Of a stretch of 55,237 nucleotides of DNA, positions 1-55,237 are shown piece by piece (the first letter of the stretch is position 1; every line of letters starts with the position of its first letter). This stretch comes from Patescibacteria group bacterium (GTDB taxonomy: Bacteria; Patescibacteriota; Patescibacteriia; UBA10025; JAHIVO01), in the NCBI GenBank assembly GCA_022560375.1, contig JADFTK010000002.1, positions 1 to 55,237 of the forward strand, read 5' to 3'. The notes under the pieces were generated by a model, which worked only from the letters and a program-made list of their open reading frames with translations, did no database searches and was not told where the DNA came from. Made by a program: the position numbers and the translations under genes.

Positions 1-68
1 AGCAATTATGTACGCGACAACCTAGTGTTTCATAACGGATAGATCAGCAGTTATGTGGGAGGTGGGGG

Positions 69-641
69 TTATTTTTTCTTTAACTTTTTATAAGCGTAGT
101 AACCGCCACCAGCCATAACTGCAACTGCAGCTGTTATGCCCAATGCTCCGCCACCATCCTCTTCGTCGCCTTCAGTTGATACTGGGGTCGTAGAAATTGT
201 TTTATTAGTGCTTGTATTTGCATTTATCTCTTCAGTAGTAGTTGTTTCGTCTACGTTTGTATTTATATCTTCATCCGTTGATGGCACTACAACTGACTCG
301 TCAAATTCCGGTTCAAGTTTAGGTGTTGGTTCACTAGTAGTTGTATTTACATTTTCAATAGTTCCCTGAGTAGTAGTTGTTTCTTCAGTATTAGTGTTGG
401 TTGTTTCAGTCGGAGTGGGCATCGGATCAGCGGTTTCCGTTTCTGGAATTGTATAAGTATCTCGATCATCTCCACTATGACAATGATACAAATCGTAAGG
501 AATATTATACTTTTCAGTACAATTTGTTTTACAAGTATGACAGCCACTTCCATCTAAACCACCAGGGTGAGCAAGTGTATTTCCAGCTAATAAAAAAGTT
601 CCGCCTAATACTAAAATCGCGATTGTAATTATTTTGTTCAT
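69..641 (-). CDS. Signal-peptide protein with YHYH-like His/Cys motif, Thr/Glu-rich stalk and C-terminal TM anchor
   Basis: N-terminal hydrophobic signal (MNKIITIAILVLGG...). AHPGGLDGSGCH...YDLYHCH resembles the YHYH domain. Long T/E/N low-complexity region. C-terminal GALGITAAVAVMAGGGYYAY helix followed by KKLKKK. Confidence 0.6.
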   Translation of the reverse strand: MNKIITIAILVLGGTFLLAGNTLAHPGGLDGSGCHTCKTNCTEKYNIPYDLYHCHSGDDRDTYTIPETETADPMPTPTETTNTNTEETTTTQGTIENVNTTTSEPTPKLEPEFDESVVVPSTDEDINTNVDETTTTEEINANTSTNKTISTTPVSTEGDEEDGGGALGITAAVAVMAGGGYYAYKKLKKK

Positions 642-670
642 ATTTTTTACCTCTTAGGACTTAGGTGAGG

Positions 671-1147
671 CTATTTCTTTTTACTTGCCTTTTTAGTAGC
701 TGGCTTCTTGGCTGCTTTTGGATCTTTGGCCACAGATTTTTTAGCAGTTGGCTTCTTGGAAGCAGATTTGGCTGAGGCATCTTTGGCTGGAGATTCTTTC
801 CCTGGTGATTCCGCAATCAACAAATTGATCACTCTATCCAGTTTGTTGCTTAGAGATTTTATTTGCTCGGCTACTTGATCATTACCTCCACCGCCACCAC
901 CGTGTCGTTCTCTCCCACCAAACCCGTCCCTGACCCCGCGCCTGTCACGGCCACCAAACCTGTCCCTGCCTCCACCGCCACCGCGCCTGTCTCCTCCGTC
1001 TCCACGATTGTCTCCACGATCATTTTTTTTGCGAAAACAATCAGTGCAGAAGATGGGTTTGCCTTGAGTAGGCTGAAAGGGGACTTCGCATTTATTACCG
1101 CAGTTATCGCACACTGCTTGGTGCATTTGTCTTCTGTTATTATCCAT
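671..1147 (-). CDS. CxxC-x17-CxxC domain protein with RGG-rich middle and Lys/Ala-rich basic tail
   Basis: CDNC, then exactly 17 residues, then CTDC (counted by hand). Followed by GDRRGGGGGRDRFGGRDRR repeats and a KKPTAKKSVAKDPKAAKKPATKKASKKK tail. Confidence 0.7.
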   Translation of the reverse strand: MDNNRRQMHQAVCDNCGNKCEVPFQPTQGKPIFCTDCFRKKNDRGDNRGDGGDRRGGGGGRDRFGGRDRRGVRDGFGGRERHGGGGGGNDQVAEQIKSLSNKLDRVINLLIAESPGKESPAKDASAKSASKKPTAKKSVAKDPKAAKKPATKKASKKK

Positions 1148-1173
1148 ATTGTTTATTTAGCTTATTAAACTGT

Positions 1174-1365
1174 TTATAAAATTTCTTTGACTCTGCCGAC
1201 TTCTCCTGACTCCAGCCTTACTTTGATGCCATGCGGATGGGTGCCAGAGCTGGTTAATATATCACGGACTACGCCTTCTGTTAATTGCCCTGTCTTTTGA
1301 TCATTCTTTTTTATCACCATGACGCGCAGGCCTTCATATATATTGCCTCGATTGTTTCTGTTCAT
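1174..1365 (-). CDS. YwbE-family (DUF2196) small protein
   Basis: GLRVMVIKKNDQKTGQLTEGVVRDILTSSGTHPHGIKVRLESGEVGRVKEIL matches the YwbE signature. I use the internal Met (MNRNNRG) rather than the 81-aa track start at 1419. Confidence 0.65.
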   Translation of the reverse strand: MNRNNRGNIYEGLRVMVIKKNDQKTGQLTEGVVRDILTSSGTHPHGIKVRLESGEVGRVKEIL

Positions 1366-1412
1366 ATATCCTACTCTACGCCTATATGGGCAGGGAATCA
1401 ACCGTTTACACC

Positions 1413-1441
1413 TTGACAAAATGCAATGAATAGTATACTAT
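1413..1441 (+). promoter_or_regulatory. Sigma70-like promoter (TTGACA-N17-TACTAT)
   Basis: TTGACA at 1413-1418, 17-nt spacer, TACTAT at 1436-1441. Lies upstream of the 1549 CDS. Confidence 0.35.
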
Positions 1442-1548
1442 TTACGGTTAGTAAAAATATGGCTCTTGGGATTATCTGTCTTGCCCAAGTAAGCCGCCTT
1501 GCGTCACAAGACAGCCCACACTCAACAGCGCAAGGCAAGGAGTCCTTT

Positions 1549-1959
1549 ATGTTCTTACACAATTGGTGGCAATCGATCCAGAGGAAATTTCCAGGACGTA
1601 TTATACTTGGAAAAATCGGCATGTGGATGGTTTCTGCGGGGCAAGTTCTTCAGCGGAAGTACGCTGGTTGGAACAAAGACTTTCGCATTAAATGTGATGT
1701 TTTTGAAACTTCAGGTTATCACACAACTTATATCTCCTTGTCAGATATGATAACTGAAGAGAATGTCATTACCTTTGGCAATCCAAGTGCTCAACTAAAT
1801 AAGCAGACTGAATATGTAAAAGCGTTATTTCAAATTTCTGGAATATGCGCGGTAGAACTTCGTCCTTATCAAGTGAAAATTGACTATAGTCCCGTCTTCA
1901 CTTATGAGGAACTCGGTCCAAAGGTTGAAAGAATACTTATTCAACATTTAGCCGCCTAA
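1549..1959 (+). CDS. Hypothetical protein with Nfu/NifU N-terminal-like C-terminal domain
   Basis: AAGGAG at 1537-1542 sits 6 nt before ATG 1549, so I prefer this start over track start 1426. The C-terminal YVKALFQISGICAVELRPYQVKIDYSPVFTYEELGPKVERIL follows the Nfu_N pattern. Confidence 0.5.
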   Translation: MFLHNWWQSIQRKFPGRIILGKIGMWMVSAGQVLQRKYAGWNKDFRIKCDVFETSGYHTTYISLSDMITEENVITFGNPSAQLNKQTEYVKALFQISGICAVELRPYQVKIDYSPVFTYEELGPKVERILIQHLAA

Positions 1960-1982
1960 GAACAACATTCTGATCGTTAATC

Positions 1983-2017
1983 AAGCCCGGTGCTTCACTG
2001 CCCCGGGCTTCTATTTT
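1983..2017 (+). terminator. Rho-independent terminator
   Basis: Stem AAGCCCGG (1983-1990) pairs with CCGGGCTT (2003-2010). Followed by CTATTTT. Confidence 0.6.
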
Positions 2018-2030
2018 AGTGGGGAACAAT

Positions 2031-2068
2031 AAAAAAAGAGGGGCGACACTATAAAATGTATCGCCCCT
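2031..2068 (-). terminator. Rho-independent terminator (minus strand)
   Basis: AGGGGCGA (2039-2046) pairs with TCGCCCCT (2061-2068). The plus-strand A-run 2031-2037 is a T-tract after the hairpin on the minus strand. Confidence 0.5.
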
Positions 2069-2125
2069 AAGCTGCTCTCATACTATCCAGAATAATCCGT
2101 TAGTATGCAGGCATTTTCTCTTGGC

Positions 2126-2182
2126 CTACCGTACGATCAAGTTAAACGGGTTTGGATAGAGTAGCATTATTGATTGTTTCAT
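2126..2182 (-). CDS. Candidate 18-aa mini-ORF MKQSIMLLYPNPFNLIVR (not in ORF track)
   Basis: GGAGG is followed by a 7-nt spacer and ATG at 2182. TAG stop at 2126-2128. Own terminator at 2031-2068. Hand-translated. Confidence 0.25.
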   Translation of the reverse strand: MKQSIMLLYPNPFNLIVR

Positions 2183-2272
2183 GGTAAAACCTCCTTGTTG
2201 GGAGTTCATGAAATAATCATGTGCCCAGTATAGGCACGACTTAAGTATTCACTAATTTCGATAATTAATTGA

Positions 2273-2306
2273 TTAAAAAAAACGTTCACTTGAGAACGTT
2301 TTTTAA
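2273..2306 (-). terminator. Hairpin terminator after the 2315-2782 gene (A-run/T-run on both sides, potentially bidirectional)
   Basis: AACGTTC (2281-2287) pairs with GAACGTT (2294-2300), with a 6-nt loop. Flanked by A6-8 and T4-5 runs. Confidence 0.55.
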
Positions 2307-2314
2307 AAATGCTC

Positions 2315-2782
2315 TTAATTCATGAGTGCGATAAGTTTTGGTAAATTGCTATGATTAACAGTTACTACCCAGCGTTTTTTGCCATCAAAATAGCAATTTG
2401 GTATTTCTTCTATGTGTGGCGCCTCCACACGCTGTACCAGACGAAGTATACTCCGGCGCTCCGTAGTTAGGAACGCTTCGTCGAAGCCCAGTTCAATCAA
2501 TCGGTTAGACAACTTATAGGCTAACTGAAAAGTGATTTGTTTTGGGTTCCCCACGTTTGGTAGCAAGGTTAGTGCGGTAAACCAAGCTTCACGCGCAGAA
2601 GTAATGCCAATCAGCACGCCTATGACTTGGTTCAGATCATTGACAGCTAGAAAAATTGAGTCCCTCTGAAATTTGCTTAACCTGGCTAGAGTATAGCGGT
2701 TGTGTCCTTCTGGAAATCCGTGGCGATAACAATCAACCATGCCCTCAAAATGGTTACGTCGAAAGTCAATTATCTGAATCAT
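2315..2782 (-). CDS. Hypothetical protein, weak GNAT-acetyltransferase-like fold
   Basis: 155-aa ORF. VIGVLIGI...QLAYKLSNRLIELGFDEAFLTT loosely follows GNAT beta4-alpha3 but lacks a clear R/QxxGxG motif. Confidence 0.35.
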   Translation of the reverse strand: MIQIIDFRRNHFEGMVDCYRHGFPEGHNRYTLARLSKFQRDSIFLAVNDLNQVIGVLIGITSAREAWFTALTLLPNVGNPKQITFQLAYKLSNRLIELGFDEAFLTTERRSILRLVQRVEAPHIEEIPNCYFDGKKRWVVTVNHSNLPKLIALMN

Positions 2783-2812
2783 CTTATACCTCTTTTGAAA
2801 AGAACGTTTAAA

Positions 2813-5548
2813 TTATTTTAATTGATTCAAGACATTTCCCAGTGCTTCGATTTCCCGGCCATAGGCTGCCCAGTCACCGCGTTTTTGAGCGTTGAGCGCT
2901 GCTTGGTAGTGAGTATTAGCTTGGGAAACTAAATCTTCTGGTGTGGTAGCGACCACTGGAGGCTCTGCGTCGGTGTCAGCTGGCTCCTCCGGCGTAGCAG
3001 CAATAGCCCCGCTGAAAATAGCATTTAGTGCCTCATCAAGAGTTTCTCCCATGGCAATCTGGTTTTTATAAGCTACAATAACGCGCTTGAGCTCGGGGAT
3101 CTTGCCGCCCTCAGCCCTCAAATAGAGCGGCTGGACATATATCAATGATTCCTCAATGGGTATGACCAGCAGGTTACCGCGGATCACTTCTGAGCCGCGT
3201 TGGTCCCACAGAGATATTTGCTGGGATATATCCGCGTCTTGATTAATTCTGTTGACTATCTGCTTGGGGCCAAAAATTAGTGTTTGCTTAGGAAAGCGGT
3301 AGACTACTAGTTCGCCGTAATTATCCCCATCAGACCGGGCTACCATCCAGGCCGCTAAGTTATCCTTGTTGCGCGGGGTGTAGGGCAGCATTAATATAAA
3401 CTCTTCCTTCTCCTCGGCCGGCAGCTTCATGATCATGTGGCGCATCATGGGGTCATCACGCTCCGAGCTGATTCGTGGAACCTCCCACTTATCTTCTTTG
3501 TTATAGAAAATTTGAGCCTCCTCCATGTGATAAGTGGAGTAAATGAAGGTCTGGTATTTGAAAATATCTTCCGGATAACGAATATGGGTCTGGAGATCAT
3601 CTGGCATAGTGTCTAAGGCTACAAAAGTATCAGGGAAAATTTTAGCGTAGGTTTGGATGACGGGGTCTTGCTCATCGGCAATATAAAATTTCATGGCCCC
3701 GCTATAGGCGTCGATAACCACTTTTACTGAGTTACGAATGTAGTTAATGCGTCTGACACTAGTAGCTGGAGTTACATTGGTATCTGTGTTGGCCGCTAAA
3801 ACCGAATTAGCATACGGATAAGCATCGCTAGTAGTATAGGCGTCATAAATCCATTTCAATTGGCCTTCGTCAGTAATCACCATATAGGGGTCGCTGTCAT
3901 ACTTCAAAAATGGCATTATTTTTTTTACTCGTTTGGTGATATTTCGGTTTAATAAAACACGACTGTCATTATTTATATCATTGGATAGTAATATTTTCAG
4001 CGATCCTAAATCCGCGGCGAATAACGCTTTTTTCATAAACGAATCAATGGCAACTCCGCCTGTCCCCTCATAGGTAGTAAAGACGTTTTCATCGCCAGAG
4101 GGGTAGTTGAATTCCTCTGCTTGGGTATTTACAAAAACGTAGTCAGAAGAAAGTTCACCAAAATATATTTCTGGTCTGGTAACCTTAATAGATTCAGTGC
4201 TGGAAACCGGCGGAAGGTCTTTGACAAAGAGTAGAGGCAATCCTTCTTTGGTTACCTCATTGACCGGACCTAGAGCTACGCCAAAACCATGGGTGAATAC
4301 CAGGCGTTCGTTTATAAAAGTGGCAGCCGGCAGGTTGGCTGTATTAAGCTCGCGCGGTGAAAGCATGGTTTGGCGATACTCACCATCAATCGTATAGCGG
4401 TCATTGTCAATAGAGACAAAATCATAATAGGTGCGGATTTCCTGAATCTGGCCAAAGGTGTCTAGTAAAGGTTTACGGTCCCACAGCCTTATATTTTTAA
4501 TAGTCAGCTCGTTATTTTTTATGTCCTCGCTGGTAAGACTGGTCTCGTCAGCCACTAATTCGCGTTTGATTACCTTATCCAGGCCAAACGAGACTCTGGT
4601 AGCGGCAATATTGCGTTCGATATATGGAGTTTCTTTAATCAGCTCGTTGGGCAGTACCACTAACCTTTGGATGATCGATGAGTAAACTGAACCGCCGAGT
4701 ATGGACACGGCAATATAAAATATTATTAACGAAGGCACCAGGCGCTTCATTGGTTTGAAGGTGCTGATGATAAAAGCTGCGGCGATGAAAAGGGCAATAC
4801 TGACCAAGGCCCACAATACCGGCAGCCGGGCAAAAATATCTGTATAATTAGCGCCGGTAAATGGGCCGGTATTAGAATAGAGTAAATTAGTCATGCTGGT
4901 AAAATAGACACTGCTAGCCAGAATAATGAAAAAAATGGCCAGCAGAACAGCCAGATGGTTTTTGGCAGCGCCAGCGGTTTGAATCCTTCTGCCTCTAATA
5001 TTCATCAAGCCTCTAGCTAAATATTGAAGACCAGCACCTAAAATAGAAATTATTATTATCCAGAACAAAAAGCCTATAGCCATTTTTATAAAGGGCAAGG
5101 TGAAAAAATAAAAGGAGATGTCGCGCCCGAATAAAGGATCGACCGTATTAAAGCTTACTCGATTGATAAATTGCTGGACTACCTGCCAGTAGCTACTGCC
5201 TATCGTACCGGTCATCAGCCCAATGGCCAGTGATACGGGTAACAATAATTTGAGTATAATTTTTGATACATCAAAGCTACGGCCCTGGAACTGTAAATTA
5301 TTCAGAACAATCGGTTGATCTTTAGTGCGGCGATAGGCAATATAAAAATTCAAATAAATTATGCTAAAAGTAACCAAGCCGGTTATTATCCCCAGGAATA
5401 GCTTGGTAAGTAATATAGTACTGAATATGGTGGTAAAACCCTGGGCAGAAAACCACAGCCAGTCAGCACCTAAGCCAATGGCCATAGGGATAATCACCAC
5501 TAGTAATAAAACTATTATTATGATACTGGCTAGTAACTTTTTTCTCAT
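2813..5548 (-). CDS. UPF0182 family large membrane protein
   Basis: 911 aa. N-terminal multi-TM region beginning ...GLGADWLWFSAQGF..., then a large soluble domain. Size and motifs are typical of UPF0182. Confidence 0.8.
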   Translation of the reverse strand: MRKKLLASIIIIVLLLVVIIPMAIGLGADWLWFSAQGFTTIFSTILLTKLFLGIITGLVTFSIIYLNFYIAYRRTKDQPIVLNNLQFQGRSFDVSKIILKLLLPVSLAIGLMTGTIGSSYWQVVQQFINRVSFNTVDPLFGRDISFYFFTLPFIKMAIGFLFWIIIISILGAGLQYLARGLMNIRGRRIQTAGAAKNHLAVLLAIFFIILASSVYFTSMTNLLYSNTGPFTGANYTDIFARLPVLWALVSIALFIAAAFIISTFKPMKRLVPSLIIFYIAVSILGGSVYSSIIQRLVVLPNELIKETPYIERNIAATRVSFGLDKVIKRELVADETSLTSEDIKNNELTIKNIRLWDRKPLLDTFGQIQEIRTYYDFVSIDNDRYTIDGEYRQTMLSPRELNTANLPAATFINERLVFTHGFGVALGPVNEVTKEGLPLLFVKDLPPVSSTESIKVTRPEIYFGELSSDYVFVNTQAEEFNYPSGDENVFTTYEGTGGVAIDSFMKKALFAADLGSLKILLSNDINNDSRVLLNRNITKRVKKIMPFLKYDSDPYMVITDEGQLKWIYDAYTTSDAYPYANSVLAANTDTNVTPATSVRRINYIRNSVKVVIDAYSGAMKFYIADEQDPVIQTYAKIFPDTFVALDTMPDDLQTHIRYPEDIFKYQTFIYSTYHMEEAQIFYNKEDKWEVPRISSERDDPMMRHMIMKLPAEEKEEFILMLPYTPRNKDNLAAWMVARSDGDNYGELVVYRFPKQTLIFGPKQIVNRINQDADISQQISLWDQRGSEVIRGNLLVIPIEESLIYVQPLYLRAEGGKIPELKRVIVAYKNQIAMGETLDEALNAIFSGAIAATPEEPADTDAEPPVVATTPEDLVSQANTHYQAALNAQKRGDWAAYGREIEALGNVLNQLK

Positions 5549-5658
5549 AAGGTTGTATCAGCTTATCATATCTAAGTCAAAATTGGTAATCTATCTCTGG
5601 TTGATAATCAAATAAAAAATGAACTCAATTTTTGAGACTACGGTACTGATTCCTGTAT

Positions 5659-6381
5659 TTATATAAGCGTTACCCAGTCATCATTACCCGAGCCAACACC
5701 AAAATCACACGGCTCAGCATCTCGAACTTCTTTAGTAACTTTGATGTTAGCGGCAGTCAGACCCCTGGTCTCGTATTGCTGGATAACTGAGGCATCCATG
5801 TAGTCAAATACTGAGGCAAGTTTTTGAGAAAATCCGCTGAAACTTTTTAGGGCCATATCAAAGTTGCCGCTGCCAGTCAGGTTAGCATAACCAACGAGCT
5901 CTCCGGCCGATACTTTTGTACCTTCAATCATATGGGGCAGTGGGTCAATGTGAAAAAAGATAAATTGCCAATTACCACCAGTATCAGGTGTCAGCCAGAT
6001 TTGTACGCCGCGCGGGTCTTGGTCACTTTCGATCTCGCTGATTTCGCCGTCAAAGGGCGCCAAAGCTTTCACTTGCTGGGTTGTTTGAGCCAGGGAGTCA
6101 ATAGGCTCGATATAGTTTTTCATAGAGCGGTTAGTTTCCGATTCCCCATCTATATTCTGGCCACTATAGTCATGACCTATGCAACTTCTAAATTTAGATA
6201 AGGCTTTTGTTTGGGTTAGATCCAGAGGATTATATGTTATAAACTTGTCATTTTGTCCTGATAATGAGCCTTTAAAAAAAGACGGTTTGTCACCATCCGG
6301 CTCCATAATAAACATGACTAGTAAAAAGCCCAAAGTCACTCCGCCGACAATATATATAATTTTTTTAGTTCGTCTTACCAT
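5659..6381 (-). CDS. Membrane-anchored hypothetical protein with weak LytM/M23-like barrel signature
   Basis: N-terminal TM (IIYIVGGVTLGFLLVMFIM). APFDGEISEI...GVQIWL...FFHID...GTKVSAGELVGY resembles the M23 fold, but catalytic motifs are not clear. Overlaps the upstream gene by 7 nt, suggesting an operon. Confidence 0.45.
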   Translation of the reverse strand: MVRRTKKIIYIVGGVTLGFLLVMFIMEPDGDKPSFFKGSLSGQNDKFITYNPLDLTQTKALSKFRSCIGHDYSGQNIDGESETNRSMKNYIEPIDSLAQTTQQVKALAPFDGEISEIESDQDPRGVQIWLTPDTGGNWQFIFFHIDPLPHMIEGTKVSAGELVGYANLTGSGNFDMALKSFSGFSQKLASVFDYMDASVIQQYETRGLTAANIKVTKEVRDAEPCDFGVGSGNDDWVTLI

Positions 6382-6827
6382 TGGATTTTTTTAAGGGCCT
6401 TAATTTGCTCAGTTTCTAAATGAATTTCCGGCCGTCCTTTTTTTACCAAGGCTTCGGCATCCTCGAAACTCATGCCCTCGGCCATAAAGTAGGCAATGAC
6501 CAGCGTGGGACCGCGGCCGTGGCCGTTCCGGCAATGGACAAACACTTTTTTATCTTCTTTGACCAGACGTTTAATAATATCTACGCCGACTTTCAATTGG
6601 CTGTCGTTAGGGGCGGCGTGGTCTGCGGTTGGCAACCAGAGGAAGTAGTCCACTCCCCAAGGCTTATCCAAATTTTCTTTCTCCAGGCTGATGTCCGCGG
6701 TGACGCCTTGGTCTAAAAGTTCCTGCTGGAAATGAATCTGGCAGCAAGCATTAGTCCCTAAGTAAATGAAATCATTGATTTTTGAAATGTCCGCCTTGAT
6801 ATGGGCCTGGCTAGGTTTGTCATTCAT
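6375..6827 (-). CDS. Dual-specificity (Cys-based) protein phosphatase
   Basis: HCRNGHGRG is an HCx5R P-loop. The 150-aa size is typical of DSP-type phosphatases. Confidence 0.75.
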   Translation of the reverse strand: MNDKPSQAHIKADISKINDFIYLGTNACCQIHFQQELLDQGVTADISLEKENLDKPWGVDYFLWLPTADHAAPNDSQLKVGVDIIKRLVKEDKKVFVHCRNGHGRGPTLVIAYFMAEGMSFEDAEALVKKGRPEIHLETEQIKALKKIQW

Positions 6828-6882
6828 ATCATAAGTATATCACAGTCCATAGAATACATTTTATATTTTTTTGACTGTTAAC

Positions 6883-6912
6883 TTGACAAGATAGGGGACC
6901 TTAAGATACAAT
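6883..6912 (+). promoter_or_regulatory. Sigma70-like promoter (TTGACA-N18-TACAAT)
   Basis: TTGACA at 6883-6888 and TACAAT at 6907-6912. Confidence 0.45.
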
Positions 6913-6916
6913 ATGA

Positions 6917-6949
6917 ATAAGTATGAAATATCATCCTTTTCATACTTAT
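6917..6949. promoter_or_regulatory. Perfect 12-bp inverted repeat just downstream of the -10 (candidate operator or leader hairpin)
   Basis: ATAAGTATGAAA (6917-6928), 9-nt spacer, TTTCATACTTAT (6938-6949). Confidence 0.4.
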
Positions 6950-6989
6950 AGTATTAATTATAATTTTTTTAAATAATAGTTAAATAGTA

Positions 6990-7265
6990 ATGAAGCATCA
7001 TATGAGACATTTTGAATTACCCAAAATATATGGCACCACTACGGTTGGTGAGAGGGGGCAAGTGGTTATTCCTTCTGCCATAAGGAAAAAAATGAAAATT
7101 GAGTCAGGTGATAAATTGATTGTATTTACCAGACACGATAAATTCATCGGTTTATTAAAGTCGGATCAACTTGATGATTTTTTGGATAAAATTACCAGTC
7201 ATGTATCAGAGGGACTTGAAAAGATAAATAAATTCAAGAAAGAGTTAAAGAAGCATTCCAAATAG
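6990..7265 (+). CDS. AbrB/MazE/SpoVT-type DNA-binding protein
   Basis: GTTTVGERGQVVIPSAIRKKMKIESGDKLIVF is the looped-hinge-helix (AbrB-like) signature. Confidence 0.7.
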   Translation: MKHHMRHFELPKIYGTTTVGERGQVVIPSAIRKKMKIESGDKLIVFTRHDKFIGLLKSDQLDDFLDKITSHVSEGLEKINKFKKELKKHSK

Positions 7266-7279
7266 TCTAGGAGCGGGGT

Positions 7280-8194
7280 ATGAATATTATTGAGGTAAAA
7301 GATTTAGTAAAAAAATACGGAGATTTCGTCGCCGTGGATGGAATTTCTTTTTCTGTGGAGCAGGGTGAAATATTCGGCATTTTAGGCCCGAACGGTGCGG
7401 GCAAAACCACTACCCTGGAGATGATCGAAGGATTGAAGTCTATTACTTCAGGCGAGGCTATATTGGCTGGCCACAATGTCCAGCGAGAAACACGTATTGT
7501 CAAACAATTGATTGGGGTACAGCTGCAAGCCTCAAGCTTTTTTAATTACCTGAACTTGAAAGAATTATTGGTAACCTTTGGTGCCTTGTATGACCGCAAG
7601 GTTAACGCCCTGGATTTGCTAGAGAAGGTTCAGTTGACGGAAAAAGCCAAAAGCCAGGTCAAGGAACTGTCGGGCGGGCAGAAGCAGCGTTTTTCTATGG
7701 CTACGGCGTTGGTCAACGATCCCAAGGTATTATTTCTAGATGAACCCACCACCGGTTTGGACCCCCAGGCCAGACGGCACATGTGGGAGCTAATTAGCGG
7801 GCTAAACAAGCAAGGCAAGACTATCATTATAACTACTCATTATATGGAAGAGGCGGAGGTATTATGCAGCCGTATTGCTATCATGGATCACGCTAAGATC
7901 ATTGCCCTGGATACTCCTAAGAATTTAATGAAGCAGAGCGGTGTAAAATCAACTATTACTTTTAATGTTGATAAGCCCTGCCCTAACGATCATTTTTCTG
8001 AATTGCCCGGAGTAGCCAAGGCATTACTGGAGGATCATAGTTACCGTTTAGTCAGTAATGATCCGGAAAAAACTTTACCGGAACTATTCAAGCATGGCCA
8101 TCAGTGTGAATCCAATATTTCTAATTTACAGCTACGCCAGCCAACCCTAGAAGATGTCTTTATTAAATTAACCGGAAAAAAATTACGGGATTAG
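7280..8194 (+). CDS. ABC transporter ATP-binding protein (ABC-2/DrrA-like exporter)
   Basis: Walker A GPNGAGKTT, signature LSGGQKQR, Walker B LFLDEPTTGLD. Confidence 0.9.
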   Translation: MNIIEVKDLVKKYGDFVAVDGISFSVEQGEIFGILGPNGAGKTTTLEMIEGLKSITSGEAILAGHNVQRETRIVKQLIGVQLQASSFFNYLNLKELLVTFGALYDRKVNALDLLEKVQLTEKAKSQVKELSGGQKQRFSMATALVNDPKVLFLDEPTTGLDPQARRHMWELISGLNKQGKTIIITTHYMEEAEVLCSRIAIMDHAKIIALDTPKNLMKQSGVKSTITFNVDKPCPNDHFSELPGVAKALLEDHSYRLVSNDPEKTLPELFKHGHQCESNISNLQLRQPTLEDVFIKLTGKKLRD

Positions 8195-8198
8195 TATT

Positions 8199-9302
8199 AT
8201 GTACGCTTTCAAAATTCTCACTATAGCAGCCATAAAAATGTTTGTGCGTAACAAGCAGTCGGCTTTCTTTTCTTTATTTATGCCTTTGATGATTATGTCG
8301 GTCTTTGCCTTTATTGGTTTCGACAGTGTCCCTACCACCAATATTGGCGTGGTTGCAGATAATCCTAATCCACCAACTGAACAATTTATAACCCAATTGG
8401 CCGCCATTGAAAATTTTGAGGTAGTTCGCGGTACGGCAGCAGATGAAAGGGCCGCTATCGACTCCGGTGATCGGGAGATCGTTTTGATAATACCGGATGA
8501 TTTGATTCCCGCTCCAGATCAAATAGCTCCAGTCGAGCCGCAAATCTTGCCAGTATTGACCAGTGTCCAGAAGCCCCAGCAAGTGCAAAATGGGTTGAGT
8601 GTTATTAATCAAATTTTAAATAAAACTAATTTGGCTATTGCACAAACTCCAGCCTTTTTTAAATTGGAGATTGAAGAGGTGAGCAGCAGTAATGCGAGAT
8701 ATATAGATTTTCTCTTGCCGGGAATCATCGCCATGGCCATCATGCAGATGTCAATTTTCTCAGTATCTTTTGTTTTCGCCGATTATAAAGAAAAAGGCAT
8801 CCTCAAACGTTTAATGGCCACCCCTATGCGGCCTTACCAATTCGTAGCCGCTAATATTATCACCAGGCTTTTGGTGGCCCTGGCCCAAACAGCCATTCTC
8901 ATGGCTATCGGGGTGTTTTTCATAAAAACGCAAATCATTGGCTCGTATCCTTTAATATTTTTGATCTCTACCTTAGGCGGTATCATGTTCTTGGGTCTGG
9001 GGTTTGTCATTTCCGGAATCGCTAAAACAGTAGAAACCGTTCCTGCCATTGCTAATGTGGTGGCTTTTCCTATGCTGTTTTTATCCGGCATTTTCTTCCC
9101 GATCGAGGCGATGCCTGATCTTTTACGTAATGTGGTACAGTTTTTGCCTTTGACCTATTTTGCTAATTCACTGCGAGAGGTAATGGGTGGCGGAGCTACT
9201 TTTGCGGATATTGCCACCAATATTTATTTTATGATAGGGTGGTCAGTGCTGTTGATTAGCTTGGCTACTTTCACTTTCCGATTCGAGGAAAAACGATTAT
9301 AA
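8199..9302 (+). CDS. ABC-2 type transporter permease
   Basis: N-terminal TM, large extracytoplasmic loop, then 5 C-terminal TM helices. Starts 4 nt after the ATPase gene. Confidence 0.85.
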   Translation: MYAFKILTIAAIKMFVRNKQSAFFSLFMPLMIMSVFAFIGFDSVPTTNIGVVADNPNPPTEQFITQLAAIENFEVVRGTAADERAAIDSGDREIVLIIPDDLIPAPDQIAPVEPQILPVLTSVQKPQQVQNGLSVINQILNKTNLAIAQTPAFFKLEIEEVSSSNARYIDFLLPGIIAMAIMQMSIFSVSFVFADYKEKGILKRLMATPMRPYQFVAANIITRLLVALAQTAILMAIGVFFIKTQIIGSYPLIFLISTLGGIMFLGLGFVISGIAKTVETVPAIANVVAFPMLFLSGIFFPIEAMPDLLRNVVQFLPLTYFANSLREVMGGGATFADIATNIYFMIGWSVLLISLATFTFRFEEKRL

Positions 9303-9321
9303 TTTAAAATTTAAAGTAAAT

Positions 9322-9356
9322 AAAAAAGGGTACCTGCCTAGCAAGTACCCTGTATT
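9322..9356. terminator. Hairpin terminator between convergent genes
   Basis: GGGTAC (9328-9333) pairs with GTACCC (9345-9350). The plus-strand A-run before the stem gives a T-tract for the minus-strand gene. Confidence 0.5.
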
Positions 9357-9363
9357 GTGTAGC

Positions 9364-9948
9364 TCACAGAGTCTGGCGAAAGTATTCGAGCGCCGTTTCC
9401 AGTGGAGCCATTTGATGATCTATGAAGTCATGCGGAAGATTATCAACATCAAAGAATTTACCAATTGGCGGTTCTCCGTCAATGGTACAATAGTAAACCA
9501 ACTCTACAATTTGACCACGCTTAGTTGGGATAAATAAAGTCCCCACAAAATTGTTTGAGGAGAAAAGTATGTTAATTTCCTCATCGGCAATTCTTTTTAG
9601 CGCATCTTCAAACCTTAAGTCAGTCTGTCGCATCACCGTACCCGGTATGTGCCATAATGATGGCCAGTCCGGATCGTTGGTATCGTGTTTTGTGAGCAGA
9701 ACCTCTATCCGCTCGCCGTTCAGCCGTAGGATTACAGCTTCAATTGCAGGGGTGACCATAGTCAGTGATAATGCATGAAATACCTCATAGCTCCAAGGCT
9801 GAGGCAGCCGCATCAGTAGACTGATCAGATCACGTTCATCCTGTTCCTCCATTTCGACAATAAAACCCCTGTAGAAAATAAGTGAACGATACTGGTTGAT
9901 ATTATTAAAAGGACAATGTAACGCTGTAGTATAGTCTGTAATTTTCAT
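9364..9948 (-). CDS. NUDIX-like hydrolase domain protein (degenerate Nudix box)
   Basis: WHIPGTVMRQTDLRFEDALKRIADEEINI approximates GX5EX7REUXEEXGU but has substitutions. Confidence 0.4.
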   Translation of the reverse strand: MKITDYTTALHCPFNNINQYRSLIFYRGFIVEMEEQDERDLISLLMRLPQPWSYEVFHALSLTMVTPAIEAVILRLNGERIEVLLTKHDTNDPDWPSLWHIPGTVMRQTDLRFEDALKRIADEEINILFSSNNFVGTLFIPTKRGQIVELVYYCTIDGEPPIGKFFDVDNLPHDFIDHQMAPLETALEYFRQTL

Positions 9949-10000
9949 TTGTCAAGGTTTTAGAGAGGTTAGCGGCTAATTATGCTATAATAATGAAACT

Positions 10001-10750
10001 ATGTTTGAAATTTGGGTTTATACATTAGCTAGCGTGATTGCCGTCAGTTTAATATCGCTAATTGGCTTACTGACAATTTCAGTGAGTATGGAGAGACTGC
10101 GTAAGTTCCTCATTTTTTTAGTCAGTTTTGCTGCTGGTTCTTTGCTGGGTGGCGCTTTGCTTCATTTATTGCCGGAGGCTGTAGAGCAGGTCGAAGAAAT
10201 TTTGAAGCCAATGTTCCTGATTCTGCTGGGAATTATTTTATTTTTTACTTTAGAGAAGATCCTTTTTTGGCGGCATTGTCATTTACCGACTACAGAAAAT
10301 CACCCTCATCCCGTAGCCATTAATAATATAATCGGTGACGGATTTCATAACCTAATCGACGGCATGATTATTGCCGGCAGTTATATGGTTAGTATTCCCT
10401 TGGGCCTAACCACTACTTTAGCCGTGCTGCTCCATGAGATTCCTCAGGAGATAGGAGATTTTGGCATTCTTATTCACGCCGGCTACTCTCGGAAAAAAGC
10501 GCTTTTTTTTAATTTTTTATCTGCTACCATAGCCATTATAGGAGCCGGGCTCACCCTAGCCATTGGTAGCTCTTTTATTGGTTTACAGGAGTATGTCATT
10601 CCCTTTACTATCGGCGGGTTTATCTATATAGCCACAGCTGATTTGATGCCAGAGCTAAAAGCAGAAACCCATACTGGCCGTTCGGTCCTTCAGTTGATGG
10701 CTTTTTTAGTTGGTATTGGTATGATGGCCTTACTTTTATTAATTGAGTAA
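10001..10750 (+). CDS. zupT: ZIP family divalent metal transporter
   Basis: HEIPQEIGDFGILIHAG motif and multi-TM architecture. Confidence 0.85.
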   Translation: MFEIWVYTLASVIAVSLISLIGLLTISVSMERLRKFLIFLVSFAAGSLLGGALLHLLPEAVEQVEEILKPMFLILLGIILFFTLEKILFWRHCHLPTTENHPHPVAINNIIGDGFHNLIDGMIIAGSYMVSIPLGLTTTLAVLLHEIPQEIGDFGILIHAGYSRKKALFFNFLSATIAIIGAGLTLAIGSSFIGLQEYVIPFTIGGFIYIATADLMPELKAETHTGRSVLQLMAFLVGIGMMALLLLIE

Positions 10751-10758
10751 TAAGAGTC

Positions 10759-11544
10759 ATGCCGATTAACGCCAAAGAATTACAAAAACTGGAGGAGCAC
10801 AAAAAAAGATTACAAAATACGAGCGACCCTGAAGCCATTAAAAAGCTGGAAGATAAATTTCACCAGAAGACCCCCGGGTTATATATAGGTGATTTTGTAT
10901 TTGGCGCTAATGATGGTCTGATTACAACTTTTGCTATTGTGGCTGGTTCTTGGGGGGCGGGTTTGCCCACCTCCATTATTTTGATATTAGGTTTTGCCAA
11001 TCTTTTAGCTGACGGTATATCGATGGGGTTGGGGAATTACCAGGGTAGCAAGTCAGAGCGTGATTTTGGAAGGAAACAGAAGGAAAAGGAGAAATGGGAA
11101 ATAAAAAATATTCCCCACGTAGAATCCAAGGAAATCAGAGATATTTTTCAAGGCTGGGGGTTTACGGGTGCTGATTTAGATCGGGCTGTGCAAATAGTAA
11201 CTAGTGATGAAAAAATCTGGCTGGATATCATGATGAAACATGAACTGGGAATTTTTTCCGAGTTCCAAAAGTCACCGACTAGCCATGGCTTAGTAACTTT
11301 CGGTTCATTCGTACTGGCTGGCATTGTACCCCTGCTGCCATTTTTATTTTTGGGCATTGGCTCCCAGGCCTTTATTTTATCCATCATTTTGACAGGGGTG
11401 ACTATGTTTACCATCGGCGCCTTGCGCTCGATATTATCGCCCAGCCGTTGGTTCAAATCTGGTTTGGAAGTGCTGCTGATTGGCTCTGTCGCTGCTTTTG
11501 CTGCTTATTTTGTTGGTGACATCATTGAAAAAATAATTAATTAA
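10759..11544 (+). CDS. VIT1/CCC1 family iron/manganese transporter
   Basis: GANDGLITTFAIVAG motif, central acidic loop, C-terminal TM helices. Confidence 0.8.
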   Translation: MPINAKELQKLEEHKKRLQNTSDPEAIKKLEDKFHQKTPGLYIGDFVFGANDGLITTFAIVAGSWGAGLPTSIILILGFANLLADGISMGLGNYQGSKSERDFGRKQKEKEKWEIKNIPHVESKEIRDIFQGWGFTGADLDRAVQIVTSDEKIWLDIMMKHELGIFSEFQKSPTSHGLVTFGSFVLAGIVPLLPFLFLGIGSQAFILSIILTGVTMFTIGALRSILSPSRWFKSGLEVLLIGSVAAFAAYFVGDIIEKIIN

Positions 11545-11548
11545 TAGC

Positions 11549-11576
11549 TTGACATTCCGGCAGGCTAGTGTAAAAT
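11549..11576 (+). promoter_or_regulatory. Sigma70-like promoter (TTGACA-N16-TAAAAT)
   Basis: TTGACA at 11549-11554 and TAAAAT at 11571-11576. Confidence 0.45.
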
Positions 11577-11607
11577 TTTATTGTCAGTAATATATTAAAA
11601 TATAATA

Positions 11608-11853
11608 ATGGTCAAGAAGAAAGTCAGTAAGACATCTACTAAAACCAAAGTGAAACAGCAAAAAATCACTAAAGATATTTTGATGGGCGAGTTAGTCAAT
11701 GAATACCCCAAGTCCATGGATATTTTGATGAAGTATGGATTCCACTGCGTTGGCTGTGCTATGTCACCTTATGAGCCGCTAGAATCAGGAGCGGTAGTAC
11801 ACGGCATTCCCCTGGAACCATTACTGAAAGAGTTAAACGAATTGGCGGATTAG
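11608..11853 (+). CDS. DUF1858 / hybrid-cluster-protein-associated redox disulfide domain protein
   Basis: ITKDILMGELVNEYPKSMDILMKYGFHCVGCAMSPYEPLESGAVVHGI carries the characteristic CxxC. Confidence 0.7.
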   Translation: MVKKKVSKTSTKTKVKQQKITKDILMGELVNEYPKSMDILMKYGFHCVGCAMSPYEPLESGAVVHGIPLEPLLKELNELAD

Positions 11854-11874
11854 CATCACTTGGCTGGCTGGCTG

Positions 11875-11907
11875 AAAACTCCCCACTAATATTAGGGAGT
11901 TTTTTTG
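11875..11907 (+). terminator. Rho-independent terminator
   Basis: AAAACTCCC pairs with GGGAGTTTT, followed by a T-run. Confidence 0.7.
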
Positions 11908-11984
11908 AATTTGGATAATTTATTTTTTCTCGAAAATATAGTATAATTCAACAGAGATACTTATATATCTTGAGGATATTTTAT

Positions 11985-12908
11985 ATGCCAATTAAGTCAC
12001 TGAAAATTCATCGACTGAAATGGATTAACATAAGCTCATTGTCCGGGGAGGATGTTAAATACCTAGAAAAGAATTTTAGATTTCACCCACTTGACCTCAA
12101 GGATTGTCTCGAGGGAGTGCAACAGCCAAAGCTGGACATCTATCGGGATTATCTTTTTATAATATTCCATTTTCCAATTTTTGATCCTGAGAAGCAGCGG
12201 ATTAGTATCCAGTCTCTCAATGTTTTTTTGGGCACCAATTATCTTATAACGATTACCAGAGACTCTGATGAGTTGCTGGGAGATATTTTTAGTAAAATGC
12301 GTAAGACCGCCAAGCGAGTTGTCCGGTATGACCAGCTGAAAAACAATTCTGGCTATCTCCTGTATAAGATTATTGATAGTCGCTATCACAAGAGTCTGCC
12401 GATCATAAATGAAATGGGCCGTTATTTGGATGAAGTAGAGGAGGAAGTATATTCCAATAAAAATAAAGAGGTCACATTAAATTTAGCTGTTATCCGGCGT
12501 AATATATTTAATTTACGCCGTATTTTGGAACCCCAGCTAAAAATGGTAGAAAAACTGGTTAATATCAAAAATCCAGCTATTGCGGACAAATTACCTGTCT
12601 ATTTCGATGACGTACATGACTATCTGGTGAATATGTGGTCAGCTTTAGAAAATTATCGAGATACCATCGATAGTCTCTATAATACCAATGAATCTTTTAT
12701 TAATCAGAAGACCAATGAGGTCATCAAGATGCTGACCATTATTTCAGTTGCCTTATTGCCAATGACCTTGATTGCCAGTATCTACGGGATGAATGTGGAG
12801 GGCTTACCTTTTGCCGAGCATCCCATAGGCTTGTGGCTTATTTTCTTGTTAATGGCCGGTATTGTTTTTGGTAGTATATATTTTGCAAAGAAAAATGATA
12901 TTATATAA
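11985..12908 (+). CDS. corA: CorA family magnesium/cobalt transporter
   Basis: YGMNVEGLPF (GMN motif) followed by two C-terminal TM helices. GAGGA sits 8 nt before ATG 11985; the track start at 11970 is TTG. Confidence 0.85.
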   Translation: MPIKSLKIHRLKWINISSLSGEDVKYLEKNFRFHPLDLKDCLEGVQQPKLDIYRDYLFIIFHFPIFDPEKQRISIQSLNVFLGTNYLITITRDSDELLGDIFSKMRKTAKRVVRYDQLKNNSGYLLYKIIDSRYHKSLPIINEMGRYLDEVEEEVYSNKNKEVTLNLAVIRRNIFNLRRILEPQLKMVEKLVNIKNPAIADKLPVYFDDVHDYLVNMWSALENYRDTIDSLYNTNESFINQKTNEVIKMLTIISVALLPMTLIASIYGMNVEGLPFAEHPIGLWLIFLLMAGIVFGSIYFAKKNDII

Positions 12909-12913
12909 ATAGT

Positions 12914-14443
12914 ATGCCGTTTGTACTTCGGGCAAAAAAATTGGATTTCTCCTCGGGGGGACAACCCTGGGTGGTAGTGCTTCAGGAAAAAGAAGCTCGC
13001 ACCCTGGGTGTTGTTTTGGGTGACCGGATAGAGGTTCGGTGGGGGCGACAGCGCGCTATTGTGGTGGCTTATCATACCCGGAAAAAAGTTCATAAAGGGG
13101 AAATTGGATTTTTCCGGGAAATTTGGCGTTACCGAAAAATAATAAATGATGAACCAATCACTATTAAAGTATTGTCGCGTCCGCCATCCATTGAAGCTAT
13201 CATAAAAAAATTGAAAGGGGAGGCTTTGTCCTATGAGGAGATGCACTCTATTATCAGCGATATTGTCCATCACAAATTAAGTAAAGTGGAAATCACTTAT
13301 TTTGTAGCCTCCAGTTTTCTAAAAGAGTTTTCTAATCAGGAGCTGTATTACATGACTAAGGCCATGGCCGTAACTGGAGAGATGCTAAAACCTACCAGAA
13401 AAGTTGTAGCCGATAAACATTCTATCGGTGGTGTGGCTGGCAATCGAACAACTATGGTGGTTGTTCCTATTGTTGCTTCCTGCGGCATATTTATTCCCAA
13501 AACGTCTTCACGCGCTATTACCTCTTCGGCCGGTACCGCCGATACTATGGAAGTTTTGGCGTCAGTTAAATTCAACATGAAGCAGATTATCAAAATGACC
13601 AAAAAAATTGGCGCCTGTATAATATGGGGAGGCAGTTTTCGGTTAGCCCCGGCGGACGATTATATTATAAGAGTTTCTCATCCCCTGGCCATAGAGCCAC
13701 TGGATAAGATGGTAGTCAGCATCATGGCTAAGAAAGTAGCCATGGGCATAACCCATCTGATAGTTGATTTGCCGTATGGCCCGACAGTGAAAATAAATGA
13801 TCGCCCGACCGCTATCAAAGTAAAGAATAAATTTTTATATTTGGCTAATAGATTTGGTATTAAAATAAAAGTTGTAATCAGTGAAGTTCATGAGCCTATC
13901 GGCCGAGGCATTGGGCCCTCTCTAGAGGCCAGAGATGTTTTACGCGTCCTACAGCAAAAAGATTATCGTCCGGCTGATTTAGAAATAAAATCTGTCAAAT
14001 TAGCCGGCAGCTTGCTGGAATTAACCGGTAAAGCGCCAGCTGGTAAAGGCCACATGTTGGCTGCCGAGGCCTTGGCCTCTGGCCGCGCCTGGAGCAAAAT
14101 GCGGGAAATCATTGGTGCTCAGGGTGGGAAGGTAAATATTGATTCCGAGGATTTAACCTTAGCCGCCGCCAGACATAGATTTTATGCCTCCTTCAGCGGA
14201 AAAATAACGGCTATTGATGATAAAATGGTAGATCAGGTCGCCCGTATTTTAGGAGCTCCTCACGATAAACTGGCCGGTATATATATTAATAAGCGCTTGG
14301 GACAGAAAGTCAGGCGTGAGGAAAGATTATATACGCTATATGCTCAAAATGCCGACCGCATAGAATTAGCTCTGGAGGCTTTGAAACAAAATCGTATATT
14401 TACCATAGACCGGATGAATGTCTATGAAGGCCTAAAGGGGTAG
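12914..14443 (+). CDS. AMP phosphorylase (archaeal-type thymidine phosphorylase family, N-terminal extension)
   Basis: 509 aa. DKHSIGGVAGNRTT and TSSRAITSSAGTADTMEVL are thymidine-phosphorylase-family motifs. The roughly 85-aa N-terminal extra domain is typical of AMP phosphorylase. Confidence 0.75.
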   Translation: MPFVLRAKKLDFSSGGQPWVVVLQEKEARTLGVVLGDRIEVRWGRQRAIVVAYHTRKKVHKGEIGFFREIWRYRKIINDEPITIKVLSRPPSIEAIIKKLKGEALSYEEMHSIISDIVHHKLSKVEITYFVASSFLKEFSNQELYYMTKAMAVTGEMLKPTRKVVADKHSIGGVAGNRTTMVVVPIVASCGIFIPKTSSRAITSSAGTADTMEVLASVKFNMKQIIKMTKKIGACIIWGGSFRLAPADDYIIRVSHPLAIEPLDKMVVSIMAKKVAMGITHLIVDLPYGPTVKINDRPTAIKVKNKFLYLANRFGIKIKVVISEVHEPIGRGIGPSLEARDVLRVLQQKDYRPADLEIKSVKLAGSLLELTGKAPAGKGHMLAAEALASGRAWSKMREIIGAQGGKVNIDSEDLTLAAARHRFYASFSGKITAIDDKMVDQVARILGAPHDKLAGIYINKRLGQKVRREERLYTLYAQNADRIELALEALKQNRIFTIDRMNVYEGLKG

Positions 14444-14486
14444 CCTTATTATTCAATATCAACCCAGATATAATACGTTTTCGCCT

Positions 14487-14515
14487 TTGACTTATGGCGC
14501 CAAGCGTGTTATTAT
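14487..14515 (+). promoter_or_regulatory. Sigma70-like promoter (TTGACT-N17-TATTAT)
   Basis: TTGACT at 14487-14492 and TATTAT at 14510-14515. Confidence 0.4.
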
Positions 14516-14551
14516 CTTGTTGCAAATCATTACTATTAATATTAAGATAAT
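14511..14551. promoter_or_regulatory. AT-rich inverted repeat, Fur-box-like, overlapping the -10 and the start codon
   Basis: ATTATCTT (14511-14518) pairs with AAGATAAT (14544-14551). They enclose AATCATTACTATTAAT. Confidence 0.3.
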
Positions 14552-15116
14552 GGGCAATAAGATCGGTCAGAAGAGCGTTGTCATCCAGCGACGTCTCACC
14601 AATCAACGCACTGTTATTTTGGATTATGTGCGCCAGCAGGATGGCCACTTAAGTGCTGAAAACGTTTATAAGGCAGTAAAAAAGATATTGCCTCAAATTA
14701 GTTTTGCCACTGTATATCGCAACCTTAATTTTTTGAGAGACAGCGGACGGATTAGAGAGATGGTAGTGGACAAAATTAGCCGGTTCGAAGATAGAGTTGA
14801 CGCCCATGCCCATTTAGTTTGTGAGAGTTGCCAGGAAATTTTTGAAATTGATGATGACGCCCTTTTTCTAAAAGCCAGACGATTAGCCAAAGTCAGTGGT
14901 TTTGCTGTCCATTACGAAAATTTTGAGATTAGGGGACTATGTCGCGACTGCCAAAGTAAAGATTCTACAACATCTGTCCATCTCTCCAAGCATTGCCCGG
15001 CCTGCGGTAAATTGCGTCGGGAAATAGACAAGGGCTTTTCTGCATGTGATGATTGTCGGGTAAAAATAAATTGCCGATATTATGTACCAACCCCAGAGAG
15101 AAATCTCACGGCGTAA
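14550..15116 (+). CDS. fur: Fur/PerR family transcriptional regulator with extra C-terminal Cys-rich extension
   Basis: TNQRTVILDYV...ATVYRNLNFLRDSGRI winged helix. HAHLVCESC...GLCRDC metal sites. An additional HCPACG...CDDC tail. Start taken at the internal Met (14550). Confidence 0.8.
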   Translation: MGNKIGQKSVVIQRRLTNQRTVILDYVRQQDGHLSAENVYKAVKKILPQISFATVYRNLNFLRDSGRIREMVVDKISRFEDRVDAHAHLVCESCQEIFEIDDDALFLKARRLAKVSGFAVHYENFEIRGLCRDCQSKDSTTSVHLSKHCPACGKLRREIDKGFSACDDCRVKINCRYYVPTPERNLTA

Positions 15117-15273
15117 TTTTCGTAGCCAAGATGTTGTTGAGCATGCCTTGTTATTAGACGATGAAGAAGGACAGCAACTGTGCCCGAAGTGCAATGGAGT
15201 CATGCCATCCCTGCAGGGCAGCACTTCTTCAATTTGTCTCCAGTGTGGCTACAAAGAAAGTTGTTGCTATTAG
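15082..15273 (+). CDS. Small zinc-ribbon ORF overlapping the fur 3' end
   Basis: LCPKCNG...ICLQCGY gives two CxxC pairs. Overlaps the fur reading frame by 35 nt in another frame. No obvious SD. Confidence 0.35.
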   Translation: MYQPQREISRRNFRSQDVVEHALLLDDEEGQQLCPKCNGVMPSLQGSTSSICLQCGYKESCCY

Positions 15274-15300
15274 CTATATCATTACCATAAAATTTATAAC

Positions 15301-16050
15301 GTGCCATTACTGCAGATAAAAAATCTAAAGGTTAAAGTTAAAGTTCAGGAAAAAGAAATACTAAAAGGGGTTAATTTAAAAATCAGGCCGGGAGAAATCC
15401 ATGCTCTCATGGGGCCCAATGGTTCTGGCAAATCTACTCTAGCTTCTGTTATAGCCGGACACCCGCAATATTCTATAACTAGCGGATCAATATCATTCGA
15501 CGGGAAGCGGTTAAAAAAGATGTTGCCTAATAAAAGAGCTGAGCTAGGAATTTTTCTTTCATTTCAATATCCGGTAGAAGTGGCCGGCTTATCAATCGAA
15601 CATTTTTTACGGACTGCCTATAATACAACTCATCCCCAGCAGCAGCTATCCGCTTTGGATTTCAATAAGCGATTTAAAGAAAAGTTAAAATTGCTTCGCA
15701 TGCCACCGGAATTTTCTGAACGCTCTTTAAACGAGGGATTTTCTGGTGGGGAGAAGAAAAAATCTGAAATTTTACAAATGGCTATATTAGAACCAAGTTT
15801 GGCAATTTTGGATGAAACTGACTCGGGATTGGATATAGATGCTCTAAAAATTGTAGCCAAGGGGATAAATCGTTTAGCCAACCCCCATCTTGGGATCCTC
15901 ATTATTACCCACTACATCAGAATATTAAAGTATATTAAACCTGATTTTGTCCATATCATGATTGATGGCAAAATTATAAAATCAGGCACTAAGCAACTAG
16001 CCAGTACCATAGAAAAAAAGGGATACGACTGGCTGATAAAGAAAAAATAA
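15301..16050 (+). CDS. sufC: Fe-S cluster assembly ATPase SufC
   Basis: [17 protein letters not shown] and [10 protein letters not shown] motifs. GTG start. Confidence 0.9.
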
Positions 16051-16052
16051 TT

Positions 16053-17465
16053 ATGTCTGACGCTGCTAAATTAAAACAATATAGAAACGATGCTAAGCTA
16101 GCCAAGGAACGGCCGGATAATGTCAAATATCTTCATAACTCAGGCAAGGGCCTATCCGAGAGAGTGGTAAAAGAAATTTCCTACATGAAGAACGAGCCAG
16201 ACTGGATGCTTCAGATTAGATTAAGGGCGTACCAAACGTTTCTAAAAAAACCTACTCCCCGGTGGGGTGGTGATCTGTCAGGTATTGATTATAATGACCT
16301 GTATTACTACATGAAGCCCACTGATAAAGTGGCCAATGACTGGAAAGATGTGCCAAAAGAGATTCGTAATACCTATAATAAATTAGGAATTCCTCAAGCA
16401 GAACAAAAATATCTTACCGGTGTCATGGCCCAGTACGAATCTGAGGCAGTCTACCACAGTCTGGAAGAAAAAATGGAAAAAATCGGGGTGATATTTACTG
16501 ACATGGATACAGCCTTAAAAAAGTATCCTGATTTAGTGAAAAAATATTTTTCTACCGTGGTGCCAGCTGGGGATAATAAATTTTCTGCTTTAAATACTGC
16601 CGTTTGGAGCGGGGGAAGCTTTGTTTATATACCTGAAGGAGTAAGAGTTGATTTCCCATTGCAGGCTTATTTCCGCATTAATGCGGAAAAGGCCGGGCAG
16701 TTTGAGAGAACGCTTATCATTGCTGAGCCAGGTAGTTTTGTTCATTACGTTGAGGGGTGTACCGCTCCCCAATATGCCAGCGCATCACTGCATTGTGCTG
16801 TGGTGGAGATCCTAGTCAAGCCAAGCGCTAGAGTCCGATATACGACTGTGCAAAATTGGTCTAAGAATGTTTACAATCTCGTTACCAAGAGAACATTTGT
16901 CTACGAAGAAGGAACTATGGAGTGGGTTGATGGCAACTTAGGCAGTAAACTTACCATGAAATATCCATCAGTCTTCTTGCTTGGCCGAAAAGCCAAGGGA
17001 GATATATTGTCAGTGGCTTTTGCCGGTAAAGGGCAGCATCAGGACGCTGGAGGCAAAGCTATCCACGGTGCCCCAGAAACTTCCTCTACAATAATATCGA
17101 AGTCTGTTTCTCGTGATGGCGGTCGTACTACGTATCGAGGCATGGTCAAAGTACCTAAGGGAATTCATGACGTTAAATCTAATGTAGTGTGTGATGCTCT
17201 AATACTGGATGAGCACTCACGTTCCGATACTTATCCTATTATGGACATACGCGAGAGTAGAGTAAACATTGGCCACGAAGCCTCAGTCGGGAAAGTTGGC
17301 GAAGAGCAGCTTTTTTATCTTATGAGCCGTGGTTTATCTGAGTCAGAGGCCATGAGTATGATTGTCTCTGGATTTATTGAACCTATTGCTAAGGAATTAC
17401 CAGTGGAATATGCGGTAGAGCTAAATCGGCTAATTCAACTAAGTATGGAAGGAAGCGTAGGTTAA
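16053..17465 (+). CDS. sufB: Fe-S cluster assembly protein SufB
   Basis: 470 aa. [11 protein letters not shown]...GHEASVGKV...FYLMSRGL motifs. Confidence 0.9.
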
Positions 17466-18293
17466 ATGGCACAGCAGTTTCCGGTAGTAAAAATTGGTAC
17501 CACCAAAAGAGCTCTTTACCCAAAAGCCGATCCGCTGAGGCCTTTCCCGAAATCGATCGAGAACAGACTGGGTCATAAAGGCAAGAAGCAAAGAATAGTT
17601 TTTTCTTCCAATAAAACCTCGAGCCAGCATATCGACCTTATAAAAAATAAATTCACTGAAGTTTCGGTTCTGGTCAAGAAAAATGCCAAGGCGAATTTAG
17701 TTTTACTGGGCCAAGCGAATGCCAATTCTTATGCTTTGGGATTGATCAATATTACTATTGAAGCTGGGGCAATTTTTCATGTAGTGGAGGTGGTGAGCGG
17801 GGGAGCCAGGATAGAGACTCATATTGTCATGAATATTGTTGGCCGAGGGGCTATGGTCCAGTACTCTGGAATGTTTCATGGCCAAAAAAAAGCCCATCAG
17901 GCCCTTCATATTGTCCTGCGGCATCAAGCGCCAGACACTCAGGGGGATATATTCATCAAAGGAGTGTTTGAAGATGAATCCAAGGGAATCATCTCCGGTT
18001 TAATAAAGATTGATAAAGCAGCCCAGAAAACGAACTCATATTTTAAGGATGATGTACTATTATTTGACGGGGCCATGGCTGAATCAGTGCCCACGCTAGA
18101 AATAGAGGCGGATGACGTGAAAGCATCGCATGGCTCAACCACTGCCCGGGTTAATGAAGATCAGATTTTTTATCTTACCTCTCGCGGAGTAAATGGGCAG
18201 CAGGCCAGACGCATGATAATCAGCGGTTTTTTTGAGTCCTTTCTCAAAAAAGCCAGAGTCAAGTTACCTAAAAAGATTAAATATTTTGCATAA
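17466..18293 (+). CDS. sufD: SufD-like Fe-S assembly protein (short form)
   Basis: LEIEADDVKASHGSTTARVNEDQIFYLTSRG is the SufB/D C-terminal signature. Lies between sufB and sufS. Confidence 0.75.
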   Translation: MAQQFPVVKIGTTKRALYPKADPLRPFPKSIENRLGHKGKKQRIVFSSNKTSSQHIDLIKNKFTEVSVLVKKNAKANLVLLGQANANSYALGLINITIEAGAIFHVVEVVSGGARIETHIVMNIVGRGAMVQYSGMFHGQKKAHQALHIVLRHQAPDTQGDIFIKGVFEDESKGIISGLIKIDKAAQKTNSYFKDDVLLFDGAMAESVPTLEIEADDVKASHGSTTARVNEDQIFYLTSRGVNGQQARRMIISGFFESFLKKARVKLPKKIKYFA

Positions 18294-18294
18294 T

Positions 18295-19524
18295 ATGTTG
18301 GATGCCCATAAAATAAAAAAAGATTTTCCCATTTTTCGGCAAAAATTCAGTGGCCAGCCTCTAGTGTATTTGGATTCTACGGCTAGCAGCCAAAAGCCGC
18401 AGGCGGTTATTGATGCTGTCAGTGAGTGCTACGAGAAGTATTATGCCAACGTGCACCGCGGGATATACCAGCTCTCTGAACTGGCTTCCGATGCCTACGA
18501 AGCCTCACGTGCCACGGTGGCCAAATTTATTGGCGCCACCATACGTGAGATTATATTTACTAGAAATGCCACCGAGAGCCTTAATCTCATTGCCTTCACT
18601 TGGGGTAAGCAGAATATATCAGAAGGAGATGAAATTATTATTACGGAGATGGAGCACCATGCCAATATCGTCCCCTGGCAGCAATTAACCGCAGAGAAAA
18701 AGGCTAAGTTACATTATTGGCCTATTACCGATGAGGGCCGTCTGGACTTGGATAAGCTTGATGCATTATTAAATGGTAGAACCAAGCTAGTTTCTTTATC
18801 TCATATGTCCAATGTCTTGGGTACCATTAATCCCGTAAAAGATATAATTAAAAAAATACGGAAGTATAGGAGCGATATTGTTATCTCCATAGATGGTGCT
18901 CAAAGCTTGCCTCATATCCCGGTCAACGTGGTTGATATCGATGCGGATTTTTATTCATTTTCGTCACACAAAATGCTAGGACCGGCCGGCGTCGGAGTGC
19001 TTTATGGCAAGGCCGAGATACTGGAGTCGATGCCACCTTTTTTGACTGGTGGAGACATGATTACTAAAGTGACTTTCGAGGGAGCGGAATGGAATGATAT
19101 TCCTTTTAAATTTGAAGCAGGCACACCAAATATCGCTGGCGTTATTGGCTTGGCAGCTGCCATTAATTACCTAGAAGATCTAGGCATGGATAACGTATAT
19201 CAGCATGAGCAGGATTTAACGGCTAAAGTTTTTTCGGAGCTACTCAAGATTGATGGACTTAAATTATTCGGTCCCAAGGATATTAAAGATAGAGGTGCTA
19301 TATTTTCTTTCACCCTGGGCGACATCCATCCTCATGATTTAGCTTCTATACTAGATGAGCAAGGCGTCGCCATCAGAGCGGGCCACCATTGCGCTCAGCC
19401 ACTTCATCAGCGTTTTGGCATAGAGGCCACTGGCCGTGCCAGTTTTTATATTTATAATACTGACGAAGACATAAAATCATTAATAGAGGGCTTAAAAAAG
19501 GCTCAGGAGTTATTCAGCCTATGA
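18295..19524 (+). CDS. sufS: Cysteine desulfurase SufS (class V aminotransferase)
   Basis: FSSHKMLGP (PLP lysine) and IRAGHHCAQP (active-site Cys). Start taken at ATG 18295, one nt after the sufD stop. Confidence 0.9.
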   Translation: MLDAHKIKKDFPIFRQKFSGQPLVYLDSTASSQKPQAVIDAVSECYEKYYANVHRGIYQLSELASDAYEASRATVAKFIGATIREIIFTRNATESLNLIAFTWGKQNISEGDEIIITEMEHHANIVPWQQLTAEKKAKLHYWPITDEGRLDLDKLDALLNGRTKLVSLSHMSNVLGTINPVKDIIKKIRKYRSDIVISIDGAQSLPHIPVNVVDIDADFYSFSSHKMLGPAGVGVLYGKAEILESMPPFLTGGDMITKVTFEGAEWNDIPFKFEAGTPNIAGVIGLAAAINYLEDLGMDNVYQHEQDLTAKVFSELLKIDGLKLFGPKDIKDRGAIFSFTLGDIHPHDLASILDEQGVAIRAGHHCAQPLHQRFGIEATGRASFYIYNTDEDIKSLIEGLKKAQELFSL

Positions 19525-19901
19525 GTTTTGATATGTATCGGGAGATCATTATGGATCATTATAAAAATCCGAGAAATTTTGGTGCCATCAAAAATGCTGA
19601 TGGCCAGGCTACCAAGGACAATCCCTTATGTGGGGACAGTATCCAAATAACCTACTCCGTGGGTAAAGAAAAGTTAAGTGATATCAAGTTTAATGGCACG
19701 GGCTGTAGTATTTCTTTAGCGGGCGCTTCGGTACTAACTGAAAATATAAAAGGTAAAAAATTTGATGAGGTAAAAAATTATACCGATGAAGATTTTATGA
19801 AGGATTTAACCGTGCCCATCTCGCCAGCTCGTAGGAAATGTGCCTTGTTGGGATTGCGTGCCCTGCGCCAAGCGATGGACATTGAACAACACGAGAATTA
19901 A
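19521..19901 (+). CDS. sufU: SufU/IscU-type Fe-S scaffold (sulfur acceptor)
   Basis: NPLCGDSI, GTGCSIS and RRKCALL give three conserved Cys. 4-nt overlap with sufS. Confidence 0.8.
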   Translation: MSFDMYREIIMDHYKNPRNFGAIKNADGQATKDNPLCGDSIQITYSVGKEKLSDIKFNGTGCSISLAGASVLTENIKGKKFDEVKNYTDEDFMKDLTVPISPARRKCALLGLRALRQAMDIEQHEN

Positions 19902-19942
19902 TGTTTTAATAAATAAGGACGCTAATAATTAATATAAATACT

Positions 19943-20557
19943 ATGCCAAATAAATTTGAAACACCAAAACTGCTATATGCCTACGACGCACTTGAGCCTT
20001 ATATAGATAAGGAAACAATGACTATTCATCATGATAAGCATCATGTGGCTTATACCACCAAGCTCAACGCCGCAATCGATAAGCACCCTGATCTGTTTGA
20101 GAAAACCGCCGAAGAGTTATTGCGTAATCTGGGAGCCATTCCAGAAGATATTCGAATGATAGTTCGTAATAATGGCGGTGGCCATGTCAATCATGCCTTA
20201 TTCTGGGAAATTATGGGACCCGAGGCTGGTGGAGAGCCAGAGGGAGATTTAGCAGCAGCTATCGAGAGTGACCTGGGTAGCTTCGACGCATTTAAAGAGG
20301 CTTTCACAGAAGCGGCTACCACTCAGTTTGGATCAGGTTGGGCTTGGCTCGTTTTTGATAACGGAAAATTAGTAGTAGAAAAAACAGCTAATCAAGATAC
20401 ACCTTTGTCAGATGGTAAAATACCTATCCTGGGACTTGATGTTTGGGAGCACGCCTATTATTTGAAGTACAAAAATGTCCGCCCCGATTATATAAAAGCT
20501 TTTTGGAACGTTGTGAATTGGTCAGCTGTCTCGGAAAAGTTTGATGCCGCTTCATAA
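19943..20557 (+). CDS. sodA: Fe/Mn superoxide dismutase
   Basis: HHDKHH and DVWEHAYYL motifs. Metal specificity cannot be decided from sequence. Confidence 0.9.
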
Positions 20558-20596
20558 GTCATTGAATAAAATATATATTTAATCAAAAAAATAGCT

Positions 20597-21103
20597 ATGA
20601 TTAGCCAAAAAATCGTTGAGGCCATAAATGGCCAAATTAAAGAAGAGTTCTACTCCGCATATTTATATTTAGCTCTGGCAGCGCATTATGAGGCGGCCCA
20701 CCTCAAAGGTTTTTACCAATGGTTGATGGCACAATATGAGGAAGAGATGCAGCACGCTATTAAGTTCTACAATTATTTACTGGAGCGTGACGGTAAAATT
20801 GAACTACTACAGATCGACAAGCCCCCTACAGATTTTCCGCCACCTCATGAGGCCTTTAAATTAGCCTATGCCCATGAGAAGAAGATCACCGGATTAATTA
20901 ATGATCTTTATCATCTGGCTCAAACTGAAAAAGATCCAGCTTTTGAACAATTTTTACGTTGGTTTATTGAAGAACAGGTAGAGGAAGAAGAAGGTACTTT
21001 AGCCATTGTGGGGAAATTGGAGAAAATAGGCAAAGATCCTACTGGACTTTTCATGCTTGATGGTCAACTAGGACAGCAAAAGGAAGCGGGTAAAAGCGAG
21101 TAG
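20597..21103 (+). CDS. ftn: Non-heme ferritin
   Basis: Ferritin-like four-helix pattern EEFYSAYLYL...EEMQHA...AHEKKIT...FIEEQVEEE. Confidence 0.85.
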   Translation: MISQKIVEAINGQIKEEFYSAYLYLALAAHYEAAHLKGFYQWLMAQYEEEMQHAIKFYNYLLERDGKIELLQIDKPPTDFPPPHEAFKLAYAHEKKITGLINDLYHLAQTEKDPAFEQFLRWFIEEQVEEEEGTLAIVGKLEKIGKDPTGLFMLDGQLGQQKEAGKSE

Positions 21104-21186
21104 ATATTGATATAGACCAATATTTATGCTATAGTGCATAGGTGAGTTATGATGTGTATTCATTAGAATAAAAGAACAAAAAATTT

Positions 21187-21396
21187 ATGAAGATAGTATT
21201 AAAAAGGGATAAATGTATATCAGCTGGAACATGCGTAGCCATCTCACCTGAAGTTTTTGAGCTTGATGAAGAGGGTAAAGTAACATTAAAAAATCCTACC
21301 GGCGACGATGAGCAGACAATTATTGACGCTGCCAGATCTTGTCCTACCCAAGCCATTGAAATATATGATGATGATGGTAAACAGATAGTTCCCTAA
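21187..21396 (+). CDS. Small single-cluster ferredoxin (three Cys, probably [3Fe-4S])
   Basis: KCISAGTC...SCPTQAIEI. There are only three Cys in 69 aa. Confidence 0.75.
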   Translation: MKIVLKRDKCISAGTCVAISPEVFELDEEGKVTLKNPTGDDEQTIIDAARSCPTQAIEIYDDDGKQIVP

Positions 21397-21416
21397 CTTA
21401 ATCAATTAATTTTTTA

Positions 21417-22130
21417 TTGACCACTCGTAGTATGGACCCCCAACAAGTCTATCCGGATCAATCGGGACGCCCTTACAAGAAGTGGTTTTTTGTATTGCTG
21501 GTATTGATGGTGATAGTGATCGGCACAGGAGTTTATTTGCTGATACAGGTAAGACAGAATGTCGAAACCATTAGTTCTGGCAATGGTGATTCCGCAGTTG
21601 CTCCATCTGGCGAGGTGGCCACTACCGATGATCCGTTTGCCGGTAATCCAGATGCCAGTATCGTGATAGTAGAGTTTTCAGATTTCCAGTGCCCCTTTTG
21701 CTTTCAGTCATTTCCCATTGTCAGGGAAATAATAAATACTTACGGGGATGATATAAAATTTATCTATCGTGATTTCCCCATAGATGAAATCCATCCCCAG
21801 GCTCAAAAAGCTGCTGAGGCCGGAGAATGCGCACAGGAGCAGGGAAAATTTTGGGAAATGCACGACAAAATGTTTATTAACCAGAATGACTTATTTGTTC
21901 CATCCTTAAAAAGATATGCGGCTGAGATTGGGCTGGATGTCAGCACTTTTAGTCAGTGTCTGGACAATGGTGATTTTGCAGCTGAAGTAAAGCAAGATTT
22001 CAATGATGGACTTTTTGCTGGCGTTGACGGAACACCGACTTTCTTTATTAATGGCAGAAAGTTTGATGGAGTTGTCAGTGTGGAGGTTTTTTCGTCCACT
22101 ATAGAGCAGCTTATTTTATTGGGTAGCTAG
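21417..22130 (+). CDS. Membrane-anchored DsbA-family thiol:disulfide oxidoreductase
   Basis: N-terminal TM and FSDFQCPFC active site. Possible ATG start at 21432. Confidence 0.8.
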   Translation: MTTRSMDPQQVYPDQSGRPYKKWFFVLLVLMVIVIGTGVYLLIQVRQNVETISSGNGDSAVAPSGEVATTDDPFAGNPDASIVIVEFSDFQCPFCFQSFPIVREIINTYGDDIKFIYRDFPIDEIHPQAQKAAEAGECAQEQGKFWEMHDKMFINQNDLFVPSLKRYAAEIGLDVSTFSQCLDNGDFAAEVKQDFNDGLFAGVDGTPTFFINGRKFDGVVSVEVFSSTIEQLILLGS

Positions 22131-22148
22131 TATAATACCTATAATTTC

Positions 22149-22176
22149 TTGACAAAGAATAATCCACTGATATAAT
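22149..22176 (+). promoter_or_regulatory. Sigma70-like promoter (TTGACA-N16-TATAAT)
   Basis: TTGACA at 22149-22154 and TATAAT at 22171-22176. Confidence 0.5.
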
Positions 22177-22220
22177 TGATAAACCTTATCAAATAAAAAT
22201 TTAATTTATTATCAATAAAT

Positions 22221-22985
22221 ATGACAGACGAAAAAACAACCGTTCGGGAAAAGATTATATATAAAACACCAACCAAAATTGCTTTCTTGTTGGGGATTAT
22301 GGCCGGTATCACTTTGACTTCTGTGGCCGCTTTTATTATGACTTACTCATTACTACGAGCTGATTTGGGTACCGGTGGCACAGCTTCTAATACTGGCACT
22401 GTTGCTGATGTGCGAGATACTGGTACGGCCGTTCCATCACCTACACCGACACCTGCTACCGCACCAACCGCTGATATTACTGTCAGGGATGATGACCACA
22501 TCAGAGGGGATAAGAATGCGCCCATAACACTTGTTGAATATTCGGATTTTGAGTGCCCCTTTTGTACCAGGCACCAGCCGACCCTAGATCAGATATTGGA
22601 AGAATATGATGGCCAGGTAAAACTAGTATATAGGCACTATCCGTTATCATTTCATCCTGAGGCCCAAAAAGCTGCTGAGGCATCTGAATGCGCCGGTGAT
22701 CAGGGTCAGTTCTGGGAAATGCATGATAAACTATTTGCCTTGAATGCGGACAGTAATCTGAGCGTAGCCAATTACAAATTAGCTGCTGGCGAGCTCGGAC
22801 TCAAGCAGAGTACTTTTGACAACTGCTTGGATGACGGAGATCACGCTCAGACTGTAACAGACGAGCTGGCAGAGGGTACCACCTATGGAGTTAATGGCAC
22901 TCCCGCCACTTTTGTAAATGGTCAGTTGGTTTCTGGTGCTGTTCCATTTTCTAGCTTTAAGACTATAATCGACGGACTACTTTAA
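22221..22985 (+). CDS. Membrane-anchored DsbA-family thiol:disulfide oxidoreductase (paralog)
   Basis: TM helix, Thr/Pro-rich linker, YSDFECPFC active site. Shares FWEMHDK with the upstream paralog. Confidence 0.8.
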   Translation: MTDEKTTVREKIIYKTPTKIAFLLGIMAGITLTSVAAFIMTYSLLRADLGTGGTASNTGTVADVRDTGTAVPSPTPTPATAPTADITVRDDDHIRGDKNAPITLVEYSDFECPFCTRHQPTLDQILEEYDGQVKLVYRHYPLSFHPEAQKAAEASECAGDQGQFWEMHDKLFALNADSNLSVANYKLAAGELGLKQSTFDNCLDDGDHAQTVTDELAEGTTYGVNGTPATFVNGQLVSGAVPFSSFKTIIDGLL

Positions 22986-23005
22986 GCCATTAATTTGCTC
23001 AAGCA

Positions 23006-23794
23006 ATGAGCGGTCAGTATCCGGAGGCCATACTTTTCAGTATCGGGGCAGTAACGGTTTATTGGTATGGTGTAATCCTAGCCGTGGCCATAATCGTCGG
23101 ACTGTTTATAGCGCATAAGAATTTTGAGAAAAAGCAGGTCAGTACAGATCATTTGTACAACTTGCTTTTTTTGTTGATCATCTTCGGTTTAATTGGCGGG
23201 CGTATCGGTCATATCATTGGTGAGTGGGGTTATTATGCTGCCAGTCCCAGCAGCATAATAAAAATTTGGGAAGGGGGACTGGCAATACACGGAGTTTTGT
23301 CGGCTGGTTTGCTGGTGGTATATTTCTATACCAAGATAAAAAAATTATCATTTTGGCTAGTCGTGGATAGTATGATCATAGCCTTACCGCTAATGCAGTC
23401 CATAGGTCGTTGGGGGAATTACTTTAACCAAGAATTATTTGGTAAGCCAACTGAGGTAGCCTGGGGAATACCAATTGCCCTGGCCAATCGTCCATTTGAA
23501 TACGCTGGGTATGAATTTTTTCATCCTTTGTTCTTCTATGAATCTATCCTAATGTTGCTAGTATTTGCCATAATTTATTATTTGTTCAGACAGGATCAAT
23601 TTCATTTTGGGCATTATACTCTTTTATACTTTATATTATTTGGGGTAATTCGTTTTTCTTTAGACTTTTTGAGAATAGACATGTTCCAAATTGGGCCGTT
23701 GCTGCTTACCCAATGGATTAGTATCGTGATAATTGCATTAGCAATTTATATTTGGCGCAGTCCTAAATTTCAAAAAACTCTGGCTAAAAAATAA
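23006..23794 (+). CDS. lgt: Prolipoprotein diacylglyceryl transferase
   Basis: GRWGNYFNQELFGKPT motif and multi-TM architecture. Confidence 0.9.
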   Translation: MSGQYPEAILFSIGAVTVYWYGVILAVAIIVGLFIAHKNFEKKQVSTDHLYNLLFLLIIFGLIGGRIGHIIGEWGYYAASPSSIIKIWEGGLAIHGVLSAGLLVVYFYTKIKKLSFWLVVDSMIIALPLMQSIGRWGNYFNQELFGKPTEVAWGIPIALANRPFEYAGYEFFHPLFFYESILMLLVFAIIYYLFRQDQFHFGHYTLLYFILFGVIRFSLDFLRIDMFQIGPLLLTQWISIVIIALAIYIWRSPKFQKTLAKK

Positions 23795-23865
23795 GTTGCG
23801 TCTACAAGGATAGGCGCCGGTACAAATTGATTAATCCATCTTTTTTGATTAGATAATTTCATCCA

Positions 23866-23898
23866 AATAAAAACCCATTCGCTAAACGAACGGGTTTT
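23866..23898 (-). terminator. Rho-independent terminator (better paired on minus strand)
   Basis: AAAACCCATTCG pairs with CGAACGGGTTTT, with one G-U pair on the minus strand. T-rich tail follows on the minus strand. Confidence 0.5.
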
Positions 23899-23922
23899 AC
23901 ACTTTTAGAGACTGGTCTTTTG

Positions 23923-24372
23923 TCAAGTGTTGACTTTAATGAAGTCAGCAATTTTGCTCTTGGCATTTTCCGGACTATCGTAAGTGACACATTTAAAAGG
24001 GGTCGAAATGTACCTTGAGCCGTCCTTGCCTCGAATATATGCTGAAACCACCTCGGGCTTGATAGAACTTTTATATATACATAGAACTGGACGACCAAGA
24101 CTGACCGAATCAGCAATTTCACCACCAACACCCGAGCTAGGATCGCTGATTTCAAATATCGCGACATGAGATTTTGTTATCCACTCATAATCTCTATCGT
24201 GAATCTGAGTTGCTGCTATTTGATTTTCAGCATTAAATATGCCATCTTGGGTTTGGTGCTTGGTTGTCAATTCGTGCCCCAATTCCTCAATGACACGCTG
24301 TAATTGCCTAAGCTCATTAAGGCTTACAGCTTTATGGCCTCCTCTCATAGAACAACCAAAAAATATTTTCAA
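23923..24372 (-). CDS. Nucleoside 2-deoxyribosyltransferase / DNPH1(Rcl)-like protein
   Basis: MKIFFGCSMRGG...VAIFEISDPSSGVGGEIA pattern. TTG start, with GGAGG 8 nt upstream. Confidence 0.6.
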   Translation of the reverse strand: MKIFFGCSMRGGHKAVSLNELRQLQRVIEELGHELTTKHQTQDGIFNAENQIAATQIHDRDYEWITKSHVAIFEISDPSSGVGGEIADSVSLGRPVLCIYKSSIKPEVVSAYIRGKDGSRYISTPFKCVTYDSPENAKSKIADFIKVNT

Positions 24373-24495
24373 CAGTATTCCCTCCTTTCAATAAGAGTAT
24401 AAATTAGTTAAGCAAACAGTATCTAGAATGTCAAGATCCAACAAAAAAAATAATCAACAAAAATGATTCAAGTAATATAAGTAGTTAGTTTTTTA

Positions 24496-24677
24496 TACCA
24501 GGGGTGGGATTTCTCCTTCCCTGATAGTTCGAGCAGAGTCTCTCACTATCTCCTCCGGAGCCTGCCGCCCTCACTTGATCGCCCATGGCGCGTTCGGGTC
24601 GGCTTCAAATCCCACAGAGCATAAAACAACCCTGCAGTATTACGGTAGGGTATTTATCGTTAAATTATCATGGTGCT
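24496..24677 (-). ncRNA. Unassigned GC-rich structured element directly downstream of tRNA-Met, ending in a 17-nt copy of the tRNA 3' end
   Basis: TACCAGGGGTGGGATTT occurs at 24496-24512 and again at 24681-24697. The long-range helix GTGGGATTT/AAATCCCAC encloses about 95 nt containing several GC helices. Confidence 0.3.
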
Positions 24678-24754
24678 TGGTACCAGGGGTGGGATTTGAA
24701 CCCACGACCTCGGGCTTATGAGTCCCACGCTCTAACCAACTGAGCTACCCTGGC
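24678..24754 (-). tRNA. tRNA-Met or tRNA-Ile2 (anticodon CAT), CCA encoded
   Basis: Hand-folded cloverleaf: GCCAGGG acceptor, GCTC/GAGC D stem, CTCATAA anticodon loop, GTGGG-TTCAAAT-CCCAC T arm. Confidence 0.85.
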
Positions 24755-24878
24755 TCGTTTTATGAAAACCCCTTTTTAGAAAAGTGGTTTTCATCGCTTT
24801 CCACAAAAATTAATTGTTTCGCTAGGCTCGGGGCCCGCAAGACCCGTAGCCTTGCGAATCTTTTCATAATAATTATTT

Positions 24879-24953
24879 TGGTTGCGGGGGAGGGACTTGC
24901 ACCCTCGATCTCCGGATTATGAGCCCGGCGAGATACTACTTCTCCACCCCGCG
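24879..24953 (-). tRNA. Initiator tRNA-fMet (CAT), CCA encoded
   Basis: CGCGGGG...CCCCGCA-A-CCA gives a C1xA72 mismatch. CTCATAA anticodon loop. Confidence 0.85.
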
Positions 24954-25001
24954 CTGGATGTATACTGGATTATAAATTATTTCTTCACTTTTGACAAGCC
25001 G

Positions 25002-25088
25002 TGGTGCCGGGAGAGAGACTCGAACTCTCATGATGTTGCCATCGCAGGATTTTGAGTCCTGCGCGTCTACCAGTTCCGCCATCCCGGC
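25002..25088 (-). tRNA. tRNA-Leu (CAA), type II with long variable arm, CCA encoded
   Basis: GCCGGGA acceptor, CAGGA-CTCAAAA-TCCTG anticodon arm, long variable arm, GAGAG-TTCGAGT-CTCTC T arm. Confidence 0.85.
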
Positions 25089-25165
25089 GCGCATAGGATG
25101 ATTCTATGGAAAAAAACTGTTTTTGTCAATGCTTTTTTGCTATAATAAAGGCAACTAATGAGCTT

Positions 25166-25933
25166 ATGTCAAAGGTTATTTCAATCGTCAACCAAAAAGG
25201 GGGAGTCGGTAAGACAACTACCGCAGTTAACCTGGCCACGTATTTGGCACGTTTAGGGAACTCCGTGCTATTAATTGACCTTGATCCCCAGGGTAATGCT
25301 TCGTCAGGCATCGGTGTTAATTATCGGCAGGTAAACAAAGGGATATATCATCCCCTGATTTCGGACGTACCCTTGAAAGAAGTAGTCGTGCCAACTCAGG
25401 TGGATGGACTTAGTTTGGCACCGGCCAGCATTGATTTGGCTGGCGCAAGGGTAGAATTGGTAGATATGGAGACCCGCGAATTTCAATTACACAACGCTAT
25501 TCTCGAGATTCGCCATGGTTATGATTATATTATCATCGATTGTCCACCCTCCCTTTGCTTATTAACTTTGAATGGCCTAGTGGCTTCAGATGACGTCCTC
25601 ATCCCGGTACAAACGGAATACTATGCCCTGGAAGGCCTCGGTCAATTATTAGAGACCATTGAGCTGGTCAGAAATAATTTGAAACCGGAACTAAATATTT
25701 TAGGTGCCGTCATGACCATGTATGATGAAAGAAATCAATTGTCCAATGAGGTATTTAAGGAGCTGTACCGCTATTTTCCCAATAAAATATTTAGAACGGT
25801 AGTACCCAGAAACGTAAAATTAGCTGAAGCCCCCAGTTTTGGAAAAAGTATATATGACTATGCAAAAAAATCTCCTGGTGCCAAGGCATACGAAAGGCTA
25901 GCTAAAGAGATAATTGCCCACAACGCTAGTTAA
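25166..25933 (+). CDS. parA: Chromosome partitioning ATPase ParA/Soj
   Basis: VNQKGGVGKTTT deviant Walker A. Start taken at the internal Met (MSKVISIV). TGnTATAAT extended -10 at 25137-25146. Confidence 0.9.
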   Translation: MSKVISIVNQKGGVGKTTTAVNLATYLARLGNSVLLIDLDPQGNASSGIGVNYRQVNKGIYHPLISDVPLKEVVVPTQVDGLSLAPASIDLAGARVELVDMETREFQLHNAILEIRHGYDYIIIDCPPSLCLLTLNGLVASDDVLIPVQTEYYALEGLGQLLETIELVRNNLKPELNILGAVMTMYDERNQLSNEVFKELYRYFPNKIFRTVVPRNVKLAEAPSFGKSIYDYAKKSPGAKAYERLAKEIIAHNAS

Positions 25934-25956
25934 TTATTAGCTGATAAAAAATATTC

Positions 25957-26805
25957 ATGTCAAAAAAAACGTTAGGTAGAGGACTGAGCTCATTAATACC
26001 ATCGAAAGTTGTATCGTCTACAGACATATCAAGTGATGAAAAAGTATTGCAGCTAGCCGTCGACCGTATCCAACCAAATCCATATCAGCCTCGCCAGAAT
26101 TTTAATAGGGAGGCCTTGGAAGATCTGACTAATTCCATTAAGGTGCATGGCATAATCCAGCCTTTAGTAGTATTAGAAACTGAAGGAGGCTATCAGCTGA
26201 TAGCCGGTGAGAGACGATTGCGGGCAGCTAAACTTTTGGGTAAAAGCAAAGTACCGGCCATCGTCCGTAAGGCGTCTGATCAGGAGAAGCTGGAATTGGC
26301 ACTGGTCGAAAATGTCCAGCGCGAGAATTTGAATCCTATCGAAAGAGCCCATGGGTATCAACAGTTAATTGACGAGTACAGTCTGACACAGGAAGAAGTG
26401 GCCAAAAAAGTTGGTCAGAGCCGGGCAGCGGTCAGCAACACCATAAGGCTGCTAACGCTGGCAGAGGAAATTCAAAAAGCTGTGGTGGATAGCAAGATTA
26501 CAGAAGGGCACGCTAAGGTTTTACTTAGTGTTACCTCAGAAAAAGAGCGCCACAAATTATTTTCTGATATTCTGCATAATAAATTAAGTGTGCGTATTAC
26601 TGCCAGTCGTGTTCCAGGTTTTTCGTCATCCCAACCGAACAAGTATGCTACTAAAGACCCTAATTTGATTGAGAAGGAAGATATAATAAAGGAAGCATTA
26701 GGGACTAAAGTTGAAATTAATAAAAAGGGGCCAAAAGGTACTATTGTCATTCATTATTATTCGGGAGAAGAATTGCAGTCAATAATTAGAAAGATTTCTG
26801 GTTAA
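25957..26805 (+). CDS. parB: Chromosome partitioning protein ParB/Spo0J
   Basis: LIAGERRLRAA and ENVQRENLNPIE motifs, plus an HTH. Confidence 0.9.
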   Translation: MSKKTLGRGLSSLIPSKVVSSTDISSDEKVLQLAVDRIQPNPYQPRQNFNREALEDLTNSIKVHGIIQPLVVLETEGGYQLIAGERRLRAAKLLGKSKVPAIVRKASDQEKLELALVENVQRENLNPIERAHGYQQLIDEYSLTQEEVAKKVGQSRAAVSNTIRLLTLAEEIQKAVVDSKITEGHAKVLLSVTSEKERHKLFSDILHNKLSVRITASRVPGFSSSQPNKYATKDPNLIEKEDIIKEALGTKVEINKKGPKGTIVIHYYSGEELQSIIRKISG

Positions 26806-26807
26806 TT

Positions 26808-29120
26808 ATGAAAATCATGGCACCATTAAAAGAGAAGTTTTTTTTAAAAACAAAAATAAATTTGTATGAAAAAATAGTATATTGGATTTTACTGGCTACA
26901 GTATTTTTATCCCCTATTTTTTTCTTATCACCCAATAGCTTTCCACTAGAATTCAACAAGGTTCTTCTGTTTAATATTCTAGTGTGGTTAGCCGCCTCCC
27001 TTTTTTTACTCAGAGGATTATTAGAACGTCGATTACGGCTGGTGCGCACTCATGTTGACTGGCTTATTTTGGCCTATGTTGTTTTTTATTTAATCTCCAC
27101 ACTTTTCTCAGATAATTACTACGCCAGTTTGGTAGGGTTAAGTGGCTACTATAGCGCCAGTTTGATATCCACTATAAGTTTTATCCTATTTTTTTATTTA
27201 TTGATAAATGTGATAAAAGATTATCGTGATATAATCCGTTTTATTGTTGTCTTTCTTACCTCGAGTTTAATTGTAGTAGGACACAGCCTCTTTCAGTATA
27301 ATGGAGTTTGGTTACTGCCCGGGGATGTGGCTAGTATTATCCAGTTCAACCTAGTCTCGGCCACGTCTGTCGGGTTGGGAGTATTTGTAGCGGTGAGTCT
27401 AGTTTTGGGAGTAGGTGTCATCCTAATAAAAAAAATCAAATTATTTTATGTGGCCGGGGGTATTTTGGTAGCCGCGGACCTAGCGTTGCTATTCTACATT
27501 AGTAATAATACTATTCTGTATATCATGGCGGCGGGCATGCTGTTATTTCTGTTTATAGCTTCTCTACAATCAAAACGTATATCCAATTGGTGGGTCATAC
27601 TGCCTACTGTTGTAATAACTATAGTCATTTTGTTTTTATTTATTGATGTAGCCTCATTATTATCTGTAGCACCTAGCGATAGTATCAGGCTAGACAATAC
27701 CACTTCAGCGGTAATCGCTTGGGAGTCATTAAAACAGTCTCCACTTTGGGGATCGGGCCCTCAGACTTTTGCCAGCGATTTTTTTTCGAATAGGCCGATA
27801 TCGTTCAATGAGTCCCCTTTATGGAATTTGAGATTTATTAAGGCTTCGAATGAGTGGTGGGGGGCATTAGCTACTTTGGGGATCGGGGCTACTCTGTCCT
27901 GGCTGGGTATAATTTTTTTATTTTTCAGAAAATATACCAGAGTAATCTTTACCGCCAAGAAAATAGATAATAGCTGGTCATTGTCAGTTATTCTATTTAT
28001 CGCCTGGGTTATCATGGTGATAAGTAGCTTGGTGCTGCCCTTTAGTTTTATTATGTATTTTTTATTTTGGTTTTTGTTGGCCTTAATTCACCAATCGGTT
28101 ACAGATAATATTAGGCATTATAATATTATCTTTGGATCTGCCAAAGGCCGATCAATTAAAATTATATCTGGATTTGGGGTGGTGATAATTATTTCCGTAC
28201 TGGTAATATTTTTTGGAATTAGAGGTTGGTTGGCTGATTACCATTTTATACAAGCTCAACGTGGAATTGCCCAGCAGGCCGATTTTGATGTTATTGAATC
28301 CTCATTAAATAAAGCCATCAAACTTAATCCATATGAAAGTAGCTATTATATTAGTTTAGCACAGGGTTATGCTACTCAGGCTCAGATAATGAATAGCCGG
28401 GATGGAGCTGGTGCTGATTTAATTCAGCAAGTTGCTCAGCAGGTAATAGACAATATCAAGCTGTCAAAAGAGGCAGATCAGAACAATCCGGTTACCTATG
28501 AACGGGAAGCCGCACTGTATGACAGTTTGAGAAATATTATTAGTAATGTGGATGAATTATCCATCACCGCCTATGCCAAGGCAGTTGCTTTAGAGCCAAC
28601 TAGCCCCCTAGCCCATCTAAATCTCGGTAGAGCCAGACTGCTTCAAGCCCAGGGTCTACTCGAACTGGAGATTGATGATAAGTCAAGGCAGGTAGCTGGG
28701 GCCTTATTGGAACAAGCGATAGGGGATTTCCGTAAGGCCAAAAGTTTAAAAAAAGATTTTGTCGTCGCGGATTTTAATATTACCCTAGCTCTCGAGCTCA
28801 AAGGCGACCTTAGTGCGGCCGCTGATTATTTAGAGGGTGTATTAAAAGGCTATCCTGATAACCCGGATATTCTGTTTAGTTTGGCTTCGCTATATTATGA
28901 CTTAGATGATTTGGATAAATCCTTAAGTTTTTATCAGCAAGTGCTTGATGCAGTTCCTGAATATACTAGTGTTTATTGGCAGCGTTCCATCATTTTCGAG
29001 GATCAAGGTGATGTAGAGTTGGCTATTGTAGAGCTGGAAAAACTGCTAGAAATTGTGCCAAATGATGCCCAAGTCTTGGAGAGACTCAATATATTAGCTG
29101 GGCAAATTTCGGAAGAATAG
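26808..29120 (+). CDS. O-antigen ligase (Wzy_C)-like polytopic membrane protein fused to C-terminal TPR repeats
   Basis: About 12 TM helices over the first 480 aa or so, then TPR-like repeats (AIKLNPYESSYY..., AVALEPTSPLAH...). Confidence 0.7.
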   Translation: MKIMAPLKEKFFLKTKINLYEKIVYWILLATVFLSPIFFLSPNSFPLEFNKVLLFNILVWLAASLFLLRGLLERRLRLVRTHVDWLILAYVVFYLISTLFSDNYYASLVGLSGYYSASLISTISFILFFYLLINVIKDYRDIIRFIVVFLTSSLIVVGHSLFQYNGVWLLPGDVASIIQFNLVSATSVGLGVFVAVSLVLGVGVILIKKIKLFYVAGGILVAADLALLFYISNNTILYIMAAGMLLFLFIASLQSKRISNWWVILPTVVITIVILFLFIDVASLLSVAPSDSIRLDNTTSAVIAWESLKQSPLWGSGPQTFASDFFSNRPISFNESPLWNLRFIKASNEWWGALATLGIGATLSWLGIIFLFFRKYTRVIFTAKKIDNSWSLSVILFIAWVIMVISSLVLPFSFIMYFLFWFLLALIHQSVTDNIRHYNIIFGSAKGRSIKIISGFGVVIIISVLVIFFGIRGWLADYHFIQAQRGIAQQADFDVIESSLNKAIKLNPYESSYYISLAQGYATQAQIMNSRDGAGADLIQQVAQQVIDNIKLSKEADQNNPVTYEREAALYDSLRNIISNVDELSITAYAKAVALEPTSPLAHLNLGRARLLQAQGLLELEIDDKSRQVAGALLEQAIGDFRKAKSLKKDFVVADFNITLALELKGDLSAAADYLEGVLKGYPDNPDILFSLASLYYDLDDLDKSLSFYQQVLDAVPEYTSVYWQRSIIFEDQGDVELAIVELEKLLEIVPNDAQVLERLNILAGQISEE

Positions 29121-29263
29121 ATTTTATTTGGGCTATTCGATGAGCCATGCCACTTCTTTTTCAACAATCCTGAGATAAACTCTTGTCTTTTATTTCCCAA
29201 CCTGCTATTATATTTAAAGTACTTTTAGATATGGTGTAAATACAATCAGACAAAGGATAAATC

Positions 29264-29866
29264 ATGGTAAATGTATATGTTGTTGTAATTGCCATGTTTG
29301 CAGTTTTGCTGGTTGTATTACTAACCAAGCTTAAAGCCGCGAGAGGGTATTCTGCTCATTCCCATACTTTTACTCTAAAAACAAAACACCGACATCATTT
29401 CATCCCTATTACCGATAAGGTAAAGGAGGTGATTGCTGAATCCGGTATTCAGGAAGGATCAGTGACAATTGTGTCACAACATACGACAGCCAGTATTTGG
29501 GTCAACGAAGATGAGAAAAATCTCATTGGACCAAATAATTTACTTGGCTACAAATCAGATCTTTCCCGCGTGCTAGACGAGTTCGCACCCCCTGGTGTAG
29601 ATTTGTACGGTCACAACGATATCCGTGACCAAAACAATCCGCAAGGGAAGAGAGACACACATTTGTGTGAACCAGATTCCTGTGGGGTGATCAATGAATG
29701 CATCAATGGGCACTCACATGCTCAAGCGATGTTGCTGAAAACGTCAGTGACCATGATTGTGGAAAAATGTTTACTGGTCAAAGGCCGTTGGCAAGAAATA
29801 ATGTTGGTCGAGCTAGATCATGATCGTGACCGCACGTTCACTGTCCTAGTCCAAGGAGTAAAATGA
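29264..29866 (+). CDS. YjbQ/UPF0047 family protein with N-terminal TM helix
   Basis: VTIVSQHTTASIWVNEDE...NGHSHAQAMLL...GRWQEIMLVELD are YjbQ signatures. The hydrophobic N-terminus is unusual for this family. Confidence 0.65.
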   Translation: MVNVYVVVIAMFAVLLVVLLTKLKAARGYSAHSHTFTLKTKHRHHFIPITDKVKEVIAESGIQEGSVTIVSQHTTASIWVNEDEKNLIGPNNLLGYKSDLSRVLDEFAPPGVDLYGHNDIRDQNNPQGKRDTHLCEPDSCGVINECINGHSHAQAMLLKTSVTMIVEKCLLVKGRWQEIMLVELDHDRDRTFTVLVQGVK

Positions 29867-29900
29867 AACACCGGCTACTAACCTAACCGGTGTTTTTTTA
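29866..29900 (+). terminator. Rho-independent terminator between convergent genes
   Basis: AAACACCGG (29866-29874) pairs with CCGGTGTTT (29887-29895), followed by a T-run. Confidence 0.7.
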
Positions 29901-30854
29901 TTTAATTTTTAGTTTAGCCCGGAGATGTTTCAGCATGTCTTCAGTCATCTTGGCTAGATCATATTCATGTTGCCAGCCCCAATCGCGCCTGGCTGGCGTG
30001 TCATCAATGGTGCGTGGCCAGGTGTCAGCAATGTTCTGTCGGCGGTCAGGCACAAATTGGCAAACGAAATCAGGAATATGTTTTTTTATTTCATCAGCAA
30101 TCTCTTTGGGTGTGAAGCTAAGTGCGGTGAAATTATAGGAAAGCCGAGTCCGAATTTTAGAATTGGGGGTTTCCATGAGATCAATCGTGCCTTTGATGGC
30201 ATCAGGCATATACATCATGGGCAACATCGTGTCCTCTCTCAGGAAGGAGGTATAGGTTTTGTGCTCCAGTGCTTGGTAAAAGATATCTATGGCATAGTCA
30301 GTGGTACCACCGCCCGGGGGAGTTACGTAGCTGATCAATCCTGGGTAACGCAAACTGCGGACATCAAGCCTATATTTATTATAATAATAATTACACAGTA
30401 GCTCACCGGATATTTTGGTAATGCCATAGATAGTATTGGGATCCATGATGGTGGCTTGGGGCGTGTTGTCACGCGGGGAGCCTAAACCAAAGGCGGCTAT
30501 CGAGCTAGGCCAGAATACTTGCTTGAGGCCTTTTTCCTTAGCTAGATCAAGTACGTGTTTCAAACTGTTAACATTTACCAGCCAGGCATTGTCAGGATTT
30601 TCTTCGCCGGCCGCAGAGAGAATGCCTACCAGGTGATAAATAGTATCAATCTGGTATTGATCAATGAGGCTTTCTAAAAAGTTTTTGTCAGTGGCATCAC
30701 CTTTTTCAAATGGCCCTGAGTCTTTGAGTTCTTTAGTTGGTTCTTTTTTATGACCCAGAGCTACCACGTTATCACCGCCATATTTCTCACGTAGGGCTAG
30801 GGTAAGCTCTGAACCAATTTGTCCGGTCGCACCGGTTACTAATATTTTTGGCAT
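29898..30854 (-). CDS. NAD-dependent epimerase/dehydratase family, L-threonine 3-dehydrogenase-like
   Basis: ILVTGATGQIGSEL Rossmann motif. The 318-aa extended-SDR architecture resembles short-chain-type TDH. Confidence 0.7.
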   Translation of the reverse strand: MPKILVTGATGQIGSELTLALREKYGGDNVVALGHKKEPTKELKDSGPFEKGDATDKNFLESLIDQYQIDTIYHLVGILSAAGEENPDNAWLVNVNSLKHVLDLAKEKGLKQVFWPSSIAAFGLGSPRDNTPQATIMDPNTIYGITKISGELLCNYYYNKYRLDVRSLRYPGLISYVTPPGGGTTDYAIDIFYQALEHKTYTSFLREDTMLPMMYMPDAIKGTIDLMETPNSKIRTRLSYNFTALSFTPKEIADEIKKHIPDFVCQFVPDRRQNIADTWPRTIDDTPARRDWGWQHEYDLAKMTEDMLKHLRAKLKIK

Positions 30855-31128
30855 AATTTGTGTAAAAATGGTTGTAATTTAGTATAGGATAAAATTAATA
30901 ATTGAGCAACTATTGACTTTTGTGCTATACTAGAATAAACTCTTTAGAAATATAGAACCTTAACAAAAAAATAAAAAATTACTATAACCCTGCATATAAA
31001 ATACCTTGGATTGGAGGGATGATGTCAGGCATGTATATATGCCTAAAGGTCTGTAGCTAGCAGATGGTAGTACCCAAACCGCCGTACAGGAAGTATGGCT
31101 AAATTCTCATTATGCATAGGAGAATCAA

Positions 31129-32046
31129 ATGAAACAGAAGAAATTCATTCTTCTATCCGTTATGCTAGCGACACTGAGCGTTTTTGTATTCAGTGGAGTG
31201 ATGGCAAACACGGATGTCAATTTGGCTGATTTATCGCCGCCAACGTCTCAGATCAATGACGTAGCCGTGGCGAAAGTAAGTTGCGCCGTAGTGACCAAGC
31301 TGGTTAACGACGCGACAGCAGTAAGCTCGATGAATACCTGGGCAACAGTCGGTACACCGATGAAGATGAAGTCGGCTGCCGGCAAGATAAACGCGGAAAC
31401 AGCGAAAGAAGTCCTGGTCTATAGCCAGACAGAAGTACGGAGGTCAGCGCCATTCTCGGACGTTACCAAGGTCGCAGGACAGGACGAAACTTCGCTTAAT
31501 AGCAATGGTACAACGTACACTACCAATTCCGGCGCGCAGGATCGCGCTAGTCCAAACATCAATAATTGTAACGTATTGATTACTCGACTGGCCAACCAAA
31601 ACGCCTCTATGACCGCGACGGCACACACTATGATCGCCGACGCAGTCACCGCATATTTGAAGACAGAGAAGCTGACAATGCAGACCGATAAGGTGCCGAT
31701 CGCTGAATTTCAGCAGATCAACATCGGTATGAATTCATCAAACGTAGCCAGTTTTTTAGAGAATTCTCGTTTAGCCGAAGACAGTGGAGTGTGGCAAGTT
31801 AACGCCGGTTTCAACGTGACTCAGCACCAATTTGTCGAAGCATATTCTGAAGGCCGTTCTCCTACCATCAGGAGCAAGAATGGTCTGAACGAACTCTACG
31901 CATTCGGCGGTATCTATTTTTCCCATCCGCCGACTATCGATTTTTTAAACGGCGGATGTTTACATGGCGGTTCCAGTTCACCTTTAATAGCAGTGACCGG
32001 CCAGCATGACTATCCGAATCCGTTCAACTTTAATTTCAACGCCTGA
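31129..32046 (+). CDS. Secreted hypothetical protein, compositionally atypical, C-terminal YPNPFN motif
   Basis: Signal peptide (MKQKKFILLSVMLATLSVFVFSGVMA). AGGAG SD. Visibly more GC-rich codons than its neighbours. Ends ...HDYPNPFNFNFNA. Confidence 0.6.
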   Translation: MKQKKFILLSVMLATLSVFVFSGVMANTDVNLADLSPPTSQINDVAVAKVSCAVVTKLVNDATAVSSMNTWATVGTPMKMKSAAGKINAETAKEVLVYSQTEVRRSAPFSDVTKVAGQDETSLNSNGTTYTTNSGAQDRASPNINNCNVLITRLANQNASMTATAHTMIADAVTAYLKTEKLTMQTDKVPIAEFQQINIGMNSSNVASFLENSRLAEDSGVWQVNAGFNVTQHQFVEAYSEGRSPTIRSKNGLNELYAFGGIYFSHPPTIDFLNGGCLHGGSSSPLIAVTGQHDYPNPFNFNFNA

Positions 32047-32073
32047 ACTGATCGGATATGATTTAGTACTTTA

Positions 32074-32112
32074 ATCCGGATACACACTAAGTGTGTATCC
32101 GGATCTTTTTTT
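32074..32112 (+). terminator. Strong rho-independent terminator
   Basis: Perfect 14-bp stem: ATCCGGATACACAC, loop TAA, GTGTGTATCCGGAT. Followed by T7. Confidence 0.85.
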
Positions 32113-32325
32113 ATACAGATTAAAATATTATTGATGAAGGTTAACCGTCCTGTTATTGTTTAGTCAAGTTATTTAAAAAATTCTTCGATTTTACGTGAAC
32201 AGCAATATCCGAATCCCTTTGCCTGATCGCTAGTTCACATCTAGTTGGTTCTATCAACACATGATACTCCCTGGCACAAGTCCAATGTGTCAGAGATTTT
32301 TTTAAATTAATTTACTAAGTATTTA

Positions 32326-34761
32326 TTATCGCTCTTCGATATAATGCTGTAGAAGTACTCTGCCAAGACCAAAGTTTTCTAGTAGTTGGGTTTCTTGCTC
32401 CTCACTAAATGTGAAATATGTATTATATAATTCAGTTTGATATATTAATAGTTGTTCTAGGTTATCAAAGGGATTAAAAATAGTATAGTATTCTAAGTCA
32501 GAAAATTCTAAAATGGGGCGGTCATCAGTATGCAGCTGGACATCCTGCACCAGCTTTGCCACGTCGCGTTCACCGAGCAAGAGGGTGGCAGCCAACTCAA
32601 ATTCATTGTTGATGCCAATGGTACGGAGGTCCTCGGCCACCGGTTCAGTCATTTTAGATGCCAGTTCATCGATATTAATGTGTAGTTTATCTGGCGTACC
32701 TATGAGAATTAAAAACCCCGTTGGTTCTCGGTTGAAAAACCAAATAGTGGTATGGGGGTATACTGATTGAAAACTTGCCGTCAGAATTTGCAAGTCGTTG
32801 AATGATAGCCCACCTAGCGGTACCCACGCTGCTGCTATACCTTTATTAGTCAGTTTATTTCTCATAATTTCAAAGTAATCCGTCGTGTATAGGTTGGGGT
32901 TACTTTTGTATTTGAGATTGGTTACGTCAGTGACGATAATATCGAATTGCCGGTCAACGTTGTTTAGGTAGTTTCGAGCGTCATCAATAATAATGCTTAA
33001 CGAAGGGTTTGTTTCAGCATAGTGGTTTAGTTCTATAAATTCTCTACTCGCGTCGATTACTCTCTCTTCAATTTCTAGTGCCACCACCTCAACCTCGTGC
33101 AGTAGCATACTGTAGCTTGTCCCACCGGATCCGTAGCCAACGGTAACGGCGTTACTTGCTTCACTAGCTAGGAAGAGAGGAAGGTGGGCTAGCATTTTAG
33201 CGTCTATAATGCCTGTTGGATGAGTGCTGGCTACTCCTTGACTGTCGACGTATAAAATTTTGTATGCTGATTCACCCTCTCCGACGCTCTGTACCGTTAC
33301 CGTAGCTGACACGCCCTCAGCATAATAGAGTTCCTGTTGGTCGTCAGCGATGCGATGGTATGTATTGCTGCTAGCATTGATTAGGAATACTAACAAGATT
33401 ACCGAGATAATGAGCGCCGCCGCCGGCACTAATCTCTTTTGTATTTTTTTAATAATCAGGAAAGCGGCAATCATTAAGTTGAGTGATATTAGGATTGTTG
33501 CTGTTACTTTGATGCCCAGCAGCGGAATAAGGAAAAAACCAGTAGCTAAACTGCCAAATACGGCGCCCAGGGTGTTGATAAAATATGCCACCCCAATTTT
33601 TTTACCGATTTCGTTTTTGTTTCCGACATACAACCGCACACCAAGCGGGAAGAGTATTCCCATAAATATTGATATAATTACCGAAAAGATGAAGCCGAGC
33701 CACGATTCAGTTATTAATTGCTGGTATGTCCCCGTTACATTTGAATAAAAGAAATGCAGTCTACTTAGTATATACAGTATCAGTCCTCCAACTATCGCGA
33801 TTGATATTGAATACAGGGCGAAGTGGCGTAGTAATTTTTTTATTTTATCAATAAATTGAGCAATAAAGAGTCCACCTGATGTAAAACCGATTAGGAAGCC
33901 ACCAAGGATTAAAGTGAAAGAGAAGGTCGTTGCTGAACCAAAGTTGGTTAAGACACGCACCCAAAGTAGTTCGTACCCCAAGGTAATGAATCCAGTCAGG
34001 AATAATATGGGTAGCATGATTCGCATTTTATTCGCTCCCTCATCGTCTCGCTTTGAGTTATTAACGTTGTAAATTAATATTTGGTCATTTACTTTTCTTT
34101 TCGCAAATATTATAATAATAAGAAAAATTATTACATTAGTGAGAGCCGCCACAAAAAATGTTTTAGTTACCCCTAAGTATTGCACTAATACAAATCCGGT
34201 CATCATCGTGCCGACGAACGCTCCCAGCGTATTGATGAGGTAAATAGAACTGAACTGCGACCCTAGTTTTTGGTTGCTTTTTAAAAGATATTTTGCTACC
34301 AGCGGGATGGTGCCACCAATACCGATGGAGGGGATGATGAGAATAATTACTGTGATCAAAAACCGTACCGCAGACAGCAAGTACAGATTGAGATTATTGT
34401 AGCTGTAAAAAAATATCAAATCAAAAATACTGGTATACTGAATTATAATGAATGACAGAATAGAAAAAACCGCAATGCCTAATTCTATATAGGCATACAT
34501 CTTCAAAGTGTTTTTTGTTTTTTCAGCCAGTTTCCCGAAGATAATACTACCAATGCCGATACCAAGTAGAAAGACGGAGACAACAGTTGCAACAGCGAAG
34601 CCACTTACTCCAAAAATTATATTAAGCATTCGAAACCATATCAGCTCGTAGATAAGCGCCGCAGCGCCAGAAAGGAATATCAGTGAGTACATCACCTTCG
34701 CATGTATTATCCAATCTCTAATGGAACTTTTTTTTTGTTCTGAGCTGGTGACTTCTCCCAT
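32326..34761 (-). CDS. Fused polytopic membrane domain / spermidine synthase-like (aminopropyltransferase) protein
   Basis: About 14 TM helices, then a class-I methyltransferase-like VGYGSGGTS...VVALEIE...IIVTDV region typical of spermidine synthase fusions. Confidence 0.7.
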   Translation of the reverse strand: MGEVTSSEQKKSSIRDWIIHAKVMYSLIFLSGAAALIYELIWFRMLNIIFGVSGFAVATVVSVFLLGIGIGSIIFGKLAEKTKNTLKMYAYIELGIAVFSILSFIIIQYTSIFDLIFFYSYNNLNLYLLSAVRFLITVIILIIPSIGIGGTIPLVAKYLLKSNQKLGSQFSSIYLINTLGAFVGTMMTGFVLVQYLGVTKTFFVAALTNVIIFLIIIIFAKRKVNDQILIYNVNNSKRDDEGANKMRIMLPILFLTGFITLGYELLWVRVLTNFGSATTFSFTLILGGFLIGFTSGGLFIAQFIDKIKKLLRHFALYSISIAIVGGLILYILSRLHFFYSNVTGTYQQLITESWLGFIFSVIISIFMGILFPLGVRLYVGNKNEIGKKIGVAYFINTLGAVFGSLATGFFLIPLLGIKVTATILISLNLMIAAFLIIKKIQKRLVPAAALIISVILLVFLINASSNTYHRIADDQQELYYAEGVSATVTVQSVGEGESAYKILYVDSQGVASTHPTGIIDAKMLAHLPLFLASEASNAVTVGYGSGGTSYSMLLHEVEVVALEIEERVIDASREFIELNHYAETNPSLSIIIDDARNYLNNVDRQFDIIVTDVTNLKYKSNPNLYTTDYFEIMRNKLTNKGIAAAWVPLGGLSFNDLQILTASFQSVYPHTTIWFFNREPTGFLILIGTPDKLHINIDELASKMTEPVAEDLRTIGINNEFELAATLLLGERDVAKLVQDVQLHTDDRPILEFSDLEYYTIFNPFDNLEQLLIYQTELYNTYFTFSEEQETQLLENFGLGRVLLQHYIEER

Positions 34762-34788
34762 ATATTTTTTTAGAGATAAATTTTATAT

Positions 34789-35295
34789 TTATTTCTCTAA
34801 TGTTTTCTGAAATTGGCACTTCTTACTGGAGCATTTAATAGTCCCTGGGACGCTACCGTGCACAAGAAGGTTCTGGCAGTTCGGGCACTTATCTCCAGTT
34901 GGCTTGGACCACAGAGCGAATTTACATTGAGGATATTTATTGCAGGAGTAAAAAATTTTCCCCGCGCGGCTGTGCTTTTCTACGATGTCACCTTGATGGC
35001 ATTGGGTACAAGTTGCCCCAGTTTTAATCTCAATATTTTTTATATACCGACAATCAGGATAGCCGGTGCAGCCGAAGAATGGGCCAAAGCGGCCTCTTTT
35101 GGCTTGGAGTGGTTGGCCGCACTCAGGACACTTTTCTTTGGTGGTGGCCGGCATATCCGGTCCACCTGTCTCGTTGACCTGCTTGGTATTACGACAATCA
35201 GGATAGCCGGTGCAGGCCAGAAATTTGCCAAAACGTCCTTCTTTGATGGCCATGTCCTGGCCGCATTTATCACATTTTACGTTGGATTCATCCAT
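34789..35295 (-). CDS. Stand-alone topoisomerase-type C4 zinc-finger protein (4 repeats)
   Basis: Four CxxC...GRFGxF..C..YP.C modules. Its ATG overlaps the topA TAA stop (TAATG). Confidence 0.7.
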   Translation of the reverse strand: MDESNVKCDKCGQDMAIKEGRFGKFLACTGYPDCRNTKQVNETGGPDMPATTKEKCPECGQPLQAKRGRFGPFFGCTGYPDCRYIKNIEIKTGATCTQCHQGDIVEKHSRAGKIFYSCNKYPQCKFALWSKPTGDKCPNCQNLLVHGSVPGTIKCSSKKCQFQKTLEK

Positions 35296-37499
35296 TATTC
35301 TTTATCTAGTTTATGGGGATTATGGTTGGGGCAGGTTTTATCACTGCAGCGTTCGGGTATGGTTTTGGTGCCGGCCATCATCAGAGCACCACACTTGCCG
35401 CTCTCTCTTTGGTAATCACAATTTCGGCCAGTTGGCTTGGCCTTCATGGCATTTTTGCATTTAGGATAGTTGGAGCAACTGTAAAAAATTCCAAAGCGTC
35501 CGCGCCGCTCAACCATCTCACCATTTTTACAGACAGGGCAGGCTACGCCAGACGAATTCTGATTGTTCTCGCTGTTCTTAATAAATTTACATTTTGGGTA
35601 GTTGCTGCAGGATATAAATTTGCCAAAGCGGCCCTCCCTCTCTACTTGTTGCCCGTCCTTGCAATCAGGACATTTTTCCCCAATCTCTTTGGGACCGGCT
35701 AGTTCCTTGCCATCTATGGTTCTGGCGCCGGTACAATCTGGAAATGTTGAGCAACTAAGGAATTTGCCGCTCCGGCCCAGTTTAATAATCATTTTTTTAC
35801 CGCAGACGGGGCACTTTATTTTTTCATCGGCATCACCAAGGTTGGTGATTTTTTTAATTTTTTCTTTGGATTTTATGTCCTTGCTGAACGGTGTGTAAAA
35901 ATCTTCGAGAGTTTTTTTGTATTCCCTTTTGCCGCTGGCAATTTCGTCTAACTGATCTTCTAATTCAGCGGTAAATGAGTCGCTGATATATTTGGCAAAG
36001 TTATCTTCCAGAAATTTACTTACCACCTCACCAGTGTCGGTAGGCCGGAGGGCTCGTCCTTCTTTTTCTACATAACCACGAACCTCAATGGTTTTAATGA
36101 TGGAAGCATAGGTACTGGGTCGGCCGATCCCTCTTTTTTCAAGTTCTTTGACTAGCCCCGCTTCGGTATAGCGTGGGGGTGGTTGAGTCTCTTTTTCCAG
36201 GGAGCTAATTTTTTCTAAATCCAGGGGATCCTGGCTAGTAACTTTTGGCAGATCGACCTCCTCATTCTTGGCGGTAGGATCAGCTAGTAACCATCCCTGA
36301 TCAATTATATGAGAGCCATTCACTGTGAAATTGGGAATAGTACCTTTAGTTATATTGGCAGTAATTTTTGTCCTTAATATTTTAGCATCAGTCATTTGTG
36401 AGGCTAGCGTTCGCTGCCAGATAAGGGTATAAAGTTTTTTTTGATCCTCCGTAGTGCCTGCAGACTTTTTGGAAAAAACAGATGGGCGAATTGCTTCATG
36501 AGCTTCTTGGGCATTTTTGCTTTTAGTTTTATAAAATCTGGCCTGTATTAATTTAGATCCAAATTCTTTTGATATGGTATCTTTAATATGCGCTAGCGCT
36601 TCCTGGCTCAGATTAGTGCTGTCAGTACGCATATACGTAATATGGCCTGCTTCATAGAGCTTTTGGGCGGTGCGCATGGTACGTGAAGGAGTAAACCCAA
36701 ATCTAGAACTGGCAGTTTGCTGTATAGTGGAAGTGGTAAATGGAGCCCGTGGTGCTCTTTTGACCTCGGTAGCTTTCAGGTCTACTATTTTCCATTGGCC
36801 CTTCTTGCCTTGCCCTAATATATCATCTACAGTTTTTTTATCACGAGGTTCTTCGGAGCAGGTTAGAGTAAAGTGATCATTGTTTTTTGTTTTGAGGTCA
36901 GCAGTTATCACCCAAAAAGTTTCAGGATTGAATTTTTGTATTTCTCTCTCTCGTTCCACTATTATTCTCAAAGCTGGGGACTGGACACGTCCGGCTGATA
37001 ATCCATAGCGTACTTTTTTCCAAATTAAACCGCTCAAATCATAACCGACTAATCTGTCCAGAACCCTCCTGGCTTCTTGGGCAATGCGCAGGTTTTGGTC
37101 TATGTCACGGGGATTCTTTATCGCTTCGTCTATTGCTGATTTGGTAATTTCATGAAAAACTATTCTTTTCGGTTTTTTCGATAGTCCATCATGCTGCAGC
37201 AGTTCGGAAATATGCCAGGCAATGGCTTCGCCTTCCCGATCGGGATCAGTGGCCAGTAGCACTTCATCTGATTCTTTGGCCAAAATTTTTAATTCATCTA
37301 CTATTTCTTGTTTATTGGGAGGTATCTCATAATGAGGGACGAAGCCTCCTTCTATATCTATAGCTTTTTTGTTGTTTTTTGGTAGATCACGAATATGCCC
37401 TACGCTAGCTTTCACTATGTAGGATGATTTGTCTCCCAAGAATTTTGCCACCGTCTTTGCTTTGGTAGGAGATTCAACAATGATTAGACTTTTTTTCAT
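35295..37499 (-). CDS. topA: DNA topoisomerase I
   Basis: Toprim LIIVESPTKAKT, DPDREGEAI, ITYMRTDS (catalytic Tyr), and C-terminal zinc fingers. Confidence 0.92.
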   Translation of the reverse strand: MKKSLIIVESPTKAKTVAKFLGDKSSYIVKASVGHIRDLPKNNKKAIDIEGGFVPHYEIPPNKQEIVDELKILAKESDEVLLATDPDREGEAIAWHISELLQHDGLSKKPKRIVFHEITKSAIDEAIKNPRDIDQNLRIAQEARRVLDRLVGYDLSGLIWKKVRYGLSAGRVQSPALRIIVEREREIQKFNPETFWVITADLKTKNNDHFTLTCSEEPRDKKTVDDILGQGKKGQWKIVDLKATEVKRAPRAPFTTSTIQQTASSRFGFTPSRTMRTAQKLYEAGHITYMRTDSTNLSQEALAHIKDTISKEFGSKLIQARFYKTKSKNAQEAHEAIRPSVFSKKSAGTTEDQKKLYTLIWQRTLASQMTDAKILRTKITANITKGTIPNFTVNGSHIIDQGWLLADPTAKNEEVDLPKVTSQDPLDLEKISSLEKETQPPPRYTEAGLVKELEKRGIGRPSTYASIIKTIEVRGYVEKEGRALRPTDTGEVVSKFLEDNFAKYISDSFTAELEDQLDEIASGKREYKKTLEDFYTPFSKDIKSKEKIKKITNLGDADEKIKCPVCGKKMIIKLGRSGKFLSCSTFPDCTGARTIDGKELAGPKEIGEKCPDCKDGQQVEREGRFGKFISCSNYPKCKFIKNSENNQNSSGVACPVCKNGEMVERRGRFGIFYSCSNYPKCKNAMKAKPTGRNCDYQRESGKCGALMMAGTKTIPERCSDKTCPNHNPHKLDKE

Positions 37500-37526
37500 G
37501 ATGTAGGCAACCTTTTTTATTTTATG

Positions 37527-38675
37527 TTAACGGGTGAGAATGTAGTACATACCGCCTAAATTGCGCACTAATCCTCTCATTTCCATCTTAGTTAATGTTG
37601 AATTAATAATACTGATGTTCAGTTTACTCTTTTGAGTTAATTCGTCAATATGGAGGGGATCAGAGGACAAAATTGATAATAATTTTTTTTCTTCCTTTGA
37701 TTGATGAATAATTTTTTTATTCTGGGATATTTTTTTTATTTGGTCAATATTCAGCTCGATCAGCACATCATTAGCGGAAGTTATCAGTTTGGCCCCCAAC
37801 TTTAAAAGCTTATGGGGACCTCGGGAGGTAACACTGGTAATGTTGCCCGGCACCGCAAAAACATCACGATTCTGTTCTAGGGCGCATCTGGCCGTAATGA
37901 GAGACCCTGAGTCCTCATTGCCCTCAATTATAACCACGCCCTGTGACAAACCTGAGATTATACGATTTCTCACGGGAAAGTGCTGTTTGAGAGGTAGAGT
38001 GCCAGGTGGGTATTCAGATATTAGGGAGCCGCCCGTATTTATGATTGATTTACCAATATAGTCATTAGTCACTGGATATATTATATCTAATCCACAAGCT
38101 AAGACGGCAATAGTCTTACCTCCTGATTTAATAGCTGATTGGTGAGCCAATGCGTCAATGCCCAGGGCTAAGCCAGATATGATAGTTAGTCCGGCCTGGC
38201 TAAATTGGCTGACTAGTTCTGGGGTGATTTGCCTGCCATATTGAGTAGTTTTTCTAGTACCCACTACAGCTAATGTCACATCCTCATCCGACGGCACGGA
38301 GCCTTTTATATATAGGAGGGGAGGGGGATCATAAATTTCTTTAAGGAGTGATGGGTATGACTCATCTTTAATAGTTATAGTATTTATATCATGCTGTAAT
38401 GATTTTTCTAGTTCCAGGGCGGGTTTAATGGTTGTCCGACCGGTTATGATTTTTTCAATATCATTTAAGCCCAGCCCAGTTTTTTTTAATTCGTAGCTAT
38501 CGGCTTCCCAGGCGGATTGCATGTCCGAAAAGTAGTTGTAGATATATTTTAATTTTCTAGGACCAATACCTTCTATCCTTGAAAAGGCTATCCAGTATTT
38601 ATTATCTTTATTATCCATATATTTTTCATATAAAAAAAGACCTCTGCTTTTGGGGGGAAAGTCTATAGCTAGCAT
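37527..38675 (-). CDS. dprA: DNA processing protein DprA (Smf)
   Basis: VVGTRKTTQYG...ISGLALGIDALAH...GGSLISEYPPG Rossmann-like DprA core. The true start may be the internal Met at 38618. Confidence 0.85.
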   Translation of the reverse strand: MLAIDFPPKSRGLFLYEKYMDNKDNKYWIAFSRIEGIGPRKLKYIYNYFSDMQSAWEADSYELKKTGLGLNDIEKIITGRTTIKPALELEKSLQHDINTITIKDESYPSLLKEIYDPPPLLYIKGSVPSDEDVTLAVVGTRKTTQYGRQITPELVSQFSQAGLTIISGLALGIDALAHQSAIKSGGKTIAVLACGLDIIYPVTNDYIGKSIINTGGSLISEYPPGTLPLKQHFPVRNRIISGLSQGVVIIEGNEDSGSLITARCALEQNRDVFAVPGNITSVTSRGPHKLLKLGAKLITSANDVLIELNIDQIKKISQNKKIIHQSKEEKKLLSILSSDPLHIDELTQKSKLNISIINSTLTKMEMRGLVRNLGGMYYILTR

Positions 38676-38778
38676 AACACAGACCGCATATTAATCAACT
38701 GTTTCTTGACAGTCGTTAATGAGCTGGTATGATAGAGAACGATTGAACTTTTTTAACTGGGTTAACTAGGAGGTGCCC

Positions 38779-38922
38779 TTGCAATTTTTACTATTTTTAT
38801 TGATAGTAGTTGCTGTTCTGCTGATGTTCGTTTGCCAGTTAGCCATACTGATAGCGTGTTCACCCTGGCTGATAGTATTAGGCTTATTATTTATTTTTGG
38901 CCGTTGGCGAACATCTGTTTGA
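38779..38922 (+). CDS. Candidate small two-TM membrane protein (about 47 aa, not in ORF track)
   Basis: AGGAGG (38768-38773) is followed 5 nt later by TTG at 38779; an in-frame GTG lies at 38773. Hydrophobic product ...QFLLFLLIVVAVLLMFVCQLAILIACSPWLIVLGLLFIFGRWRTSV. Own terminator. Confidence 0.4.
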   Translation: MQFLLFLLIVVAVLLMFVCQLAILIACSPWLIVLGLLFIFGRWRTSV

Positions 38923-38954
38923 AACGCTTCGATATTTAACGAAGCGTTTTTTTT
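38922..38954 (+). terminator. Rho-independent terminator (overlaps mfd stop)
   Basis: AACGCTTCG (38923-38931) pairs with CGAAGCGTT (38940-38948), followed by T8. Confidence 0.6.
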
Positions 38955-41900
38955 AATCCTGGCGTTTGAATAATCTAATTACCTTTTTTATCTCCTCGAG
39001 CCAGTTATCTCCAAGTTTATCCAAGTCAATTTTTATAGAGTCATCAGTGAATGCCCAAGCAGGATTTTTTTGGAGTAAGCGGGCTAATTGGGCTGGCTGG
39101 AGAGGGAATAAAAATTTGATGAGTAGGCGCCGTTTTTTTAATCCTTGATCATCAGTTATCAGGGTGGTGTCTACATGAGAAATATCAGTTTTCTGGGCTA
39201 TAATTCTTATTTCTAAAATGGCAAATAAATTTAATAACTGCCCGGGGAAGTTTTTTTGCTCTTCTCTGGTACGAGAACGTATCATAGTATCTTTTAATTC
39301 AAGCAGCTCGTCTAAGTTCATGATGCCGGCCATTTTTTGGTAAAGTAGTAATCTTTCCTCCTCTGGCAAAAATTCTTTGGGAATATACGACTCGATAGGT
39401 ATATCTATTAAAATATCACGTATTGGTTCTTGAATTTTACCTAATTTCAGCTCTTCGATAGCCTGAGACAGTAGCCTGGTATAGAGAGAGAGGCCAATGG
39501 CTGACACTTGGCCATGCTGCTCTTTACCTAGTATGTTTCCCGCTCCACGGATTTCTAGATCACGTAAAGCTAGTTGAAATCCGCTGCCTAGTTTTTTTGC
39601 CTCTAGCAGGGCATGAAGTCTTTTTTTAGCATTGTCTTTTAATTTTTTACGGTGATAGAAAAAATATGCGTAAGCTTGGCGATTACCACGGCCAATGCGT
39701 CCGCGCAATTGATATAGCTGAGCTAGTCCGAAGTTGGTAGCATTATCCACTATGAGAGTATTGACATTAGGTAAGTCTAAGCCATTTTCTATAATAGTTG
39801 AGCAAACTAGAATATTAGTTTTTTTAGTATCAAAATCACGCATCGCCTTGGCTAAATCTTTTTCTGGCAGGCGGCCATGAGCAATCCCGAATTTGGCCTG
39901 GGGAACTAATTTTTGTAATTCTTTAGCGGCAAAAGCTATGGTTTCTACTTTATTGTGCAAGTAATAAACTTGGCCGTTTCTTTTTAATTCACGTTTAATT
40001 TCTTTTTGTACTGTTTCTTCAGAATAGGGCTCGATGTGCGTTTCGATAGGCAGGCGGCCTTCTGGCGGAGTCTCGATGATACTGACATTTCTCACTCCGG
40101 ACAGAGCAATATTCAAAGTACGTGGGATCGGTGTAGCAGTCAGAGTAAGTACGTGGGATTGCGTACGCAGTGATTTAAGCTTTTCTTTGGCCTTGACGCC
40201 AAATCTTTGTTCCTCATCAATTATGATCAGGCCGAGGCGTTTGAAATTAACGTCAGGTGAAAGCAGGCGGTGAGTGCCAATGACAATATCACATAGTCCA
40301 CTTTTGAGTTTGACTATGGTATCTTTTTGCTCTTTATCTGATTCGAATCTGGAGAGGATGCCCACTTGTACATTAAGATTTTTTAATCTTTCTTGAAATG
40401 TATCAAAGTGCTGCTGAGTCAGGATGGTGGTCGGTGATAGAAGTGCCACCTGAGTCTTGTTCATAACTGCTTTTAGGGCAGCCCGGACTGCTACTTCAGT
40501 TTTACCAAATCCAACATCACCGCATATTAGCCTGTCCATCGGTGTTTCCTGTTCTAGATCTGATTTGACGTCGGCGATAGCTCTAGCCTGGTCAGCTGTT
40601 TCTTGGTACGGGAAAGAATTAGCTAAGGCAATTTCTTCAGCTGTTTCTTTACCAAACGCTTTGATTTTAGTCATTTCTCGTTTGGCATACACTCTCAAAA
40701 GCTCCTGGGCCAGCACTTTTGCCTCTTGCTTTACTTTTCTAGTTAGCTGGTACCATTGGCCTCCAGACAGCCGATGGAGCTTGGGATGGGACAAACCAAT
40801 GTATTTAGATAATTTATCTGCCGTCTCGACTGGCACATAGAGACGATCTTTTTCTGCGTATTCCAGGATGAAATATTCTTTAGTAATAGACTCGACTACA
40901 TTTTTTGCCATGGTGGTAAATTTACCAATGCCATGATCTAAATGAACAACATAGTCTCCCGGCTTCAGCTCCATAATGAAGGCCTGGTCTACTCGTTTGC
41001 GTGGCGATTGCATGTCTTGGTTTTCACCAAATATATCATGGTCTGATAGTATTAAAATTTTTCCTTTTTTATTTTTGAATCCGCTTAATGAATTTTCGTA
41101 CGGCCAATATATAATTGACGTATCCGGTATTTCCTTGGAGGTAATTAAATCTTGGATCTCTTTTTTCTTTTGGGTGACTAATTTTATCTGCCACCCTCGT
41201 TTGGTATAATCTTTCAATTCCCTGGCCAGTTTGTCATAATCTCGATGAAAGAGAGGCGAGGGTTCAAATGAAAGATTGTTTACTGATTGGTCAAAATTTC
41301 TGAATATTATCCTTTGATGCTTAGCAAGTTTTTTGTCAAATTGTGACCAACCCAAAGGAATTGAGGAGGATTCATTGATGTCTTGGTGGATTATGATGGG
41401 GTCATTGACCGCATCAAAATAGCTGCTGAATGGCACTTGGCCATTTCGTGCGTTAAACCGTTTGGCAATAATTGTAATTTGGCCCAAGTCTTCCTGCACC
41501 CGTTTGTTAACCGGATTAAATGTTTGAATTTTGTTGATGGAGTTGTCTTGCCAATCAAGGCGGAGGGGACTATCCACGTTAACAGGAAATATGTCCATCA
41601 CCCCTCCCCGGCGGGCAAAATATCCGGTTTCACTAGCATGAGTAGAGAAATCGTAATCAAAGCTGACAAGTTGTTGTGATAATTTTGCGGGGCTGAGTTG
41701 TTGGCCCACTTGAATGGCTAGTTGGTGCTCCTGACCATTGTTAATAGATGGTAACTTGTCTTTTAAGGTAGAAATATCAGCCAAGATAATTTGTGGGCGG
41801 CTGGAGAGTAGCAGTGATGCTCTAAATGGGTTGATCGTATTTAAAATCCAAACGTCCCTTTTAATTTTGAATATAGTATGCCAATATTTTAGCAGTCGTT

Positions 41901-42099
41901 TGGCGTTGGATATTTCACCAGGCTCTAGCAACCAAAAAATTACACTGTTCCTAGTTGAGGGATTTAGTGTAATGAAATATGATTGGGTAGTTGTATTTGG
42001 AAGACCAGATATAATGAGATCACCCCCCTTTTTTAGTTTTGGGGAGAGATCCATGAATATTTCTGTTTCTATTCCAAGATCAGTGTCTTTTTCCGGCAC
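38953..42099 (-). CDS. mfd: Transcription-repair coupling factor Mfd
   Basis: 1048 aa. GDVGFGKTEVA helicase motif I, IIDEEQRFG motif II, LTLTATPIPRT. CarD-like region GDYVVHLDHGIGKF. Confidence 0.9.
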   Translation of the reverse strand: MPEKDTDLGIETEIFMDLSPKLKKGGDLIISGLPNTTTQSYFITLNPSTRNSVIFWLLEPGEISNAKRLLKYWHTIFKIKRDVWILNTINPFRASLLLSSRPQIILADISTLKDKLPSINNGQEHQLAIQVGQQLSPAKLSQQLVSFDYDFSTHASETGYFARRGGVMDIFPVNVDSPLRLDWQDNSINKIQTFNPVNKRVQEDLGQITIIAKRFNARNGQVPFSSYFDAVNDPIIIHQDINESSSIPLGWSQFDKKLAKHQRIIFRNFDQSVNNLSFEPSPLFHRDYDKLARELKDYTKRGWQIKLVTQKKKEIQDLITSKEIPDTSIIYWPYENSLSGFKNKKGKILILSDHDIFGENQDMQSPRKRVDQAFIMELKPGDYVVHLDHGIGKFTTMAKNVVESITKEYFILEYAEKDRLYVPVETADKLSKYIGLSHPKLHRLSGGQWYQLTRKVKQEAKVLAQELLRVYAKREMTKIKAFGKETAEEIALANSFPYQETADQARAIADVKSDLEQETPMDRLICGDVGFGKTEVAVRAALKAVMNKTQVALLSPTTILTQQHFDTFQERLKNLNVQVGILSRFESDKEQKDTIVKLKSGLCDIVIGTHRLLSPDVNFKRLGLIIIDEEQRFGVKAKEKLKSLRTQSHVLTLTATPIPRTLNIALSGVRNVSIIETPPEGRLPIETHIEPYSEETVQKEIKRELKRNGQVYYLHNKVETIAFAAKELQKLVPQAKFGIAHGRLPEKDLAKAMRDFDTKKTNILVCSTIIENGLDLPNVNTLIVDNATNFGLAQLYQLRGRIGRGNRQAYAYFFYHRKKLKDNAKKRLHALLEAKKLGSGFQLALRDLEIRGAGNILGKEQHGQVSAIGLSLYTRLLSQAIEELKLGKIQEPIRDILIDIPIESYIPKEFLPEEERLLLYQKMAGIMNLDELLELKDTMIRSRTREEQKNFPGQLLNLFAILEIRIIAQKTDISHVDTTLITDDQGLKKRRLLIKFLFPLQPAQLARLLQKNPAWAFTDDSIKIDLDKLGDNWLEEIKKVIRLFKRQD

Positions 42100-42179
42100 A
42101 TGTTTTACTTGTTAAAATACCAAAAAGCCCATAAATAGTCGTATATTTGACCGAAAATCTGCCCCAAGGGTGGTGGGGC

Positions 42180-42208
42180 TTGACAGAACATTTTGGCTCT
42201 GCTAGTAT
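42180..42208 (+). promoter_or_regulatory. Sigma70-like promoter (TTGACA-N17-TAGTAT) with no downstream CDS
   Basis: TTGACA at 42180-42185 and TAGTAT at 42203-42208. Confidence 0.45.
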
Positions 42209-42214
42209 GTATTA

Positions 42215-42439
42215 TTACAGTTGTTTTTTGAGAAATCAAGTGGAAAACTTAAAGAACTGCTAAGTAGTATTTAGCCTACTGCCTACAAGCGGTGAATGTA
42301 AGGCTACCCCTCCTAAGTCTTGCTATTAACCAGAAGTTAAGGTTTTATGGTTTTTTCCGTGAATCCTTACGCTTGGAGGCAGTAGGTTAGATAACGATTT
42401 TTTTTATCACCCTAGGTCCTTATACTCTAGGGTTTTTTT
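42215..42439 (+). ncRNA. Candidate about 220-nt structured small RNA (family unassigned)
   Basis: Bounded by the promoter above and the terminator below. Contains a roughly 17-20 bp helix, 42271-42291 paired with 42370-42390. No plausible ORF. Confidence 0.4.
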
Positions 42440-42445
42440 ATTTTT
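42409..42445 (+). terminator. Rho-independent terminator, plus-strand oriented
   Basis: CCCTAG (42410-42415) pairs with CTAGGG (42427-42432), followed by TTTTTTTATTTTT. On the minus strand the hairpin would be followed by A-rich sequence. Confidence 0.65.
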
Positions 42446-43484
42446 GTTTCAAGGCTAGTCCGATTACTACCGCCATCTCCGATCCAATAGCAGCTAGATC
42501 TGGTTCCAAATCTTGGGCATATTGAATTTTTTGCCAGGGGTTGCCAATGGATACATTTATTTTCAGAATTTTTTCTAGATGTTCGGGCAGGTTTTTGAGG
42601 TGGGCGCAGCCGCCGGTAATAATCACCTGGTCAATATTTTTATGCTCTGTGTTTTTAAAGGTTTGGATGAAGCGTTCCAGCTCTTTAATGATCATACTGT
42701 CAATGACAAACTGGATGGCTCTGGCAGCTGGGTGGGGAGCATCATCTTTAGTTGGAATTCCCAAACTGTTACGAAATTGTTCGGCTCTATCGGTGGTTAC
42801 TTGCATAGCATTTACTATATTCATAGTTATTGTTTCTCCCCCAATCTCTACGTTACGAACCATCATAGGCACCTGGTCAGCGAATATCACTATATTAGTA
42901 TTAGTCGCTCCGAAATCTATCACCAGATAATTACCAGGTTGTTCGCTAATGAGTGAGCGGCGCATAGCATTAATTTCTGTTTCCAGCCCGACTAATTGGA
43001 GGTTGGCTTGTTTAAATATTTCCATGTAGTGATTGATAATTTCTTTGGGGGCGGCCGTGATTATTACCCTCATTGATTTTTTTTCTGTTTGATTATTCGT
43101 GGGAATTATATGCCAATCAATCGACATTTTGTCGACCGGCAAAGGGATTAGGCGCTTGACTTCCCAATGGATGGCTGAATCCATGTCCTTGTCTGGCATC
43201 AAAGGCAGTTCAATAGTGGTGTGAAAGACGTTTATAGCCGGTAGGGCGGCCACTACTTTGTGGGTAGTGACTCGTGCTTCGTTCAAAATACGGCGTAAGG
43301 AATCTATGCGGTGCTGCTTGTTTAGCTGCGCACTACTTTCGATAACTGCTCGATCGTGTTTAGCTATTCCATAAGTAACCAGTTGGAAATGCTGGTTGGT
43401 TTTTTCGAGTTCTACTACTTTTATGGCGGAGGAGCCCAGCTCTATGCCCAAAATACTCGTTTTTTTTCGTTTAAAGATTGGCAT
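42438..43484 (-). CDS. pilM: Type IV pilus assembly protein PilM (actin-like ATPase fold)
   Basis: ILGIELGSSAIKVVEL... and VIDFGATNTNIVIF motifs. 348 aa. Confidence 0.85.
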   Translation of the reverse strand: MPIFKRKKTSILGIELGSSAIKVVELEKTNQHFQLVTYGIAKHDRAVIESSAQLNKQHRIDSLRRILNEARVTTHKVVAALPAINVFHTTIELPLMPDKDMDSAIHWEVKRLIPLPVDKMSIDWHIIPTNNQTEKKSMRVIITAAPKEIINHYMEIFKQANLQLVGLETEINAMRRSLISEQPGNYLVIDFGATNTNIVIFADQVPMMVRNVEIGGETITMNIVNAMQVTTDRAEQFRNSLGIPTKDDAPHPAARAIQFVIDSMIIKELERFIQTFKNTEHKNIDQVIITGGCAHLKNLPEHLEKILKINVSIGNPWQKIQYAQDLEPDLAAIGSEMAVVIGLALKQK

Positions 43485-43496
43485 GATTAAAAAAAA

Positions 43497-44570
43497 TTAC
43501 GCCCGGAGCATATAGCGAAGCTGTTGCTGGTCACTGGCGTTGTCTAAGGCGGATTCTAGATTTATCTCATTGGTTTTTACTAGTTCGGCCAGTGACCAAT
43601 CTAGCGACACCATCCCTTCTTCACGCGACGTTTGGATTACATTACTAATTTGATAAAGAGACCCTTCTTTGATAATGGATTGGATAGGAGGCGTAGCGGT
43701 CATTATTTCAGCTATGGCTACCTGGCCACCTCCGACACGCGGGACTAGCCTTTGGCAAACAATACCTGCCAGATTTGTAGATAGCTGTGCCCGTACGCGT
43801 TGCTGCTCATTACTCGGAAAACTATCGATGATAAATTCAAGCGTCTTGACCGTGGTATCGGCTTCTACGTTAGCTATTACCAAACGTCCGGAAGTAGCTA
43901 TATTTATAACTGAATTAATAATTTTTTTTGATGAAAGTTCCGAGATATACAGTATGTCTACGTCTTCTTGCGTTATCGAGCTGAGTGCTTGCTCAAATGA
44001 TATGGCGTCTCGTCCCACTTCACGCTGTTCGATGATACTTTTATGATTGCTAAATATGTACTCAATCGGTTTTTCTATAGTCAGAATATATGATGATCTC
44101 GTGTGATTAATATGATCAATGATAGAAGCGGAGGTGGTGGTCTTGCCGGAGCCAAAAGAACCACTAATAATTATTAGGCCTTTATTTTTTTCCGCGATTT
44201 GTTCTAAGCTAATCGGTAAGCCAAGTTTGGGCAAGGGGATGATGGCGCTGCCGATCAATCGGAGATAAGCGGCCAAGACACCTTTTTGGAAAAAAATATT
44301 AATCCGAAAACGGATTTGTCGATTTAGCTGATAGGCAATCACCAGCTCTTTTTTTTCAGTTAGTATTTTTTTTTGATCAGAATCTAGTATTGTTTCGACA
44401 AACGAGTCCATGAATTCTTTTGTTACTGACTCCTCTTGCTCCAATGGTAGAAGTTGATTATGAATACGTAGAGTCGGAACACTGCCCACGGATAAGTGAA
44501 GATCGGAGGCCTGTTTTTCAGCCACCATGTTTAGGATGCGGTCAATCTGTAGTTTTGCCTTGGTATCCAT
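43497..44570 (-). CDS. pilT: PilT-like type IV pilus retraction ATPase with divergent Asp/His boxes
   Basis: ASDLHLSVG, Walker A GSFGSGKTT, and overall PilT length. However, the canonical GEMRD region reads ISELSS and the TGHLV..TLHT region reads TSGRLVIANVEA. Confidence 0.8.
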   Translation of the reverse strand: MDTKAKLQIDRILNMVAEKQASDLHLSVGSVPTLRIHNQLLPLEQEESVTKEFMDSFVETILDSDQKKILTEKKELVIAYQLNRQIRFRINIFFQKGVLAAYLRLIGSAIIPLPKLGLPISLEQIAEKNKGLIIISGSFGSGKTTTSASIIDHINHTRSSYILTIEKPIEYIFSNHKSIIEQREVGRDAISFEQALSSITQEDVDILYISELSSKKIINSVINIATSGRLVIANVEADTTVKTLEFIIDSFPSNEQQRVRAQLSTNLAGIVCQRLVPRVGGGQVAIAEIMTATPPIQSIIKEGSLYQISNVIQTSREEGMVSLDWSLAELVKTNEINLESALDNASDQQQLRYMLRA

Positions 44571-44574
44571 GGGG

Positions 44575-45126
44575 TTAATTAAATTTACCTGCTACCTCAG
44601 AGAGGGGATTATTTAAGGAATATTGTATAGCCTGTTTTATCCTGTCGATTATGTCTGGCAGGGCTAGCTGCTCGTCTTGACTAAATTTTTCCATGACATA
44701 GCGATCGGTGTTAATTTTTTTTTCTGCTGGCCTGAGGCCAATTCGAAATCGAACAAAATCTTTAGTTCCCAACGACTGGATAATTGATTCGACGCCGCGA
44801 TGTCCGGCTGATGAGCGGCCTTGGCCGACTCTAAGCTTGCCGAAAGCTAAATCAATGTCATCGTGTACTATCCATATATCCTCAGTTGGTATTTTATAGT
44901 ATTGGGAAATTTTCACTACCGCACTACCGGAATTATTCATGTAAGTTTGGGGTTTGGCTACTAATACTGGCTGCTCTGCCAGAGAGGTTTTCAATATCTC
45001 GGAGCTGAATTTTTTGTTTAATTGTAACGGCTCATCTACTAGGGCATCCAGTATTTTCCAGCCAAGATTATGCCTGCTGTCTATATACTCTTTACCGGGA
45101 TTACCTAGGCCAATTATTAATTTCAT
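44575..45126 (-). CDS. pth: Peptidyl-tRNA hydrolase
   Basis: LIIGLGNPGKEYIDSRHNLGW and GHRGVESI motifs. Confidence 0.9.
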   Translation of the reverse strand: MKLIIGLGNPGKEYIDSRHNLGWKILDALVDEPLQLNKKFSSEILKTSLAEQPVLVAKPQTYMNNSGSAVVKISQYYKIPTEDIWIVHDDIDLAFGKLRVGQGRSSAGHRGVESIIQSLGTKDFVRFRIGLRPAEKKINTDRYVMEKFSQDEQLALPDIIDRIKQAIQYSLNNPLSEVAGKFN

Positions 45127-45129
45127 ATT

Positions 45130-46458
45130 TCACTCCTTTTTTTGTAGAGATATATTGATGGGTGTACCGGAGAAGCCGAATCTGGAGCGTATTTTTTTTT
45201 CAAGCTGGTTGAGGTATGATTGATGGATTCTGTCGGTATGGTTGACTCTCAGTGAGAAGGATGGCGGATTATCTGTTGTCTGCTCTAGCTGGTATATGAT
45301 AGCAGATTTTTTACCTTTAGACGGTTTAGCTTTTTTGGACGGTACTGATCTCAGTATACTGCTTAGCTCGATGTCTGTCAGGTGGCGTTGGCGGGCTCGA
45401 TATATTTCCAGAGCCATTTTTAATAGGTTAGACATCCTTATTTTTTTCTTAGCGGAAACGAATACAATGGGTACCCAGTCTAGTCCCGTAAAGTAGCGGC
45501 GGTATTGTTTGAGGAATTTTTTTAAAGTTTGGGGACTTTTGTCTTCGATGAGGTCCCATTTATTAGCCACTATGATCACGCTGTTTTTCTGGTCCAGGGC
45601 CAGTTGGGCTACCACCTGATCTTGGCTGGACAAGGGGGAGCTGACCTCGGTAACAATCAGTGATACGTCGGAGCGTTTGATTGTCTGCAATGTTTTGCTG
45701 ACGCTCATTTTTTCTATATAGTAATGCAATTTTCTTTTTTTACGCATGCCCGCCGTGTCCACTAGTAAGATATCTTTTCCCTGAAAATGTACTCGAGTGT
45801 CATAAGGTTCCCTAGTAGTATGAGGATATGGCGTGACGATGACTCTTTCTTCTCCTAGAATGGCATTTAATATGGAAGATTTTCCGACGTTGGTTTTTCC
45901 GATAATAGACAGCTTCAGATCGTATGATTGCTCCACTATTTTTCTGGTTGGCAGTAGGGTCACTAAATGATCCAGCATATCACCAGTACCGCGGCCGGAT
46001 ATGGCTGAGACATGCCACGGCTCGCCTAATCCTAATTTATGGAAGTCGGGTGAAACATTGTCGTGAATTTTTTGGCTGTCCACTTTATTTATTACTAGTA
46101 AGGTCTTTTTTCTATTTTTAATAAGAGTTCTGGCGATTTTTCGATCTTCTAACGTCAGTTCGAGGCGGCCATCCATTATATAAATAACTAGATAGGCCTG
46201 GTCTATGGCTTGGAACGCTTTTTTCTGTACGTAGAGTTCTATCTGTCCCAGCTGGGCAGCATCCAGCCCGCCAGTATCCACCAAAGTAAAAGATTTATTC
46301 CGCCAAGAAATATCGGAATAATTTAAATCCCGGGTAGTGCCGGGAGTAGGGGAGACTATCGCTTTGGCTGTCTCTGTCAGAGTATTGAAGAGAGTGGATT
46401 TACCAGCATTGATGCGGCCGACTAGTACTACCTTAGGTAGCTTATGAGACTTGGACAT
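45130..46458 (-). CDS. der: Ribosome-associated GTPase Der (EngA), two G domains plus KH-like domain
   Basis: GRINAGKST and GKTNVGKSS P-loops, plus DTGG and DTAG motifs. Confidence 0.9.
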   Translation of the reverse strand: MSKSHKLPKVVLVGRINAGKSTLFNTLTETAKAIVSPTPGTTRDLNYSDISWRNKSFTLVDTGGLDAAQLGQIELYVQKKAFQAIDQAYLVIYIMDGRLELTLEDRKIARTLIKNRKKTLLVINKVDSQKIHDNVSPDFHKLGLGEPWHVSAISGRGTGDMLDHLVTLLPTRKIVEQSYDLKLSIIGKTNVGKSSILNAILGEERVIVTPYPHTTREPYDTRVHFQGKDILLVDTAGMRKKRKLHYYIEKMSVSKTLQTIKRSDVSLIVTEVSSPLSSQDQVVAQLALDQKNSVIIVANKWDLIEDKSPQTLKKFLKQYRRYFTGLDWVPIVFVSAKKKIRMSNLLKMALEIYRARQRHLTDIELSSILRSVPSKKAKPSKGKKSAIIYQLEQTTDNPPSFSLRVNHTDRIHQSYLNQLEKKIRSRFGFSGTPINISLQKKE

Positions 46459-46479
46459 ATTAATTTTCTATTAATACCA

Positions 46480-47931
46480 TTAATCAGTATGCCTGGATAT
46501 TTGAGCCGTCGATATTTGGTCTTGGCCGATGATAATGAGTATATCGACATTGGTGGCACTAGTAGTACGGGGACTATTCGAATTAGTCATACCCACCGAT
46601 TTAGCTGGAGCGATATTGGCATCAAGAATATTTTTTAGGCTTACTAAGGTATATGGCTTGGTACCGCCCGATAAGTCATATATAGTGGTAGTGGTAATAG
46701 CCTCCTCCGTATCCGCGTTACTGATCTGTATGACATTGTATTGCAGCCCTTTTAGCTTATTCGCTGTTTTGGTGGCCAGTCCGATAACGTTAGTGCCATT
46801 CTGTACTTCGATTTTAGCTTTTTCACGGGCAATGAAGCTAGTATTAAACACATTTTTCATGCGGTATTGAATGGCACTATAGTCACCTGAATTAGGCAGG
46901 AGTATGTAGGCCCCATCGATTGTAGTATCAGAGTAGAGCAACCCCTCGTCACTAGTATCTAGGGACAAGGAAATTATTTTATCTTTGTTAATATTATCAG
47001 CAATTTTTGCTAGTTTGACTATTTCCCATATCTGCATATTTGTCTTATTGTGCTTGCCTAGGTTATCTAAGGCAGATACAATACCGGCCGGATTCAGGAA
47101 GGTATTTAAAGAAAGGAATTTTTCTTTGAAGGCAAAAAGAACTTTTTGTTGGCGTTGGGATCGTGCAAAGTCAGAGCCCTCACCATTAGTGCCGTGCCTG
47201 GAGCGGGAGTATTGCAGGGCACGCTCTCCATCCATATGATTAATCCCTTCTTTAAATGAAACTACTTGAAACCCGAAGTTATAATCAGGGTACTGGTAGT
47301 CGGTGAAGGCATTATCTACATCTATATCAAGTCCATTTAAATCGTCAATTACTTTTTTGAATCCTTCAAAATCAATGCGAGCATAATAGTGTATAGGTTC
47401 ACCGGTAACTTCGGTAACGACCTCGGCTAGCAGTGCTTCTCCGCCACCAGGGTAGTCGTCATTCATGCCAAAGGCAATAGAATTATTTATTTTTCTCCAG
47501 CCAAAAGTTGGTATGTCTACGTATAAATCACGAGGGATAGACATGGTGGCCACCTCATTGGTTGAGGGTTTGATACTGACTACCATAATAGTATCGGCTA
47601 AATATGAGCCAGGATGTCCCGCCCCGCCAATGCCGACTAATAATATATTAATCCGGTCATTACTTTCGCCAGCTAATTTTTTATCCGGATTAGAGATTAA
47701 ATGCTTAATTTGCTCAATAAAACTAACCTTAGCACCTGATTCCGAATTAGTGCTGTTGACTGCCAGAATTACCTTGGTAAAAAATCCCAGCCCAATCATT
47801 ACCACAACTAAAAGAAGCACCAGTGATGACCACATTAGCCGACGGGATTTCTTGGCGGGTGCGGCCACTTGATAAATGTTACTGGCCTTCTGGAGAATTT
47901 TTTGGTTCTCTTGGTTGAGTAAATTAGGCAT
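46480..47931 (-). CDS. LytR-CpsA-Psr (LCP) family protein with C-terminal LytR_C domain
   Basis: N-terminal TM. NILLVGIGG...ADTIMVVSI...SIPRDLYV. C-terminal KIEVQNGTNVIGLA. Confidence 0.8.
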   Translation of the reverse strand: MPNLLNQENQKILQKASNIYQVAAPAKKSRRLMWSSLVLLLVVVMIGLGFFTKVILAVNSTNSESGAKVSFIEQIKHLISNPDKKLAGESNDRINILLVGIGGAGHPGSYLADTIMVVSIKPSTNEVATMSIPRDLYVDIPTFGWRKINNSIAFGMNDDYPGGGEALLAEVVTEVTGEPIHYYARIDFEGFKKVIDDLNGLDIDVDNAFTDYQYPDYNFGFQVVSFKEGINHMDGERALQYSRSRHGTNGEGSDFARSQRQQKVLFAFKEKFLSLNTFLNPAGIVSALDNLGKHNKTNMQIWEIVKLAKIADNINKDKIISLSLDTSDEGLLYSDTTIDGAYILLPNSGDYSAIQYRMKNVFNTSFIAREKAKIEVQNGTNVIGLATKTANKLKGLQYNVIQISNADTEEAITTTTIYDLSGGTKPYTLVSLKNILDANIAPAKSVGMTNSNSPRTTSATNVDILIIIGQDQISTAQISRHTD

Positions 47932-48021
47932 AAAGTAGTGTCATTATAGTAAAATAGGCACGTCTAGTCAAAAGTATTTGATGTACATTGGATTTTGCTC
48001 ATGTTACAATTTGGATGCTTT

Positions 48022-48726
48022 ATGAATTCAGTAATAATCCTCCCCACCTATAATGAAAAAGAAAATATAGCTGGCATAGTACAGGAGATTTTTTCTATTG
48101 GAATTAGTGATCTGAAGGTAATAATTGTTGATGATAATTCTCCGGATGGCACTGGGCAAATAGCTGACAAATTAGCTGCCGAAAATTCCCGAATTAGTGT
48201 ACTGCACAGGCCCAAAAAAGAAGGATTGGGTAAGGCGTATATGGCTGGCTTCCAAGAAGCCTTAAGTGATCCACAAAATCAGTACATATTTGAAATGGAT
48301 GCGGATTTTTCTCATCAGCCAAAGTATTTACCAAGATTTTTAGATAGCATGGAGCAGGCCGATCTGACGCTCGGCTCTAGATATATAGTTGGTGGTGGCA
48401 TAGCCAACTGGAGTTGGCCACGCCGTTTCATTAGTTGGCTGGCTAATATTATTATCCGCAAGTTGCTAGGTGTGGCAGTGCGGGATTTGACGGGGGGATT
48501 TAAATGTTTTAACCGTCGGGTTTTAGAAAATATGGATTTAGAAAATATTGAGTCCCGGGGGTACAATTTTCAGATAGAGTTAACCTACAAAGCTATAAAA
48601 AAAGGTTTCCGAATTAAGGAAGTACCCATCGTATTTGTTGAGAGACGGGCGGGTCACTCGAAATTTAGCGCTGCTATTATGATAGAAAGTTTTTGGAAGG
48701 TACTAATGTTGCGATTTAAGAAATAA
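48022..48726 (+). CDS. GT2 polyprenol-phosphate mannosyltransferase (Dpm1-like)
   Basis: VIILPTYNEKENI, IIVDDNSPDGT, EMDADFSH. Start taken at the internal Met (MNSVII). Confidence 0.8.
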   Translation: MNSVIILPTYNEKENIAGIVQEIFSIGISDLKVIIVDDNSPDGTGQIADKLAAENSRISVLHRPKKEGLGKAYMAGFQEALSDPQNQYIFEMDADFSHQPKYLPRFLDSMEQADLTLGSRYIVGGGIANWSWPRRFISWLANIIIRKLLGVAVRDLTGGFKCFNRRVLENMDLENIESRGYNFQIELTYKAIKKGFRIKEVPIVFVERRAGHSKFSAAIMIESFWKVLMLRFKK

Positions 48727-48883
48727 ACGTAGATTACTGCGCCTAGCCAATAATAAGATTAATATTTACCCTTTTTTATTGTTAAGTGATACTGGTAAAA
48801 GCCTATAAATAAAGGGTAACAATCAATTTTGGTAATTTAGTTATAGTTATAACCCCGGTCATTAGTGATTGGATGTTTTTAAA

Positions 48884-48913
48884 TTGGACAAAACTCTCCA
48901 TATCTGCTATACT
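48884..48913 (+). promoter_or_regulatory. Candidate promoter of the giant ORF (TTGGAC-N18-TATACT with TGn)
   Basis: TTGGAC at 48884-48889, TGC then TATACT at 48905-48913. The leader hairpin TAAGTTAGG/CCTAACTTA lies at 48930-48958. Confidence 0.4.
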
Positions 48914-49032
48914 CAAAAAAGTTCATTGGTAAGTTAGGACGGAGCTAGGCCTAACTTAAGCGAAAAAATAATAAAATAACCGTGGGGCTGTTTTCGCTTT
49001 CTAAAAAACAAAAATCAGGAGCGTCAAGCAAG

Positions 49033-52000
49033 ATGAGCATTGTTGATTTTGATGCTCTGCCAAACCTCCTTACTATTGATCAGGTAAGTGGGATTCTTGG
49101 GGTACATCCAAACACTCTGCGCAATTGGGATCGCTCAGGAAAATTAAAAGCGACTCGTATAGGCTCTAGGCAGGATCGTCGCTATGACCGTGAGCTAGTA
49201 AAAAAATTCTATCATAAATCCGACACTCAGCCACATCCAGAACCGCCCAAAAAACCTGAAGAGCAGAACTACGTAATAAAATTTGATTTTACGCCACGCT
49301 CCATCAAGCTCTATGCTATGAGCCGGCGTTTTTCAATTTTTGTATTTTCTACTTTGATGGTGGCTTTTTCATTTGCCGTGCTTCAAGTTACCTTTTTTGC
49401 CTATATTTTCTTAGTACAAGCTGAAGTAAGCCCCATTGAATCTTTCCAAATCCAACCGGCTGAGCTATCAGGTTGGGAGGGTGCGGATTTTGCCTCTCAA
49501 ATAGATTTGCTGCCCACGTCTTCAATAGAGGATTTTAACCAAGACAACTCTGCGGTATACAGAAAAATCCCCGTTACTGATCTGTCAACCGAGGAAGAAG
49601 AAGTGGTTGTTGGTGAGTTACCGGGTGTCAGCAACCAGTTAGTAGCTAGCGGGTTCGCCCTGCCTGAGAGCATATCGCCGCAGTCCACTCTTATTGGTGC
49701 CCGAGTTGATATTTCTTTAGCCGCGGAGGGGTATGTGGATAGCGCTGATGTAATAGTTTTTTCCTATTCGTTAGATAATGGTACTACCTGGCAAACATTA
49801 GATTCTTTTGGCCTTATTGATCATATCAGCAATATTACTAATCAGGGATATTGGACCTATGCTTTAGATGAATTGAAAGATCCAGAGCAGTTAGATGTAT
49901 TTAAAGTACGTATTGAATATGCAGCCGAGCCGTCAGAGCAGGAAACGCGTGCCTTGCTTGATGGTATTGCCTTGGCCCTGGAGGTGCAGCCGCCAGATCC
50001 GGTAATTGAGGAAATAAATGACAGCGTGGATTTTATAGTTAAAGAAACCGATTTGACTATAGAAGATGAGCCGGTCATTGAGGTTGAGGTAAAGGAGGAA
50101 TCCTTCTTTGACTTTATCGGGGTGGAGCCTACGAAACGTGAAATTAAATCAATTAAAATTATCAACCCCAGCGGGGAAGTACGCGAAGCAGATGTAGACG
50201 TGTCTGAGCAGGTAGCAGGTGATATTACCACCGCTGAATTGGTGGTGCAGAGGAAAAATTTTACCCAGCCGGGTAAATACAGCGTAATAATTGAGATAGA
50301 GCAAGAGGGACGCATAGAAGAAATTATTTATGATTTCACCTGGGGAGTATTAGCCCTAAATCCTGATCAATCCCTATATAAAACAGGCCAGCAAGCTACC
50401 TTTTCCATTGGCGCCTTAGATGATGTCGGTCAGATTGTTTGTGATGCTGACATTACCCTGACTATTACTGATCCGGATGGGAAAAAATCCATAAAATCTA
50501 CAGCTGACGGCAGTATTGAAGTGACTGACTTCTGCGGTCAGAAGCAGTTATATGAAAAACCTGATTATTTGGCCACTTATCTTGTAGCGATTCCAGGCAC
50601 CTATGATCTGCACATGGAAGCAATTGTATCAGGTAATTTACGTGTGCTAAGTGATAGTTTTGTCGCGGAATTAAGCCCAGCGTATACTTTGAAGCGTCTG
50701 GGACCAACCCGTGTCTTTCCGGTATTATATCAGCCGATGAATTTTGAGGTGACGGCTTACGTGGATTTTGATGGCAAGATTGTGGAATTATTCCCAGCGG
50801 ATTTCGAGGTGATACCGGAGTTTGGTGGAGTAGAGGTACCCTATGATACTGGCACGGAAATAATTAAATCCATAGAATGGGAAAAAACTATCGGAGCCGG
50901 TGATACTATTACAGTTGGCTATACATTTAAGTCCCCAGAGAAGAGCCCAGTGCTCTATGAACTGGGCCCAGCTAAAGTGGGCGACTGGGAAGAGCTAAGG
51001 AAATGGCAGCTGGCCATTGACCCGACATTTATGTTTATACTGGCTACCAGCGGATCGGCGGCTAGCGGCTGGACTACTAATACCACCTATGACGGTAAGT
51101 TTCTTCGTGGAGCAGCCACCCAAGGTGGCACTGGCGGCAGCGCTACCAATACCCATACTGTTACTAATCAAACAATGAGTAATGCATCGGCTCAACGTCC
51201 CACGGAACCATGTTCTAGATCTTGTTTTGGAGTGTCTTCGGTCGGCCACACGCATTCTTTGACTAACCCCACCGTCGGCAACGCTAACAATGACCCGGCC
51301 AATTATTCGTTTGTATTATGGAAACATAATACGGGTATACCAACTCAAGTAGAGAATAATACCTTTGGGTTTTTTGCCTCTGCTCCCAGTGGCAGCTGGA
51401 CGCATTTTTCAAACTCCGGCAGCAATGCCCAAAATCGGTTGGTTGAAATTAATAGCTCCCACGCCCAAAGCGGCAGTGATACGCATACGCATAACCTCAC
51501 TTGGCAATCATTAGGTACTGGTACAGGTGAAAATAATATACCGCAGGTTTTTGGTGGAGTAAAAACTCACACAAATGATACCCACATCCATACGGCACCA
51601 TCAGCTGGTAACTCTACCTCAGCTACTTCCGTGCCGGTTTATGTGAATACGCTTATATACAAAAGTACGGCTCAGCAGGATATACCCAACGGATTTATTG
51701 GACTTTTCGATGCTGATCCAGGAACCGACTGGGATGTAATATCTGACGCTAGTCCTTATCTGAATAATTTTATCCGCGGTTCTACCAGCGAGGGCACCAC
51801 AAGCGGGTCAAATACGCATAGCCAAAGTGATACCACTAGCGGTGCTTCCGGATCTTCCAGCTCAAATCAAACGTATTCTGATAATGCCGGAACTGGAAAT
51901 GCGAAATCGGGCCATACGCACACGCTGACCGCCACCCTAAGTTCGAACGTCAATCATGAGCCATCGTATGCCAATTTTGTATTAGCTAAATGTACTAAAG

Positions 52001-55000
52001 GTGGTGGCTGTGGTGCTGGCGCAGTAGATCTGACCGGCAAAGCATACACTGATGATACAGAAGGCACACCGATTACCACTGGCACCAGCGTTTGTGTAGC
52101 GGTTAATGGTACATCATCTGATTGTGATGCCACTGACTCAAGCGGCGTCTTTAATATTACTGGAGTGACCACTAGTTCTGGGGATCAGCTGACATTTTTT
52201 ATTGATGGCGGCTCGATACTGGGTAATGCAGTAACTGTCAGCGATGGTGGGGCCATAGTTACCGGAGACAATTTACGAATATATGAGAATACTGTTCTAG
52301 TCCGGCGAGAGACGGGCACATCTATAGAAATATTAGAGATGGATGCCTATGATAATGACCAAAATGCTACTGATATGCTATACGATGCGACTGATGCGGC
52401 TCCCGACACTTTAATTTTGGAATCAGGCATAGAATTGTTCGTCTACACTGGCCATACTTTTGATCCTAATGGCCGGGTAACATTGGCTGGGGTAGCGGAT
52501 TTTGATGTTAGGGGTACTGCCTATCTGGATACGGCCACTAGCACTGTATCAGATGAAATAAAATTACCGTCAGGCGGCTCATTAACCATATCAGCTTCCA
52601 CCAATGTACAAGGTGGTGGTGAGGCCATATTTATGACTGGCGGGACACTTACAATTAGTGGCGGCACCACTACGGTTACCGGTGGTCTGGAAATGGATAG
52701 TGGGACGGCCACGATTTCTACAACTTTTGACCTTACTGGCGATATTGATGTCAATGGCGGAACGCTGAATATTAATACTAGCGCTAATGTAGATTTTGAT
52801 GGGGTCTTTTGTACTCAAGTAGGGGGAACGGCTAATTTTAATGGCGGCACCACTGATGGTAATACAGCTGGCGCATCGCATTTCCGCTTTAATGGAGGGA
52901 CAATATTAGTGGCCGGCGGTACGCATAGAACCGGTACTAACTCAATTATTGAAATGGGACGAAACACTACTGCTAATTGTATGAATGATGGAACCAGGGG
53001 GACGACCACATTTAATATGACCGGCGGCACGATACAAACCCGGGGCTGGGCATTTTACAGTAATTATACTGTTAATTCAACCACGACAACAGGTGGTACG
53101 GCTACGCTTGGCTATTCAGGATCTGCACCGGATATTTATAACGTAAATACCGGTACCTGGACTTTTTATGATTTTGACATAGCGGCTGGTCGATCTCCCA
53201 ATCTCCACCCCTCGTCGACCCAGGCAATGCCTGTGAAAAATGATTTTACTATTAATACTGGAGGATCTCTGGAAATGAATAGTGAGGCCATGACCATCGG
53301 AGGTGATTGGTTTAATGCTGGGACATTGATAGCTGAAACCGGCACAGTTACTTTGACCGGCACTGGGGCAATTAATGGCACGGCTGATACCACCTTTAAT
53401 AATTTAATTATCGGAGATGGATCCGCCGGTACTATAACTGTCAACGGCACCGATGATCCAATCATTGCCGGCACCCTGGATGTAGATACTGGTGATACTC
53501 TCTCATTATCAAGTGGCCGAACATTAACCAGTGACAGCACCCTGACTATAGATGGTACTATTTCTGGGGCTGGCACTCTAATTATTACTGATACCTCTAG
53601 TGGCCCGGCGGCTACTGGCACCCTTAGCTCTCTGGTACGATTTGATTCATCGGGGGGTAATATTCTCAACACGACTTTTGATGCCAGGACATATGCCGGT
53701 AACGTCGAGTTGTATGGAAATAACTCCTCTAATACTATCACCCCTGCTTCTGGCACTATTAATTTTTCGGGTAACCTAACTCTGACCCAAGATGGAACAG
53801 GGGCCACCACGTCTAATTTCAATATAAATGATCCCACGGTAACAGTTACTGGCAATGTAAGCATTGATACTAGTACCACATTTTCTTCATCAAGTGCCCA
53901 AACTCTTGATCTGAATGGGGATTATACTAATAATGGTACTTTTACTGATAACTCTGGCACGGTTTTATTGTCAGGTACAGGTCAGCAAACATTATCAGGA
54001 ACCATGGTCTCAGGTGGTAATGATTTTAATAATTTAATAGTTACTAATACCTTCGGGAGTGTTACAGGTTGTGCGACTTTAACTACCAAGGGTATAGATT
54101 TTGCTGCCTCAGCAGATGTCTCAGGAACATTTACTGTAAATGACAATGCTCATATAGAATATAATTCTGGGTCAACCTATGCTTTTACTAACATTGATTG
54201 GACTGGTTCAGCTAGTAACGACATTATTTTTAGAAGTTCTACTACTTCTGTCTGGGATCTAAATGTCACCAACACCAGCGTCGTATCTTATGTTGATGTA
54301 GCTTATTCTGATGCCACACCTGGTGTAGATATTGATGCAGATGATGGGACAAATACTGATTGTAATAATAATACTGCCTGGACATTCCCAGCTGGTGGGA
54401 TAAATGTAGCTGGTAGTTCAAATTCATCAGGTTCTGTTAAGATAGCGGTTAATGGAACATTGCAATCCGGAAGTTATACAATTAGTGGTAGTGCCTGGAA
54501 CATTACCACCGATTCAGCGTTATCAGGTGGTGAGACTATTACGGCCTTTATTAACGGAGCGACGACTGCTAATGAATCTACGGCTGTAACTGAGTATGAC
54601 GGGACGGACGGGATTACCGGCATGGTGCTTGATCAAAATGCGTTGTCTGTTGGCAGTGCTGATACAGGGGTGACTCTAACGGTGACCCAGCTGGGCCAAT
54701 ATGACAATGATCAAGATGAAGATATCATGCACTCGGCCAATGCCAGCACTCTGACGGTGGATGACGATAATGTTTATGCCACCGATACTATTGAGATGCT
54801 GTCTGGAGACACCCTGACTATCGGCGGTGCGGAGACGCTGGTGGCCTATACAGTAAAAATATCCGGGACGTTGGCCTCAGGGGGCGGTAGTGCCTATACG
54901 GTCAATGGCGACTGGACTAATAATGGTACCTTTACGGCCAGCACCAGCACTGTGCAGATGATCGGCACTGCCTCAATCAACGGTTCGTCTGGTACCACCT

Positions 55001-55237
55001 TTAATAATTTAACTATCGGAGATGGATCCGCCGGCACTATAACTGTCAACGGCACTGACGATCCAACAGTATCAGGAACGCTGGACGTTGACACCGGGGA
55101 CACCTTATCCATTGGCTCTGGTCGGCTTTTTATATGGACTGGCTCGTCCTTTACTTTAGACGGGACAATATCTGGTGCGGGCAGGCTGATAATTGATTCT
55201 AGTACTACCATCCCGACTACCGGCACCCTCTCGTCTG
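49033..55237 (+). CDS. Giant surface protein, 5' partial view (at least 2068 codons, no stop before window end): HTH - TM - Ig/MG-like region - HxH tail-collar-like modules - beta-helix-like repeats
   Basis: I translated this frame by hand across the whole span and found no stop. AGGAG sits 11 nt before ATG 49033. All track ORFs in 49497-55226 are minus-strand shadows. Confidence 0.85.
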   Translation, partial: MSIVDFDALPNLLTIDQVSGILGVHPNTLRNWDRSGKLKATRIGSRQDRRYDRELVKKFYHKSDTQPHPEPPKKPEEQNYVIKFDFTPRSIKLYAMSRRFSIFVFSTLMVAFSFAVLQVTFFAYIFLVQAEVSPIESFQIQPAELSGWEGADFASQIDLLPTSSIEDFNQDNSAVYRKIPVTDLSTEEEEVVVGELPGVSNQLVASGFALPESISPQSTLIGARVDISLAAEGYVDSADVIVFSYSLDNGTTWQTLDSFGLIDHISNITNQGYWTYALDELKDPEQLDVFKVRIEYAAEPSEQETRALLDGIALALEVQPPDPVIEEINDSVDFIVKETDLTIEDEPVIEVEVKEESFFDFIGVEPTKREIKSIKIINPSGEVREADVDVSEQVAGDITTAELVVQRKNFTQPGKYSVIIEIEQEGRIEEIIYDFTWGVLALNPDQSLYKTGQQATFSIGALDDVGQIVCDADITLTITDPDGKKSIKSTADGSIEVTDFCGQKQLYEKPDYLATYLVAIPGTYDLHMEAIVSGNLRVLSDSFVAELSPAYTLKRLGPTRVFPVLYQPMNFEVTAYVDFDGKIVELFPADFEVIPEFGGVEVPYDTGTEIIKSIEWEKTIGAGDTITVGYTFKSPEKSPVLYELGPAKVGDWEELRKWQLAIDPTFMFILATSGSAASGWTTNTTYDGKFLRGAATQGGTGGSATNTHTVTNQTMSNASAQRPTEPCSRSCFGVSSVGHTHSLTNPTVGNANNDPANYSFVLWKHNTGIPTQVENNTFGFFASAPSGSWTHFSNSGSNAQNRLVEINSSHAQSGSDTHTHNLTWQSLGTGTGENNIPQVFGGVKTHTNDTHIHTAPSAGNSTSATSVPVYVNTLIYKSTAQQDIPNGFIGLFDADPGTDWDVISDASPYLNNFIRGSTSEGTTSGSNTHSQSDTTSGASGSSSSNQTYSDNAGTGNAKSGHTHTLTATLSSNVNHEPSYANFVLAKCTKGGGCGAGAVDLTGKAYTDDTEGTPITTGTSVCVAVNGTSSDCDATDSSGVFNITGVTTSSGDQLTFFIDGGSILGNAVTVSDGGAIVTGDNLRIYENTVLVRRETGTSIEILEMDAYDNDQNATDMLYDATDAAPDTLILESGIELFVYTGHTFDPNGRVTLAGVADFDVRGTAYLDTATSTVSDEIKLPSGGSLTISASTNVQGGGEAIFMTGGTLTISGGTTTVTGGLEMDSGTATISTTFDLTGDIDVNGGTLNINTSANVDFDGVFCTQVGGTANFNGGTTDGNTAGASHFRFNGGTILVAGGTHRTGTNSIIEMGRNTTANCMNDGTRGTTTFNMTGGTIQTRGWAFYSNYTVNSTTTTGGTATLGYSGSAPDIYNVNTGTWTFYDFDIAAGRSPNLHPSSTQAMPVKNDFTINTGGSLEMNSEAMTIGGDWFNAGTLIAETGTVTLTGTGAINGTADTTFNNLIIGDGSAGTITVNGTDDPIIAGTLDVDTGDTLSLSSGRTLTSDSTLTIDGTISGAGTLIITDTSSGPAATGTLSSLVRFDSSGGNILNTTFDARTYAGNVELYGNNSSNTITPASGTINFSGNLTLTQDGTGATTSNFNINDPTVTVTGNVSIDTSTTFSSSSAQTLDLNGDYTNNGTFTDNSGTVLLSGTGQQTLSGTMVSGGNDFNNLIVTNTFGSVTGCATLTTKGIDFAASADVSGTFTVNDNAHIEYNSGSTYAFTNIDWTGSASNDIIFRSSTTSVWDLNVTNTSVVSYVDVAYSDATPGVDIDADDGTNTDCNNNTAWTFPAGGINVAGSSNSSGSVKIAVNGTLQSGSYTISGSAWNITTDSALSGGETITAFINGATTANESTAVTEYDGTDGITGMVLDQNALSVGSADTGVTLTVTQLGQYDNDQDEDIMHSANASTLTVDDDNVYATDTIEMLSGDTLTIGGAETLVAYTVKISGTLASGGGSAYTVNGDWTNNGTFTASTSTVQMIGTASINGSSGTTFNNLTIGDGSAGTITVNGTDDPTVSGTLDVDTGDTLSIGSGRLFIWTGSSFTLDGTISGAGRLIIDSSTTIPTTGTLSS
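53389..53640 (+). repeat. Intragenic coding repeat copy 1 (TFNNLIIGDGSAGTITVNGTDDP...)
   Basis: Aligns with 54994-55237. 4 mismatches in the first 72 nt or so by hand alignment; beyond that it is homologous at protein level. Confidence 0.8.
54994..55237 (+). repeat. Intragenic coding repeat copy 2 (TFNNLTIGDGSAGTITVNGTDDP...)
   Basis: Offset of 1605 nt (535 codons) from copy 1. Truncated by the window end. Confidence 0.8.

Follow-up and report, generated by a model that had tools for sequence, protein, structure and literature searches.

The final 6.2 kb of the window (the whole 55,237-nt stretch of a Patescibacteria contig that was analyzed here) lie within a single reading frame, which begins at ATG 49033 and runs in frame 1 to the window edge without a stop, compared to 133 and 229 stops in the two other forward frames of 49033-55237 (Table 1). 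Re-reading of the sequence agreed with the initial annotation on this frame, on the AGGAG 11 nt before its start codon, and on its absence from the program-made ORF list, from which it is missing because ORFs running off the end of the source are omitted. At full length the protein probably measures from about 3,900 to over 6,600 aa, judging from complete orthologues of 3,870-4,784 aa and other members of more than 6,600 aa.

Table 1. Features of the giant ORF and its upstream region.
Feature	Position	Strand	Basis
LytR-CpsA-Psr (LCP) cell-envelope phosphotransferase, syntenic upstream neighbour	46480..47931	-	Pfam, synteny
GT2 glycosyltransferase, syntenic upstream neighbour	47995..48726	+	Pfam
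Upstream box copy TTGTTAAGT, 5' of -35	48779..48787	+	Exact match
Degenerate box copy TTGGTAATTTAG, direct repeat of 48926-48937	48829..48840	+	Repeat search
Predicted sigma-70-type promoter: TGGACA, 17-nt spacer, TG-extended TATACT	48885..48913	+	Consensus match
Promoter-proximal leader element, box 1 TTGGTAAGT	48926..48962	+	Unique in window
Shine-Dalgarno AGGAG	49017..49021	+	11-nt spacer to ATG; read directly
Giant ORF, 5' part, cut by window edge	49033..55237	+	2,068 codons
HTH_17 / MerR-like (BldC/Xis-type) winged HTH, aa 12-59	49066..49209	+	Pfam above cut-off
Pro/Lys/Glu-rich linker and n-region KYV(L/I)KPGFS..K(I/L)KL..IS(R/K)(R/K)F, aa 60-99	49210..49329	+	Homologue alignments
Single hydrophobic segment, aa 100-128 (signal anchor or signal-peptide h-region)	49330..49416	+	Hydropathy, flanking charges
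Predicted signal-peptidase-I site V128-Q-A130 / E131	49414..49425	+	Alignment of 35 HTH-bearing members
Conserved ectodomain core, MG/Ig-like beta-sandwich array, aa 135-700	49435..51132	+	AF2, Foldseek
HxH module region, aa 690-1130	51100..52422	+	Alignment with conserved His columns
G/T/S/N-rich acidic beta-helix-like repeat region	52423..55237	+	Composition

The proposed HTH_17/MerR-type domain at the N-terminus was confirmed by Pfam (PF12728 HTH_17, 39.3 bits, cut-off 27; MerR_1, 36.3 bits, cut-off 21.6), and the NCBIfam excisionase, HspR and BldC models all match it below their own cut-offs. Its closest solved sequences are 4j2n (a phage excisionase) and 6amk. No dimerization or effector domain accompanies the HTH of the giant ORF, in which Pfam also detects no Trans_reg_C domain, and no integrase or mobile-element context was found around it in the window. 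Among 35 HTH-bearing members, the pattern LP.LL...VHPNTLR.WD..G.L.A.R.G.R.DRRY is kept at 80% or more. As first noted for the window, no stop codon separates the HTH from the transmembrane (TM) helix, nor does one in any of the 35 aligned homologues; Met96 of the window protein is replaced by Ile or Leu in homologues, and therefore there is no conserved internal start.

Only one segment (about aa 99-128) exceeds the Kyte-Doolittle threshold of 1.6, the next-best window anywhere scoring 1.16. The 15-residue flanks contain four K/R before the segment and none after it, and the downstream sequence is strongly acidic; an N-in/C-out topology therefore fits, as had been proposed, and by the positive-inside rule the HTH would face the cytoplasm. 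In the clade of the window protein the segment spans 28-29 residues and shows strong conservation, also at the polar positions S101, S106 and Q118; in this it resembles a functional TM helix more than a signal peptide to be discarded, and cleavage by signal peptidase I (SPase I) could be disfavoured. More distant members have the n-h-c layout of signal peptides. Just behind the segment, the 35 HTH-bearing members have Ala at position -1 of the predicted SPase I site (34 of 35), V14, A12, I5, T2 and L2 at -3, and E/D/G at +1 (30 of 35), and SPase I probably cuts at this conserved A-x-A site. No S2P or SPase gene is located within the window.

The remainder of the protein is, as initially described, a giant extracellular adhesin-like body. 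Its core, matched by 1,370 representative clusters at E<1e-30, gives an AF2 model (pLDDT 84) that Foldseek aligns with complement/alpha2-macroglobulin MG arrays, S-layer proteins and adhesins (E about 1e-8); thus, the MG/Ig-like stretch noted earlier is supported at the level of the fold, but its Pfam MG2 match (aa 445-489, E 0.0019) is sub-threshold, and the core contains no thioester motif. The HxH modules were also verified (four motifs, at aa 739, 818, 851 and 961, with conserved His columns), and the AF2 model of this region (pLDDT 77) has as its top structural matches the predicted phage proteins Pas29 and Pas28 (E 3e-11 and 3e-9), along with weak matches to tail-collar-fibre proteins and none below 1e-3 in the PDB. 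Composition agrees with the description of the C-terminal half as G/T/N-rich, its beta-helix-like character being assigned from sequence only; an approximately 80-aa block occurs twice, far apart (aa 1454-1533 and 1989-2068), and there is no DNA tandem repeat in 52423-55237.

Comparative genomics indicates that the HTH-TM-giant fusion is conserved in many related genomes: the fused gene is present in about 17 species-level genomes, and the HTH-bearing form accounts for 25 of the 150 best representative clusters. In 81 of these 150, paralogues possess the same CxGW...NSA ectodomain behind a short signal peptide or anchor at the N-terminus, and the HTH is therefore an accessory to a secreted-protein family. 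At least seven positional orthologues are found in a PilM-PilT-Pth-Der-LCP-GT2 neighbourhood, with the GT2 gene in the same position at loci L003, L005, L009, L010, L012 and L013. Complete orthologues have no C-terminal TM segment or LPxTG motif, and over their last ~150 aa they share 64-71% identity with a ~340-aa secreted protein encoded just downstream, the gene of which adjoins genes for TM-anchored proteins (weak WxLIP_PGBD) and cohesin/dockerin proteins; for the truncated window gene, the C-terminal module and the operon behind it are predicted from these orthologues. The HTH-less paralogues keep the same downstream genes. With this C-terminal module shared with the downstream secreted protein, surface retention needs no N-terminus.

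Elsewhere in the Patescibacteria, this HTH forms a separate protein of 58-80 aa, whose gene lies directly upstream of a giant secreted-protein gene. The ORFs that follow encode proteins with a signal peptide and lengths from 2,484 to over 3,384 aa, and are not homologous to the window protein. Fused and free forms have in common the recognition helix and basic wing (HPNTLRNW...R.G.R.DRRY), the shared helix being partly by construction because the small-HTH loci were gathered by the pattern HPNTLRNW. Some free forms are located in restriction-modification (RM) operons. Given free HTHs upstream of unrelated giants and paralogues with none, the HTH evidently goes with the gene and not with a ligand of the ectodomain.

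The initial annotation had suggested ToxR- or CadC-like logic (besides proteolytic release), here read as an uncleaved regulator whose ectodomain senses host or surface contact and whose single TM helix relays this to the membrane-bound HTH. A DNA-binding domain with one TM helix and N-in topology would suit such a regulator, HTH_17/MerR types are known among the common single-pass transmembrane transcription regulators (TTRs), and a long conserved helix with polar residues is expected for signalling or oligomerization. Nevertheless, this wiring is unlikely, because a conserved SPase I motif directly follows the helix, most paralogues have the same ectodomain without the HTH, and the HTH is also found on its own, as a free protein, beside unrelated giant genes. 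In addition, the modules that make up the exterior are of adhesin, S-layer and fibre type, none of them a recognizable sensor domain, and signalling over a chain of beads-on-a-string domains exceeding 4,000 aa has no known precedent. The body is best read as adhesin-like cargo (MG/Ig arrays, phage-fibre-like HxH modules and beta-helix-like repeats), not as a sensor.

The predicted promoter matches the consensus at 10 of 12 positions, with TG, and its layout (TTGACA/TGGACA-N17-TGnTATAMT) recurs in orthologues and in split operons. The leader element that follows it occurs once in the window (0.01 expected by chance) and has inverted arms TAAGTTAGG (48930-48938) and CCTAACTTA (48950-48958). The box copies at 48829 and 48926 are 92% identical with 97-nt spacing, and in orthologues the leader copy is often preceded, at 70-190 nt, by another. 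In fused orthologues the two boxes (box 1 and box 2) are conserved at a constant distance of 25 nt; the leaders show a 35-fold enrichment of TAAGT, with 10-nt periodicity, and almost every fused gene has TTGKTAAGT upstream. The TTGKTAAGT/TAAGT element is common to fused and split forms: small-HTH loci precede a large secreted protein in 18 of 20 motif-positive versus 4 of 38 motif-negative cases (Fisher p = 2.5e-9), and the element is absent upstream of the three HTH-less paralogues examined. RM-associated small HTHs with the same recognition helix have an ACTTA-N2-4-TAAGT palindrome at their own starts. The operator put forward initially (AGTTATAGTTATAAC, 48839-48853) is not the conserved element, which consists instead of TTGKTAAGT/TAAGT at 48779, 48829 and 48926-48958; the most likely binding sites of the HTH would be these boxes, flanking and following its own promoter.

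The leader might instead act as RNA, through a 5'-terminal hairpin that stabilizes a 12-20 kb mRNA or controls translation, with the co-occurring HTH reflecting common descent of a promoter-leader-HTH cassette, not binding. Box 1 lies just 3' of the -10 and is probably transcribed, it can pair with a downstream complement in most loci (at variable distance, sometimes around an inner hairpin), and the leaders have further hairpins with a CAAAATTA loop on differing stems. This is rather improbable, however: RNAalifold gave no consensus structure, covariation or compensatory change in either group, arm mismatches are uncompensated, no Rfam family matches, and the extra box copies 5' of the -35 would be untranscribed, whereas the 10-nt periodicity of TAAGT and the palindrome at RM-associated HTH genes fit protein-DNA recognition.

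There is still less to recommend a role of the HTH fold away from DNA, as a RodZ-like protein-protein adaptor or as a targeting or quality-control handle for a giant secretory substrate. The HTH of RodZ has MreB rather than DNA as its partner, RodZ-type HTH_25+DUF4115 proteins are among the HTH+TM proteins counted as TTRs, and PilM/PilT genes are syntenic neighbours; but the fused and free forms share a conserved recognition helix and basic wing, the free forms have the size typical of DNA-binding Xis/BldC/controller proteins, and presence of the sequence motif co-varies with the HTH. An assembly or frameshift error that made one frame out of a small HTH gene and the giant gene behind it, in favour of which the split versions in other lineages and a frameshift inside the gene in a single-cell genome (L017) could be cited, is effectively refuted by the recurrence of the in-frame fusion and conserved linker in independent assemblies (about 17 genomes, 25 clusters, 26-49% identity).

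The ORF as a whole represents the first 6.2 kb of a gene that is conserved in Patescibacteria and encodes a giant adhesin-like protein secreted to the surface, and there is a reasonable probability that it begins with a dedicated regulator of the BldC/Xis kind, joined to the signal peptide of the protein whose gene it controls. The signal peptide would bear an approximately 95-aa cytoplasmic-side extension holding a BldC/Xis-type MerR-like HTH, the lineage's putative dedicated regulator for giant secreted-protein genes, the free HTH frame and the giant frame of other Patescibacteria having apparently merged in the lineage of the window. The HTH most likely binds the TAAGT boxes around its own promoter; upon export, SPase I would cut after the hydrophobic segment, the giant body would stay on the surface via its C-terminal module and partner proteins, and a ~130-aa HTH-plus-membrane stub would be left behind, possibly to be degraded or released. 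Of the initial interpretation, the gene, HTH, topology, adhesin-like body and conserved fusion are retained, but not the sensor wiring, the novelty or the operator. A regulator in split and fused forms that shares a control sequence points to a dedicated, apparently undescribed control cassette for giant genes.

Giant surface proteins are also known from ultra-small or predatory bacteria (giant genes of Omnitrophota), and like these, the products of this family are multi-kaa in size, for the most part Pfam-dark, secreted or displayed on the surface, and implicated in attachment; the preprint of West-Roberts et al. 2023 describes N-terminal C39/S8 peptidase domains near signal peptides in the Omnitrophota proteins, and does not mention HTH or DNA-binding domains. 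Gram-positive WxL surface-protein clusters contain small and large proteins with a common C-terminal domain, together with membrane-anchored WxL-interacting proteins. The orthologous loci resemble them in that the giant and ~340-aa secreted proteins share their last ~150 aa, followed by proteins with a signal peptide, beta-rich region and C-terminal TM segment (PF06030 WxLIP_PGBD, sub-cut-off), but they have cohesin/dockerin proteins and no WxL domain match.

Like TTRs (ToxR, CadC, TcpP), the fusion is a single N-in polypeptide that has a DNA-binding domain and one membrane segment. ToxR and CadC have OmpR-type winged helices and a dedicated periplasmic sensor, in contrast to the multi-kaa structural or adhesive exterior, the SPase site after the TM helix and the majority of members without a DNA-binding domain that are found here. 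The initial remark that no described family with such an architecture was known is not supported: DNA-binding domains joined to a TM helix are catalogued, including HTH_17 (151), MerR (386) and MerR_1 (350) (Demey et al. 2023, PMC10269533). The NCBI entry for the present family is named only 'helix-turn-helix domain-containing protein'.

BldC of Streptomyces, a MerR-like protein without dimerization or effector domains, forms cooperative multimers on direct repeats (PMC5859096). The HTH of the giant protein belongs to the same Pfam family as BldC and Xis (HTH_17/MerR_1, N-terminal part only), and the candidate TAAGT sites are likewise direct repeats, at 10-nt spacing; unlike BldC and Xis, this HTH is fused to a signal peptide and, beyond it, a protein exceeding 2,000 aa, scores below the NCBIfam cut-offs for both, and has no integrase context. 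The RsiV/sigma-V system likewise combines, in a single-pass protein with its N-terminus inside, a regulatory domain in the cytoplasm and a signal-peptidase-type site immediately beyond the membrane on the outside, but here the cytoplasmic part is a predicted DNA-binding HTH instead of an anti-sigma factor, the exported part is the main product instead of a receptor, and cleavage is predicted. S2P enzymes cut RsiV stubs (PMC4183432) and ordinary signal peptides (PMC10202637). Proteolytic release of the HTH, mentioned in the initial annotation, is a reasonable proposal, for which RsiV/sigma-V regulated intramembrane proteolysis (with SPase as the site-1 protease) and the processing of released signal peptides by S2P (Eep/RseP pheromones) represent a known route that could free the HTH.

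The giant ORF of the initial annotation stands: from the ATG at 49033, frame 1 runs through 2,068 codons without a stop until the window ends, with AGGAG located 11 nt upstream of the ATG and with 133 and 229 stops in the other two forward frames over the same span. It is absent from the ORF track, in which ORFs running off the source are not listed, and it contains no tandem DNA repeats. The N-terminal helix-turn-helix (HTH) proposed earlier was likewise found by Pfam: residues 12-59 match HTH_17 (PF12728, 39.3 bits, cut-off 27), and among residues 1-100 there is also a match to MerR_1 (PF13411, 36.3 bits versus a cut-off of 21.6) that is limited to profile positions 2-45 of 69, after which a P/K/E-rich linker follows. 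The winged HTH stands alone, with neither a coiled-coil dimerisation helix nor an effector domain, as in the BldC/Xis subtype. The NCBIfam models of BldC (NF033787, 24.7 bits, cut-off 77), excisionase (TIGR01764, 28.4 bits, cut-off 28.8) and HspR all match below their cut-offs, and only two solved structures match by sequence: 4j2n, an excisionase from a mycobacteriophage, and 6amk, listed as 'putative DNA-binding protein', which we take to be Streptomyces BldC. Judged by these sequence matches, the HTH resembles the BldC and excisionase families but is not filed as a member of either. Searches of PDB, PHROGs and NCBIfam sequences with the window protein matched the HTH alone and no part of the body.

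The single TM helix of the initial annotation corresponds to the only strongly hydrophobic segment of the window protein (aa 99-128). It is preceded by a 15-residue stretch with four Lys/Arg and followed by strongly acidic sequence with none, and thus an N-in/C-out orientation is expected. Two partial homologues were located by a word-based search, both named by NCBI only 'helix-turn-helix domain-containing protein', and the HTH, linker, hydrophobic segment and ectodomain align with both in a single frame (44-49% identity). An internal start at Met96, which would give an ordinary secreted protein, was rejected: no Shine-Dalgarno sequence precedes it and the residue is Ile or Leu in homologues, being Ile in both partial homologues, so that no internal start is conserved.

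When 35 HTH-bearing members are aligned, position -1, directly before the mature ectodomain, is Ala in 34, position -3 is occupied by small or aliphatic residues (V 14, A 12, I 5, T 2, L 2), and position +1 is E, D or G in 30. The window protein has V-Q-A↓E at this site (between A130 and E131), a basic n-region, and the n-h-c order with a small residue at both -1 and -3, a pattern that is the (-3,-1) rule of a predicted signal peptidase I site. Distant members carry a hydrophobic stretch of about 20 unconserved residues after Arg/Lys, which is an n-h-c signal peptide. In the clade of the window protein the segment is 28-29 residues long and strongly conserved (FS.FVYS...VAF.F...Q..FFAY....QA↓E); the h-region of Sec signal peptides usually has about 7-15 residues. 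An uncleaved, functional TM helix is kept as an alternative mainly because of this long, conserved segment, but the conserved predicted cleavage site raises doubt that a full-length membrane-bound form persists. Overall, the 'TM helix' resembles a signal peptide that bears cargo at its cytoplasmic end.

Beyond the HTH, neither Pfam nor PHROGs matches any part of the window protein, and in complete orthologues of 3,870 and 4,784 aa Pfam again detects the HTH only. An AlphaFold model of aa 135-700 (20-sequence alignment, pLDDT 84) is a string of beta-sandwich domains, for which the best structural matches are the MG arrays of complement C3/C5 and bacterial alpha-2-macroglobulin (E about 1e-8), along with S-layer proteins (B. 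anthracis Sap, N. maritimus) and fibrillar adhesins (FdeC) at about the same E value; the global TM-scores are low, as expected of flexible multi-domain chains. Membership in the alpha-2-macroglobulin/complement thioester family was rejected (MG2 19 bits versus 32.8; C[GLAS]EQ absent from the window protein and from four complete orthologues), and on the model only the MG/Ig fold array is shared with these proteins. The HxH region (aa 690-1130, pLDDT 77) has conserved histidine columns and no convincing structural match in PDB; in BFVD it resembles predicted structural proteins of Actinoplanes phage phiAsp2 (Pas29 and Pas28, E 3e-11 and 3e-9) and, weakly, 'tail collar fiber' proteins (E 0.013). 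The remaining ~940 aa are acidic and rich in G/T/S/N, with a long-range repeated block of ~80 aa that was detected by motif search, protein self-BLAST having shown no internal repeat. No sensor fold was recognised in the modelled aa 135-1130 and no Pfam sensor domain across the 2,068 aa. The simpler initial reading of the ectodomain as a sensor is probably not right: as modelled, the body is adhesin- or fibre-like, without a recognisable sensor, and would be an exported product.

The window is an ordinary segment of a Patescibacteria (CPR) chromosome (GC about 41-45%) without signs of an integrase or mobile element. It encodes ParA/ParB, three tRNAs (Met, Met and Leu, directly upstream of parA-parB), a Suf/Fur/SOD/ferritin cluster, DsbA-like proteins, Lgt, Mfd, DprA, TopA, PilM, a PilT-like ATPase, Pth, Der, an LCP protein and a GT2 glycosyltransferase. 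With one genome scanned per species, the fused gene turned up in about 17 Patescibacteria genomes, with complete copies of 3,870, 4,118, 4,422 and 4,784 aa and contig-truncated copies of >5,900, >6,269 and >6,654 aa, and with the single hydrophobic segment invariably 100-145 residues from the start. At least seven copies share the order PilM-PilT-Pth-Der-LCP-GT2 before the giant gene and are thus positional orthologues. The closest copy in the GTDB representative set is 46% identical to the window protein; an exact 51-mer from the 3' end of the window had no match in the metagenome collection, so that the end of the gene was not recovered. Four records labelled 'uncultured Gammaproteobacteria' (L005, L012, L015, L018) and one labelled 'Zixiibacteriota' (L019) carry the fused gene, L005 and L012 with Patescibacteria-type synteny; these labels of MAG records are probably due to taxonomic mislabelling or mis-binning. 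In one single-cell genome (L017) a frameshift splits the orthologue into 543 aa and >5,500 aa in another frame, which is probably due to faulty sequencing and may otherwise mark a pseudogene.

In an exhaustive profile search, 4,100 representative clusters share the ectodomain core (profile positions ~230-750) at E<=0.001 (1,370 at E<1e-30), many of them 2,000-7,700 aa long. Of the 150 best clusters, 25 have the HTH followed by a hydrophobic segment (residues 96-143), and 81 have a short N-terminal signal peptide or anchor leading directly into the same CxGW...NSA ectodomain; a divergent HTH_17 in one representative protein (P0027) is below threshold. By this census the HTH is an add-on found in part of a far larger family of predicted secreted giants. 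Four HTH-less representatives (P0022, P0045, P0046, P0055) each have a long cytoplasmic N-terminal tail, extremely rich in Arg/Lys, ahead of the signal peptide, which may be an alternative placing of a nucleic-acid- or membrane-binding segment. Another HTH-less paralogue (P0025) has Peptidase_M14 domains; some family members thus pair the MG/Ig stalk with an enzyme.

Free-standing HTH genes of 58-90 aa with the shared recognition helix and wing (…VHPNTLRNW(D/E)..G.…R.G.R.DRRY) were found by the same scan at about 60 loci. At 22 of these a large signal-peptide ORF begins 3-140 nt downstream (2,484, 2,520, 2,633, 3,158 and 3,161 aa among others, several being >3,200 aa and contig-truncated), and the other stand-alone HTH genes precede restriction-modification (RM) or other defence-type genes. 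BLAST found no homology of the giants in these split operons to the window protein, bar one short repeat match. Such a pairing, with the HTH joined to a giant in one lineage and encoded next to giants elsewhere, is the classical signature of a predicted functional link. A closer similarity of giant-linked than of RM-associated small HTHs to the fused HTH was not adopted, the difference being marginal (median 88 versus 85 bits, p = 0.01) in a set biased by the search pattern HPNTLRNW. Locus L021 encodes the HTH joined to a GT2 protein with multiple TM segments (processive glycosyltransferase-like), which by sequence is a further fusion to an envelope-biogenesis protein.

Coordinates of features in the window and at related loci (L numbers: related loci, L003-L019 fused orthologues, L020-L080 mainly other HTH loci, L081-L083 HTH-less paralogues; P number: representative protein from the ectodomain profile search)
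Feature	Source	Position
Promoter TGGACA, 17 nt, TG-extended TATACT, upstream of giant ORF	window	48885-48913
Leader element TTGGTAAGTTAGG-N11-CCTAACTTAAGCG, unique in window (0.01 matches expected by chance)	window	48926-48962
Further copies or half-copies of the box	window	48779 and 48829
Operator proposed in the initial annotation, AGTTATAGTTATAAC	window	48839-48853
Further leader hairpin, arms AAGCGAAAA / TTTTCGCTT, 24-nt loop	window	48958-48999
Iron/oxidative-stress cluster (Fur, SufBD, cysteine desulfurase, NifU, Fe/Mn-SOD, ferritin); tRNA genes (Met, Met, Leu) with parA-parB	window	14487-21103 and 24678-26805
UPF0182 membrane protein, 911 aa	window	2813-5548
Frameshift in orthologue	L017	about 11389-11578
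HTH-GT2 fusion, 1,632 aa	L021	9995-14893
P0025, Peptidase_M14 domains	L082	1983-9500
Downstream operon	L013	24413-27453
Downstream operon	L009	23307-27470
Downstream operon	L006	21744-26861
Downstream operon	L081-L083	

The operator first proposed for the giant gene is not conserved in orthologues, and conserved boxes lie at other positions. The 9-mer TTGKTAAGT is located ~250 nt or less upstream of nearly every fused orthologue, often twice, flanking the promoter, and it occurs within 400 nt upstream at 22 of 61 other HTH loci versus about 1.4 expected. A large secreted protein follows 18 of 20 motif-positive versus 4 of 38 motif-negative small-HTH loci (Fisher p = 2.5e-9; 58 loci having a downstream ORF). 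Three HTH-less paralogues of the window protein have neither the motif nor a nearby HTH gene. The TAAGT pentamer is 35-fold enriched at the leader start, with successive copies mostly 10 nt apart. RM-associated small HTH genes have no TTGKTAAGT; at their own starts, in 8 of 34 loci, is the palindrome ACTTA-N2-4-TAAGT, which has 17 strand-counted matches (at most ~9 distinct sites) in the whole 1.33 Mb data set. An element based on ACTTA-N-TAAGT, TTGTAAACTTAT(G/A)GTAAGT, is found 20-40 nt upstream of the HTH start at nine loci (L027, L036, L043, L046, L049, L052, L061, L070, L073). This compact RM/defence-linked element looks like a controller-protein operator within the promoter of a possibly leaderless mRNA. 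The best available evidence, the same recognition helix with the same half-site in two unrelated contexts, suggests that the HTH reads TAAGT. BldC binds direct repeats as cooperative multimers (PMC5859096), a precedent that the direct repeats of TAAGT in these leaders, one helical turn apart, would fit.

The leader box might instead act as an RNA structure, since box 1 lies just downstream of the -10 and often pairs with a complement at variable distance. Sites in DNA are favoured over this reading: in neither the fused nor the split group did RNAalifold detect consensus pairing or compensatory change, the boxes of the fused clade keep a fixed 25-nt spacing without indels while mismatches in the arms are uncompensated, copies upstream of the -35 would escape transcription, and Rfam has no matching family for the window leader and seven related loci. 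Besides the further hairpin of the window leader, small hairpins with a CAAAATTA-type loop and differing stems (CTTGC/GCAAG, GAACCTGC/GCAGGTTC) are found in five split-operon leaders (L039, L044, L035, L047, L080), and these extra hairpins are possibly a structured-RNA part of the leader.

The window stops inside the gene, and the picture of surface retention comes from orthologues. Complete copies have neither a C-terminal TM segment nor a C-terminal LPxTG. Within a genome, their last ~150 residues match by BLAST, at 64-71% identity, the C-terminal end of a secreted protein of ~340 aa whose gene lies directly downstream. After it come genes for two to three proteins that each combine a signal peptide with a beta-rich body and an anchoring TM segment at the C-terminus, and then genes for dockerin and cohesin proteins. 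At three loci the TM-anchored partners have weak, full-length matches to the PG-binding domain of WxL-interacting proteins (WxLIP_PGBD) that are sub-threshold (E 0.0019-0.038), and there is no match to a WxL domain. By their domain content, the downstream genes together look like a surface-assembly system. HTH-less paralogues have the same downstream genes, which along with the C-terminal arrangement of complete orthologues indicates that the N-terminal segment is not required for retention. An N-terminus dispensable at the surface is consistent with its predicted removal on export.

We consider it probable, though well short of assured, that the HTH is a dedicated regulator of giant surface-protein genes, which would act through predicted DNA binding on the TAAGT boxes at its own promoter, and that in the lineage of the window its gene has become joined to that of its target at the signal peptide, the giant body being exported as the product and having no sensor role. 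If signal peptidase cuts between A130 and E131, a ~130-aa HTH-plus-membrane stub would be left. From this stub follows a second, rather doubtful proposal, that gene control is coupled to export. Each exported giant molecule, once cleaved, would leave one membrane-held HTH, which a site-2 protease would set free to work at its own promoter through the TAAGT boxes, and secretion flux would tune the transcription of a very costly gene of 12-20 kb, the free regulator tracking successful export. Alternatively, the HTH of a nascent, still-tethered chain would bind its own promoter in cis and pin the gene to the Sec translocon (transertion by design). For RsiV, a single-pass anti-sigma factor, signal peptidase serves as site-1 protease (PMC4183432), and site-2 proteases cleave such stubs as well as ordinary liberated signal peptides (PMC10202637), precedents that by analogy offer a route for release of the HTH stub; no Peptidase_M50 is present among the scanned ORFs of the window. 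The uncleaved, ToxR-like regulator of the initial annotation is improbable.

Most Patescibacteria are uncultured; they are abundant episymbionts in which very few transcription factors can be recognised, and the control of their attachment to hosts is an open question. To this question speaks the triad of a BldC/Xis-like HTH, TAAGT boxes and a giant, predicted secreted adhesin-like protein, which occurs in several Patescibacteria lineages as an operon or as a single fused polypeptide and is a concrete, testable handle on regulation of the largest Patescibacteria/CPR surface proteins. By a Rosetta-stone argument, small, ubiquitous 'helix-turn-helix domain-containing proteins' are tied to surface-protein genes. 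Release of the HTH from the signal peptide, if true, would be a new coupling of transcription to protein export, and in either export-coupled form a transcription factor would be built into a signal peptide, a logic undescribed for bacterial secreted proteins.

The initial annotation knew of no family with this architecture, but the bare combination of a DNA-binding domain and a TM segment is not new, being an already recognised class that is widespread: one survey counts 50,302 such proteins, including 151 with HTH_17, 386 with MerR and 350 with MerR_1, and by its definition of the broad class of transmembrane transcription regulators (TTR), in which a single protein combines a DNA-binding domain with one or more TM regions, the window protein belongs there (PMC10269533). 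'Patescibacteria' is absent from the supplementary text of that survey. Neither an HTH before the cleavable-type signal peptide of a giant secreted protein, nor the split HTH-giant operon, nor the TAAGT leader was found described in the TTR survey, in work on giant genes or in searches of the CPR literature. The window protein differs from ToxR and CadC in that Trans_reg_C, their OmpR-type winged helix, has no match in it at E<=1. RsiV-type RIP substrates have a cytoplasmic anti-sigma domain bound to an ECF sigma factor, whereas the window protein has HTH_17 instead, and what it may share with RsiV, by analogy, is only the logic of signal peptidase as site-1 protease and S2P as site-2 protease.
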